DNA of 63,993 bases, filler included, from Streblomastix strix (taxonomy: Eukaryota), in the NCBI GenBank assembly GCA_008636045.1. It is 3 parts of 3 records of this genome, joined end to end, with 100 filler letters (N's around TTAATTAATTAA, not from the genome) between each part and the next. Parts side by side here need not be neighbours in the genome. Positions count along the whole stretch, not along the records: positions 1 to 21,616 come from SNRW01000363.1; 2 more parts are not named here. The stretch is one strand, 5' to 3'. The position numbers were made by a program, and so were the translations under genes. Below, piece after piece: positions 1 through 63,993 of this stretch (position 1 is the first letter of the stretch; every line of letters starts with the position of its first letter). The notes beneath the pieces were generated by a model. It saw nothing but the letters and a program-made list of their open reading frames with translations. It ran no database searches and was not told the origin of the DNA.

Positions 1-2
1 AT

Positions 3-530
3 CCACGAAAACATCTTTACAATATTAATAAATATAAAGAAATTCCACGTGAAACTGCTTAGATTGAACCAGAATAAGTTGTAAAGGATACATATTTATC
101 TCATCCTAACTTAGAAGTTTAGAAATTCATCATAGATACGATTTGGTGATGTGTTGATTCACGTCAGAAAATGTAAGATATCATATTTAACTCTGATAAC
201 TATATCAAACTCTAGGCATTAATAACATAGGAAGAAGAGAAAGAAATTGAGGTTGTAATGGAAGAACCACTGATGAGATATAATAGTTGTACTTCAAAAA
301 AATATAAGAAGAAAGAGATTGTAAGAGTAGATGATGTACTTATCAAGAATGTCTCAATTTCTAACATAGATAACGTATTATGGAATAGTATCGAGAAGCT
401 GTATCGAGTAAATAAGGATTTCGTTAGATTATCTGATAAACTAGAATCAGATATTGATCCTGACGATATTTGATCATTATATCGCAATGAAATCAGTTTA
501 TTTTTGTTGAAAATTAATGGAATCCAATGA
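3..530 (+). pseudogene. Decayed hypothetical ORF of the viral element (5'-truncated)
   Basis: Long frame when TAA/TAG=Gln (…KYKEIPRETAQIEPEQVVKDTYLSHPNLEVQKFIIDTIW…), with two internal TGA; no recognisable motif. Confidence 0.4.
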
Positions 531-720
531 GTAAATTACAGATCTTATTCCATCATCAGAAGATGAGCTAAGAGAAATATAATTAGAATATTGGAAAATG
601 AAGAAATAATAATTAGAAATAGAATCATTATATAAGTTGTAAAAGTAAATAATTTAATGAATTGATAATGAAAATATAAAATATTTTACTTGTTTTAGTT
701 AATTTTTTAAGAAAACATAA

Positions 721-1050
721 GTAGATTTATCACATTTAGTAACATACGATACAGCATAAACTATTACAGGAACTAAGACATTTATTTAACCTATCATTGC
801 AAATTCTTTTATAAAAACTGATGATACTAATTAATAAATTGTGCTTGCAATTGGAGATACTATAGATAAGGATTAATTAGACAATGAACGTATTGAGCCA
901 AGTAATTAGCGGCCAATTGCTTATGGAATGTATGATCAACGAATATTAGGTATTTTAACAACATAAAATAGTAGAGTATACATATCATTGTTATATTAAT
1001 CCTAACGGTACTGTTATAATAAATACAATGTATTAGTTTTATTTGCATGA
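721..1050 (+). pseudogene. Fragment of fibre-like protein
   Basis: VDLSHLVTYDTAQTITGTKTFIQPIIANSFIKTDDTNQQIVLAIGD; shares the QTITGxKTF and NQQ(I/M)(V/L) repeats of the fibre gene at 2573-4429. Confidence 0.55.
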
Positions 1051-1494
1051 TGATTTTGCAAATCTAATATGTGACTCATATGCTATTCATAACAATTGAA
1101 TATTCAACAACTTCAAATACAATATATATCTCCACATTTTAGTAAGTTCTTTATCTTATTTTTCTATTGTTTCTTTAATGAAATCTTCTATTTATTCGTT
1201 TGTGTACTTGGTTCAATGGAAATAACTTACTTAATTATTTGGTTTCTCTTAAAATTTTTCGAATGATTCAATCTTATTTTTGTTTCTTCTACGATAAATG
1301 AATTAGAATATATAGATGATTATATTCAATGGCACTAAAACCACATCAAAATTGCTCCATAATTACTTTATTATTGATATTATTTATGTAAGTTATTCTG
1401 AAATAGATAATGAAATTACATATACTATGAAGTTAACTCCAAAAAATGTAGAATTAATAATTAATATTAACAGATTTATTTGCGAATATCCTAA

Positions 1495-2532
1495 ATGATG
1501 ATATAAGAGATTTAATCTGTAACATTCACTGAAAATTCTATTTAAGATGAATACAAAACTAAGCCATTGACAAGGAATTCATTATTCTTAATCAATGGGA
1601 ATCTGTATATAGTTGGTGCAGTTGGTTCAGGAAAAACTACTTTATTAAGTAAACTAATAGTAATTTATAAATAAAAAATTAATCCATTCATTTTAAATTT
1701 CTCCAATTTTGGTGTTGATGAGACTATGGCATTGAATTTAAACTTTAAGAATATAATCTTAACAAATATCAAATATGAAGAAACAATATATTTCTTACCA
1801 AATTTTGATGAAATCAAGTACATTGTAAAAGAAATCTATATGTACTGGAAACTAAGAGAAGTTAATGTACCTTATAAATCAGATTTCATATAATGAATGA
1901 AAGAAAAAATATTAATAATTAATCCAATTAAAGAATCAAAAAAAATTCATAAAAAGAGTATGTAAAACGAATTGCAGATTTATTTTAATAAGAATGTATC
2001 GATATAATTATCAAATACAGTGTATCAACAAAAATAATGAGATTTGCAATTCCAGCAATGATTCATAATGTATAATTCGAAAAAAAACTAATAATCGTAC
2101 CATAAAATACAAATGTTGACGCAGAATTAAAAGTAATAAAAATTCCAATACTATTTCATAGTTCTTTATTAAATTCATTGTTAATATTTGATGACATTGA
2201 GAGTAATGCTGATATTTAAAGATTCTCATCTGGTTTAGCTAAGACTATAACTCATTTAGTATCCGACTGTAGACATAGCAAAAAAACTGTTTTTTTTGTT
2301 GCTTAATGTCCAAGTTACTTATTCAAACCAGCAAGAATATTATCACATATTATGTGTTTAGGAGTTAATCTATCAGAAAGTGATTTGAAATTAGCTTATT
2401 AAGAGAATTCAATTTAGAATATTGACTTTGATGAATTTATGTTATTAAATGGAACTCCTAATAAATATGAATTCATAATTCTTAATAAATGGTAATCTCG
2501 TTATGAAATATTAAAGAACAAAAGATAAATGA
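1495..2532 (+). pseudogene. A32/FtsK-like DNA packaging ATPase (frameshifted)
   Basis: Walker A LYIVGAVGSGKTT (~1603-1641), Walker B SLLIFDDIE (~2175-2200), then DCRHSKK; internal TGA and frameshift near 2040. Confidence 0.8.
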
Positions 2533-2572
2533 AAAATAATGAAGTTGGTTTATTTTTGTTATTTGAGAAATT

Positions 2573-4429
2573 ATGCTGGCAAAGATCATGAGTTAATAAT
2601 AGATATAAGTGATTCGTTCATTAATTTAATCTGATTTCCGATATTTGATATAATATCATAAAAAATCATCAAGTTCCAGTAGTTAATTATCTGGAAATGA
2701 ATATTAATTGATAGTAGATGATTAAAACACATTATTAAATGCATTAAAAGATAATCCTTAAAATTTTGCTATGAAACTAGAAACAAATGGTGTTATGTCG
2801 TTAAAAAACTTGGATTTATTAAATAATGATTTCTTAGCAAAAATGACTACATTAGAATAAGAGGCAAATGTAATATAATAGACATTGGGAACTGCTACAT
2901 AAAATATTGGTGGTTTATAATAATAAATTGATGTAATTAATGATGAACTTTATAGATAAACATTTTTTAGAGGATACTATTTATTGAACACAGATATATA
3001 ATAATTAGATAACTCTGCCAATGGTGATTTTGCAATCTCTGCTGAAAGTGGAACAGTATGGATGTATGATTAGAATTGGTATAACAGTGCAGATATAGTT
3101 ACTGATTAAGTAACTCTTGCAAGTGATGCTACTCCATTTGCTGATAGTGGAACATTTGTTGCAGGAACTTCAAATGAGTATTCACGAAGAGATCATTTAC
3201 ATCCACTATAAGTATCCACATCTTTACCAGGTAAAGATACATCAGTTGGTAATGTAGAATATGCAAATACTTACGCTAAATCTGATAATTAGCATACAAT
3301 TCAAACTGTTGATTCAATATCACCGGCTTATACAGCAGATGGATCTTATGGTACAGTTGATTCATACGCGAGAAATGATCATTCTAATCTTTTTAAAGTC
3401 TAAACTAATGCTTCAATTATACTTGTAGTTAATGATGTCGGAAATAATGTTACTTCAGCATATTATTCAAGACATGATCATGTTCATCCATAGTAATTAA
3501 CTTACGATGGAAACATTAAAGCAACTAAATTCGTCAAAAAATGAGGATTAGCAACAGAAATATTATGTTTTAATGGTAATTCAACAACGGATTTCGTTAC
3601 AAAAACAACAACTTAAACAATTACAGGCTCGAAAACATTTAATAATAACATTATTATGGCAGGTTATAAAATACCTAATGGAACAAATTAATAAATGTTA
3701 ATGGCAGATGGATCAACGAAACCATTAACATTAATATAATAAGAATTTTTTATCACTTGGTCTATATAATATATTAAATTATGTATATTTGGTTCTTATA
3801 CTACTCCAATTGATATATCAGTCGAATTTACATGTAATTGTTGCACAAGATTTGGATTAATATAGTTTAATTAGGTTTATACAAGTGATGGAATAGGAAT
3901 ATATTAATACAAACTTTAAACTAATATGTCTTATGGAATGGATGTGTGCTATATATTATATTTTGGTACTGGTACTGATAGATATGATGAATTATGGGCA
4001 CGAGTATTAATGTGGTCTAACTAACTAATCTTCCAATAAACAAATTAGAGTATTGGAACAGACCCATTATATAACGTTCTTAATAGTGAAATGTAGTCCT
4101 AACTTCCAAGTGGTGCTAGTAGTTGCACAGCGTTATTTGCGAATTCATTTAATTCAGTAGTACATTTAAATTGTAGTTTGAATGATAATAGAGCAGGTTT
4201 AAGTATTGTACGATAAGTAAATGGAGCTGGAATTTATTTAAGTACTAAGCCAGCAACAGACGGTGGAGTTACTGCAAGCTAATGGAATATTATTACATCA
4301 CCAGAAAATTCAGCATAAAATCCATTAGGTTTTATAATTTGTTTAGGGACTGAAGCAACTACAAATATTCGAAGATTACGAATTAGTTCTGATGGAAATA
4401 CATTATCTTTCAATGGTAGAGTACTATGA
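2573..4429 (+). CDS. Putative virion fibre/spike protein, copy 1 (~618 codons, one in-frame TGA near 3542)
   Basis: Repeated YSRRDHLHP / YAKSDNQH / YARNDHSN / YSRHDHVHP units and a QTITGSKTF motif of phage tail-fibre type; Ser/Thr/Gly-rich; paralog at 21717-23538. Confidence 0.65.
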
Positions 4430-4534
4430 AAATTAAAATATCATCAATGTTTAATTTATTAACTTCGTTAGCAAACTGAAATACTCACGAAGTGATTAAG
4501 CTATTCCGAAGTAATCAGTTTATTTTTGTACCAA

Positions 4535-4984
4535 ATGACTAAACTGCTTAAATAGTTATTCACTGAACTTGCTAAAACAAACTATGAAGACGAAGATTTA
4601 ATAAAAACATCGATAAAGACACTATAAAATCTGCTGATGAAAAGTAAATAAGATTCATAACATATTTTACTTAAAGAAATAATAAGAATTATTAAGTAAT
4701 TCACAACATAATAGAATAAATTATAGTCAATGAAATAATTTGTTGATGATGAAGACTACAAAAATAAAATATATGGTGAGAATAATAAGTTCTATGCAAA
4801 TGAATATAATCAAATCAAGAAGAAGATGGATTTGAATCAACAACCATAATAAATAAAGAAATATATTATATCTGAAGCAACTGATGATGAAAAATAGATG
4901 TATAATTAATTTGTTACAGATGTAGATAATCAACTATTTTGAGGATACTACCAATTAACGCAGTTGAACATGTCTAAATAATGA
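4535..4984 (+). pseudogene. Conserved viral ORF X, copy 1
   Basis: MTKLLKQLFTELAKTNYEDED…MKQFVDDEDYKNKIYGENNKFYANEYNQIKKK; close homolog at 23535-24050; frameshift near 3' end. Confidence 0.6.
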
Positions 4985-5187
4985 ATATAATCTATGACTT
5001 CACAAGTTTTCTCCGATATAAGACCATATCTTTCGTTACATTCTTATTTTTTTTAATCATAGTACTATTATTGAAAATCATCTAATTCCTTATCATCAAT
5101 AAGTGCTTCAAATATTTTGAACACATCATAATCAGATGCGCAATATATTTATCCAAGAGATTGCACTAGTTAATACAATTTTTCCAA
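4930..5187 (-). pseudogene. Conserved small acidic viral ORF Y, copy 1
   Basis: Homolog of the intact ORF at 24002-24253 (…DVFKIFEALIDDKELDD…); ATG apparently lost. Confidence 0.5.
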
Positions 5188-5235
5188 AAACGCAGTCTAT
5201 TTTGAAGTATGAATGAATTTATAAAGAAATTTATA

Positions 5236-5314
5236 AAAACGAATCCCAAAGGGATTCATTACACCAATGAATCGACTTAATCCCGAAGGGAGTAGTGATG
5301 CTTAGCATCGTTGA
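5236..5314. repeat. 79-bp four-hairpin element, copy 1
   Basis: GAATCCC-AAA-GGGATTC, CCAA-TGAA-TCGA, TCCC-GAA-GGGA, GATGC-TTA-GCATC; direct copy at 7596-7674. Confidence 0.8.
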
Positions 5315-5340
5315 AAAATATTCATATAACAGAAAGCAAA

Positions 5341-5547
5341 TCAGCGTTTATTTAAGTATGAATCTACGTTTCCTGCAATGTTACCAACTGTACCCATAAT
5401 TCCTCCAATTCCAGGATGTAATGTACTTACTGGACCAGCTAATGCATCCATTACTTTACTTACTGTTGGTGCAACCCAACTTGCAGTTTTCTTAATATCA
5501 TTTAATATCTTGGAACCAAAATTTTTCAATCCTGTGAGGAATCCCAT
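5341..5547 (-). CDS. 68-aa amphipathic peptide resembling the adenovirus protein VI membrane-lytic N-terminus, copy 1 (intact)
   Basis: MGFLTGLKNFGSKILNDIKKTASWVAPTVSKVMDALAGPVSTLHPGIGGIMG…; paralogs at 18108-18313 and 24311-24517. Confidence 0.7.
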   Translation of the reverse strand: MGFLTGLKNFGSKILNDIKKTASWVAPTVSKVMDALAGPVSTLHPGIGGIMGTVGNIAGNVDSYLNKR

Positions 5548-5634
5548 TGTTATAATAGCTTTATTGCTTGAATGCTGATTTGATTAATAATAAAACTTAG
5601 CTACAGTTTTAATTAATATTCAAATAAACGTAAT

Positions 5635-7585
5635 ATGAGCCTCACAGCAAGTGCATATATACAAAAATTAGCATACGCATAACATTCAGATTATATTTCC
5701 ATATATTCAGCACTAAATGAAGTATTAAAGGCATAATCAATATATCCTTAAAGTCCTTCAGTAAGTAGATAACAATTCTTTGATTATCCAGTAACTTAAT
5801 TAACAAGTGATGGATAACGATATACACGCGCACTATTAGGTGAAAGTGGAACTGATATATGTTCAATGGTATAAACTTGTTAGGTTAATTGGTAAATAAC
5901 CATCCCAGCAAATAGATTAGCATTATAAATTAATAAAGCAGATTAAACTGCTGTAGCAGGTGCTACAACTGCTCTTTAAAGTGTAAACTTCACACGAAAT
6001 GCAGATTATATATTTAATTATACTCGAACTGTCACAGAAGGAGCAAATGCTGATACATAATAACCATTTAATACCACAGAACATATCAAAATTTGGCTTG
6101 GATACTCAACTGCTTGTTGACAATTTTAATAATTTGCCATTTGCAAAGATAATACAAAACTATTGTATACATCAATTTATGCAAGAGAATAAGCAGAGAT
6201 CTCAGCAAATTTATTAACTGACTTATGTACAAATAATTCAGTGAGCGTATCACCATTAGAATCAATAGTAGCTGGTAAAAGGTAATGTGTAATCTTCTTG
6301 GATATTCCAATAGATGCATTTAGCGCAACTGCAGGTTAATTCAATTATTTAATACCATACCCAATAAAATTTTCAGGAATATTTGATTTAAATCAATTGA
6401 ACCCAATTTTCAATTTATTTCCTGTTTTATCACGCAATTATGTATCCTAATGTCCATAGTTATGGACATAAGATTTCTTATAAGATCCGAAGATTGTATG
6501 GTTGAACAGGACTAATATGGTAACAAATGAACATCTTGCATATTAAATGATTCCTCCAAAGAAACATGATACAATATTCCTAAGAAATCGTGACAATGTT
6601 ACTTATGATTCATACACTGTTAGAATTGTTAATATGGAAGAAAAACCAAACACTGAAAAATTCCCTACCAATTCGTTTTCTCAAATAAAAGATGCAAAAT
6701 TTGATAAATTGAACATAAGCAATATAAGTTTCAATATGGAAAATGAAAAAGCAATAATAGATCTGATTTATACTCAAAAAATAATTAATTTTCTTACATA
6801 AATCATTCATACGTAATCTAGCAACTATCCTTTTGGAAGATTTGATGAAAATAGTAGTAATTTAAAAAGTATTATGTCATTTGCAAACATTAAAGAATTA
6901 TTTATTACATTTGCTATGAATTAATATCCAATATGGTTCTTCGCAGTGTTATTCTAGAAGTTCGATTTAATAAATGATTAGCGTCATCTAGTACCAGAAG
7001 CTTACACATCACTTAATTCAATGGCCTATGCATAAATGTTTTATTGTTTTATCAATTAAGATGTTATAGCCGCACTTTCAGATTTATATCATTCATTAAC
7101 TTTTGAAAATCTGTCAATAAATGAGTCAATAAACGATTATTGTGGAAAAATGGGTGAAAAATTAATAGATAGTGAAAATATTCTCTATAAAACTACGTTA
7201 TTTAGAGGAAATAGAGCAACAAAAGTGTATTTTCCTAATAAATTTATGCTTGCATGGAAGATAGCTACAGATGATTCGTTTATGAGGGTTACAATTCATC
7301 TAAAATGGGTGCTAGAACTAATATTCATGTAACGTTATAAGGAAGTTTAACTCATGGAATCAATAAAAACTCATAACTTAATCCTGGAGAAAATCAGAAT
7401 AATCACCAAATATTTTGTGCAACACGAAGTCATCTAAATTCTATATAAACATAGATAACTCCATTGATGCATTACCTTTGCGGTACTATCGTCAGAGTAA
7501 CATTTGATGATGCACCTGATCCATAAGTTCTGATTTTAGAAGTGATTGGAGAAATGGGAGGAACAATGGTTAGAGAACTGGATGA
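5635..7585 (+). pseudogene. Putative major capsid protein, copy 1 (~650 codons, few lesions)
   Basis: MSLTASAYIQKLAYAQHSDYISIYSA…VRVTFDDAPDPQVLILEVIGEMGGTMVR; strongly conserved in three copies; beta-rich; lies in a module with ATPase and fibre. Capsid identity is inferred from size and context. Confidence 0.6.
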
Positions 7586-7595
7586 AAAAATAACA

Positions 7596-7674
7596 AAAAC
7601 GAACCCCGAAGGGATTTGTTACGCCGATTCATCGGATTAATCCCGAAGGGAGTAGCGATGCTAAGCGTCACTGA
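7596..7674. repeat. 79-bp four-hairpin element, copy 2 (just 3' of the capsid gene)
   Basis: GAACCCC-GAA-GGGATTT, CCGA-TTCA-TCGG, TCCC-GAA-GGGA, GATGC-TAA-GCGTC. Confidence 0.8.
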
Positions 7675-7919
7675 GCTAAAATTTATTTTTATAAATCGTA
7701 AATCTGTCGGAAAAAATTTATAAAACGTTCGCTGATCTAATAATTATTAATGATCCTATTTTACACCAGTTATCTGGCTTAACCCTTTCGGAAGTATTTT
7801 ATTTATTTTCACTTTAGAAATTTCCATTTTGAAATTTAATTCTATATTTTTCTCTCGAGAACTTTTTTGATCGAAAATTCATTTTAGTTTTTTCCGAAAG
7901 TTACCCCAAAAATATAACA

Positions 7920-8345
7920 ATGGAATTTGATTTAGTAGAACCAAACAAAGATCCAGATGATAATTACTGTGAGATTAATCAAGAATCTATTTAATACAAA
8001 TTTAGCTCACTTAATCAAAAAGTATATATTATTGTCAATATTAAGAATATCTAAAGGAAATTGAAGACAATTCGAAAATTAATTGAAAATGCTAAAATAA
8101 CGAATTTCACAGAAGATAACTTAATCTATTTATATCGTGATCTTATAGATGCAAATTTTAGATGATTAAGGAATAAAAAATCTTCTAAAAAAACATTAAA
8201 TGATATTAATATTATGCGAAATATGTTGCAAGATTTGCATGAAAATATTATTTAAATGTTAAATTAATATAATTAATCAAATTAAGAAAGATTATCAAAA
8301 TTCTATGCTAAATATGAGATCAGCTAATTAAGTTCAAGCTCGAGT
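7920..8345 (+). pseudogene. Hypothetical viral ORF remnant
   Basis: MEFDLVEPNKDPDDNYCEINQESIQYKFSSLNQK… open in TAR=Gln code with one internal TGA; 3' end uncertain. Confidence 0.35.
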
Positions 8346-8849
8346 GCCCTTTTTGTATCTCATTAAAAGAAACATATTAATTTAGTTTAAACGTATAAAA
8401 TTCAATTATAACATACATAGTTTTTTGATCTCTTAGTCGAAATCAAAATAATAAATTTTCAAACAAAAGTTTCTCATTTAGTACTTTGTTTTTTTTTACA
8501 AAATAAATAATTAATTTAAATAATATTTAATAAATTTTAAATAAATATTCACTTTTTAATATTTTAATGAACATTTGAATTTATTAATCGCTTTCAATTA
8601 AATATTTTGAAATTTTAGATAATAATACTTGTTATTTATGATTTTTATATCAAAATTTTAAATTAAATATCTTTATTAGCCTATTTTATTTATAAACTAT
8701 ATCTGTTATTTAGAATTAGAGCAGAAATTCTAGGATGAAAAAAAAATTGAAATAGTTCGACTCTTCATGATGATTAATAAAGTTTTTTTATTTTTTAAGT
8801 GTAAATTAATTAATATTCTGCAATTCTATATATTACTTCATATATATAA

Positions 8850-9830
8850 AAGCAATTGGTATGTCATTTGGAACTGTTCTCGCTTGTGTCGACGCATGAC
8901 TCGATTCTGTTACGAAATCGCTGGACTTTATCAGAATCCTTGACAATATTGTTTGAATGATATCATCAGGCACCGTCATTGGTACATATATAGCACTTTG
9001 CTTAGTAAAGACCTCCATACCAGAGCTTATAGCATTCTTCCACTCATTTGCTGGGCTCGTTGCAACTTTAATCGGATTTGAGAACTTCAGACACATGATT
9101 AATGCCTCCATTTTGGACATCAGCGCCATTTCAATGGTCTGTTACACAGTTGATATGGGCTTTACATTGGATTTCGTACAATTGAGCCTTGGAGCAACGC
9201 TTAGTGGTCTTCTTGGAGTGCATCTAATCATGACAAATGGTGGAGCAGATATATCAATTGTCATATCAATGCTTAACTCATATTCAGGTTGCGCAACAGC
9301 TGAATCAGGATTTATGCTCAGCAACTTATCTCTGCTATTTTCAGGTGCACTTATTGGACCATCTGTTGCTATTTTGTCTTATGAAATGAGTCAATCAATG
9401 AATAATTCATTCATACTAATGCTTAATCTAATATATTAGTTCTTGGGTATGGAATGGCTGCAGGAAAAGCGTAACATGCAGTTGCTGCTATTACTAAGTT
9501 ACTGAGAAAACATGGATGTAATTTCAGAGTAGCTGTTAACCAAGTTGCTGGGAGATTATCAGGACATATGAATGTAATATTAGGTGGAGCCCTAGCCCCA
9601 TATGATATTGTGCTTGAAATAGACGAAATAAACAAAGATTTTCGGGCTACAGATGTGTCTATTGTACTGTGAGCGAATGATATGTGAATCTATCTGCATT
9701 GGATGATCAAACTTATTTCATTGCTGGAATGCCTATTACTGAATGTTGGATGAGCAAATTGACAAAAGTAGTCAAGAGTTGGAAAAGAATTGGGTATGCT
9801 TTTATTAATAATTCTATATTATTTGCAGAA
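8850..9830 (+). pseudogene. pntB: NAD(P) transhydrogenase beta subunit remnant (dII and dIII)
   Basis: PELIAFFHSFAGL, GGADISIVISMLNSYSG…GFMLSN, then GYGMAAGKAQHAVA, VAGRLSGHMNVIL, YDIVLEIDEINKDF, IAGMPITECW; internal deletions, frameshifts and TGA. Confidence 0.9.
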
Positions 9831-12067
9831 ATTTTAGTAACATTTTTCATTTTACTTTGTTATAACAATAAAACCAATAAAATAATCAATTAATTAAATA
9901 AATATTATGAATTTTTTATTGTATTTTAAGAATTATTAAAAAAAACCATTAATTAATGGTAAATTTAAATTGTAAGATTTTAATCAAAATAGTTATAAAT
10001 GAATAATATTAATATTATTTGTATGAAATTTTAATTAAAGTAATTTATTATTATTACTAAAAATATATTTACTATTGAATCAAATAAAAATATTTGTTTT
10101 TAAAAAAAGCAGTTTTTCTTAATTTAAGTATAATAATTTTATGTTAATTTAATTGATTTGTGTAATATTTAAATTATAAAAGTGATTTTTCTTAAAAAAT
10201 TATAAAATGGGCACTTTTCCTATAAATTATCTTGAAAAATATTAGCTGACCTCATATTCTGGAAAACAGTTGAATGTAATGTTATTTCTTGCTGGATATT
10301 AATAATATATATATTTTATTATGTTTGATGATTTAAGTTTCAATGGATTGAAACCAAATTAAATTAAATTGTAAAAATAATTGCCAAATGAAATAGATTG
10401 AATGGAAAACAAAATACAATTGAAAACGTGATTTTTTGAATTTTAGATCGTCTGGAGAGGATCCGAAATATTTACAAAAAAATTTGAAAAAAAAATAAAA
10501 AAAACTACAATTTTTAATTTAAGAATTGAAATTAAATATAATTAATTTTTATAATAAAATTTTAATATATAAAATCAAAAAATAATTAATTGTTTTTAAA
10601 ATATTTCTTAAATGAAACCGTTTTTAGTAAAATTTCAGAAAGAAATCAATTTTCAAAAATTCTGCACGTATTAAATTATACAAATATTTGTGATAAAATT
10701 TTAATATATATTTATTAAAATTAAATACTAATATAACTGATAAATCATAATCAAATTAGGCAAAATTTAATTGACACGGCGCCCTCTATCCCTATATTAT
10801 TGGATGAACTTGAATATAAATGAGGAGAATAGGACAATAATAATATGATACAGTTAATAAGATATAATACAAATGATTCATTCTCTTAATAAGCAACATT
10901 TACATATCATGTATATTGAACTTCTTTACTTTAACTGATTATAATTTATAATTCTAAATGAAATTTCTTTCTGTCTAAACTCACATCATAACCACTCGAT
11001 GATCAATAAAAAAATGATAAAAATATTAATTTGTTAATAGAATTTAAATTTTATTTGAGTTTATATTGTTAATACATAATAATATTAGAAAAATTGTATA
11101 GTTGTAATATAATAAATCGTGCTGAGTATGCATTTATAATAAATTCTACGTTTGTCTGACTTATTAGAGAAAATTCCCGATTTATAATATTTGCGATATT
11201 TTTTCCTTTCTATTATTGGATTTTCAATGATCCGCTTATTAAAATTTTCATTTATTGAATGAAATACAGTTTCTAATTTCTTTCTTCTTCTTCCTCTGGA
11301 TTTCTTGTAATTAGTATCATTACTAGACTAATCTAATAGTTTTAAAAAATTAGGGAAATAAATGAAATTATGAATAATTAATAAAAATTAATAAATAATT
11401 GTAATTATTTGTGAATATTAAATTTTTTAAAATCTAAATAAAAATAATGAAATTTATACAATTTCTTAGATAATTCTTGATTGAATTATTTAATTCTAAT
11501 GCACTTTATGCTTCAAGCTTTTATAACGATGGTCCTAAATATAATTAAATATAAAAATTATTATTTTATTCGAAGTATTAGTTTTAAAATATGAATATAT
11601 CATAATAATCAAAATTAAACAAACTTAGAAAGCGAAATATATCTGGTGGTTATATTTTTTCTCTTCTCATCGACATTAACTATGCAGTATCTATTTTTTG
11701 AATATAATATATAACCAAAATCATAAAAAAATTCAAAAAAATAAAAAACATCTAAAAAATAAGTAATGTTATTGAATAATAGAAAAAATATTTATAAAAT
11801 AAATTTTATATTTTGGAAAATAAATAATAATTTTTATTATAATCAAAAAAATTAGTATAGTCAATATAGCATTTCGCAAAATAACATATTTTTGTGTTAT
11901 TCGTAGTAGTACCATAGTAATTAATTCCGTGTCTTATAAAATAAGGTAGTATCATAGTTATATTAGCAAACCTGTATTGTTGTAATGTAATAATTTGTAC
12001 TGGGTGTACCACAGCAAATAAAATGGCCCAAGCTCGTACAGAGTGGGTTCTAAAATATTTCTGGGCT

Positions 12068-12156
12068 AGACGGGCTTACACAGGTACAAGTTAAAATATG
12101 TAGTACATATATAGTATATGTATAAATGATAGTGCAAAATGTTCATAATTGCATAT
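12068..12156. repeat. Left arm of ~88-bp inverted repeat
   Basis: GGCTTACACAGGTACAAGTTAAAATAT…ATAGTGCAAAATGTTCATAATTGCATAT is the near reverse complement of 19024-19110. Confidence 0.85.
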
Positions 12157-12800
12157 GGTTAGAAGAAGTATTTAAAACAGCCGAAGAAATAAAATAAGAT
12201 AATATGTATTGCAATAACACAGACGACGAATGTAGGCATGATGATCCGGATATTCCATATAAAATTCTTGTACCAGTTGTTAGTTTCAATTCTGCTCACT
12301 TTGATATGATTTTCGTATTACCATATCTAACAAATAAAGATTGGCACATAGTTTAAGGAGAATATCTTGGTGATTTCTCTCATATCAAACGAGTAGAAGT
12401 CAGGAATAAAATAAGTAATGTTAAGATATAATTCTTAGATATTGGTATGTTCATGATTCAAATGTCATTAAAAGATGCTGTTGAATCATTTGATGATGGT
12501 AATAAATAAGATTTGAAAGGGATGTTTCCCTATACTACATTCAACTATGATAATTGAGATTAAATACTATCAAAATCTTAAACATTTGCTTAAGCTGATT
12601 TCTTAAATTTGCACAAAGAATAAACCTTATCTGATAAAAATTACTAAATTTATCTCGATGACGGCAAAAATTTCAAAAATAGATGGGAATATATGTAGTT
12701 TTATAACGAATAGAATACTAAAATAATAACAAAACTTATAAATATCTTAAATTAAATGAACTTCAGTAATGGAATTGATATATTTGCAGGTAAGTATAGC
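12156..12800 (+). pseudogene. Protein-primed DNA polymerase B fragment (exonuclease region)
   Basis: WLEEVF…VPVVSFNSAHFDMIFV (Exo II)…KGMFPY…RWEYMQFYNEQ (Exo III); colinear with the pPolB at 36080-40584. Confidence 0.85.
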
Positions 12801-13149
12801 GCATCATATGGCTAAATTAAATTGGCAGTAAAATGAGAAAAAATTAAGGTAAAATGGGGGTAAAATGGGGTGTGGTGGAGTATCTGAATGTCTGTAAAAT
12901 ACGAAATAAGAAAATCGTAATGAAGATGAAAATTGGATATTGGAAAATGGGAAATTTGGAAATTGGAAGGGCGATAGGGGCTCGGCGCTTGAAGGGTTAA
13001 GGTCGTTTTAAAATAAATATTTGATATGAAATTAGCGCATATCAATATCCAGACTTAGAATTTTGGGTTTTGGACGATTAGGAAAAAATGTTTTGATGAA
13101 ATTTACGGGTTAGTTACAGATTACAGTTGAAATTAAAGGATAATTTGTT

Positions 13150-14147
13150 AAATTACTTTTTTTTACTTTATTTTCTTTTTTTTTAACTAATTTTTCTTAT
13201 ACAGTTGATATACTTATTAGTTATGATGTTGGAATATATTTTATCTTCGTTTATAAAAGTTTTTTACCAATTATTAACTTTTTACTCGCTGCAGAGTTCT
13301 CGGTCTTCATATATGCTTATGGATTACTAAATTAGTCGTATTTATAACCTGTTTCATGAGTTATGAACGGTGATTTTCCTTATGTATCATTGATAGGAAG
13401 TCTTTCCCAAACTAATGCACCAATATCATACACTGTATTCAAATTTTAAGATGAAAGAATGACGCTAATTAGCTTCTATTTCTATTTCTCCGTTAATTTC
13501 TCTTGTGATAGTGTAAATTTCGATTGTTCATCTGGAAACAGAGAACTATCACCATAATTTTCATCATTTTATGTAGGATATTCTTCATTCAATCTTTGAT
13601 TCTCTTTTTCTTTTAATCTTGGCGATCCGAAATTCATTTTCTCAACATTTTGTTATTCTTCTGTTATAACAGGCTTTCTAGAACATAAATTCATAAACAG
13701 TTAATTTATTCTGGCGTTGATATTTTAATCATATCTCCCAACATTCTCTATATATTTTTCTTGAATGAGTTATCCTTCATTATTTATTCTGATTTATGTT
13801 CCAAATAAATCCTATAAAAGACTGTTCGGAAAATTTCTCCTATTCACTATTCTTCTTGGTTTATGGTCGTGTAAAACATTTACGCCGACAAACGCAGAAA
13901 TTTTCGAGATTGATGGATCAATTTGTTGAATTTTCCTTTCAATTTAAGATAATTTCTTAGAATTCAAATTAGTTCTTAATTTTATTCCGTGATACTTCAT
14001 AATCAAAGGAACTTTAGTGAATTATGCTGTTGATCCTCTTCTCTTATGATATTATCGTCTATCGGCAGCGTCTATCATATGCTCCATCCATTCAGAATCT
14101 GATGTACGAGGTGTAATTGACAGTTCTTTGAATGATTTCCTTGACAT
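13150..14147 (-). pseudogene. Basic hypothetical viral protein (frameshifted)
   Basis: MSRKSFKELSITPRTSDSEWMEHMIDAADRRQYHKRRGS… long frame in TAR=Gln code; 3' end approximate. Confidence 0.45.
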
Positions 14148-14374
14148 TTACTCTTTAGAGCGCTAACAAAACATTTGCGTTTAGCGACGAGCTTCGCAGT
14201 CTAAAAGTTAGTATTTTACAATTAGACAAAGAAAATCATTTGAAAAAACATGACAAGGGACACTATAGTTATAATTTCTTCCTATATCTTGCATATCGTA
14301 TATTTTACCAATTTATTCTCCAAAAATAATCTTTGATATGAAGTATATATATTATATTTTTTCTTTCTTAATAT

Positions 14375-14596
14375 ATGCGTGTTATAATCGAAGAATTTCC
14401 TATTTATTCTAATTTTTTATCGCCACTATTATGTGTCGCCACTGAATGCGATCCTGAAATTGAGTTAAGATTCATCTTACGTTAGTATAATAAGCGTCTT
14501 ATGATGGAATAACTTAAGGAAATCGTAAAAATTGCATAAGAAACTAATGAATAGGATGCTTCATTAAAATTGATACAGCTTCTCAACGAACGATGA
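14375..14596 (+). CDS. Small hypothetical viral protein
   Basis: MRVIIEEFPIYSNFLSPLLCVATECDPEIELRFILRQYNKRLMMEQLKEIVKIAQETNEQDASLKLIQLLNER*. Confidence 0.45.
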
Positions 14597-14634
14597 TGAT
14601 TTACCGTTATGTTAAATTTTTGCTTGTAAGGTAA

Positions 14635-16116
14635 ATGTCAGCTACTATTTTATAAATTATATGTTCAGACTCCGATTCGGACTTCATACAGTGGAAAACA
14701 TCAATTTCCTGCGGTTCAAACTCATTTTAAGTGAATTCTCTTAACAATATTTACTTAAATCTTACAAATTACCTGAATTAAGACTATCTGGAAATATCTC
14801 ATGAAATGAAGTCGATTGCAAATAAGAAATTCTATGTATAAACAATGAATGTAATCGGATCATAAAAACTAACCGAGATTCCTGAAATTCTTATAATAAA
14901 ATTCAACTTCAATACTACAATCAACAACAAATATACCAATGAATAAAACTATCAGGGCTATCCATACGCCCCCCTTAACAATGTGTTTCCCATAAACCTA
15001 GCAAAATGAGTTCGTGGACACTTAGGAATAGTATTTCCGAACAATAAACGCTAGTAATAGTGAATCAGTCTGCTTTAACAATGCTGTTAATGAGCATACA
15101 TAAAAGTTATCTGATGGAACATACACGCTGAATATAAATGTTGGATAAGATATCGTATCATCCGCTATAAAATACATTAATTTACGCCTGTTCTCATTTC
15201 ATTACAAATACTTTATATAATCTATTGGATGTTTCTATAGATTAATCGGTGTAATACGTTTGTATTGTTCGACAACAAATAATTTCATAACTACGATAGA
15301 ACCGTTCGTGACCACCACTTTAATTCATTCTGTAAAAATAAGATACTTACATGAAAAACAGTATAACATTAATGATTCATCGGTAATTTAAGAAATAAAT
15401 GCTTTGCCAATGAATGTTTAATAAATTTCTATGAAATATGACATAAATAGCATCAATACATTACCCACACGTATGATATCTTCATTTCTAGGATAAAATT
15501 CTAATGATTTGGATATAATTTACACGGCAGTTAGCCGATTACAATACTATAGATAATTCATTCCTGATCTTTAACAAAATTCTAGATGATGAATTACAAA
15601 AATAATGAATAGTTGCTTTGACAACCGAAGAGAATCGTGCTATCTCCTAATTTATTCAAATTATTATCTAGATCATTAGATTTATAAGATGGATTGTCCG
15701 AAAATGCTGCAAATCCAATAATAAATAATGCCTCATCAGTGAAATTCATAGATCTCGAAACTTGATATTATAAAACTGAGTATGATAATTATAGTTCACT
15801 TGCTGAGACACCTATTTTATGTCCATTTATAGAAAATTTCCAGTAATATCCTCAGATGCTTATTATCACGGTCTCTAATTAAACGCAAGGAACTACACTG
15901 TAAGGAATTGATGGATATGGATTCTCCAACGTATGTTTCAAGTAAAATCTTATTAGTGCACCTGTATTATGGGGTTAGAATATATTATCTTAGCAATGTA
16001 ATATAGGATAAAATAAGGCAGTGATCTTCACTTTATTTGATAATTTTGGAAGAAAAATACCAAATTAATACATGAATTTGTACAATAATTTACTACTGGA
16101 AATTTAGACATAATGA
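14635..16116 (+). pseudogene. Putative minor capsid (penton-like) protein, frameshifted
   Basis: Beta-rich ORF ending …NKAVIFTLFDNFGRKIPN…LLLEIQ, resembling the hydrophobic-D-x-x-G-x-x-hydrophobic C-terminal strand of Polinton/virophage pentons; convergent with the capsid gene. Confidence 0.5.
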
Positions 16117-16348
16117 TGATGAAAAAATTAATTTAAACCGACTTTAAGGACTACGAGCCCCAAACACCTAACGCCTCATAAAATAATTTAACTTAAAATA
16201 AGCAAAATTGGATCATTAATAATTATTAAATCCGCAAAACTAATGTTTTATGATTATTTTTCCACCGATTCATCGGCGACGAAGAATGTATGCATTTCCT
16301 AATTTGCAAAAATAAATTAATGTCCATTTCTATATTTTTTGCGTATGA

Positions 16349-18050
16349 TCATCCACTTCTCACCATTGTTCCTCCAACTTCACCTATAATTTCAAAATTT
16401 TAAACTTATAGATCCGGTGCATCATCAAATGTAAAACGTAAGATAGCATCACAAAGATAATGCATCTACTGAGATATCGATGCGTTTGTTTGCGTATGAT
16501 ACGATCTTGTTGCAACAAATGTTTCTAAATTATTTTTATTTTCTGGTGGATCACATCTAATCAATGAACTATCAATTATATCAGGAGATAAGCTTCCTTT
16601 CAATGTCACTTGAATATTAGTACTAGCACCCATCTTAGATTAATAATATACGCTCATGAATGAATTATCAGTTGCCATCTTCCACACTAACAAAAATTTA
16701 TGAGGATAATACGCTTTTTATGCATTACGTTCTCAATATAACGACATATTATAGAAAATTTTCTCTCTATCCTGAAATCCAGCACCTAAACATCCATAGT
16801 AATTTCCATTGGAATCATTGATAGATTAATTCTAGAAATTTACTGAATAATACAAGTCTAATGGTGCTGAAACCTGATCATATTCCACGAAATATTCAAA
16901 CATTCTATCCCAAACCATTGGATTCAATGATGTATATTCTTATGGAAGGACGTATCATTGATCAGTAACCAAATCAAATTTTTTAAATAATACAGGAAAC
17001 TTCAAAGGGGGGTATTGATTCATTGTAAATGTTATAAACATTGCTTTTATATTAGAATATGACATAATACTCTGCATTTAACCACCTGTAGCAGTAAATC
17101 CACTAAATGGAAAATTGTTTGATTATGAACGTAATATTTATGTAGGAAAATTTAATTATTTTGCATTTTTATCATATCAACGATCGCTTCTTCATTTTCT
17201 ATATTGAAATACATATTATGAATCTCTAATTTTTCAAATATTGCATCTTTAATTTATGAAATTGAATTTATTGGTTTTTTACATCACCCAGTTTACCTTC
17301 CATATTCACTAATCTTACAGAATATTTTTAATACGCTATGCTATTCCCCCAGTCTAATAAAAATAATATATCAGGTTTCTCTGGAGGAATAATTTGATAA
17401 GCTAAATGATTATTTATTATTAGGTTGTACATATTTAGCCAAACTACTTTCAAATCTTACAAGTAGTCTTAAGTTCACAGCTATAAATATATCGATGCAT
17501 AATTACATGTAAGTACTGGAAATGAGTTGAAAATATGATTTAATAGAATTAAATCAAGAACTCCAGCAATTGTTATAGGATATGGTATTAGATAGTTAAA
17601 TCTTCCAGCATCAGCACCAAATGCTGAAATTGGAATTTCCAAGAAGATTCCACATTCTCTTTTTCTTCAAACTATTGATTTTAATTGTGAAACATTTTCA
17701 GAATTGTTCGTACACAGATCATTTAATGAATTTGCTGCACCTTCTGTTAAATTCAATTTCAAAGCTAATCTATTTCCTGAAATCGTAATTTACCAGTTCA
17801 TTTAACAAGATTATACCATTGAACAGGTGGCTGTACCTCTTGCACCAAGGGGATCTCTTGTATACCTTTGTCCATCACTCGTCATTTGGGTTCTTGGCTA
17901 ATCAAAGAATTCTTACCTGCTTAATGTAAAACTCTGTGGATGAATCGTAGCAGACCGCAGTACCTCTGCAATAGCTGAATAAGTGGACACATAATCGGAA
18001 TGCTAAACTTTTGCTAATTTCTGTAGGTAATCACTTGCTTAAAAACTCAT
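16349..18050 (-). pseudogene. Putative major capsid protein, copy 2 (internal deletion of roughly 250 bp)
   Basis: MSFQASDYLQKLAKVQHSDYVSTYSA…RFTFDDAPDLQVQNFEIIGEVGGTMVRSG*; colinear with 5635-7585. Confidence 0.6.
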
Positions 18051-18107
18051 GTTTTGTTATTGTATAAAAAAATTAAGCCTTAAATTTAATTCTAAGACAA
18101 ATACAAT

Positions 18108-18313
18108 ATGGGATTCTTCACCGGATTGAAAAACTTTGGCTCAAAAATATTGACCGGCATAAAAAATGTGCATCTTGGATCGCCCCAAGTTTACACAAGA
18201 TAATGGGTGTTTTGGGCTGTCCCGTATCAACATTACACCCAGGAATCTGTAACATAATGGGAACTGTAGGTAACATGGCTGGTGCTGTCGATAGACATTT
18301 AAATAAACTGTGA
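18108..18313 (+). pseudogene. Protein VI-like peptide, copy 2 (1-bp frameshift)
   Basis: MGFFTGLKNFGSKILTGIK…ASWIAPSLHKIMGVLGCPVSTLHPGICNIMGTVGNMAGAVDRHLNKL*. Confidence 0.7.
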
Positions 18314-18372
18314 TAATAAAAATGTAATAAAATATGAAACATTGTATTAAATTATTTTTGCCAAATTCAAAA

Positions 18373-18831
18373 ATGACAGAATAATAAATTGAGAAAAATT
18401 AGTTGGAAATATTAACTGTGGACAATAAATATGAAATTATGACAGATGAACCATATAAGATCAGAAAACGATAAAATTAATTTATTCTAGTCACTAGAAT
18501 AAACTAATATGGCTATGTTGTAATTTAGTTAAGTAATGTTGAATGTATATTACATCGTATTTTAGCAATATAATTCATTCCTAATCCTGAAAATTTATCC
18601 GATATGGACCATGTAAATAGTAATAGATCTGATAATCGACTTGAAAATTTACGATGGGTTACTCGCTCTTAAAATTCAAAGAATAATACTTCACAAAGAG
18701 GTATTTACAACAAAATTTATTAAAAATATTATAAAACATTTTTTCGATATAAATTCAATTGTTTCAATATACGTTTTAAATAATATATTAAATAAGCATT
18801 ATAATAATTAAATATGTGCTTGTAATAATGA
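18373..18831 (+). CDS. HNH homing endonuclease (HNH_3 type)
   Basis: LHRILAIQFIPNPENLSDMDHVNSNRSDNRLENLRWVTRSQN. Confidence 0.85.
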
Positions 18832-18994
18832 TTGGGTTAGGATTTATGTCCTCTAGTGGCCTGTTCAAACATGTGCGTTTTCTAGTGATAGGGTGAAGGT
18901 CTAGATCCCAACGTGGCCTTCTCAAGTATTTGCCTATTCTAATAATTAGATATGGGTCTAGGTCCCCCACATGGCCTTCTCAAGCGTTTGTCTA
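18814..18994. repeat. Degenerate tandem repeat, about 3 x 57-58 bp
   Basis: Units ending …GTGGCCTGTTCAAAC / …GTGGCCTTCTCAAGT / …ATGGCCTTCTCAAGC. Confidence 0.75.
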
Positions 18995-19023
18995 ATTTTT
19001 AAGAAAATTAAAATTCAAGCGCT

Positions 19024-19110
19024 ATATGCAATTATGAACATTTTGCACTATCGTTTATACATATACTATATATATAATATATTTTAACTAGTATCAGTGT
19101 AAGCCTTTCT
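19024..19110. repeat. Right arm of ~88-bp inverted repeat
   Basis: Near reverse complement of 12068-12156. Confidence 0.85.
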
Positions 19111-19351
19111 TACCTCTAAAAATTATATATTTATGCTCTATGAATTTTTTATCATAAAATAAAGAAAAGCGTTTTTCTAGGGATAAATTACCATGAATTA
19201 TCCACAGAATGCGGTGGTTATTAGCTGCTTAAAATATAAATAAATTTTTTATTTCATTGTTTTTCTACAAGGGTGGCTGGAAATATCAATCTAACATATT
19301 TATCCAAAAATATTCGAGTGCACCTATTTGTTTTATACAAATTCTAATTAT

Positions 19352-19660
19352 TCAAGTGTTAGCGTCTTCGTTGATGTCTTTTTTATTGTCATATTTTTTA
19401 ATTAATTCATTTATTGCTATCAAATCATTAATATTTACGATTATTTTTTTTAGGTTTTTAATTATTAATAATTACATATCATTAACTTATGAAGCATAAT
19501 TTGTTTAATTTTATTTGTATCTAATTCTTGCATTTTTGCGTTGCTCTCTTGCAGCAATCGTTGCCTATTCTTTATCGGTATATTTTTTTGATCTTCCTTA
19601 TTTCGCTAAATTTATTGAATCTATTTATGTTGATTCATTGATTGCTTGATTATCTTCCAT
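19352..19660 (-). CDS. AT-hook-like small basic protein (cassette B)
   Basis: MEDNQAINESTQIDSINLAKQGRSKKYTDKEQATIAAREQRKNARIRYK…; homologs at 27506-27887 and 33724-34161. Confidence 0.65.
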
Positions 19661-19710
19661 TTTAATTTAAATTAAAAAATGAAAAATAAATAATAATTAT
19701 AAATTTTATT

Positions 19711-21125
19711 TCATCTAAATAAAAATTCTGTTGCATAATATTCTGGAATAGATTCTTTATTTTCACTAACATATTTACAATAATCTGAAGGTAATTTGAT
19801 TATATTGATTTAAAATGAATGATTCAATAATTTACATAAACCATTACCATTTACATACCTAATGATCTCCGCTAACTGATTAAAATTAATTTTTTATTTT
19901 ATAAATTATTAATATATTTTTTAATAATCAAGAAGTAATAAAATTATATTTCCAGCCTTAAATGATAATATGCCCTGTTTTCGTTATCTTGCTAATTTTC
20001 TCTCTAATTTCTTCATTTATGAACGTATATATTATCTTTCTAAATCTCTTGATAATTGAACTTAATATGAGCTGTACTCATTTTGAAGCTCAAGATGTGG
20101 AGTATCATTGTATATATTAACAACTATTTACAAGCATTTATTCGTTGAAAATTAATTAAACTTATAACTAAACGCATTCTTAATTGTGCGAATAACTGAA
20201 TCGACAACTCTATTATGATTAGTGAATTTTGAATCAGTGAAATAACAATTAATTTAATTCTTTGAACAAAATAAAGCAAATAAAGAGCCATTAAATCTTT
20301 TCTCTTCATCTCCATGAACAATTTTTATATAATAATTTTTAATTAATTTTCTTAACTATCAAACAATCTATGCAGCTGATTTTTCTATCAAATGATATAC
20401 GAGTAAATATTTCATGTTAATATTTATGCAAAATAAATACATGCATAGTTTTTCTATTTATATTTATTTCATTTTTTTCATATACAGCGATATCATATTC
20501 AATGTTATTTTCTTGCAACGTTTAATCAACAGAAAAGACTATATTTATTTCCCAACTCCCTAACTTTAGAGAGAAATAAAGCCGTTGTAATCTTTATAAC
20601 GGTTTTGATTTATAATCTTTCACTGCTAATTATACATCTTATTCAGTAGCAAAATATTTTTATTTATTGATTTTTTCATACAATTTTAATTTTGTTTTGA
20701 AAGGAAAATAAGGAACGTCTGTTTGATATTCTGATTGATTCTATGATGAACTTGACAATGAACTTGACGATGAACTGGATTGATGACTCGATTATTATAC
20801 ATCTTTATCCATTTATTTATTTTTTTTTTCCTCTATTTTATAGGTTCATATTACGATTAACCTGAAATATAAAAATAGTTCCAATTTGCAATTGTTCTTT
20901 TTTAAAAATTAATTTATCAGCTTTTTCTATCGTAACATCAAGTTATTTTTTCTATGTAAATTAAAATATATTCCTTATAAAATCTGATAAATCCATTCTG
21001 TATTAAACTCTATATATTTTATCTTCTATATCTTGTTATACTTCAAATTCGTATTCATTTCTTTAATAATAATCACCAGCTTAAATCGAAAAAATATCAT
21101 AATATTAAATGTTTTCATTTTTCAT
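19711..21125 (-). pseudogene. Retroviral-like (rve) integrase, cassette B
   Basis: LGSWEINIVF…YLFCININ…VHGDEEKRF…HNRVVDSVIRTIKN…IYNDTPH; frameshifted. Confidence 0.8.
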
Positions 21126-21204
21126 TATATTTCATGCAAAAATAAATCAATTAATGTTCAATTCATGTCTAAAACTCAGCCTGCGACTAATGAAATCAAT
21201 TAAC

Positions 21205-21372
21205 AATATGGCAGAATGGTAGTCTGGTAGCAGTTTTTGATGAAAGTTTCTGATTCGGAACACTCGGATCACTCAAAAGTCATTCATTAACGAATCCATT
21301 TCTTCGTATCAAAGTAACGTTTTTCAATAACTATCAATTATATAATTATCTGAACTCAATTACTAACCGTTA
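21205..21372. repeat. Repeat upstream of integrase B
   Basis: GGCAGAATGG…CAGTTTTTGATGAAAGTT…CAAAAGTCATTCATTAACGAA matches 27925-28035 directly and 25780-25960 inverted. Confidence 0.8.
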
Positions 21373-21485
21373 GTAGTGAGCAAACAGGGGATCAGCCCTT
21401 AGAAAAAATTAAAAATTATCGCTATCAATAATCTAATCAAATTAACGCACAAAGCAACGTATATCAATATTCAGGACCATTGCAC

Positions 21486-21616
21486 GTATCAATTACTTTT
21501 CATTACTAATGTTATTCGATAAACATATTAAATAATAGTATCAATTACTTTTCATTACTAATGTTATTCATCAAAGATAACTCATTTTCCTTTCATTAGT
21601 AAATTTATTCCAATAA
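21486..21616. repeat. Short tandem repeats of TCAATTACTTTTCATTACTAATGTTATTC
   Basis: 2-3 degenerate copies; similar units at ~25080-25195. Confidence 0.6.
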
Positions 21617-21716
21617 NNNNNNNNNNNNNNNNNNNNNNNNNNNNNNNNNNNNNNNNNNNNTTAATTAATTAANNNNNNNNNNNNNNNNNNNNNNNNNNNN
21701 NNNNNNNNNNNNNNNN
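21617..21716. other. Artificial contig linker
   Basis: N-run with central TTAATTAATTAA. Confidence 0.95.
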
Positions 21717-23538
21717 ATACGTTCTTTATTATAATCAGATTTCCAATATTTGATATAATATCAGAGGAAATCATCAAATTTCAGCAGCTAATTATCTGGA
21801 AGTGAATATTAATTGACAGTTGATGATTAAAACTCATTAATATTTGAACCAATAGATAATATTTAGAATTATGCAATGAAACTGGAAACTAATGGTATTA
21901 TGACGTTGAAGAATATAAATTTATTTAATAATGATATCTTAGCAAAATAATTACATAAGAATAAGAAGTTAATGTAAAATAATAAATATTGGGAATTGCA
22001 ACTTAAGATATTGGTGGTTTATAATAATAAGTTAATGTAATTAATGAAGAACTTAATAGATAAACACATTTTAGAGGATACTATTTATTGAATACAGATA
22101 TATAATAATTAGAAAATTCTGCCAATGGTGATTTTACATTCTCTGCTGAAAGTGGAACTGTATGGATGTATGATTAGAATTGGTATAACAGTGGAGATAT
22201 AGTTCCTGATTAAGTAACTCCTGCAAGTGATACAACACCAAAAGTATCAATTGTAGGGGGAGTAGTAGGAACAAGTACTGAATATGCTAGAGGAGATAAT
22301 TAACATCCTCTATAAGTTTCTGATGTTTTACCTGCAGAAGATACTGCTAATACTTATGCTAGATCAGATCATATTCATCATGTAAATTTAAGTAGAAGTG
22401 TTCCGAAAAGATATACTGGAACTGGAACAGCTGGTATATCAAATGTATATGCTAGATCGGAACATTAACATCCATTGAATGTTGTTTCAACTACTGCAAA
22501 TGTACCACTGGTAAATGCTACTGCTGCAGCTAATGGAACTAGTGATTATTACTGTAGATCAGATCATGTTCATCCTCAATAATTAACATATACTGGACCA
22601 TTAACTTCAATAATGTTTATTAGGAGTGATACTTAAGCAACTGATGTATTGCCAGCTAATGGTGATTCAAAACCTATATCAGACATAGCAGGTGATGTAT
22701 TTGTTAAAATAAGTGGATAATCAGAATATTCAGTTGCAGGTAAATTAAAACTAACAGATAGCACTGAATCATTTGATGATTTAGCTATCAATTAATATAC
22801 AACCAAATGCACTGTCTAAATGGCGTTCGTTAAGAAAAGTGGTAAAACATTATAAGAAATCTAAGGTGTATTACGACATAGTGGAGATAATGAAGAAGAA
22901 AGCGATGATGAAGATTATTTGCCTAGGGGAAAGTTATTAAATGGGTTCATTAATCTATACTAGGATTAAATAATGGATGGTAAAAAACGTTCAAAAATGA
23001 TTAATTTTGGATATAACCGGCAAGTAGTTCAGAACTATTAATATTATTTAGTAATAACTTATCTAATTTTTGTTGTAAATAAATGCTAAATGAAAATGAA
23101 CTAATTTTTTATCTTATAATTCGGCATAGATAAATTAAAATTATTCATTAACTTTCGCAATACTGCTTTATCAGGAATTTAAGCCAACGTAAAAATACAT
23201 TAACAATTTGTTTAAATGCTGGCAATCCTACTTCATTTGCATGCATCATTTCAGGTAATATTTAAATAAACCCTACAGCTACTAGTTATGATGATGAGTT
23301 GAGAATAACCAGATCTAATCAAGATACAGGTAATGCAACGATTTAGTTAGGATGTAGTAGAACATCTAACACTGGTGCTATATTAGGATAATGGTCAATA
23401 TTTACACCATCAAGTAGTTCTATAAATAATCCTTAAGGTTTTGCAATAGCAGTGTCATCTTAAGCTGGTGATAATACTAGAGGATTACAAATCAGTGCTA
23501 ATGGAAATACATTAAAATTCAATGAAAGAGCACTATGA
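21717..23538 (+). pseudogene. Putative fibre protein, copy 2 (5' end in gap; frameshifts)
   Basis: Same N-terminus (HFRGYYLLNTDIQQLENSANGDF…SAESGTVWMYDQNWYNSGD), YARSDHIH and YCRSDHVHP repeats, same C-terminus (RGLQISANGNTLKFNERAL*), different middle. Confidence 0.65.
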
Positions 23539-24050
23539 AAACAACTTCATAATTTAATTTATTTTTGCAACCTATGTTTGTTCTAACTGAAAGTCGGACA
23601 ACAAACGTGTCAAAACCATTAAAATTGTTATTCAATGAGCTCCTTAAATCAAATTACGAAAATGAAGATCAAATTAAAACATTAACTGAAACTCAATAAT
23701 TTCTGTCAATCAAAGATAAATCAGAATAGTAGCTTGTATTGCATAAAGAATTTGTAAGAATTAGCAAATAATTCACAAATTCATAATGTAAATTGCAGCA
23801 AATGAAATAATTCGTTGATGAAGATGACTATAAAAATAAAATATTCGGTGATAACAACAAATATTATGCAAATGAATATAATCAAATCAAGAAGAAGATA
23901 GATATGAATCAACAACTATAATAAATAAAGAAATATACTATATCTGAAGAAAATGATGAAAAAAAATTGATATATAATTATTTTATTTAAGATGCTGATA
24001 ATCAATTGTTTGAGAATATTATTAATTAACTTAACATATCCAAATAGTGA
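23535..24050 (+). CDS. Conserved viral ORF X, copy 2 (intact, ATGA overlap with fibre stop)
   Basis: 171-aa open frame; MKQFVDEDDYKNKIFGDNNKYYANEYNQIKKK shared with copy 1. Confidence 0.65.
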
Positions 24051-24253
24051 ATATAACATATAACATCTTGTACTTATTCAATAATTATATCAAATCTATC
24101 ATTAAATTCTTATTGTTTCTATTCATGGAACTATTTTTGCTCTTCATCTAATTCCTTTTCATCAATCAGTGTTTCAAATATCTCAATCACATCTAAATCT
24201 AACGCATTATGAGTTTTGCCAAGAGATTCAGCAAATTTGTACAATTCCTCCAT
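24002..24253 (-). CDS. Conserved viral ORF Y, copy 2
   Basis: MEELYKFAESLGKTHNALDLDVIEIFETLIDEKELDEEQKQFHEQKQQEFNDRF…; 83 aa, syntenic with copy 1. Confidence 0.55.
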
Positions 24254-24310
24254 CTTTATATTCAGAATAAGAAAAATATTTATAATACATTCTTATAAAT
24301 AATTTTATTG

Positions 24311-24517
24311 TCATCTTTTATTTAAATGCCGATCAATTCCGCTAGCAATATTATCAATCGTACCCATAATCTAACCTGCACTTGTACGTAACATGCTTAC
24401 TGGTCCGCTAAGCGTTCATATTATTTTATGAAGCGTCGGCGCAACCCATGAAACTGCCTTCTTTTTTCCGGTCAATATTTTTGAGCTAAAATTCTTCTAT
24501 CCAGAAAAGAATCCCAT
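24311..24517 (-). pseudogene. Protein VI-like peptide, copy 3 (internal TGA)
   Basis: MGFFSGQKNFSSKILTGKKKAVSWVAPTLHKII*TLSGPVSML…DRHLNKR*. Confidence 0.65.
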
Positions 24518-24603
24518 AATTATTGTATGTTTTCTTGTTTATGCGTTTGTTTGAATAATAAAACATACGCGTTATTTTAAATTATAAACAAATCGTACGC
24601 AAA

Positions 24604-24870
24604 GTGAGTTTCTCAGCAAGTGATTACCTTCAGAAATTAGCAAAAAATTTAACATTCTGACTATGTTTCAATGTATTCTGCAATGTCAGAAGTGCTAAGA
24701 TAAGCATCGATTCATCCATAAAGTTTTACATTGAGTCGACAAGAATTCTTTGATCAGCCTGTTTCTCAGATGACAAGTGATGGACAAAGATACACGCGTG
24801 CTCCCCTTGGTGCAAGAGGTAATGCAGCATGTTCAATGGTGTAGTCTTATTAAGTTAACTGTTCATCATC
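24604..24870 (+). pseudogene. 5' fragment of putative major capsid gene, copy 3
   Basis: SFSASDYLQKLAK…QHSDYVSMYSAMSEVL…QMTSDGQRYTRAPLGARG; truncated by terminal-repeat sequence. Confidence 0.7.
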
Positions 24871-25579
24871 GCTAATTTCATCAAACATTTTATTTCATCC
24901 ATCGACCAGTTAGTCGGTGCCATTATTTCAATTTCATCAATGAAAACTTAATCAGTCAAATAGCCAATATATGTTAGTACGTATCGGTCAAATCATTGAT
25001 TTGGGCTATATATAGTTAATGAAAAAGGATGGTACCCGAAACATTGCCTAAATCCTATTCATTTGTGGGTATCGGAAATGAGTTCAATTATTTTTTATCA
25101 TTAATTTATATCATAAATCATACTAATAATTTTTTATCATAAATGTATATCGTAAATCATATCAATTATTTTTCATTACTAATGATATTCATAAATGTTA
25201 TTGTTTATTATTTTATACGTATTTCTTTATTAACATCAAATTTATTCTTTGATTTTCGGTTCTAGATAATCTATTCGTTTTTCTTATGTCAGCAATTCGT
25301 AATATCACTGGGTATTTCTGATGTGGACAAATCACTGCGTTTATCAATATGAGGGCACCATCCGTTTTCATTAACTACTAATGATATCCATAAATGTTAT
25401 TGTTTATTGTTTTATCCGTATTTCTTTTATTAATATTAATTTTTTCCTTGATTTTCGGTTCTGGATAATCGATTCGTTTTTCATATGTCAGCAATTCGTA
25501 ATATCACTGGGTATTTCTGCTATGGGCAAATCATTGTTTTTATTAATGTGAGGGCATTGGCCTTTTTCATTAACTACTA
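24870..25579. repeat. Right terminal region of a Polinton-like element (…TAACTACT) with the last ~200 bp tandemly duplicated
   Basis: 25181-25380 and 25381-25580 are direct copies, both ending TTCATTAACTACT; 24870-25379 is an inverted homolog of 28342-28880. Confidence 0.7.
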
Positions 25580-26042
25580 ATATAAAAATAAAATATTCAT
25601 TTAAACGATGAGACATTCAAAAAATCATTAAATGGTGTATGAACTTAGGCTCAAAATATTATTCTTAGTTAAAGAAATAAATAAATGTCAAAAATTTAAA
25701 TAAATAAAGTTGGTTTATCATCGATTCATAATAAAATGGTTGCTCTTGAAAATTAATACTGTGCTCCGTTCCTGTATATTAACGGATAACAATTGAACTC
25801 AGATAATTATATAATTACTAATGATTAACACTAATGAAAACGTAATTTTGGCAAGAAGAAATGGCTTCGTTAATGAATGACTTTTGGCTGGATTGGGTGG
25901 ATTGGGTGGATTGAGTCAAAAACTTTTATCAAAAACTGCTGCCAGCCTGCCATTCTGCTAGATTGTTAATTGATTTCATCGGCCGCATGCGGAGTCATCG
26001 ACATGATTTCAACATAAATTGTTTTATTTTTGCAAGAAATAA

Positions 26043-27453
26043 ATGTAAAATGAAAATAAATTGTATGAGGATATACTTAAGACTTTTATTGGTGAATAAT
26101 ATCAAAGAGAAGAATATGAATTTGAAGTATAATAAGATATCGATGATAAAGCATATAAAGTTCATTATAAAATGAGTCTATCAGAGTTCATAAAAAATAT
26201 CTTTAAAATTGCAAAGAAAATATATGTCGATATTATGACAGAGAATGCAGATGAAGTAATTATTTGAAAGCGAACAGTAGCAGATTGGTATTATTATTAT
26301 ATTTCAGTTTAATCGTAATATGAGCCAACAAAATAAAATAAATAAAAAAAAAATAATTGGATAAAGATGTTCAATTAGCTGTTTAGACATCCAATCAACA
26401 ATCCAATCAATCATCCAGCCAGTAATCCATTTAAGGTGGTGATGTGGAAAATATGTCCTATTTTCCCTTCAAAACAAAATTAAAATTATTTGAAAAAATC
26501 AATAAATAAAAATAAGTTATTAACTAAAAAGATTAAGTGCCAGTGAAAGATTATAAATTAAAAGCATTATAAAGACTATAACGATCTTATTTCTCTCCAA
26601 AGTTAAGTAGTTTAGAAATAGATATAGTCTTTTCTATCGATTAAGACTTCCAGAAAAATAATGATGAATATGATGATGCTATCTTTGAATAAGACGAAAT
26701 AAAATAAGGAAGAAAAACAAATTTGTATCTATTTTGCATAAATATTAATACAAAATATTTAGTGATATATCCATTGATTGATAAATCAGCAGAATAAGTA
26801 GTTGGATAATTGTAAAAACTAATTAAAAACTATTACATAAATGATATTCGTGGTGATGGTGAGAAAAGATTTAATAGCTCGTATTTTGCTTTTTTTGTTC
26901 AAAGAATAAAATTAATGGATATTTCACTGAATCAAAATTCACTAATCATAATCGAGTTGTCGATTCAGTTATTCGAACAATAAGGAATACGTTTGTTTAT
27001 AAATTTAATTAATTTTCAACGAATAAATAAATGTAAATTGTCGTTGATATCTACAATGATACTCCACATCTAGCGTTTCAAAATAAATATAGCCCATATT
27101 AAGTTCAGTTATCAAGAGATTTAGAAAGATAATATATTCGTTCATAAATGAAGAAATTAGAGCGATAATTAGCAAGATAACGATAGCAGGGCAGATTATC
27201 ATTTAAAGCAGGAAATATAATATTAATACATCTTGATTTCTAAAAAACATAATAAAAATTTATGAAATAAAGGAAAAATTTTAATTAGTTAGCAGAATTC
27301 ATTCGATACGTAAATGGTAATGTTTTATTCAGATTATTGAATCATTCTTATAAAATAAATATAATAAAAATACCTTCTTATTATTGCAAATATGATAATG
27401 AAAATAAAAAATCAATACCAGAATATTATGTTACAGAGTTTTTGTTTAAATGA
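26043..27453 (+). pseudogene. Retroviral-like integrase, cassette C
   Basis: SSLEIDIVF…YLFCININTKYL…IRGDGEKRF…HNRVVDSVIRTIRN…IYNDTPHLAF; frameshifts in homopolymer runs. Confidence 0.82.
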
Positions 27454-27505
27454 AATAAAAATAAAATTTTTTTTATATATTTTTTAATTTTTTATCGTAT
27501 AATAA

Positions 27506-27887
27506 ATGACAACTATTGAGACAATCAACGAGACAAGTCCCAACGGGGCTGTCTAAAGACTAAACGAGACATTCAATGAAACAACATAAACAGATACATT
27601 TAGTTCAGCAAAATAAGGACGTCCAAAGAAATATACCGATAAAGAATAGGCAATAGTTGCAGCAAGAGAGCAACGCAAAAATGCAAGAATTAGATATAAA
27701 TATAATTAAACAAATTATGTTTCAAAAGTCAATGACATGCAATTATTGATAATCAAAAATCTTAAAAAAAATTATCGTGAATATTAATGATTTAATAGCA
27801 ATAAATGAATTGATTAAAAAATATGACAATAAAAAAGACATCAACGAAGATGCTAATGATTAAATCAACGAACAAATCGACGTTTGA
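27506..27887 (+). pseudogene. AT-hook protein, cassette C (1-bp frameshift)
   Basis: AKQGRPKKYTDKEQAIVAAREQRKNARIRYK. Confidence 0.65.
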
Positions 27888-28341
27888 AGCTAATGGTTTT
27901 ATATTTTTATTTATTTTCTCATTTCTGGCAGAATGGCAGGCTGGCAGCAGTTTTTGATGAAAGTTTTTGACTCAATTCACCCAATCCACTCAATCCAGCC
28001 AAAAGTCATTCATTAACGAAGCCATATCTTCGTGCCAATTTCATAAATTTCATTGATATTTTATGACTCAATCCACCCAATCCAGCGCAGCCTAAACATC
28101 AAACAAATATATATTATGTTCAAAACTCACTAATGATTTCAATAATGACATCTCCAATAAATTTTAGGTTTCCGTTAATGAAATTCATCAACCAACTCCA
28201 TTATCCAAATCCATCAACCAACTCCATCAACATTCCTATGTAGTTATGAGAATATGGAGAGTGCCATACGTTCAAAAATCAACATCATTAATCAACTTCA
28301 TTAATCTACTTCAACATTCATATTCATTAATCTATTTCAAT

Positions 28342-28880
28342 AGTAGTTAGTATAAATGAAGACCGCCCTCACATATAAAACTAACACCATTTGCCTAGAC
28401 CACAAACACGTCAACATTGATGTATAGAAATCATGTAAAATATGTTCTAAATTATTATGATTCTTGAATGTGGTTTGTTATTGCTTGATATTAGTTTTAA
28501 AAGATACTTTGAATGATCAAAATAATTAGTCGTGATGTAGAGATTATTGATATAACTGAATGATTGTATGAATGAGATGCGCTGTTGAAGATGAATGCTA
28601 AATCACAATGTCTGATTAATGATTGGATTAATGATACCAACAATGCAAAACATGAACTAATAGGTCAATTTTGTGATTGGTATTAGGACAAAGTGATGTC
28701 ATTTTTCTATATGAGTGCAGTCTTCATTTATACTAACTACAAACCCAAATCAAATGATTTGTGTGCTACGTGATTAGCTTGTTGGTTAATGATTGTGTCG
28801 AACTTAGTTTTACTAATGTAATTGAATAAGTGGGTTCGACCAGTAGGTCGATGGTCTAAATGAGTTAATGATGAAATTGA
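28342..28880. repeat. Left terminal region of Polinton-like element D
   Basis: Begins AGTAGTTAGTATAAATGAAGAC; an inverted copy ends at 28740 (GTCTTCATTTATACTAACTAC). Confidence 0.7.
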
Positions 28881-29572
28881 CTAATAAGTTAATTCGATAA
28901 ATTAATGGTAAAGGATAGTTATAAATTCAAAAATAAACATGAAATTAATGATCTACGTATGCGATATGACCTTAGAGTGAAGTGCTAGCGAGATATGAAA
29001 AATCATGTTTTGACCTAGAAATTGACCTATCATTAAAATATTTTATTTATAATATATACTTAAGAAAATCATTGAAAATTTTATGTTTTTAGATTGATCT
29101 GAGAATTAATGTATAAGTGAATGTTGATACGTAGATTACGAAAATGGTGTTAAAAGTGAGTGATTGAACTGTTGATTGAGATGAATTTGATGAATTAATG
29201 AAAAGGCAAGTAAAATGAAGATGGAACAAATTTCTGTTACACATTAATGCTTGCATGCTAGCGACATGGGTGAATTGAGTGAAATACCTATGTGGAACAA
29301 ATGGAACAAATGGAACAATTTCAAATAGTCCTACGAAATTAGCCTGCCATAAGCCATATGCCATTAATGAAATGATTAATATATTGATTAATGCGTTTTA
29401 TGCAAATGAAGATAATTATCTATGCCTTGTGAGTGTGCAGGTGTGCAGGATGAGACCTATTAAAATAATCGTTAACTAATTTCTCAGTCGGTCGGTTGCT
29501 AAATTATTTCTTTTGATAAATTGAATAAATTTATTTTTACCAACTAACCATACATTTTAATTGTAAACCAAA

Positions 29573-32531
29573 ATGGCTTAACTGGAAAAAGAAATCGAAG
29601 ATAGTAAATTATTTGAATCAATCCTGAATGAACCAACAAACATTAAACAAATAACAATTGCAAAAGGAGTAAATAGATCATATAATCGTAAATCAAAAGT
29701 GAATGAGAAAGTTAAAGCATTGGTTGAATAAATGAGGAATGAAGAAAATGCAAAAGATAATGAGAAAGATATTGAAATTGCTAATGAAATCGTTAATGAA
29801 GTGGTGGACGCATCACTAATTAGTGAGACCATTAATGAACGTATAATTGAACAATCAAACAAAGATAAACATGAAAAAATCTTACATGATCTACGTAATG
29901 CTGAAGGAAATTAGGAAACAAGACTTGCGAAATAATAAGAGGCATATAGATTAGAAAAATAATGGAGATAAGAAGATGAATAAGAATCAAAGTAGAAAGA
30001 GAAAGAGAAATTTGATAAGAGAGCTAATGAAGTTATTAATGAACTAACTAGTGAAGAAGATAAGAAGAGAATTGCAGCTAAAATTGCATGTTTGAAATTG
30101 ATACAAGAAGAACGTGATAATCAAATGAATGAATATGAATAATTCAGCAAGATGAATAGTGATGCATTTGATGCATCTAGAGAGTAAGTATAATCTAGAA
30201 CAATTAAATAAAGAATTGAAGGTGCAATAGTTGACTTATATGAATGTCGGAAATTTGCTGATGATAAACTGAAAAATAAACTGTTAACTGGACATGCAAT
30301 TGACTTATGTTTATGCAAAGATAATGATTTATGTATTATTGATTTTGATATTGATCATGCTTGTAAATTAAACGAAGAAGAGAAAGAGAAAATTCGTTAA
30401 AATATTTTCAATAATATGCATCCATCTAACATTGGGTTAGTGCTAACTGCAAGAGGTGGCATACACGCATATTGTAACAGAAATGGATACAAATTACCTT
30501 CAAACAAAAAATGAAAAAGTAGTAACATTTGGAGATAGCTTAGAGATTGATATATTTGCATAAATGTACACGCATAAAAATGATAAATTAGTTGAAAATA
30601 GAGTTGTGCTACCTGAATCCAAAGTGAGAATCATAGATAAAGGTGTTCAAAAGAAAGAGATACTTCATTATAAAGAACTTAATGACTGGTCTAATGCAAC
30701 ACATCTAGCTTCATTATTTGATATTCTTGGTAAATGGAACCTTGATTTAATAGCAAAAGATAAGGATTTTTGCATAATTAATGATGATTGCACTATTGTT
30801 CAAATATCTAAAGATATTGCAGATGCGTGTATTGAAGGGTTGAAAGGACTATCAATTAACAATGATATAAACACATTAGAGCGCGAGATTAGCTTATTAC
30901 CTCTATTCATGTGACTTAATGGATTATAACATTTAGGCGAGCAATATAAAGAAGCAGCATATTCAACAGTATAGATGAATAATAATTTAACAGCTAAAGC
31001 AAGTGAACATTGGAATGATAGAAAAGGACGATATTCCAATAAAGTTAATGCATGGATATTAACTAAAATCATTAAATTACATAATAAAAATTACTATGAA
31101 TCTACACTTAAACCTTTGATCATTAAGTCATATGAATCAAAGAAATAATAGAAAATTGAAACAGTTGTGAAATCGATTGAGAAGAATGAGATTGATCTGA
31201 TTGATCCATTCACATTAAAGGATGTATCAAGCAAAGCATTAAATAGAAAATATTGGAATAAATTAGAATTAGTTGCATAAGATTTGATAAAAATAATAAG
31301 GATTATACCTTGTTAGAATGGATGGTGTTACATCATTAAAGAATACAATTGTCTCATTGCGAAAATTGTAATAAATTATAAGAGTAAGTCAGCTATCTAT
31401 GATTAACTACGTTCAATTAGATTGTGGGCTGATGGAAAGAAACATATAACAGGTATTGATGCATTAGAGCAATATCATTCATTATTCGAGAAATTAGGTA
31501 TAAAATTTATTAATGATAACCAAGAGATATTCAGTGCAATCTAAGGGTTCAAATATAATCAATTAGATGAAGTGAATTAGACAAAAATAGAATAATTCCT
31601 AGCGTTAATGAAAGATACAATCACAGCAAATGATGAACGAGTTTATGAATATTTATTGAATTGGTTTGCATTCATTGTGTAGAATGTCGGAAAGAAGACT
31701 GAAACAGCTATTATCCTTAAAGGATTATAAGAAATAGGTAAGAATGTTCTTATTAATGTTTTATGTTAATTATTGGCAGGATATTCATCTAAAAATATTA
31801 CTGATATCGAAGACTTTGTAGGTAAGTTCAACACTGCTATTGAGAATAAGATGTTAGCAATTGCGAATGAAATGAAGAACTTTGGAGAATCTAGAATGTC
31901 AAATATGGATGCATTGAAATCAATAATTACTGAAGATTCATTTGTGATTAATGAGAAATATGTTCCTAAACATGAAGTACAAAATGTAGTGAATGTAATG
32001 ATTGTTAAAAATAATATCTATCCGTTGAAGATTGAGAATAGTGATAGACGCTATGTTGTATGTGAATGTAATCCAGTTCATCGTGGAGATTTGAAGTATT
32101 TCACTAACTTGTGCAATAGCTTCGATGATGATTTTTATAATAATTTATTCACATTCTTTTTGACTAGAGATATCAGTTAATTTAATCCAAGAGATATACC
32201 AATGACGGAAGCAAAGAGAGAAATCATTAGAGCATCAAGATCTAAAGTTGATGATGTAATTATTAATCACTTTAATTTGTTCAAAAATGGTATAAGAATC
32301 GAATAAGTTGAATCATGGCGACCTTCAAATATGATGTTAAGGAATTATTAGATGGCAATAAATAATGTATGCTGTAAGATATAACGAACTATCGATTGTT
32401 AACAAAAGAGATTGTATAAGTTGAAAGATGAAATGATATCGATTTATGAAGGTATGTTAGATAATGATGTTTATGAAATTGAATAAGAGAAGGTCTTAGA
32501 GATTTAGAAAGATGGTATCGAATATGAATGA
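29573..32531 (+). pseudogene. Prim-Pol (AEP) primase fused to D5-like SF3 helicase
   Basis: LCIIDFDID…TARGGIHAY (Prim-Pol motifs); ILKGLQEIGKN (degenerate Walker A), KMLAIANE, ALKSIITED…NEKY…NNIYPLKIENSDRRYVV; frameshift near 30510, TGA at 30912. Confidence 0.88.
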
Positions 32532-32586
32532 AATAGCTACTATGTGCAACTATGTGCAGCTAATCTATTTTTGTTCAGGAATTAGA

Positions 32587-33290
32587 GAGAAATTGATTGA
32601 AACGTCCACCTGCACAGGGTGTACAGGCTGCACAGGGTCTGAGCTTCAACCCAAAAGATGTCGGCCAGTAAGACAGTTGGACAGTTTTCAATTAAATGTT
32701 TAATATTTAGCTTTAAAGAAATGAAACAACGTAAGATAGAATATGATAATCCATACTATCCAAGTGATTAAGGATCATAGTATCTAGAGTATAGCAATTA
32801 ATTTCTAGATTTAATAATTAAAAATCATGAAGCTGAATTCTTGAAAGGAAGAACATTATTATAAATAAATAATCTTTAACCAAGATATATGGATTTTAAC
32901 GAATTTTATACATTAATGTTTAACAAATTAGATGTCAGTTACTTAGCAAGGAATGGTAACCCATCAGATAAAGCAAGATATTATTTGAAGAAAGTGGACG
33001 TCAAACCCAATGATAAATGATGGAATTTATTTTTGATCAAGAATTGTGTGGAATTGTGTCAAAATAAACCAGTGCACAGGGTTGAGGTATTTCAAATTGA
33101 GTTGCAGGACAGTACAAGACATATAGATTGTGAATTAGATGTGTGTGCTAGCGCTGTGAGATAATAACATGAAATATCCAATGTTTAATTAACTGTCCAA
33201 CTGTCAAACTGTCCTCCATCTCAGATAGCTATACTCTAGACACTGTGCAAGGTGTGCACCCTGTACAGATAGACATTTCATATCAATTCT
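32587..33290. repeat. ~105-bp inverted repeat pair (32587-32692 / 33187-33290)
   Basis: GAGAAATTGATTGAAACGTCCACCTGCACAGGGTGTACAGGCTGCACAGGGTC…GACAGTTGGACAGTT versus the reverse complement of 33187-33290. Confidence 0.8.
32721..33020 (+). CDS. 99-aa ORF resembling the C-terminal domain of the upstream helicase
   Basis: LIIKNHEAEFLKGRTLLQINNLQPRYM…KARYYLKK versus helicase VIINHFNLFKNGIRIEQVESWRPSNM…QKRLYKLK. Confidence 0.55.
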
Positions 33291-33444
33291 CCACATCAGA
33301 ACACACATTAGAGAAAAGTCTACCCTGTGCAACTATGTGCAACGCTATGCAGCTATCAGTTTGGATAGTTAGCCTCAATTCGACACATATCTTGAATATT
33401 TATATTAACTCACACATTATTCCTAGTATTAACGCAAAAATAAA

Positions 33445-33642
33445 TCATTCAGGAGGATCATAATACTTCTTCTTTGAATATTCGTTACTCATTAGTATGT
33501 AACTAATAATGTCACTCACTGCTTTCTCCAACATGAAGATTGAATTATCATCCCATTTTTCATCTGTATCCAAGAAATCGTCTTATATCTTTGCTAATCT
33601 ATCCAACACGTGATGTCTATCTTCTTCTGTTATATAGCTCAT
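33445..33642 (-). CDS. Small acidic hypothetical viral protein (65 aa)
   Basis: MSYITEEDRHHVLDRLAKIQDDFLDTDEKWDDNSIFMLEKAVSDIISYILMSNEYSKKKYYDPPE*. Confidence 0.5.
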
Positions 33643-33723
33643 TTCATTAAAAGTAAAAATAATATACATTAATCCACTCATTAATCCACACATTAACCCA
33701 CACATTAATGCAAAAATAAACAT

Positions 33724-34161
33724 TCAAAATTCAATTGCTTCCATTGTATTATTACGTTAAATTATATCATTGATTTGAAGTAGATCTTGCATGTTATTTA
33801 TAACAATTTTCTGAAGACATCGTATCAAAAGTAGTTGTGAATCATTTGTTTAAGCACGAAAGTTTTAGCGTTGTATTCTATAGCGTTATTGGGCACGTTA
33901 ACGTTGTTCTGCTGCGATACGTTCTGCTTGTTGCTGCGAAGTATACTTTTTAGGTCTACCTCTTAATTCAACACGTTATTACTCTTATTTCTCAACTTAT
34001 GTTTATGCTAATGGTTATGGATCATTACTAATTGGAGACTAATCTATTAACGGTGCATGATTAATTTCATCAATATGACTGGATTATGTTTCAATTAATT
34101 ATGGAACTTATTTCTTTGATTATCTTTTACGGATTTGTTTTTCTTCGTTTTTCGTTTGCAT
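33724..34161 (-). CDS. AT-hook DNA-binding protein (intact, 145 aa)
   Basis: ELRGRPKKYTSQQQAERIAAEQRQRAQQRYR. Confidence 0.7.
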
Positions 34162-34180
34162 TTGCTTTTAACAAAAATAG

Positions 34181-35512
34181 TCAAACACTAATATTAAATT
34201 AACTTTTACAGTTTAAAGTTAATGAATTAATATCTTCACTAATGAATTTGCAATAATAAATAGATAACTCAATAACATTAAGCTTATCAATTGGATTCAA
34301 TAATCTGCATACTACATTACCATTCTTATAATTAATGAATGTAGCTAACTTATTGAATTAACGTCTTTACTTCTAAAATTTACTAGGTAATCTTGAGAAA
34401 TCAGCGTGAACCATCAATATATTTTCACTCTTGAAATCAAATAGATTCTCTTATTTTTATCTTATCATTATCTATTCCAATTATTGTTATTTTTATCTAA
34501 TGAATTTACCTTCTAATTCTCTATTATACTACACTTACATAGGAGTAAATTTGTTCATGAATGCGAGGTGTGGTGTTTTATTGTAAATCTCTACTATTAA
34601 TTTTATCTAACTAGCTGATGCAAATCCTTATAAATCCTATCCAAAACCATTTCTGATTGTATGTATTACACTATCAACTACTCTATTGTGCTAAGTAAAT
34701 TGAGACCCAGTAAAGTAAAATGTAATCCTGTTATAATTGCAAAATTTCCTAATAATATTTGATTTAAATCCACTTTCACCGTCACCTCTTATGTTGTTAA
34801 CATATACCTATTTAATAAGTTTCGTTAATGCGTCTAGTATATATCTTGCATTCTTTTCATCTACAATTAATGGAATCACAATTAAATATTTTGAATTAAT
34901 ATTAATCGCAAATAGATAAAGCTATCTTCTTTGAGTTACTGGATTGATACCGAATACAAGATCAATTTCCCATGATCCTATTTTTCGAGAGAAGTATGGA
35001 CGTTACAGCTTATATAATGGTTTCACTTTAATATCTTTGATTTATATTTGATTCGTTATTTTTATCTAGTTAATCTTTTCATATTGTTTGATCTTAGATT
35101 TAAAAGGAAATTATGATAGTGGTGCTGGTGGTTAGCCTATTCTCTTAATTTATTCAGTAACATGAGCTCTATTTGTATCTTATCTTCTGACAGATTTAGC
35201 TCGTTTTAATGGTGCATTATACTTTTATGCTTCAGTTTGATATATTACATACCATTCCAATAATGTCTTTCCACCAATTTATACATCATCTGCATGATCA
35301 ATTAATACGTTTTATTCAACTTTATTTGGAGTAATTCGCATATTTGAAACAAATTCTGCAAACTTCATAATATAGTTATTTGAATTGGCTAATCGTGTGA
35401 GTTATTGTTCTATATTTTATGTTTCATATGCAATGTTCTCATCAGTTTACGCGAATCTCATTAATAATACATAGTAAATTTAATCTTAATCAGCTTGCGT
35501 TAGTCTATTCAT
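34181..35512 (-). CDS. Retroviral-like integrase of element D (intact, 443 aa), D,D(35)D triad
   Basis: GSWEIDLVF…YLFAININSKYL…IRGDGESGF…HNRVVDSVIHTIRN…IYNKTPHLAF. Confidence 0.85.
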
Positions 35513-35712
35513 TTTCTATTCAAAAATAATTCTATGATCAATGGCAGATCTTACTCTCGCATGCATATTTAATTGCTGCTTTCCATACAGCAGTGAGGAT
35601 CTCATGCCAATTTATGTCAATTTTCTCAAACAAAATCGCAATGAATTCCGTTGTATTTGAAGGAAGTAAGTCGAATATTGGGAACATATTTCATTAGCCA
35701 AAAATAAATCAA

Positions 35713-36051
35713 TCATACATCAATCTTCTCAATTATCTCTTCTAGGTTTTCTTTATAATTATTTCGTGCATCATCATATTCCTCTAATACATTATGTAGT
35801 TTATCCTATTAAACATGTTCTACATTTAAATCAATTATATCTTTGTTTATTTTTTACTTTAATTTTCTTTTCATTGATTTATTATGATCCATCAAGTTCG
35901 ATGTTACATCCAATTTATCTTAACAACGTTGTAATCCATCTAATATATCTTACAGTTGTGTTGAAAGTTAGAATAGAGCTCTATTTTCATTCATTGTTGC
36001 TATACATTAACCAAGCTTTTCAATTACATCATTATATCTTTATTCACTCAT
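35713..36051 (-). CDS. Coiled-coil hypothetical viral protein (112 aa)
   Basis: MSEQRYNDVIEKLGQCIATMNENRALFQLSTQLQDILDGLQRCQDKLD… intact frame. Confidence 0.5.
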
Positions 36052-36079
36052 TTTCAATTAATAAGAAAATTAAATTGTT

Positions 36080-39000
36080 TCATTATTTAACAAAATATCT
36101 ATCCGCTTTAATCCCATTGATGAATGGTAAACATGATTGATTAGATAATACTACAAGTTTAGTGTGGCTTCCAGTTATTGCATTTTTTTCCATTTTCAAC
36201 CTGCTCATAACACCTTTATGTTAGCATAATGTTGTATTAGTGGCTGTAGTTACAGTTCCATTATTAATATTACCGATGAATGCTTACTAATTAATCTATG
36301 GATTCTAATCCAATATAACTCCCTTCAAAACAATCTCATTTTTTATAATATAATTCTTTGGAGATAATGCTATACAATTTAAACCTTGTTTCTCAATATG
36401 AACTCCTAATATTTTTCGCTATCCATTCTCATTGAAGAAGAATCCTTTGTTTTAATTATAGAATTCTGGATCTTTAATTATTGTTTCAAATCCTTATGTA
36501 TAATCTCTAATTACATATCCTGCCATAGTTAATGTCAAATTATTTGTATGTAGTTACACAATATGCATTTTTGTTTTATCGAATGCTTTATATAAGAAGT
36601 TATTTATGAAATTAATATAAAAGAATTTAGCATTATCAAATACAAAATAAGCAACTTATAAGCATGTATTGCAACGACAATTTTCCTTATCAACCTAAAC
36701 AGCATATAAGTCTTCACTTAATTCAGTCGAATGTATAAACCCGCTCATCATATGCTATACAAAGGTTTTATTTGCTGATAGCAGTTTCGTATTAGAGTAT
36801 TTCTCACTATTCAATGCATCGCTTACAAATGCTGAATTCAATATTAACTTACAGAATTATCCCAATCCTTCATTCTTATCTTATTTTGCTTGTTATCTCA
36901 TATTCATAAATTCCTTCACAAATGAATTGAAATTATCGTGTTTCGTAAATATAATAACACTAACTATCTCATTAATAATGAAATGAAATTGATCCATTAA
37001 TATCCATAAATAATAGTTATTGAATGACATTATCTCATTGTTAGTATCAACTAAATTTGTCAATTTACGCTCCACTTTATCATGTGGAAGTTAATGATCT
37101 ACTAAGTGATTATACATAAATTATCCGATTGTTTCTTTATTAGTTGTTATATCAATGTTTCTTAGAATTGGCTCAAAATCAATGCAATAATTAATATAAT
37201 TCTCATCAATGTGACCTCTAACTTCAGCAACAAATAATAACATTTTATCAACTACTTATTGGTCATTACTGAATCAATTAGCATCATTTATTAACTATTT
37301 ACATCTATCCTAATCAATTATCCTTTCAATTGCTTAACCACACATATATAATTTGTGATTAGTGTATAGAATAAATGGATGAGATTCTGAACTCATTACA
37401 CTTGGATATTAACTGTCAAAATCTAGCTACACAACATGCGTTTATATATAATCTGAATCTATTGAATAGACACATCTATTCTCCTTATCGAATTCAAAAT
37501 GGTTTATTTTTGTTTATCCAGCAATATTGTATCGATGCATTACTTAGGATAGACCACCTGTAATGCCACTTCTAAGTATCCTATAGATGTCATCACTAAT
37601 CAACGTCATCGGTAACTACTTAAGTAACGCATATTTCCTTAATTGTATCATTAATTTCATCTAATTTACATCCCTATTAGCTTTACATGTATTGCAATAC
37701 AAACAACATGAAAGTACGTTATCTTTTAAATGACCTAACTTATTATCTATTCTATCTAATGTTAGTCTATTTTTCCATGTAAGTATCGCAATGCACATGT
37801 GACATCGTTAATTCTTGAATAATTCTTTAAAATAACCATAATCATTAATAGTTACATTATTGTTTGAATCTCTATTCTTTTTATTATCTTACTCATTATA
37901 ATTATCAACTTTAGCTCTCCATTAACACATAGTAATTTCAATTAATTTATCAGTGCATTCTGAATTATAATCACCATTGATATCGAAACCATTATATGCC
38001 ATTGAATATTTGATTGCATTAGAGCATTAAGACATTTATATATTGGCTAACATGTCCACTTTATATTTGAACATTAACTTAATCATGTAATTTATTGGTT
38101 CAATGAGAATTCTAGTATCGAGTATGTTATAATATTTCAAATAATCCCATCTGTTTGCGAATTGAGCTGCTTCAATCAAATATACCTAATACTTTGCTTC
38201 ACTAAGCTTCTTATTTCATAATTTATTATCAAACGCTTCTATAGGAAATGGTTCACTTTTATTCATCTCTTCCATGTAATTATTAATGTTAACAAATTCA
38301 TGTGGAAAACGACCTTTCTGATATTATACATTACCAAAATCTCTTACTGCATCTTTCAATTTATTTTACATAGAATAGATCTTGAAATTAATGAATCTTA
38401 ATTAAATGCTTGAAGACTAATGCTTCACTACTATCTATTTTGCGATAGTGCTAGAGCCTAAATATTTCGAAATAGACCAATCTTTTGATTTCAAATTTTT
38501 GAACAAAACAGATGTATCGAATTTAGCTGAATTGAACCCAATTACAGGTACTTCATAATATTGCGGTATTGTTTCATCATTATATTTATTGTCTTATTTA
38601 ACTTGTTTATCTTCTTCGAATAGCTATTCTAACCACTTATCTAAGAAATTGTCTGTTCGAATATCATAATAGAATGAATGTATACCATTGGCCAATTTGA
38701 CAGTTGATGTAGTAGCGTATGGAATTAACGTAGCAGTAACTTATGAACTATCACCAAATTTTCATTAACTTTCTTCTCTAATGATTCAATATCATATGTA
38801 ATGTAATATTGAGTAGGTTTGAATAGATGAGTTAGATTATTGGCTAATAGATACTTATAAGTCTTGTTAGATAATAAATGAGGAACAAATGGCTTTGCAA
38901 ACTTTTCCAATATAACTCTCTTAATTATTTTACCACCATTCTTTTAACATTTTTTCATATGATTTCTCATTGATGTTTATAGATTTGGATCACCTATTCG

Positions 39001-40584
39001 GAATGCTTACTTATGACATATGTTGCAATATCGAAATCCAGTTAATGCTTCAACATCAGATATATACATAATGTGTGTGTTAATTCCATCATTAATGAAT
39101 AGGATATTGAACTATTTGGCTGAATCATTAACGAGATAATTTTATATTAATTCATAGTGTGGAGGATCACTTTCATAGGTATACATGTGCACATTAACCT
39201 GTTCTGTATTGATGAAGTTATCGATATCATTAACAAAATCAAATCCTTTATAATTATCTCGAAACTATACTCCAATTACTCTTGAATATATACGTTTAGC
39301 TTCTGCGATTCTTGAACTATCTTTCCATCGTTTATCCTTTGTATTTGGCATCGTAATGAATGAATATGCAGTCCAAAAACATAGATTTACCTTACAATCT
39401 ACATAATATATTTCTCTTCGTTTAATGTGTCACTTTAATGATGGAATGGCTGCACCTGCCATAGGATAACGAAATGCAAAGAACATTATAGAAAATATAG
39501 CTACTATCTTTTCATGCGTATCAGTGTTAGTTCTTTCTTATATACTACCTATAACTGTTCGAAGATATTATTTGTATGTATTAATGTTATCCTATGATCG
39601 TATCTCCATTGGTGCTCTTCTTTCAGAGTTTGCGTTAACTGGAAGCACATATTTGTACTAAACTATCTACTCTTATGCATTACCATTTGCACGTTCAATT
39701 ATCACTCCTAAATCAACAGCTAGTTTGAATACATTACCTTTCTCTTTTCTATATACTGCATCTAATAATTAATCAATATGTGCCAATGAAGATATATTAT
39801 CGTAGTATTATTTTGATGGCTTCTTTTAATTAATATCCGATTAATTATATGTATTAAACCATAGAGTTGATGTATCTTTATTGAATCGTGATAAAGCAAG
39901 ATTCTTAATTTTATTGAGTTATTCTTCATTTTATATATCACATAGTATAATCACATCATTATCAGTATCTAGATGATGGAACACATATTATTCATGAGTT
40001 CTAATGTAATCGCTAATTTCTTATTAATCTGTTTTAAATTGTATATCGATGTTCATATCTTAAACATTATGCAATTCATCTAATAATTATGCTTATCTTG
40101 CTTATCTATCTTCTTCTTATTTTCTCCTACGTTCTTCTATCTCTTATGCTCTTTATTAATGCTGCTATTATCTATATCTATCAGGACCAAATATTTCTTC
40201 TTCATCTAATAATTCTTGATCGAATTCTTCTTTTAATTCTTTTATGACTTATTTCCGTTATTTTTATAATTACTCTTATTCCACTTATAATTATTATTCT
40301 CGTGTTAATCGTTATTGCTCGCGTTAATTGAACCACTTTCGAATACGTTATTGAATAACAGTTGCTGCTTAGGTTTATCGCATAAATTATCTACGTGAAA
40401 CTACTGCATTGATCGCTTATTCCACAGCATTAACGTTATTACGCTAACCATCGAATCCGATCTTTGTCAGTATAGAACTTAGCGCTGATCTTTTCATGTT
40501 ATTACTCGCATTTATGTTTGTATTTGGATCGTATAATTAGAATAAACGATTAATGTCTGCAATTGATATTTTCGTTCTAGTCAT
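36080..40584 (-). pseudogene. Protein-primed family B DNA polymerase (~1500 codons), inactivated
   Basis: Exo I YDIES, Exo II IGFNSAKFD, KGRFPH, Exo III YYNILD, GITGG, motif A LDFDSQYPSVM, motif B KLILNSAF; motif C degenerate (LHTNN); several TGA and a frameshift near 38760. Confidence 0.93.
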
Positions 40585-40599
40585 TTCGTTAATTCAAAA

Positions 40600-41918
40600 T
40601 TAAATTATCATATGATTGATCATTTTCAATCCTATTACATCGCTCTTTATCTTCTTCTAGCTTCATTTATTGCTGCAAGTGCAACCTAATTATATATACG
40701 ATCAATTTCAGTTGCAAATCTTTCTTCATCAATGTTAATTTATGTAAAATATGTTTATGCAATTTATTTCTTAAATACAGTTGCACCTTATTTTAATATA
40801 TCATTATTTGCCCAATTTTATTGGGGATCAATTATCTATAAGATTTCTCTTACAACTTCTCTCTATGTAGCTTATGTTGCAGCCATATACAAGCCTCTTC
40901 CCCATTTTTCTATTTGATTTGTTTATCTAAATTCTTAAGCAATAGTAGGAATATATGTAGCTAAGAAATGATTTCTTGGAACTAACTGTTAGAATTATTT
41001 CGTCTTATAAGTACCATCTTTACGTTTTGCACCAACTGGAACAGCTTATCCTTGCATGAAATTGAAGAATTTATTATTTTTATGTTATCCTTTTGGTACA
41101 GTAGCTATATATTATTCTCGATATTTATCATATTTACTTTCATCTTTTGGAATGTATCCTCCAATTGAATATAATTTTCCTTTATTGGTATAAACAGTTG
41201 CGAATTCAGGTAGTGGACCTTATCCATCTAGATCAACCTTCTGCATAATATATCCTTGCCTGCCTTTTTTACCAGAAATGTATGCTTCACCTGAAGGAAT
41301 AGTTCTCAATTCTTAATTATATTTCATATCTTTATGCATGTCTTGCTTAACATTTAATTTACAGATTAATGCTTATAGTTATTTTGCATTTAGTCCTGTA
41401 GTATGTTTAATACGACCATCTGCAAGCTTCAATTTTCTAGCATTTTTCTTGTTTTGTTAATTTTCGGTCAATGGAGTTTATTTTTTCTGTAAATATTACG
41501 CGAATCTTGAGAGTTACGGTTATGCTTCAGCCATGTTTTGGTTTTGAGTAATAGTTGGTTATCGTATTTATTCTATTGCTTATTCCTTTTATTAATCTGT
41601 TAGTTACTCTCGTGATTACTATTACATATGTTCTTAAACTGATTATTCAATAATTGATCTAATCGTTTATGATGCTTATGTTGTATTTCCTTATTCAATT
41701 TAATCTGCTAAATTCCAATATTTTTCTTAAATTCTTCGAAATGTTTCAGCTGTTTCGTTCAATATAGTTAATTATTCTTATCAACTTTTACGACCTTTAT
41801 GTTTATGCTAATTGTATATTAGTTCTTTTGCATTACGTAATTCATTAAAAAAATCATCATTATCGCCTGCAATTACCCGAATATCTCTAATTTCATTGTT
41901 TAACTCTTCTGTACTCAT
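40600..41918 (-). pseudogene. Basic hypothetical viral protein (possible core/DNA-binding protein)
   Basis: MSTEELNNEIRDIR…MAEAQPQLSRFAQYLQKKQ…GKLYSIGGYIPK; long frame with one TGA and a late frameshift; may be two ORFs (second ATG at 41534). Confidence 0.5.
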
Positions 41919-41969
41919 TTGTTAATAACAAAACGTTCATAAGTGATTGAAATAATTAATAACAAACAA

Positions 41970-42743
41970 ATGTCTTTAACTAGTTACGTGGATCAATTGC
42001 TTAGTAAATAGAAAACAAATAAACATGAAGTATAATCTATCATTCATAAGGAGCTCAATTTCTCATACAATTCTATTAACTTACTCATAGGTTAACGAGG
42101 TAGCGGTAAATCATATAATGTATTCAAAGAGCTAATCAAATTGAGTTAGTTACCTAATTAATGTTACACGTTATTCATATATGTTACTGATAGCAATAAT
42201 GATATCACATATAAGAAGATGAAAGATTTAATAACTTTTCCAACAAAAATAGTACCATATGCAGAAGTGAATGAAGCATTTGATGAACTGATCGAATGCA
42301 AGAAAGCGTATGATGAAGTAAATGAATATAAGTTAGAGAAATAAATGAAAAAAGAATCGAAGAAAGGTATATTATCTCACATTGGAGCAAAGGATTTTTC
42401 TATCAAATTTCCACATACAATAGTGTTGTTTGATGATGCGATGAGTATATTCAAAAATAAGAACAATCCATTATATAAGAAGTTAATCAAAAATAGATAA
42501 CCAAGAATTACTTATTTCCTATGTTTGCAAGATATTATTGGGTTAGATGCTAGCATTAAATCAAACGTTGATACAGTATATTTTTTCGGTGGATTCAATA
42601 GGTAAAAATTCAATTTGTTCTTTTATCAATCATCATTACCGTTAGATAAAGAAACATTATGGAATGAATATGTGCAATTAGGTAAAAGAGAAGCATTATT
42701 GGTATAATATAGTAATGATGGAACTATTGTACGAGTAATTTGA
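41970..42743 (+). CDS. A32-like DNA packaging ATPase (intact, 257 aa)
   Basis: Walker A LLIGQRGSGKS, Walker B IVLFDD, KNRQPRITYFLCLQ, IKSNVDTVYFF. Confidence 0.9.
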
Positions 42744-42770
42744 TTCGCTAGCGCTCAGCAACAAAGTTGC

Positions 42771-43175
42771 TCAATGAACGTATTCATCATCTTAGTAGGA
42801 AATTGATTGTTATTTTTATTCAAATAAGCCTAGTAAAAACATTAATTTATCATTGATTTCTTTGATCGATTTTTATATGTTAGTTAATTCATTTTATTCG
42901 GATGATTTATGTTTGGATTATTTTAATACTATTTATTCGTTCTAACGTGTGAAGATATATCCTTCAACTTTATATAATTTATTTAATCTAATAGTAGGCA
43001 TCTTATCTAAAGTTTCTTTGTTAGTTGCATAGTATTAATGGAATTCATCAGTCGAATCAAACGTAAATGGTTACACATCAGTTTTATTGATTATTTTTAG
43101 TTCGGGTAATGGTTAGATTTTTTCCTTAGGTTTATTGTTCTTAATTAGTTTGCTATCAAATAACACACGAGACAT
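42771..43175 (-). CDS. Hypothetical viral protein (134 aa)
   Basis: MSRVLFDSKLIKNNKPKEKIQPLPELK…FDSTDEFHQYYATNKETLDKMPTIRLNKLYKVEGYIF; convergent with the ATPase across the hairpin AGCAAC-AAA-GTTGCT. Confidence 0.55.
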
Positions 43176-43314
43176 TTCAATTTAACAAAAATAAATTAGC
43201 CAATCTATCAATGTGCTCTCGCTGTATTAATAATAGCTTATATTTGATCAATTATTTAATCTAATTAGTCTTCTGGGAATGTGTAATGAGTTGACCAAAT
43301 TTTCACATCTTATC

Positions 43315-43414
43315 NNNNNNNNNNNNNNNNNNNNNNNNNNNNNNNNNNNNNNNNNNNNTTAATTAATTAANNNNNNNNNNNNNNNNNNNNNNNNNNNNNN
43401 NNNNNNNNNNNNNN
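43315..43414. other. Artificial contig linker
   Basis: N-run with central TTAATTAATTAA. Confidence 0.95.
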
Positions 43415-46400
43415 TTTTACATTTTTTATACGATTTCATTTTAAGTCATTTGGAGTAATCTTTTGGATGATCCAATTGGCTCTTGGCACTCAATTCAACG
43501 ATGCACGCTTGTACAACGCTCTGTAATTTAGCTTATATTATAGATAGAAAAGATTTAAAATTTCATGAAAGCAAATAAATGCTGAAATCGAAGCAAAATT
43601 CAAGAAATCATTATGATCAACTCAATAAACATTAATTTCTCTTACTTTTTGCACACTCTTTCATTTAACCTTAAAAATGATTCGAACCCTAGATAAAATA
43701 ATAAAACTGAACTATAACTCAAAAATCCCTTCATCATACTAATCATCAATTCAATCTGCAACTACAGTTGTTCATTCACACAATCGAACTGCTATTCAAA
43801 CTCCAATAACTAAAAATATTCAATCATTCCATCACAAAACTGATTAAAATTCGTATTAGAACTAATAAAATTTAAATAAAAGATCAAAATCTATTCAATA
43901 TTTTAGATTATGCACTATTTCATATTCATTTATTTAAGTAAACTAAATAATTTATCCAATTCAATATTAAATGCCCATATGATTTCCTGCACGATAATAA
44001 ATACCCATTTAATCTGAAATATTATAAAGCACAAATATTATCTTCTAATTTAAGATCTTACTTTTAATATAGATTAAAACTAACTCCAAAATCATAAAAC
44101 TAGACTATTTAGTAACTCAGAATAAATCTAAAATTAAAATTTTCTCCAACTGAATAAATTACAGTTAAGCTCCTGTTGGAAGTTAATGAAGACATGTAAT
44201 AGTTCATTAATATTAGCTATTCAAATGTGGAATTGCGTATTGTTCTTTCATATGCACTAAGATCTGTGAGATCAATATAAGCACTGTATTAAGATTAAAT
44301 TATAGAATTTATATAAATCATCTACTAATCTTTAACTGAAAATGTTTTTGATTTATAAATTAAAACACTAATGAAAAAGAAAATGTTGAATTTTTATTTC
44401 AATCATATCTTATTAATAACTTATTTAGTTAGTTCTAACGAACACCAAGTAAATAAATTGCAATTAAGATGTTTAAAGCATTTAATTGTATTAATGAAAG
44501 GGGATCTAAAAAACTGAAGAATGATGATTTGATAATTCAAAAATATTTCTAAAAATCATTTCTATACAATTTCAAAAATGGATGGAAATAAACTTAATCA
44601 ACATCAATTACTAATTCATAAGTTTCTTCTAGTTAAAATCAATTAAAATTACTTCTTTCACTTCATCATTCATTTTCTGAAATAATAGAATAGCAATAAA
44701 TAAAATAAGTTATGATTGAAGAAATATTATTGAACTAATATTGTGAAATAAATTCAAATAAATGCGCTTGTGAAATATTTGAAAAACTTCTCCCTAAGGG
44801 TATTAAATTGCATTTTGATTAAAAATGTTTATTTTATTTATATTTTTATGAATATTTTTTATCCTCAGATGAATAAATGCAATTCAATGGACTGAAATTT
44901 CTATCAAATCTGAGTTTAAATAATAATTTGTAAATTAAATTTATTTATTCTTAATTTTTGATTTCAATTTAGTTATAAATTTAATTTTTGTTTTAAATAT
45001 AATTATCATTACTTTATGTAACAAGATTTATTATATAAATTTTAATTAAATATAATTATTAAAGAATCTTGGTATAATAATTGGAAAAAGAATAGTAAAA
45101 ATTGCAATTGACATTGTAAAGTATATAAATAGTAAAATTATTTATTTTATTTAAAATTTATTAAATATTAATTTGGGCTATTATTTGCAAAATTAAAGTT
45201 TTTATACAAAGAGGATAACTTTCATGTCCAAATACAAAATATTGAATAGAAATATATATTATAATTTATAAATTTATTAATTTACTTATTTATTTATTTT
45301 ATTTGTATATATATTTTCTAACGTATAAAATTAACTATGATATTATTCATAAAGATTATTTTAAACAAACATTCTCAATTAATTATTGGAAAACAATTTC
45401 ATATGTTAATTGTTCTCTTAATTTACTTAAATATGCGTTAAAAATAAATAAATTGAACTCATTATCCTGGTAATTAAATTTAAATGTCAATGGTGATGAA
45501 TTAGCTTTTGGCAGAATTCCTACGAAGCTAAAATTATGATCATCCTTCAAAATTTAAATTATTTATAATTATAATATGTTATAATATTATATATTAAGTT
45601 TATTAAAATTTATCAAATTTATTTCAAATGACGTATGATGTCGTCTATATTATTTTTTTTTGAAGAATCAATCATTTCGATCAAATTCTCTTTTAAGATG
45701 TGTAGTTTAATTTGATGATTAGATGCGTTTTCAATCATTGAAAAGCCAAAACAATTAGTATTGATCTTGGAAGATATGATGTATTTCATCCTAATAAATC
45801 AGGAGTCATTGTTGCATTTATTATCAGATGAGCAGCAGATGCACAAATATCATCAACACAGTCTTTTGCTAATTCTACAAGCACTTATGGAAATAATGGT
45901 ATATTACTTCTAATTTATTATGAATTCAATTTTTCATATTCATTCTTTTTAAGTGAATTTTCTTGATTCAGAGCTGGAATTGTATCTGCAAATGTTGTCC
46001 TTTGGTTCTTTTCTTAGCTACTGCTACAACTCGATATATCTATATCATCTGTTGCTTTTTTCTCATTATTCCAATAAATAAACTATTATTCTAATTATAA
46101 AAATATTAATGACAAAATTAATTTCATTCTTAAAATATAATGTAATTATTGATCAATGTGATTAAAATATAAATAAATTGTGTAAAATATTGAAATATGC
46201 ATTAATCATATAAATACAACACTATTGTTCAATTGAATTTTGACAAATTTTTTTTTTGGAAAATATAATTATCTTTTGTGAATTTTTATGAAATATAAAT
46301 ATTTTCAATGGATTTGTTTGAGTAAAATTTATAAATATGAACAAAAACTATGTTAAAAATTTTATTTAAAAATTGTTTCATTAAATTATTTTATTTAAAT

Positions 46401-49400
46401 TTATTTTTAATTTTAATTTTCAAATTATTTTATTGTATAAATAAAAAATAAAATTCTATAAAACTAATTTTATGAAAAAAAATTTTTGATTGATTTCTTT
46501 ACCCATTCATTAAAATATTCAATTTATACTTAAATATTAAAAACAAATATTTAATAGTAGTAAAATAAATTTAAAATTAAATTATACAAACATAAAAGAC
46601 AATAAATAAATAAAAAAATTTCAGTTGAAATATTTTAGACTTTCAAAACTGTTTAGATATAATTTTAACAGTTTTGATGCGTTTAGTAAAATTCTTCGAT
46701 TAAATGAAACAGTAACATTTTCAAAGTTGAAATTAAAAAATTGTAATATTTAAAAATATAATTTCTTAAATTATAATTAAAAAAAAATTAATATCTTTTA
46801 AAAATGTTTAATTTAAAAAATTAATTATATTTTTGTTGAATATTTCTTAAGTGGTTTAAAATTTCTGATTAATAGTTATTATTTAATAAAAAAATGTGAT
46901 TTTATTATTCATTATATAATTTTAAAAGTAAGTTTTAATAATTATTTTAAAAATATATATTTATATTAAAAAAAAAAAATATAGTTTTATCAATCTTCTT
47001 GCTGCAATAATCATTAATTCAGTAGCTAAATTTTTTTATTAATCATTTTTGAAACTTATTAATTTTTAATTTTACTAACATCTTAGAACAATTCATATTT
47101 CTTTGTATTAAATTATCAATTTTTTCTTATTTCATAGTTAATACAGAAATTTACAATTATTGTTTATGAACATTAGTAAAATTCTTGGTTAAAATAAGTA
47201 TTTTTAATTTATCTGAATTGATATATTTGATTTAGAAATTATACTTATATATTTTCATCACTCAGAATGCCTAAGTTAAATGATAATGTAAACTTAATAT
47301 AAATAGTGCTTTCCCATAAAAGTATATCAGAATATTATATATTAAGATATATGCCTCAATTTTATTGAAAATTTTTTGTTTCTTCGCAAATATTGTATCC
47401 TTAGGAGTTAAAAACTCAACAGTAATATCTGAATTTTTAACACTTTCATGAATTTTAGTTATTTCCCAAACTTATTTAAATAATATTTTAATTCAGCTTT
47501 AATAAAGTTAAGATTTACAACTTATTCTATTGAATTCTTTATTATTATCTCAAATTAAAGTATTTATTAATATTATTTGACGATAAAGTCATACTGATTG
47601 TTTTGAGGAAATATTAATTTATTTTTATTTTTGTGCAAAAAATTATTGATACAGTTGAAATAGTATCAAATTATAAGTTTGTTGCTACATATTTCCACGT
47701 GTTTTATATGCTCCTATATTGCAGGATGCGATTATGAAACTAATTATTAAAATTGTTAATTTATGTGTTCGAGCTGGAAAACTGAAAGAAAATCCAAAAA
47801 TATTACAGAAGTCATAAATTTTCTCAAGTTTTTATAAAGAATAAGAATAGGAAAATTATGAAAAAAAAAGTTAAAAAATCATAATTTTGAAATAAACAAA
47901 TCTAAACAAGTTGATATGATTGGTACAGAGTGTATATTCAGCAGTGAAAATAGATGTTTGTCAGAATTTATTATGTTGAATTAATTCAAATGTGGAAATT
48001 TTTTCTCCTTCATAAATTGTCCAATTAAATGTCAAAGTTATTAAATTCGTTTTTTTCATATTTTTGCAATCTATGATGTATATTTCATGTTTTGGAGATA
48101 AATTTCATAGACATTAAATTGAAAACTATCGAGAAAATTTAGTTTCTTTTTATAACAAATTGAAAATTGAATTGCCTGAATTTTAATACATATATATAGT
48201 AATTGTATTTAACATCGTTGAAATAAGAAAAATAAATAAAACAAATGAATACGGAGCAATTTTTAATGATGAGTATGTTGTTTTTAAATGATGAAAATTT
48301 TTATTAGTTTATAATTTTACAATATTAAGGTTGAATTTTAAATAAAAATAATATTTTATGCATATATGATATTTTATTACAGAATATAATATTGAACTTA
48401 GTTTTAGAAGCATGAATGATCTATACTCGAGACGATAGATGTGAAAAATAAAAGATCATTCACTTCACATGTACTGGGCACCTAAAAGTCCATGCACTGC
48501 AATTTGCTCGCTTCACATATGTTCCAATAAAAAATTAATATTAAATATTTCATAATTTACTTTCTGAGCTGAATACCATTTTATTATAAAATTTTACAAA
48601 CAAGGCCCCAAATGACAGCGTAACTCTCGCCTCAAACTTTGCATAGACTCGAAGGGAGAGCAATACTTAAGCGCATGCAAATTTAGCACAAACCTATCCA
48701 GAAAAGAGTAGAATTAGCAGAAAATATTCATGATTTGATTATTTCTGAGAGCGAAAATAATTACTCGTATTTATTCTTGTTATTTTTAATGTTATGTTTA
48801 TTATTTATTCCTCATATTTTAAAATTGAACAACATTTCCTTTTGATTTGATAATTAAAAATTTTTTCATGTTCCATTAATCTTAATCATAATATACATTT
48901 CCCTATATAGGGTCGTTCCAAAAGTAAAATCCGTTCCTAAAGTAAAATCTGATCGATCTTACCCAACTTATTATGAATTTAAATTTTACTTATATTATTG
49001 TAATAATTTGAAAAAAATAATGTCAAAATTTTATAATAAAACTATATTACATCACTATAAATTTTAAGCATAACTGAAAAATTATTTATGATATTAAAAG
49101 TGATGGTTCATAAATATAATATTTTTTTACATTTCAATCTTTAAAAAATATAATATATTAAAGGAATTTATTCATAAATTTATTTTTGAATTTCAGCGTA
49201 ATGTTTCACATATTTTCTAAATTTTTATATTTTGAATATATAATTTTAACTTATTTTCAATATAGTATTTTATATTTATTATGTTAAATTTAATTAATTA
49301 TTTTTATCTATAAATATTAATAAAATATGTTCATTTGTTTTAATGATTTAGCTGAAGTAATTTGTTTTTTTCTTTTTTTTACATTTCCTTATTAAAACTA

Positions 49401-49659
49401 AAATTTATATTTTAATTTTTTTACATTTCCTTATTAAAACTAAAATTTATATTTTAATTTTTTTACATTTCAAATGAAAAAATGCTTTACATTTAATAAA
49501 ATTCATATATAACTATTTTTGTTCTGCTCATTATATTGTGCCAGATTTTTGAAAAAAAATAATTTTTTTTTAAAAATATCTATAATTACAAAATTGGATT
49601 TTGATTTTAAAATTAATTTTGATTTATTTTGCATTTTATCACATTTTTAATAAATTTAG

Positions 49660-51055
49660 ACGAGGCTGAATATGCGTAGACTACAAGAAATTACTCGTTT
49701 TGAATGCTCATTCGCTGTCCAATGAAGAATTGAGTCCAATGAAACATGTAAATATGAATTTAAACGTAGTATGATCAGATCAAAGGACGTACAACCTGGA
49801 GATGTATTTGAAGTATCAGAAAAACAGACAATTGCATGTGATGAATTGCTACTTTCTGGTAAATGTATTATGGATGAGAGTACGTTAATTGGAGAGAGTG
49901 CTGCTGTTATCCAGACTGGAATCCCTGTGATATAAATACTCAATTAATATACATTGGAGTTAATAGGGAAAGAATATAATAAATAAAAAGCTGAATATGC
50001 ATTAAGTGTTTTATAAGGAACAATTACAGAGACTGAAATACTTGGAATGGATCGAGATAAACAACCTATCATCTTTGGTGGTACTCGAGTAGTAAGAGCT
50101 CGAGATACAACATCTGGATGTGGAATAGATGTTCCATTATATGTTGCTTTGAGAACTGGATTTTCAACAGCAAAAAGATAACTGGTTAGATCGATATTAT
50201 TCCCGAAACCACAAATCAGATTCAAGTTCTATGAAGATTCATTCAAATTCATTTGAATTTTGGCTATAATCGCAGTTGGTGGATTTATGGTGAATCTATA
50301 GATCAGATCATCTTACGAGCTCTAGATCTGATTACGATCGCAGTACTGCCAACACTTCTTGAAATTATAGCAACGGTATATTATATGTTCTTGCTAGATT
50401 GAAATATGAAAAGATCTTCAACGTATCACCAGAAAGAATTAATGTTGCTGGAAAAGTCAAAGTTGTGTGTTTTGATAAGACTGGTACTATAACTGAAGAA
50501 GATTTAGGAGTTCGTGATGTTAAGGGAGTCAGAGATGTGAGAAGACAATTGAACGTATAACAATCTAAAGTTGATTTGAATCCAAAACTGAATCCAAATA
50601 AAAATTAGAATCCAAACAATGATTCAATTCCATAAATCAAATCTATGAGAAGTAAGAATTGGAACTGCATTGAACCTTCTCGATTCACCCAGCTAACATT
50701 CCTGGAAAATGAAAGCAGATATTAAATAAGAAATTGTAACAGTAACTGAATTTGCAGCACTGCAAAGATCATTAGATGAAATGATGTATATATTTGATTT
50801 GGGAGATTCAGAGCATGGAATTTGGATGTCTAGATCTGAATGGATTGGTGAGATTGAATCTGAAAGGAAAATATCTTATGGAGGTGCGTCTTGTGATAAG
50901 AGATCTATTTATACTGTGAATACGACAGATGTATCAAGTTGAAGCGGGAAGGAGAAGATGAGATTATTGATGAGTGGATTAGTAAGTTGTCATTCAATTG
51001 GATATATAAAAATGAAATATGTTGGAGATCCATTAGATATTGCGAAACTTAGAAA
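49660..51055 (+). pseudogene. P5-type (ATP13A-like) P-type ATPase fragment
   Basis: VQPGDV…DESTLIGES, FGGTRVV, RTGFSTAKRQLVRSILFPKP, RALDLITIAV, RINVAGKVKVVCFDKTGT, CHS…VGDPLD; deletions and stops. Confidence 0.9.
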
Positions 51056-53103
51056 ACTACCCATATTAGTTTGTACGTTTTGAGTATTACATATTTAATT
51101 AAATTATTATTTCTTATATATAATTATTAGGAATCTCACTCCCAGTTGTAAAGATATTTACTTCAGATCCTTTATAAAACAATACCATTCAATCTTTTCA
51201 TTTTAAAGCTTTATATTTATATGACAATTATTTAATGGAAATGAAATAAAGAAAAATGAATATTTACAATTAAAATAACTCTTTAATTTATATGAAAATA
51301 TACAAAAAAAACCATAAATAAAATTATTATAAAATAGTATGCTTGAAAATGTTAGAGAATTAATATCTTAATATCTAATTATTATCTATTTTATATGAAT
51401 GAATATGAGACAAACTAAATTTTCAAATTAGATCGAGATTTTGCTATTTTTTTGATTAATTAATTAATGAAAGTTTAATTTGATGTGTATAGAGGGTAGG
51501 CTTTAAAGGTAATTTTAATTTTATTACTATATTCTTTTAATTCTAATAAGTTTTATCTATTTACTTTATTTCATCTTCATCATCAATAATAATAATTTCT
51601 TGTTTAATAATTTTTTGTTACATTTATTTATTTGTTTCAATTCTTTTTTATTTTTCTTCTTCATATGATTAACTTTAAAATTAACTTTATTAACTTTCAT
51701 AATCACTTTCATATTCCAATTCTTCACTAATTTCTTCGCTATACTCTTCACTTTCATTATATATTCTTCTTTTCTTTCTTCCTCTATTCTTTTTCTAAAT
51801 TTTTCCTTTTTTTATTAGTTTTTTCATATTTTTATCTATTGTTTTTATTTCTTTGTTCCTTCTTTTTTAATCTTTTTGATCATCCCTAATAATTTTTTTT
51901 GTTTAATTTATTTTTATTATTCTGTTTTTATTTTTATTTCATTTGGTTTTTATTATTGGATTATGTGATGCTGATCTTTTCTTCTTAATTTTCTATATCA
52001 CTATTTTCATTTCTTTTCCTTTTAACAGCTTTCATATTATTTAAATCTTCAGTTTCTTTTTCAATTTGCATGAATTCTTATTCAAGTTGTTGTTATTATA
52101 ATGAATTTCTTTTATTATATTCAACTTATTTATTGTTTAGTTCATCTTTCTTGAATTGCAAATAAATTAATCTCTCATCTTTCGCTTGTTCACATAATTA
52201 TATTTTTTTTTCTTTATTTTATTCCTTCACTTATTATTTATTTATTTCTTCCTTTAAACTTATATTTTATTGCTATTGCTTTATTTAATCATTCAGAACA
52301 ACATAACAACTCTTATTTTCGTTATCAATTTAATTTATCTTACTATAATCATCATGTTCTTCACTCTCTTCATCTTTATCATCAAAATCATTATTATTCT
52401 TCCCTTATTATTTACAATCTAAATTATAAGCCTTTTATTTTATATCTTCTTTCCATTTGCAAATAAAATCCGGATCTGAAAGTATTTTATTTTAGTAATT
52501 GAACCTCTTAGAAACTTTAATTTGCTTAGGTGGTATTTAACACTCCCCAAGTTTTTCTATTATTGAAAGATTTAATGGATACAAACTCGAAACCTTCCAA
52601 CTCATTCTAACTACATCGACATGCATTGCACCTTAATAAGCTGGCAGTAATGCATTCGCTAATCTTAGTCTTTTCTTGCCAATCTCTGTTTTTGATTAAG
52701 ATATGTTGGGATCTGGAACACAAGAAAGGGAAAAATGATGTGCAAGTGAATCCTAATATTAGAAATACATTGAATTGAACAAACAAATATATATATTATT
52801 ATAAAATTAGTTTAAAAAATTCTTATAACATTAAATAGCTTAAGAATTTTAAAAAAACGAATAAATTTAACGAAAATAAGTAAAAATATTCATTTATATT
52901 TTGTAAATGTTTAAAAACTATACAATAAAAAAAACAAGTATCATTGCAATTCTTCAATTTTAATTAAAAATTTGACAATTACATAAAAATAATCTAAATT
53001 AAGGAATTGTGAATTCTTTAACGAAATTTATTAAAGAAAAATTAAATAAATGAAATATCTATTAAAAAGCAAAAGAAGTAACAAAATTCTGTATAATAAT
53101 AAG

Positions 53104-55515
53104 TAGAGCTGTTACAATTCGTCAATGAATATTGTTTTTACGAGCGAAATCGTCTGTAAATTTAAGAATTTTGACGAAAATAATTTAATCGCTATATTTT
53201 AATGTAAAGGATAAGAATTTGGTATATATTTTTATGAGTATTAATACAAAATTTTAAAATAAAAATAAAACTATAAGAAAAATCAATTGGTATTATATTA
53301 AGAAATGGATAAAATTGAAAAATTAAAATTGAAATATGTATTTGAATTATTAAAAAGATAATACAAAGAATAGTTTGTTGAATTGAAGAAATATTTATTA
53401 TAAAATACTTATTTAAAATATTATTGAGCAAATTATATAAGAAATTTTATTCAAAGTATATATAAAATTGACATTATTAAAAAAAAATAAAAAATTTTTG
53501 TTTGAGAGCAATGCGAATAAAGAATAATTTAATATTTATTAAATTATTTTTATTTTCATATATAACTTAAATAAAAATTATTTTGTAATTACATATATAG
53601 ATATTTTGGTTATAATATGATATTTATTAATAAAATTTAGTTTTAGTAATAATAATGATATCAATTTATTGAAAAGATATCAAATTTTAACATTATCGAG
53701 ACATATAATATTATTATTTATAACTTATACAAATATTGAACAGCTAACCAGATTAAAACCCAATAATAAATTTTTAAAAATTCTTCCAAAGCTACATGTT
53801 CGATTTTATGTTTAATATATATAAATTTTTATGAGTAAGAGTGAATCAGATCAATAAAATTGAATTATTTTTCAATTTATTACTGCTGGAATTCGCATTT
53901 CAAACTTTTCGACATATAAAATCACTGACGAAAAAGTTGCACTCATGAATATCTTTTCTAAATTCATGTTAATTAAATAAAAAATGGGAGAAAATTTTAA
54001 TGCACGTCATATATTCATTTTATTTTATTACATTGACATATATGATGTTAATATCGGGGTGAATATAATATTAATGTTTGATCTTGCATCGTTGAGAAGA
54101 TAGAACAAAAAATTGTTTTCTTGCTTTTAACTTATATAATTTTTGTAAATTTATTAATATTATATTTAAAAATGTATAGATGATAAAAGTAAATATCTTA
54201 AAATATAAAATAATTAATTTATTTATATTTGTGAATAGAAAAATTGAAATTTTTCGAATTTTTAGGTAAAAAATTTATAAGAGTTTTATTCTACAGATTA
54301 TAGTCTCATTTTAGATAAATTATATCTAAATAAAACATTTTTATATATTTAAATCAATATTTAATAATAATATTTTACATATATTAAAATGCATTATAAA
54401 TACTGAGTTTCATTTTACTTAAATTTAAAATTTATTTTATGGAATATATTATAATATATATTTAAAATTATTATTAAATGTATAATTAAATATATGAAAA
54501 TATTTTATTTGGATATAATTCATCTAAAATAAGACTATAATCTATAACATAAAACTATTAAAAAATTTTAACCTAAAAATTCGAAAAATTTCAATTTTTC
54601 TATTCACAAATATAAATAATTTTATAATTTTATATTTTAACATATTTACTTTTATAATCTATACATTTTTAAATATAATATTAATAAATTTACAAAAATT
54701 ATATAGGATTAAAGCAAGAAAACAATTTTTTGCTCCTTCTTCCAAACGATACAAGATCAGACACAATAAATATATTCAACCTGATATTAGCATCATATAT
54801 GTCAATTTTATTAAATAAAAAGGATATGTGACATCTTCAAAAATTTTCTCCCAAATATTCAATAATTCACTCCAAGTCACAACTTTAACATATAATACCT
54901 ATTCAATAGGTTTTGTTTAAATAAAAATTTGATCTTAATAATTTTTTGAAATATTTGTTTTAACTTTGTTGATGAATTAAATTAAATATTATATGTATAG
55001 AAATTTAATAATTTATATCAAAGTATTTAATTTTTAAGGACCAAATAAGAAAAACCTTAAACAGTTCACAAATAAAATATAAAATTGACGAATTAGTCAA
55101 AATTTAATTGGCTGACGAATGGACGGCGCCAAAATTTTTCGTTAAATTCGTCAAATCCTCATAAACAACCTATTTTTCTATCGATTTTAACTATTATTAT
55201 TTTTATTATAATTATTATTCGAATATGATATAAATTAATCAAATTCGAAATTTTATGGCTAAACAAAAAAAATTAATAGATTTTTTGTATATTTTTTTAA
55301 AAAATCAGATCTTTATTTAATATAACACTTCAATTTGATATATACATGCTATGAACATTAATTTTATTAACATTAATATATTATTCAAAATAAAACATCA
55401 AAGTTTAGAATGTTTTAAAATTTTTTTTTTTTTTTATTTTAAAAAACATTTTTAACGAATTTCGTCAAGGAAAATAGCCCATTGAGGACGCATTTGACGA
55501 ATTTTGACAGCTCTA
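53104..55515. mobile_element. Non-autonomous hAT-like element (2412 bp)
   Basis: TIRs TAGAGCTGTTACAATTCGTCAA / TTGACGAATTTTGACAGCTCTA; perfect 8-bp TSD ATAATAAG (53096-53103, 55516-55523); TTCGTCAA/TTGACGAA subterminal repeats. Confidence 0.88.
53984..54853. repeat. Foldback palindrome with ~410-bp arms
   Basis: TGGGAGAAAATTTT…TTTGTGAATAGAAAAATTGAAATTTTTCGAATTTTTAGGT… mirrored by …ACCTAAAAATTCGAAAAATTTCAATTTTTCTATTCACAAA…AAAATTTTCTCCCA. Confidence 0.88.
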
Positions 55516-58500
55516 ATAATAAGTCTAAAAGCAGTAGCTTAATTAAAATTTTAATTTAAAATAAGTTCAAAACATATATTTAAGAATAATAATGAAATTT
55601 TCATTAAAAAAATGAAAAGTTTTAATATCGTAGTTAGATAAAACAGTTTTAGTAAAATTAAATTCAAACCTTAAATTCGGCATTTACCCCTCGATTGCAA
55701 GGCTACAATACTGTGGATGAATGTGCCGGAAAGCACAGCACGTCGATTCTTAAACTCCACGCATAAGACCACAAATCTGGATTTATTCTTGATGGATGGC
55801 CAACGATGTGTAATATCGATCTTTCTTCTCCATCGTCAACGCCACCTAATGAGTCTAAACGTTCCTCAACAATACCTGGAAATACGACAACTCTGCAGAA
55901 CACATCCAGAGTATCCTTCGTTTAATAACCGCTACTGCTCATCTAAATATAAAAAAACTTCTTTATAAGCATTCTGTACTCCAACAGTATCTCTTTGACA
56001 GCCTTTGCAATTACTTAAGCCCTAAGCGATCTTCCAAAAGAATTAATTGTTAATGAAAAAGTAACTGGTTCTAGCCTGTCTTCTTCAAACACATCCGGAG
56101 AAGAATCTTCAACATTTGTAACAATTCCACCTAGAGAAGCTAACAAAATCTGTTAAATTAATAAAAAATTTGATTATTAATTAAAATATTAAACTAATAA
56201 ATATATATTGCAGAGCTAGACTCATCCATGTTCCATTAATTCTGCAGTTTATAATTATTTTATAGATGCAAAATACTTACTTTGATGCAGAATGGTTTTA
56301 GATTCGATGTGGTGCAAGCACGAATCCTTGGTTCATCCACTCTATGACTTTGCACAATCTTGTATTGAGGCCTTCTGTATAGCAAATTGTGGGACCAAGA
56401 ACGATGCAACCTTGGAATTAAGTCAACTCTTTATCTATTTTTCAAAAAAATTTGTCTTGCCTTTTTAAATGTTTAAAAATATGTGAATATTAAAGAATAA
56501 TAAGCAAACTTTTCCTTATACTTCGAATACGTGCGGGTATCTCTTCTCCAAAATTCTAGCATCTAGCCAATCCAGGAGCATTTTTTCTTCGGGTTTGGTT
56601 AATAAACCTGATCATCCCATTTATCCTGGGATTCTGTGAGATGCAACCAATCTTCCTGCTCTTTTGACTTACCATAATTAGCATACATTTACTTGAATAA
56701 TATCGCATGCGTTAAATTCAAAATCAGTCATTAATTGAAATGCAAGTTAAACAATATTCTTTAACGCATTCAATTCTTCACCTTTACATAATTGTTATAT
56801 TTCTCTTTGAGCCTTTTATCTTTAGCAAATTTTCGTCAATTTTATTAAAACGGGGAAATTTTTTTAAAATTTATAAGTTGAATATTACACTTATTAGAAT
56901 TTTTTTGAATTATAAAATTAAATATAAATATAAAACAAATGTTGGAATTTGAATCAATGCGATGATAAAAAATATCCATCGGATTTAAGAAAAAAAATCG
57001 GGTTTTACTTTTGGAATGACCCTAATAATAATTATGAAAATTAAAATTAACATTTATTTTATTTCAAAATATAATTATAATTTTTCTTCAAATCAGTCAG
57101 TCATGATGTGGAATCTTTGTCCGATGAGGTTGATTAACTGAAATTAAATTAAATTTATATATTCAATGTTTATCAAATGATCCAGCAAATGAATAATATA
57201 AAATTCCACTAAAAATCAAGCATCGTGATGGAAAAGAGACATCCAAACGATCAACAGATCCAGTTAATGACTAAAATACATATAAATGAACAATATAGCT
57301 CAAATAAAATTAATTTAATTCACATTTCATTAACAATTTACTCTTTTTATTATCATTTTAGCAATAATTTTTATTCTTATTAAAATTAATTATTATTAAA
57401 TTACAAACACTTATTAGTCATATTTTAATATAATAGATAATATATTTTATTTTAATCCCTATAAATTTAAATCAATTCATAAAACATAATCAGTAGATTA
57501 GAACAAAAATAAATTATTTTAATAAAAATATAAAATTTATACGAAATTAAATTAAATTAAAAAAATTTTAAAAATTATTATATTAAATTTATTATAAATA
57601 TTAATTATTAAAAATAAAATTTTTTTATAAAAAATATTTTAATTATAAAAATTTAAACTAAACTTAATTATAATAAAATTAGAAATAGTCTGAGTTTCGC
57701 AAGAAAGTTTAACTTTATTTTTAAAACTAATATTATTTTAATGTTTATATTTATTGTGTTATTTACAAGAAAAAAATCAAGTGCTGAATTTTTAATTTAA
57801 ATTTGTAAATTATTAACACTTAAAATTTAATAAAATTGTAATTTAAATTTTTTAAATTAATTTATTTGTATTATGTTTCCAGATTGAAACACCGATGTAA
57901 CGAAGTTAAAACCAGAAAATTGAAGCCAAAATGGCCAAATTCAGCAAGCTTGCAACAAACAAGTATGTCATATTAATTTATTTAAGCTTTATATCATTTT
58001 AATTCATTATATATTATCCATTATGTGTTTATAGATTGAAACCGCAACGAATTGAAGCGCAATTTCAAAAATATACGTTTCAAACTGCTTCTTATATAGA
58101 ATCAAAATTATTTCTTTTAAAATTAGAGAAATTATCCAATATTTCAGCTTAGTAATCTTAATATGAAGTATCTAAATATAGTCAGTAGGCTTCAATAATG
58201 AACTTCAAAACTGTAATCTTCAATATTAATCATCATTAATAATTCTAATTTAACAAGAATCGATCTGTTAATATTAGAATCAGAACAAATTAGCATATTA
58301 AATCGATAAGAGTCGGATTTGGAAATCTAAGAAAAAGCAATTCATACGGAATGATGTACATGCACGGTTAAATTCAAAACTTAATTGCTTTGATTCAACA
58401 AAATTCTATGAATAGAATCAATCTCAATAGCTGGATATCATATATATTTCCAAAGTAGAGGACACCAATTACTTATAAAGATAACTCAGATTCTGGAAAT

Positions 58501-59879
58501 TATGAACTAATAAAAAATGTGAAATTCCTATTTGCAGCAAATATAAGAATGCCGTTGTAAACACGAATAGGTGTTGGTGATCTGGATCTGGGAACAATGT
58601 TTAAAATTCTTAGATTACATAAATATTTAAAAAATCGTTGAAGTAAAGTAAAGTATCATTTAATGAGTGAAATCATTCACATAATAAAAAAAAGCAATGG
58701 CATAGGAAACTATTTAACGATAGATGGAAAATGAAAATGAGAACTGGATTGGATGCGCTACCTGGAACTGATAAATATATTGAAAGTTTTTCAAATTGCA
58801 ACTTGAAGAACAGTAGTATAGAGACTAGTGGAAGTAGCAAGATTTAAAATAAATGTTGTGTATTTTTTGATGCATAAGCGAATAGGAAGCTAAGTTTTGG
58901 AATAACTTTTTATGAAACAAAATAGTTTGAATCTAAAATTTTATTTGATTTATTTTAATTTGTACGATACAATTGTTTAGAAAATTTGTTCAGAATTTTT
59001 AAATTTTCTATCAAAATGTTCTTTATCAAATAAAACCTCATGTACTTCAAATTTTGTCATCTAAACGTCTATTTCGAGAGCTTAATCAAGTTATGTAATC
59101 ATTAAATCCATCTGTTTAGTACCACTCATAAAATAGCGATGATTAAATACATGCAATAAGCTGCAATGTATGATGATATTGAAATTATAGAAATTAAAAC
59201 TTAATTAAATGATAAATCTGAAAAAAGTTTTTTAATTTGTAAAACAATAAACGATTAATTCATTTAAACTTAATAATTAGTTTCAAACAATGATTATGAT
59301 TCTATTTCTTCAATTAATTAAACTCCAGCATAAGAAAAAAAATAAATATCTGATGAATTTAATTAAAATTAGATTGAAAAGAAAATAATTAAGGATAATC
59401 GTAAAATTAATGAAAAGAATTTTCTGCAAAAGTCATTAAATTATTAATTTTTTGAAAATTTAAATTATTATTTCAAAACTTTAATGAAATTTAATTATAA
59501 TCATTACTAATTAAAATTTTTTATAATTCAAATTTTAAATTTTTAAAATTAATCAAATTAGTCATTTTACAACAATTTATAAACAAAATTATATATATAT
59601 ATATATAAATATATATATAATAAATAATTATTTGATTTAAAGTGCTATTAACATACAATAAAAATATCAAAATTATTGGCAATGTAGCGGTCATAAACAA
59701 AATATTCGAAAATTTCTAAAATATGATTGAAATAAAAATTAAAATGAAATATGATATATATATATATATATTTTACTAAATAATAAAATTTATTCGCTTT
59801 ATACCATTTATTAATTAAAATCATTAACACAAAATTTGCAAACTAATATATTTTTATTTAATTTAATTTATCGAATGAT

Positions 59880-60400
59880 TAATTTAAATGCATCATGGTG
59901 TGTAACCAGCACTTATTCAAACATAAATTCGAACACTCTAAATAGATAATTAGCATGAAATCAATATATCCAAATTTTATTATATGAGAAGCAGGTTCCC
60001 CATCATCGAAAACAATTCCATTAGTCTTAAGATCACGTACTCTTATTCTATACAATTCATAGATTGAAGAAAATAATTTTCGGTCTCTATAAGTCCGCTA
60101 TTATTTCATTTTTCCAACATATTATTCTAAGCTATCAATTTCAGAGTCAAATCCGGCTTAATATGTCAATATATTCTTAAGAATATATTCACATATATTT
60201 TATTTTCGTACCTTCATATAAAGCATCAGTTAGATCTGGATAAATTTAGTGTAGTTAGAATCGGAGATCAGGTGTACGCAATATTAACCGAAAATAATGG
60301 AACAACAATGACTGTTGACTTACAAAAATCGTCTGTAAACACTCAGGAAGAATAACATTAACATACCTAATTCATTTGGCAAGGTATTATTATAGGTGAT
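59880..60400 (-). CDS. Possible spliced hypothetical host gene
   Basis: Exon-like frames (…LLFHYFRLILRTPDLRFQLHQIYPDLTDALYE; …YRIRVRDLKTNGIVFDDGEPASH…) with GT…AG boundaries; no motif recognised. Confidence 0.3.
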
Positions 60401-60907
60401 AACGATTTGACTTTAACTTAATAAATTATATGATAAATATTAGTTTTTTTCATCTAAATAAAATTAAAATGAATTAATATGACATTTTCTTAGGTCAACT
60501 TTGACATATTAAATTTATTTTTAATTGTAAATCAATTTAATTTAAGAATAAAGTAATTATTCATATTCTAATCATATAATTTTAAATTGTTAATATCTTA
60601 ACAAATATTGATTAAATCTATATATCTTTGTAATTACTTCTGATAATTATAATTTTCGACTCAATTTAATTCACACAGTCTTAACGATTTTAACTTCTGA
60701 CTTTTCCACAAAAAAAAATCGTGAATGGTTCGAAATAAAACAAAAAAGTTATTTTCACTGGTACTAAATAATATGACTGTTTTAAATACTCTACTTTAAC
60801 TAAATTTAAGGATATACTAAGTCACATTAAGATGAAATATAGCCAAAAAAACACCTTTTTAAAATTAAATTATTTTTGCTAAATTTCGCTATGAATATTA
60901 ACTTTAG

Positions 60908-62211
60908 ATGTCATTCCTGAAGTTTTTGCTATTGTTTGGTGGTTCCCTCTACGCAATAAAGTTCGTATCAACATTCATCATCTAGCTCCTGGCGCGGTTC
61001 TTGCCCAAACAGAATCTCAAGAAGAAATACATCACAGACTGGGGTCTTGTCACAGGAGGGTCAAGTGGAATTGGCAGAGCAATGGTAGAGGAGTTGGCCA
61101 GCTAAGGTTTGAATGTCGTTATCGTTGCCTATCCAGAACCAAAATTTGACGAAGCAATAGCTGAATTGCGTGCAAAGTACCCCCAGCGTGAATTTCGCCA
61201 ACTCAATATTGATTTGGCAGGAGATGAGAAGGCCATAGCAAAGGAAATCACTGATGCAGTTGCTGATATTGATATAGGAGTAATGCATCTGAATGCTGGA
61301 ATATGCTTATTAGAAGTGTGTAGATTGTTTAATTTTAATGTTTATTTTATTATCTTTCTTATATAGAGCGCATTTGCACCTACAAAGAGAACATTAGCAG
61401 AGTTTCATATTAACGTTGTTTCCCATATGCACATTTTCTATGCATTGTACCCACGAATTGCAACACGCAAAAGAAATCCTAAAAACTAGAAACGAGGTTA
61501 CTCAATTATATTAATATCATATAATTAATATATTATTACTTATTATTATATATATCTATAGGAGCTGTATTCTTTACTTCGTCTTCAGCTATGTAGATGC
61601 CATTACCTTATTCATGTATGATTCATTTAATTTATTTACATTATTATTATATAATTATATTAATATGGTTATATATTTAGGCATATATGGAGGTACTAAA
61701 GCATATATTGGCCATTTTGCATCATATCTGTCATGCGAAGCACATGGTTTGTGTCTAAATATGAAATTATTTATTTGTTTAATATTATAATATTATTATA
61801 TATTCTAATCTATAGCATCTGGCGTAGATATAGTGTCTGCCATACCAGGATTTGTAAATACTCGTCTGACTGAAAACATTCCTGGACTATCAGAAGTAGA
61901 AGCAATGGGTATTAATATTAATATTTATATATTATTCTATATTATATATTATTCTATATTATATATTATATTCTTATTATATTATAATAGAGAAGATTGG
62001 ACAACCTCCATCAGAGATCGCATCAGCCTTTGTCCGCAATGCAGGTAGAATAACTGAAGTTGACTGTGGAGCCATCGAATATTCAGCTCGTTTCTTGGCA
62101 TCGATTATTGACAGGAACTTCTTCATATACTTCCACTGGAAGACTGCATACAAGCAAGACTAGCTGAAGAAGATGGTACCGTTCCCTGACTTGCCAAACG
62201 AGACTTAGTGA
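60908..62211 (+). CDS. Short-chain dehydrogenase/reductase, 17beta-HSD12/very-long-chain 3-oxoacyl-CoA reductase-like (5 introns)
   Basis: N-terminal hydrophobic anchor, WGLVTGGSSGIG, LNAG, FTSS, YGGTK, PGFVNT; GT-AG introns at about 61317-61366, 61497-61561, 61616-61680, 61747-61815 and 61908-61990. Confidence 0.92.
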
Positions 62212-62486
62212 TTCATGATTCTTATTGCATAGAAAGTAGAGCATTCATTTGTGGTTAGCGTCGATTAATGCGATACAACCACATAATTTTTTTAGTGAAT
62301 TTTTTAGTGGCATTTTTGTTTAATTTTATAACCTCTGCTCGGAGGGATTGTTTTTGACCAGGATTTCGCATTTATACTTTTATTTCTGATTTTACTTTTG
62401 AGTCGCTTTTACAAATTACTTAATCATTTTATTTTTTGAGATAAATTTGAGAGTCTTTACAATAAAGCAGAGGTGAAATGAGTTAT

Positions 62487-62721
62487 TCATTATCGTCTTG
62501 GGTGTTGAACTGATATGCCTGTGTCTGCCCCGGCAAGTCTATCCTCAAATAAATAGCGTTCTGCCCACGCAGGACTAATAGTTAACAAACTAAATATGTG
62601 AAAGATTGAGAAATGCAGAAGCAAATAGAATAAAAATAAAATTATACTAGACTTTGAGAGCATAAAAAATCTTGTCAATGATTCCAAGCTCACGCCATGG
62701 ACTTCTTTCTGAAGATGGCAT
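62487..62721 (-). CDS. Small spliced ORF (53 aa)
   Basis: MPSSERSPWRELGIIDKIFYALKVY/PAWAERYLFEDRLAGADTGISVQHPRRQ*; AT-rich GT-AG intron 62575-62647 between GC-richer exons. Confidence 0.55.
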
Positions 62722-63525
62722 CTGGTATAAACAAGAAAATTTAAATGATTAAAAATTAGTATTTATCTAAAATAGTCATTCTAATATTTTATTGTATTAT
62801 TGATATATAAATATGAGTATAATTTATCAACGTTTCCAATTTACTTCATCTGATAACAGTTTAACTCTATTTGTGGCTAGAAAATATCAATTATTGCATT
62901 AAAATTTTTTTCCTATATAATTACGTAGTTTTGTTATTAAACATAATATGTTACTTAGAAATGCATTATTATAGTATAATATAATAAAATGGGCAAACAA
63001 ATCAAAAAACTTCCTTATCGTTTGGCAGAAAATTGAGTTTTAATTGTATATTATGAATCTCCACGAGCTTATAACTAATCATAAATTTGAGGATAAATTT
63101 CATCATGATTTTAATAGTTAAAGATAAATTACATATAAATATTGGATGTAATAGGTCTTGTGGCAACAGTTATTTCTTTCTCTAGTTTGTTCCATAATCG
63201 GCACAATTTTATTATAAATTTCAAAAATCCTTTTATTCAACTGAAATAATAATCAAATTTATCTTTATTATGCAATCCCTGTTGAGAACAAAATTTTCAT
63301 CTTTACTCTGGTTTCTTGAGCTATCCAGATTATATTATTTAATATAATAATTTTTATTATAATTATATGCATATTTATTGTAATTATATATTTACAAACA
63401 AACAATATATATTTGAACAAGACAGGAAAACAGGCAAAAATATTTTCTCCGCAAAATCGAAGTTTTAGCAGAGTTCTTCTGTTAATATTCATTTTCATAT
63501 TTATTTTTTTGCATACAGACTTGTT

Positions 63526-63993
63526 ATGCCTCGTGCACTTATTGTCTACTACACACTATCAGGGAACTCGAAGCAAGCTGCTGATCTTGTTGTTTCTGAA
63601 TTCCAAAAGAATAACATTGAAGTATGGTTGCATTTGAAACTTATTTGCTTTATATTAATTTTTATTAGGTTATTGTTGAAGAAATTATGTGTACTGGTGC
63701 TAAACCAAGCACATTTTCAGCACTCAAATAAGGTTTTCGAATGATGACTGGAAGCAAATATGTTCTAGACAACCCACCTGTAAATGATCCACGCCAATTT
63801 GAGTATGTTGTCTTTGGAGCTCCAGTTTGGGCCTGGAGGGTGTGTCCTGTGCTTGATGTTTGGCTGAATGCTGCTCAATATGATCCAGCAAAGACAAACT
63901 TTGGTGCTTTCATTCAATGTATGCAAAATTACTTTTATATTAAATTTACAGTTTCCTTTATTTTTTCAGGTGGGAAAAATGGATTTGAGAAAA
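63526..63993 (+). CDS. Flavodoxin-like protein (3'-partial, 2 introns)
   Basis: MPRALIVYYTLSGNSKQAAD (FMN loop)…FEYVVFGAPVWAWRVCP…FGAFIQC/GG. Confidence 0.88.

What the first reader, a model, noticed from the sequence alone, without database searches (positions are those of the whole stretch)
1495..7585. Repeated virion module of a divergent Polinton-like virus family
Seen: the order fibre > ORF X > < ORF Y < pVI-like | capsid-like > recurs at 21717-24870, and the pVI-like/capsid pair recurs at 16349-18313 beside a penton-like gene. Genes are intronless and tightly packed, with ATGA overlaps at 1495-1498 and 23535-23538. Known: packaging ATPase plus major and minor capsid is the Polinton/virophage morphogenesis set. 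Inference: the ~650-aa protein is a double jelly-roll capsid of a poorly described lineage. I could not recognise it from sequence alone.
Basis: partly seen in the sequence, partly recalled or inferred. Interest (0 to 1): 0.85.

Follow-up and report, generated by a model that had tools for sequence, protein, structure and literature searches.

The report
New capsid lineage of oxymonad viruses
Broken copies of a viral gene set, written in the unusual genetic code of their likely termite-gut protist host, encode a predicted double jelly-roll capsid protein that likely marks an unreported group of Polinton-like viruses, with intact relatives in metagenomes.

Summary
The module is real and read in code 6 (TAA/TAG=Gln); the host is likely Streblomastix, an oxymonad. 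It occurs three times at 65-86% DNA identity, but copy 3 lies beyond an artificial contig linker, so the copies are dispersed, and all three are broken.

The ~650-aa gene has 244 database clusters; all 120 listed are S. strix proteins. An intact homologue gives a moderate model (pLDDT 53) whose listed Foldseek PDB matches are all double jelly-roll capsids. No Pfam or PDB sequence match exists. Ten divergent relatives (21-31% identity) and three standard-code metagenomic contigs extend the family. Contig L002 keeps the capsid, ATPase, 69-aa amphipathic peptide and penton-like gene intact.

Bellas et al. 2023 already reported S. strix endogenous viruses, all in one Trichomonas-seeded capsid cluster. 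This family appears separate from it (indirect tests only).

Best reading: decayed proviruses of an unreported Polinton-like lineage, probably replicated by pPolB. The penton fold, fibre and pVI-like role are inferred, not shown.

The parts
1495..2591 (+). A32-like (FtsK/HerA) packaging ATPase, split into two frames at ~1893
   Evidence: Walker A GAVGSGKT, Walker B LLIFDD, then CRH..VAQ (reading these as A32 motifs is recalled knowledge); weak P-loop Pfam hits; orthologous to L002 ATPase, E 2e-14 and 2e-11
2573..4429 (+). Fibre-like protein with four Y-x-R/K-x-D-[HN]-x-[HS] repeats; in-frame stop at 3542
   Evidence: repeats; 86% copy at 21717; no Pfam/PHROG hit at E<=0.01; only weak likeness to the L002 fibre (tblastn E 0.005; phmmer E 0.034)
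4426..4942 (+). ORF X, unknown, frameshifted near its start
   Evidence: 64% aa identity to copy 3; third-position bias
4930..5340 (-). ORF Y, unknown
   Evidence: 52% aa identity to copy 3; third-position bias
5341..5547 (-). 68-aa peptide with a cationic amphipathic N-terminal helix (MG..KNF.S); candidate membrane-penetration protein
   Evidence: conserved in 3 window copies and in L001/L002 (E 2.6e-6; alignment); hydrophobic moment 0.51, reached by 1.0% of 5000 shuffles
5635..7585 (+). Major capsid gene, copy 1 (predicted double jelly roll); stop at 6118, frame change ~7285
   Evidence: 80-85% identity to intact P0002; fold
11937..12785 (+). [quoted passage not shown]
   Evidence: tblastn of pPolB homologues, E 4e-56; 37% identical to the pPolB on the second contig
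12804..14471 (-). Long open frame of unknown function between the pPolB fragment and the penton-like gene
   Evidence: 555-aa frame; no Pfam hit of note; no match in L001-L003
14635..16116 (+). Penton-like (candidate minor capsid) gene, broken; fold not established
   Evidence: 66-73% identity to P0121; homologous to the L002 701-aa gene, E 1.6e-7; model pLDDT 31; Atlas score 0.76, uninformative
16349..18050 (-). Major capsid gene, copy 2, heavily broken
18108..18313 (+). Amphipathic peptide gene, copy 2, frameshifted
18301..18831 (+). HNH endonuclease beside copy 2
   Evidence: PF13392 E 1e-10
21617..21716 (.). Artificial contig-joining linker (not biological)
   Evidence: N44-TTAATTAATTAA-N44, repeated at 43315-43414
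21717..24870 (.). Copy 3 on a separate contig: fibre (to 23538), ORF X (23535-24050), ORF Y (24005-24310, -), peptide (24314-24517, -), capsid 5' fragment (24604-24856)

Best explanation
These are decayed, dispersed copies of a virion gene set that likely belongs to an unreported lineage of Polinton-like viruses, integrated and amplified in an oxymonad genome. Shown: code-6 genes, multicopy, broken here, with intact homologues in S. strix and standard-code orthologues side by side on a metagenomic contig. [quoted passage not shown] Inferred from how adenoviruses, virophages and polintons work: capsid trimers build an icosahedral shell; the penton-like protein and fibre sit at the vertices for host attachment; the A32-like ATPase pumps in the linear DNA; the 68-aa amphipathic peptide is packaged and breaks the endosomal membrane at entry. 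Replication is probably by a protein-primed polymerase (two linkage observations). Integration by an rve integrase is assumed, not shown. Having TAA/TAG read as Gln ties this branch to its host.
For: Fold: all 32 Foldseek PDB rows shown are double jelly-roll capsids or scaffolds, 13 at E<=0.001; BFVD best hits are adomavirus LO7 3e-6, an adintovirus capsid 6e-6 and a pithovirus MCP 7e-5; 10 of the top 11 rows of an independent search of 48,161 chains are double jelly rolls aligned over model residues ~75-645 in 9 of those 10; Atlas neighbours at 0.95-0.97 include Capsid_N/NCLDV and Sputnik MCP clusters. Module: on L002 the capsid, peptide, ATPase and penton-like orthologues are intact and clustered. 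Expansion: 244 clusters at 90% identity, 12 of the 120 listed full length; S. strix copies form one clade, 100/100. pPolB link: fragment at 11937-12785 on the same contig; 1 of 12 pPolB hits (P0131) shares contig length 4856 and a locus tag two away from capsid P0085. Separate from the known group: own Atlas cluster (87 members) apart from the Parabasalia cluster (522); 0 of 6 locus tags and 0 of 4 family motifs found in the Bellas 2023 supplement.
Against: The capsid model is mediocre (mean pLDDT 52.7, 318 of 649 residues below 50), TM-scores are 0.12-0.19 and Z-scores 5.7 or less, in the range of merely common arrangements. The penton fold could not be modelled. L001-L003 (up to 13.4 kb) show no pPolB, integrase or helicase match, and 11 of 12 pPolB hits share no contig with a listed capsid. 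No protease gene was recognised in the window or on L002. The pVI likeness is not significant. The Bellas supplement is held cut, and 63 of 213 profile hits were not listed, so a link to the known group is not excluded. UniRef already labels 12 of the 120 homologues 'Major capsid protein'.
Confidence: 0.62

Rival explanations
1. The family is a divergent branch of the Metamonada (MMN) Polinton capsids already reported from S. strix, so the finding is known.
For: Same host, same use of the host code, also endogenous and abundant (PMC10120064 passages; 820 hits). The Parabasalia cluster is the nearest Atlas neighbour at 0.97.
Against: All 820 S. strix hits sit in one cluster found by PSI-BLAST from Trichomonas capsids. 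Its printed 562-aa representative looks unlike this family by eye (not aligned). Our tags and motifs are absent from the held supplement. All 147 new representatives listed align to this family's S. strix members. The two ATPases in the window are unrelated in sequence (E 0.1), as expected for two element families.
Confidence: 0.17
2. A helper-dependent (virophage- or satellite-like) virus with this capsid and no polymerase of its own; the pPolB pieces nearby are nested neighbours.
For: L002 has 13.4 kb with no recognised replication or integration gene and direct repeats at its left end. The window is crowded with other mobile elements.
Against: Two separate S. strix contigs put pPolB near this capsid. 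L002 may be incomplete. No virophage capsid Pfam match.
Confidence: 0.12
3. Fragments of a larger nucleocytovirus-like genome (for example egovirus-like) rather than a ~15-25 kb element.
For: Best VIA matches are poxvirus scaffold and PBCV-1 capsids, though tied within 1 Z with others. Egoviruses are linked to gut metamonads (10.1101/2024.03.23.586382, passages).
Against: No RNA polymerase or other giant-virus core gene among 38 window proteins scanned. The linked polymerase is of the protein-primed type. No NCLDV capsid Pfam match.
Confidence: 0.06
4. A cellular repeat family, not a capsid.
For: No sequence match to any viral family or PDB chain; weak model.
Against: Four fold searches of one model and the Atlas converge on double jelly rolls; intronless gene set conserved with a packaging-type ATPase in standard-code metagenomic contigs.
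Confidence: 0.03

Closest known systems
Metamonada (MMN) endogenous viruses of Trichomonas and S. strix (Bellas et al. 2023, PMC10120064; passages, Methods section 13 and supplement searches seen)
   Same: Host, host genetic code, high copy number, double jelly-roll capsid recognised only by structure.
   Different: Appears to be another capsid family: ~650 aa against a 562-aa representative, separate Atlas cluster, tags and motifs not in the held tables, ATPase unrelated to the other one in the window.
Polintons/Mavericks (Polintoviricetes)
   Same: Capsid + candidate minor capsid + A32-like ATPase; integrated; probable pPolB.
   Different: No sequence match of the capsid; no protease found; integrase, terminal repeats and target-site duplications not tied to this family.
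Adintoviruses and MELD viruses (Starrett et al. 2021, PMC8502044; passages seen)
   Same: Mid-size double jelly-roll viruses with fibre genes and membrane-active accessory genes (cupiennin-like; genes annotated as similar to adenovirus protein VI).
   Different: Only a fold-level link (BFVD E 6e-6 to 4e-4); no sequence link found.
Adenovirus protein VI and dicistrovirus VP4
   Same: The peptide profile picks pre-protein VI residues 40-52 (E 1.6) and mud crab dicistrovirus VP4 (E 0.13); cationic amphipathic helix.
   Different: Not significant; 68 aa against 250 aa; no Pfam match. Analogy only.
Rumen virophages (Yutin et al. 2015, PMC4409740; passages and supplement search seen)
   Same: Gut-associated, divergent capsid, Polinton-type pPolB.
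   Different: They have virophage-type capsids and a protease and are reported to lack a penton; this family's motifs NQLNP and KNFGS are absent from their supplement (cells cut at 400 characters).

Membership tests
Polinton-like viruses (Preplasmiviricota, broad sense) | [quoted passage not shown] | tested here: met
   moderate model, weak scores, consistent ranking
Polinton-like viruses (Preplasmiviricota, broad sense) | A32-like packaging ATPase | tested here: met
   motif level only plus PHROG packaging hit of the L002 orthologue, E 1.3e-5; Pfam Pox_A32 not hit
Polinton-like viruses (Preplasmiviricota, broad sense) | [quoted passage not shown] | tested here: inconclusive
   conserved candidate, model pLDDT 31, Atlas 0.76, no PDB match
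Polintons/Mavericks (Polintoviricetes) | Protein-primed family B polymerase in the same element | tested here: inconclusive
   fragment on the same contig and 1 of 12 linked hits; none on L001-L003
Polintons/Mavericks (Polintoviricetes) | rve integrase in the same element | tested here: inconclusive
   integrase-type genes at 19714-20845, 26324-27450 and 34184-35716 belong to neighbouring elements; none on L001-L003
Polintons/Mavericks (Polintoviricetes) | Terminal inverted repeats and target-site duplication | tested here: inconclusive
   none bounding the module; copies are partial
Polintons/Mavericks (Polintoviricetes) | Ulp1-like maturation protease | tested here: inconclusive
   none recognised; elements incomplete
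MMN group of Bellas 2023 | Capsid clusters with Trichomonas capsids at 25% identity over 30% length | not testable with these tools
   no MMN sequence was held; indirect tests point to a separate family
Virophages (Virophaviricetes) | Virophage-type capsid detectable by sequence profile | tested here: not met
   no Sputnik/V20 Pfam match for 15 alignment members at E<=0.1 or for P0002/P0034 at E<=1; no PDB match at E<=10
Adenovirus protein VI family | Significant sequence homology | tested here: not met
   no Pfam family at E<=1; PDB profile hit E 1.2-1.6
Adenovirus protein VI family | Cationic amphipathic helix | tested here: met
   4 of 5 peptides exceed 96-99% of shuffles; the copy-3 peptide does not
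Adenovirus protein VI family | Packaged in the capsid and lyses membranes | not testable with these tools

The most novel reading that the evidence does not exclude
An unrecognised order- or class-level group of double jelly-roll viruses of anaerobic protists, invisible to current capsid profiles, with a stand-alone 68-aa membrane-penetration peptide that is a minimal counterpart or relative of adenovirus protein VI. One branch adopted the Streblomastix code and expanded to hundreds of copies beside the known Metamonada Polintons, while standard-code relatives persist intact.
Probability: 0.3. Interest if true: 0.75.

Novelty: new variant of a known kind. Interest (0 to 1): 0.57.

Why it matters
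A 2026 survey states that Metamonada Polinton-like elements remain ungrouped and need more genomes (10.64898/2026.06.19.733378, passages). This adds what appears to be a second, sequence-distinct capsid family from that host group, with a host on one side and intact metagenomic relatives on the other. It would give a new capsid profile for screening, raise the published viral share of the S. strix genome (820 hits from one cluster), and supply a short testable candidate for how Polinton-like viruses cross membranes.

Tried and rejected
Standard code and codes 4/10, TAG=Q, TAA=Q: rejected. Tandem arrangement of copies 1 and 3: rejected by the linker. Assembly error as the cause of the capsid stop at 6118: not settled; 13 contigs of run X1 and 3 of X2 differ there, which fits a copy-specific lesion, and copy 1 has a long branch (0.24 against 0.03). 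Sequence searches of the capsid in Pfam, NCBIfam and PDB: nothing significant. IMG/VR: 0 relatives in 7 pattern scans. JGI metagenomes: 0 of 38 pattern matches with the S. strix alignment, 3 of 185 with the divergent pair. Penton single-sequence model uninformative and not used for a fold search. Three ~210-aa paralogues on L002: no Pfam, PHROG or PDB hit of note. Expression: no RNA holder listed, which is no evidence either way. Literature: Streblomastix + Polinton gave only PMC10120064, as did Streblomastix + capsid + endogenous; Polinton-like + oxymonad + major capsid protein gave 0; searches listed nothing describing this family. Subscription papers, bioRxiv supplements and the Bellas Figshare files were not seen.
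Full report
Setting. The window has almost no ORFs under the standard code but 80 frames of 200 aa or more when TAA and TAG read Gln. In the first capsid frame, 31 of 37 Gln codons are TAA or TAG. All 120 listed homologues of the capsid are Streblomastix strix proteins at 44-81% identity, so the host is this oxymonad or a near relative. No whole genome is held. Two 100-nt spacers with stops in all frames (21617-21716, 43315-43414) are most simply read as contig linkers, which makes the window three joined contigs.

Observation. The module recurs as described, and mismatches between copies pile up at third codon positions. Copy 3 begins at the first base after a linker, so the copies are dispersed. 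All are broken: against intact homologues, capsid copy 1 has one stop and one frame change, copy 2 four stops, frame changes and a deletion, copy 3 only residues 1-84; the ATPase, fibre and penton-like genes are also interrupted. Contigs of three DNA runs from one termite-gut sample cover the module with thousands of variant pieces (3923 laid for X1), as expected for a high-copy family.

The capsid. Intact natural copies exist: 244 clusters at 90% identity, and 12 of the 120 listed are 640-660 aa with conserved ends. I folded P0002 (80-85% identical to copy 1) with 49 S. strix homologues. The model is moderate (pLDDT 52.7, pTM 0.55) with two beta-rich cores. Foldseek on the PDB gave 13 matches at E<=0.001, and all 32 rows shown are double jelly-roll proteins: iridovirus, Sputnik, adenovirus hexon, ASFV p72, PBCV-1, mavirus, vaccinia D13. 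BFVD gave adomavirus LO7, adintovirus, pithovirus and MELD capsids. A search independent of Foldseek ranked double jelly rolls in 10 of the top 11 rows, best Z 5.7, rmsd 5.1, 246 aligned; the second look gave 50 of 50, best Z 5.5, rmsd 5.8, 264 aligned. These scores are low and come from one model; the case rests on their consistency. The Atlas adds separate support: neighbours at 0.95-0.97 are capsid clusters. By sequence the protein matches nothing in Pfam, NCBIfam or the PDB, even with a diverse profile at E<=10.

A wider family. A profile search of 1.84 billion representatives gave 213 hits, 150 listed. Of 147 new ones, 11 are under 40% identical to any named S. strix copy; 10 of these are long proteins at 21-31% identity to P0002. 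In a 25-row tree the 14 S. strix rows form one clade (100/100) on a long branch. The sources of the divergent proteins could not be looked up. A scan of JGI metagenomes found three loci (3 of 185 pattern matches). L002 (13.4 kb, standard code, uninterrupted ORFs) carries a 666-aa capsid, a 69-aa peptide right behind it, a 299-aa ATPase, three small paralogues, a 701-aa gene and a 542-aa fibre with a phage tail hit. Its capsid (E 9e-41), ATPase (2e-14), peptide (2.6e-6) and 701-aa gene (1.6e-7 to the penton-like gene) are homologous to the window's genes; fibre, ORF X and ORF Y are not clearly so. IMG/VR gave nothing in 7 scans.

Accessory genes. The ATPase has Walker A and B and a CRH..VAQ stretch, which I read from memory as A32-like. 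The penton-like gene is conserved but its fold is untested. The fibre label rests on four His-containing repeats and position; recalled likeness to phage fibre repeats is a lead only. The peptide keeps MG....KNF.S in window and metagenome copies and is amphipathic in 4 of 5 cases. Its four-sequence profile picks adenovirus pre-protein VI residues 40-52 (E 1.6) and a dicistrovirus VP4 (E 0.13) among 8 PDB hits at E<=10, which also include unrelated enzymes. That is an analogy, not shown homology. Membrane-active accessory genes, including protein VI-like ones, are already noted in adintoviruses and MELD viruses (PMC8502044, passages).

Replication. A pPolB fragment lies at 11937-12785, 1.9 kb from the penton-like gene on the same contig. 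One of 12 relatives of that fragment sits two locus tags from a capsid of this family on a contig of the same length. Against this, L001-L003 show no polymerase, integrase or helicase match, and no repeat-bounded element was found. The pPolB, integrase and second ATPase at 33-43 kb belong to another element on another contig.

What is known. Bellas et al. 2023 (passages, section 13 and supplement searches seen) report endogenous viruses in S. strix that use the host code, with 820 capsid hits in a single cluster found from Trichomonas capsids. That much of the finding is known. This family seems to be another one: a separate Atlas cluster, 0 of 6 locus tags and 0 of 4 motifs in the held supplement. 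The file is cut, its cells stop at 400 characters, and I could not align an MMN capsid directly, so this is not proven. Automatic UniRef names already of 120 homologues capsids. A 2026 preprint leaves Metamonada elements ungrouped; another on these viruses has no mention of Streblomastix or Metamonada in its main text. Rumen virophages differ in capsid type. The searches listed under Tried and rejected found no description of this family.

Verdict. A real, decayed, multicopy virion module. Double jelly-roll capsid: about 0.93. Distinct from the reported S. strix group: about 0.8. Whole best reading, including a pPolB-type life cycle: about 0.62. It is a new variant of a known kind of element; interest 0.57.

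Noticed in passing
window 33404-43175: A second, different Polinton on the middle contig: rve integrase 34181-35716 (E 9e-4), frameshifted pPolB 36080-40584 (PF03175 E 3e-5) with a Cys/His HNH-like insert at 37277-38086 as described for pPolB2 (10.1101/2023.08.22.554363, passages), and an ATPase at 41970-42743 unrelated to the one at 1495. Possibly the known MMN type; its capsid is not in the window.
   Followed up: partly
window 29573-32531: Frameshifted primase-like plus D5-like SF3 helicase gene (DUF5906 E 3e-19; PHROG primase E 7e-27). Not tied to either capsid family.
   Followed up: partly
window 25848-28038 and 19359-21375: A ~2.2-kb element with 115-nt terminal inverted repeats (95%) and an integrase 42-50% identical to the Polinton integrase at 34184; a second copy at 78% identity lies on the first contig. 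Looks like a small transposon built on a Polinton-type integrase.
   Followed up: partly
window 53968-54870: A ~900-nt imperfect palindrome (443-nt arms, 84%, 17-nt spacer).
   Followed up: no
window 5227-5314 and 7587-7674; 12073-12156 and 19024-19105: An 88-nt direct repeat (80%) placing a piece of the ORF Y region right after the capsid stop, and an 84-nt inverted copy (90%) of part of the pPolB fragment on the far side of copy 2; signs of local rearrangement.
   Followed up: no
L002 5380-7293; motif at 3808, 7290, 9553, 12875 (+) and 44, 1334 (-): Three tandem ~210-aa paralogues ending in I.ID..W with no database hit, and a recurring GTAATCGYC motif, several at gene ends, absent from L001, L003 and the window.
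   Followed up: partly
window 8957-9505, 49771-50256, 60908-62057, 63367-63993: Host-type genes: transhydrogenase beta fragment, P-type ATPase fragment, short-chain dehydrogenase, and a flavodoxin-like frame (the last by eye only).
   Followed up: no

Follow-up and report, generated by a model that had tools for sequence, protein, structure and literature searches.

A selected, capsid-linked small gene of Polinton-like viruses in Streblomastix strix and the likeness of its predicted product to virophage capsid tails

A small gene in decayed Polinton-like elements integrated in the genome of Streblomastix strix, a protist of the termite gut, is real, under selection and linked to the capsid gene, and it encodes an amphipathic protein of a Polinton-like virus. 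As judged by profile comparison, the C-terminal tail of virophage capsid proteins is a better match for this protein than adenovirus protein VI (pVI), the relative named in the original prediction, which had not considered the virophage tail. We lean, if only slightly, towards reading the product as a free-standing counterpart of the protease-cut virophage capsid tail, which would be packaged and would disrupt a membrane on entry. The finding bears on how non-enveloped Polinton-like viruses and virophages cross membranes and on the origin of pVI.

The window and its viral elements

The window, that is, the whole stretch of 63,993 nucleotides analysed here, is Streblomastix strix-type DNA with a GC content of about 25%. 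The standard code was rejected since it leaves almost no long ORFs, while table 6 (TAA/TAG = Gln) reads well. Relatives of the small protein and of the neighbouring large protein are nearly all annotated as Streblomastix strix, and the available parts of Bellas et al. (PMC10120064) assign S. strix elements to a capsid group of Metamonada that uses the host code, with the number 820 in the row for the S. strix genome in Table S1. Several decayed Polinton-like elements occupy positions 1-43,300, with weak matches to ATPase, HNH, integrase, helicase and pPolB families; the matches to ATPase, pPolB and RVE integrase lie under the curated cut-offs and are scattered over several elements. The runs of N at 21617-21716 and 43315-43414 are artificial spacers between separate contigs, and copies 1 and 2 of the small gene are therefore not true neighbours of copy 3. 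No pair of terminal inverted repeats enclosing a capsid-bearing element was found among the decayed elements of either scaffold piece. The broken ATPase (Table 1) is likely, from its sequence matches, the A32/FtsK packaging ATPase of the copy-1 element. The repetitive gene that overlaps its end appears fibre-like by our own reading, and in other copies a fibre-like repetitive gene stands directly downstream of the small gene.

Table 1. Features of the window around the three copies of the small gene
Feature	Position	Strand	Remarks
P-loop ATPase, broken	1495..2591	+	Weak matches under curated cut-offs
Repetitive gene	2573..4429	+	No match in Pfam
Small gene, copy 1 (P0001)	5341..5547	-	Intact 68-aa ORF, amphipathic protein
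Gap between divergent start codons, copy 1	5548..5634		87 bp, AT-rich
Major capsid gene, copy 1	5635..7574	+	In-frame TGA at 6118-6120; frameshift near 7284-7300
Major capsid gene, copy 2	16349..18050	-	Many pieces; profile positions about 104-190 absent
Gap between divergent starts, copy 2	18051..18107		57 bp
Small gene, copy 2	18108..18313	+	Diverged; 1-bp frameshift near codon 18-21; followed by HNH gene
Small gene, copy 3	24311..24517	-	Diverged; in-frame TGA at codon 34
Gap between divergent starts, copy 3	24518..24603		86 bp
Capsid gene 5' remnant, copy 3	24604..24868	+	GTG at start position; profile positions 13-88 matched

The small gene and its pairing with the capsid gene

The small gene stands head-to-head with a double-jelly-roll major capsid gene in all three copies of the window, and the coordinates and divergent orientation originally predicted are correct for each of them. 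The three loci are real, although the quoted sequence occurs once, at 5341-5547(-), and not three times, copies 2 and 3 being diverged and broken. Similarly, the predicted distance of 60-90 bp from the capsid start holds for copies 1 and 3 (87 and 86 bp), whereas copy 2, at 57 bp, falls just under it. A bidirectional promoter, as originally proposed, may lie in these gaps, among which inspection by eye gave no clear common motif.

Purifying selection acts on the frame (dN/dS about 0.1); its absence would have counted against the original prediction. In this estimate, which is based on the three window copies only, pN/pS of the small-gene frame was 0.196/0.716, 0.266/0.761 and 0.231/0.762 for the three copy pairs; the first of these corresponds to a dN/dS of about 0.10, and the 5' end of the capsid gene is similar at about 0.16. 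The remaining frames of the small gene gave 0.7-2.5, with the exception of the mirrored antisense frame, which has third positions in common with it (0.21-0.25).

A profile of the capsid gene recovered exactly three loci in the window, each adjoining a small gene, the remnant at copy 3 being about 90 codons long. The large gene had no sequence match in Pfam or PDB. An intact relative could be modelled with low confidence only (pLDDT 46, TM about 0.2), and the top Foldseek ranks are all capsids (Sputnik, iridovirus, adomavirus and virophage), with best E-values of 4.5e-5 in PDB (Sputnik) and 4.9e-6 in BFVD (adomavirus LO7). On the evidence of these ranks from a low-confidence model, we identify the predicted product as a double-jelly-roll major capsid protein.

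Outside the window, an alignment search gave 137 matches, with S. strix locus tags on 112 of the 120 matches listed. Locus tags and gene calls indicate that, among the matches listed, the head-to-head pairing recurs genome-wide in S. strix. Locus tags are consecutive in 13 of 14 peptide/capsid pairs on equal-length contigs, a test that covers the matches listed only, most family members falling outside it. Over-long gene calls containing the peptide (n=83) have an antisense capsid upstream in 25 cases and a sense capsid in none, and their downstream neighbours vary (fibre-like in 16, a 131-aa gene in 4, HNH in 2). Because the capsid orientation is constant while the downstream neighbours differ, the head-to-head unit appears stable in changing surroundings. 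The claim that the peptide is always paired with the capsid gene thus stands for the testable S. strix copies; it does not extend to a relative in standard-code metagenome DNA (L001:811-1014), which adjoins a fibre-like ORF on a contig that ends within the gene and whose divergent neighbour is a 113-aa gene and not a capsid gene.

Properties of the peptide family

The family is uniform in size (67-70 aa in 88 of 89 aligned members) and basic, 84 of the 89 carrying a net charge between +4 and +8. Over the 89 members, the hydrophobic moment of the first helix averages 0.54; in P0001 the moment is 0.58 for residues 2-19 and reaches a maximum of 0.63, equalled by 2 of 2000 shuffles, which upholds the amphipathic helix of the original prediction. 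The sequence predicts an amphipathic helix rich in Lys, and the model of P0001 is one continuous helix (pLDDT 75, pTM 0.32) that is uninformative on the fold.

It was also suggested that the peptide is possibly myristoylated at Gly2. The glycine itself is there in 82 of 89 members, with a conservation no higher than that of F3 (87), N9 (86) and S12 (85). A myristoylation pattern of the PROSITE type fits only one of 81 Met-Gly starts, because residue 3 is Phe. Patterns of this type miss some real substrates. On these sequences, myristoylation is unsupported.

The sampled 18-mers have a mean hydrophobicity of at most 0.66, with no long hydrophobic segment. This argues against a non-virion late protein that would permeabilise host membranes for exit, or a peptide directed against the bacteria of the host, as does the nature of the best match, a virion-derived peptide, and of the neighbours, which are genes of the structural module. 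Such a protein would be in keeping with the Cecropin-like features of the family, and late genes would likewise be expected to cluster with the capsid gene; nevertheless, we regard this explanation as quite improbable.

Comparison with adenovirus protein VI

The resemblance to pVI lies in a short stretch. Family members carry the motif W-S-G-L/I-K-N-F-G with an N-terminal amphipathic helix, at a score equal to that of motif-selected tape-measure controls, and some have nine residues identical to pVI. The match is about 12 residues long and falls on pVI residues 40-52, within the membrane-lytic helix, where F3 of the family aligns with L40 of pVI, a residue whose mutation lowers lysis according to the available sections of PMC8310329. 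The profile-profile check proposed with the original prediction confirmed a helix motif in common (in hhalign, 31 distinct pVI N-termini, themselves chosen by motif, matched with a probability of 95% over 15 columns only) and gave nothing past residue 13 (probability 0.6%). With a pVI HMM the family reached a median of 10.4 bits, which does not exceed the 12 bits of motif-selected tape-measure segments.

Searches against curated families agree with this. Only one of 30 members matched Pfam MCPVI (E=0.12), for which a true pVI scores 331 bits; a PDB search gave pre-protein VI at E=1.6 with a 30-sequence query and no pVI match with the 89-sequence alignment (A3); and the nearest named Atlas cluster was Cecropin-A (0.79), pre-protein VI being at 0.75, both under the lead threshold of 0.9.

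Moreover, the distinguishing parts of pVI (PF02993, MCPVI), namely its propeptide, the PPxY motif and the C-terminal cofactor/NLS peptide, are absent from the S. strix protein. No N-terminal propeptide cut after Gly-Gly was found in the 89 members, whose helix starts at residue 2; PPxY occurs in 0 of 89 members vs 35 of 35 pVI; and the last 11 aa hold at most three K/R in 88 of 89 members, as opposed to four or five in pVI, the basic cofactor peptide being absent. The pVI ORFs found were about 230-280 aa long, and at about 250 aa pVI differs clearly from the 68 aa of the S. strix protein. Both genes adjoin a major capsid gene, but the S. strix gene does so head-to-head, whereas the pVI gene of adenoviruses lies upstream of the major capsid gene on the same strand.

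At the level of sequence, the S. strix small protein is not a member of the pVI family, and such membership, as raised by the original prediction, is largely refuted. A direct, myristoylated orthologue of pVI could account for the nine identical residues, the hhalign match over 15 columns and the alignment of F3 with a lysis-affecting site; with the tape-measure controls scoring as high as the family, the match ending at residue 13, the propeptide, PPxY and myristoylation pattern lacking and the pVI comparison set itself motif-selected, it is very improbable.

Comparison with virophage capsid tails

A first motif scan gave 44 loci, consisting of 36 adenovirus pVI genes, 3 tape-measure repeats, 3 virophage major capsid genes and 2 loci not placed in an ORF. 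In the three virophage genes the motif stands directly after Gly-Gly or Gly-Ser-Gly near residue 522, at a position equal to the end of the mature Sputnik capsid chain (V20). A non-circular virophage set was then made up of capsids chosen by core patterns and not by the tail, giving 29 loci. Five of these stopped short of the tail, so that 24 tails were complete; the HMM took in 20 of them, after exclusion of 3 that the motif scan had already picked and of 1 (L115) whose site the cut-site rule overlooked. The tails of L121 and L122 are identical. All members of the set belong to a single Sputnik-like clade, with 42-67% identity to the query, and mavirus is not among them. Core-selected tails start like motif-selected ones, with D/N, Phe, an aromatic residue or Leu, Ser-Gly-Leu, a basic residue and Phe-Gly. 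The presence of this pattern in 21 of 21 tails is descriptive only, the pattern having been composed after the tails were seen, and so is their mean moment of 0.60.

The family matched these tails with an hhalign probability of 97.8-97.9 over 35-40 columns (0.9% for the reversed alignment) and a score of 65 vs at most 16.9 in 40 column shuffles. Residues 14-68 alone, at a probability of only 24%, still scored 21.1, above the highest value (16.9) obtained when the columns of the whole alignment were shuffled 40 times. The tail HMM gave a median of 26.5 bits on the 89 family members (27.2 for P0001), 14-18 bits on motif-selected tape-measure segments and a non-family maximum of 16.4 on about 16,000 frames. 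In pairwise comparison, P0001 had 19/52 identities with one virophage capsid (E=3e-7), vs E=0.002 with a pVI. A search of 1.84 billion proteins returned no virophage capsid protein or pVI at E<=0.001.

The likeness is strongest at the start, the first 12-17 residues being near-identical in Sputnik-like virophages, from which the comparison with the known tails (mavirus MCPC1 and the 87 residues missing from mature Sputnik V20) is drawn, the mavirus and Sputnik tails themselves lying outside the sequence comparison. It extends to the order of an amphipathic helix, a Pro break and a second helix, to the position at a new N-terminus and to the linkage with the capsid. The arrangement is different: the virophage tail is a fused C-terminal extension, whereas the S. 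strix counterpart is a separate gene on the opposite strand without an upstream Gly-Gly. Fusion to a capsid C-terminus behind a Gly-Gly site was not seen in the family, a sense capsid being upstream in 0 of the 83 long calls. Furthermore, a Gly-rich linker and a basic end are found in 19 of 21 virophage tails, whereas the S. strix protein has neither and family members end shortly past the last helix. Full-length S. strix capsid proteins have predicted strands at the C-terminus, with no amphipathic or basic tail. Overall, we judge the S. strix peptide to be probably homologous to the virophage capsid tails.

Virophage tails and pVI have an outline in common as well: both have a Gly-Gly site and a basic end (in 19 of 21 tails), and their amphipathic helices are near-identical. 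Their profiles (L101-L127 vs L003-L046) match with a probability of 92% over 20 columns. From PDB, the virophage-tail profile retrieved six pVI sequences, with E-values of only 0.33-2.1 and ranked below unrelated matches, which is not significant.

Convergence and distant relatives

The motif also occurs in tape-measure proteins, one of which (PHROG) matched P0001 at E=0.005, and similar helices are found at the N-termini of tailed-phage genes and in repetitive secreted-type proteins. The helix might accordingly have the same membrane-active role in the virion and have arisen independently of virophage tails and pVI, from a pattern of aromatic residues, Gly and Lys that membrane-seeking helices reuse. 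This recurrence is in favour of such convergence, as are the nearest named cluster being Cecropin-A and not pre-protein VI and the lack of a significant virophage capsid match library-wide. On the other hand, virophage tails score above the motif-selected controls and match over about 40 columns, and in all three cases the helix is capsid-linked, belongs to one virus lineage and begins at a new N-terminus; we hold convergence to be unlikely. Even if it applied, the product would still likely be an entry factor, but with no evolutionary link.

Two further motif scans contributed nothing to the family: the second (53 loci) consisted mostly of one non-coding frame plus tape measures, and the third (6 loci) gave unrelated tailed-phage sequences only, which were kept as convergence controls. 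Two tailed-phage genes (L130:7082-8032 and L133:8001-8798) start with a similar Met-Gly amphipathic helix; they have no PHROG match and, by our own reading, occupy the site usual for ejection proteins. Their sequences hint at Met-Gly helices as a recurrent solution for membrane contact.

The search of 1.84 billion proteins gave 95 matches at E<=0.001, including several repetitive unrelated proteins. Ten divergent stand-alone homologs (P0314, P0316-P0319 and P0324-P0328) are 52-208 aa long and mostly start with Met-Gly-Phe/Leu. IMG/VR searches with P0001, A3 and A2 returned no relatives, the single Clostridium match of a GTDB scan (24% identity) was taken as chance, and phage tblastn found nothing better than E=3.

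Proposed role and origin

If the small protein is a free-standing counterpart of the virophage tail, it would be expressed together with the capsid protein from the short common gap and would sit within the capsomers, as pVI does. Uncoating would then free the helix to insert into a vacuole or endosome membrane and rupture it. In pVI and virophages the viral cysteine protease cleaves at Gly-Gly, and the helix begins at this cut or a few residues past it. In S. strix the start codon would replace the maturation cut; since it places the helix at the N-terminus already, the protease cut would be superfluous. A Pfam scan of 76 of 126 long frames of the decayed window found no clan CE cysteine protease, and one virophage protease fragment gave a best E of 0.24 against 1000 of its frames, which is a weak test. 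A split of the tail into a gene of its own would require a rearrangement, because the small gene adjoins the 5' end of the capsid gene, on the opposite strand.

Mavirus offers a precedent in the literature. According to the available parts of Born et al. (PMC6048507), the mavirus protease was shown to cleave the capsid tail at Gly-Gly, and endosome rupture was proposed as the role of an amphipathic helix within its first fragment; their Fig. S2 is an alignment of virophage tails that may already contain the motif. For the virophage tail, too, membrane activity is a proposal.

The same source proposed that the mavirus tail is a scaffolding domain, and the available sections of PMC8310329 describe the pVI helix as binding hexon inside capsomers during assembly. 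Together with the tight linkage to the capsid gene, this would suit an internal scaffold or capsomer chaperone for the tail-less capsid, or a role in lipid recruitment during assembly, with no lytic function. The net charge of the family and its high hydrophobic moment point instead to lipid binding, although these roles are compatible with each other, and a purely assembly-related protein seems to us rather improbable.

On a broader view, Polinton-related viruses may have inherited one ancestral penetration helix in three arrangements: within pVI behind a protease site, as a cleaved virophage tail, and as a free, protease-independent gene of metamonad Polinton-like and other unplaced viruses. 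Going by sequence, this is a tentative proposal that we would not yet favour, and a common origin of the S. strix peptide with the pVI helix is likewise somewhat doubtful, if perhaps slightly less so. If one ancestral helix is indeed involved, the virophage tail, with its order of Gly-Gly, lytic helix, Gly-Gly and basic end, would amount to protein VI in miniature. The S. strix gene would then be the minimal form and point to the origin of pVI.

Relation to described viruses

Small predicted membrane-active genes are known from related virion modules. Those of Polinton-related viruses are named cupiennin-like, PLA2X, GasderminX and "VI" in the available part of PMC8502044, and adomavirus LO6 is a further one in that of bioRxiv 10.1101/341131. 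The adintovirus "Cupiennin", PLA2X and GasderminX, the MELD "VI" and LO6 resemble the S. strix gene in being small virion-module genes, some annotated as pVI-like; they belong to animal-associated and other MELD viruses and are likened to it by description only. The name Streblomastix is absent from the supplement text searched (Starrett, PMC8502044). As a concept, a link between Polintons and adenoviruses in entry proteins is already in print. What remains of the link originally predicted is the motif in common with the pVI helix, without membership of the pVI family.

The elements themselves resemble the Metamonada Maverick/Polinton-like endogenous viruses of PMC10120064, which, in the sections available, include S. 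strix elements with divergent double-jelly-roll capsids and TAA/TAG read as Gln and leave a small capsid-linked gene unmentioned. The accessible part of bioRxiv 10.64898/2026.06.19.733378 leaves the Metamonada group unplaced, and parts of PMC4405056 served as a background source. In open-access full-text literature we found no description of the metamonad small gene and no sequence match between virophage capsid tail and pVI helix. The small gene could serve as a marker for this unplaced virus group. Its presence suggests a functional entry module in the viruses from which these decayed protist elements are derived, and a selected, capsid-linked gene of 68 residues offers a short synthetic peptide testable for Polinton-like viruses and virophages.

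Further observations on the window

An 88-nt repeat, 80% identical and relatively GC-rich, occurs at 5227-5314 and 7587-7674, just 3' of the small gene and of the capsid gene of copy 1; it may be a 3' signal common to the two genes or a small insertion. A 115-nt inverted repeat (95%) at 25848-25962 and 27924-28038 surrounds a 2-kb integrase-bearing stretch, and a related sequence is found at 21209-21323; this is possibly a small non-autonomous element or the ends of a nested one. Between two viral elements, at 8957-9830, lies a decayed NAD(P) transhydrogenase beta-subunit sequence (Pfam PNTB, E=3e-29). Finally, positions 53968-54870 form a near-palindrome with 443-nt arms that are 84% complementary and 17 nt apart.
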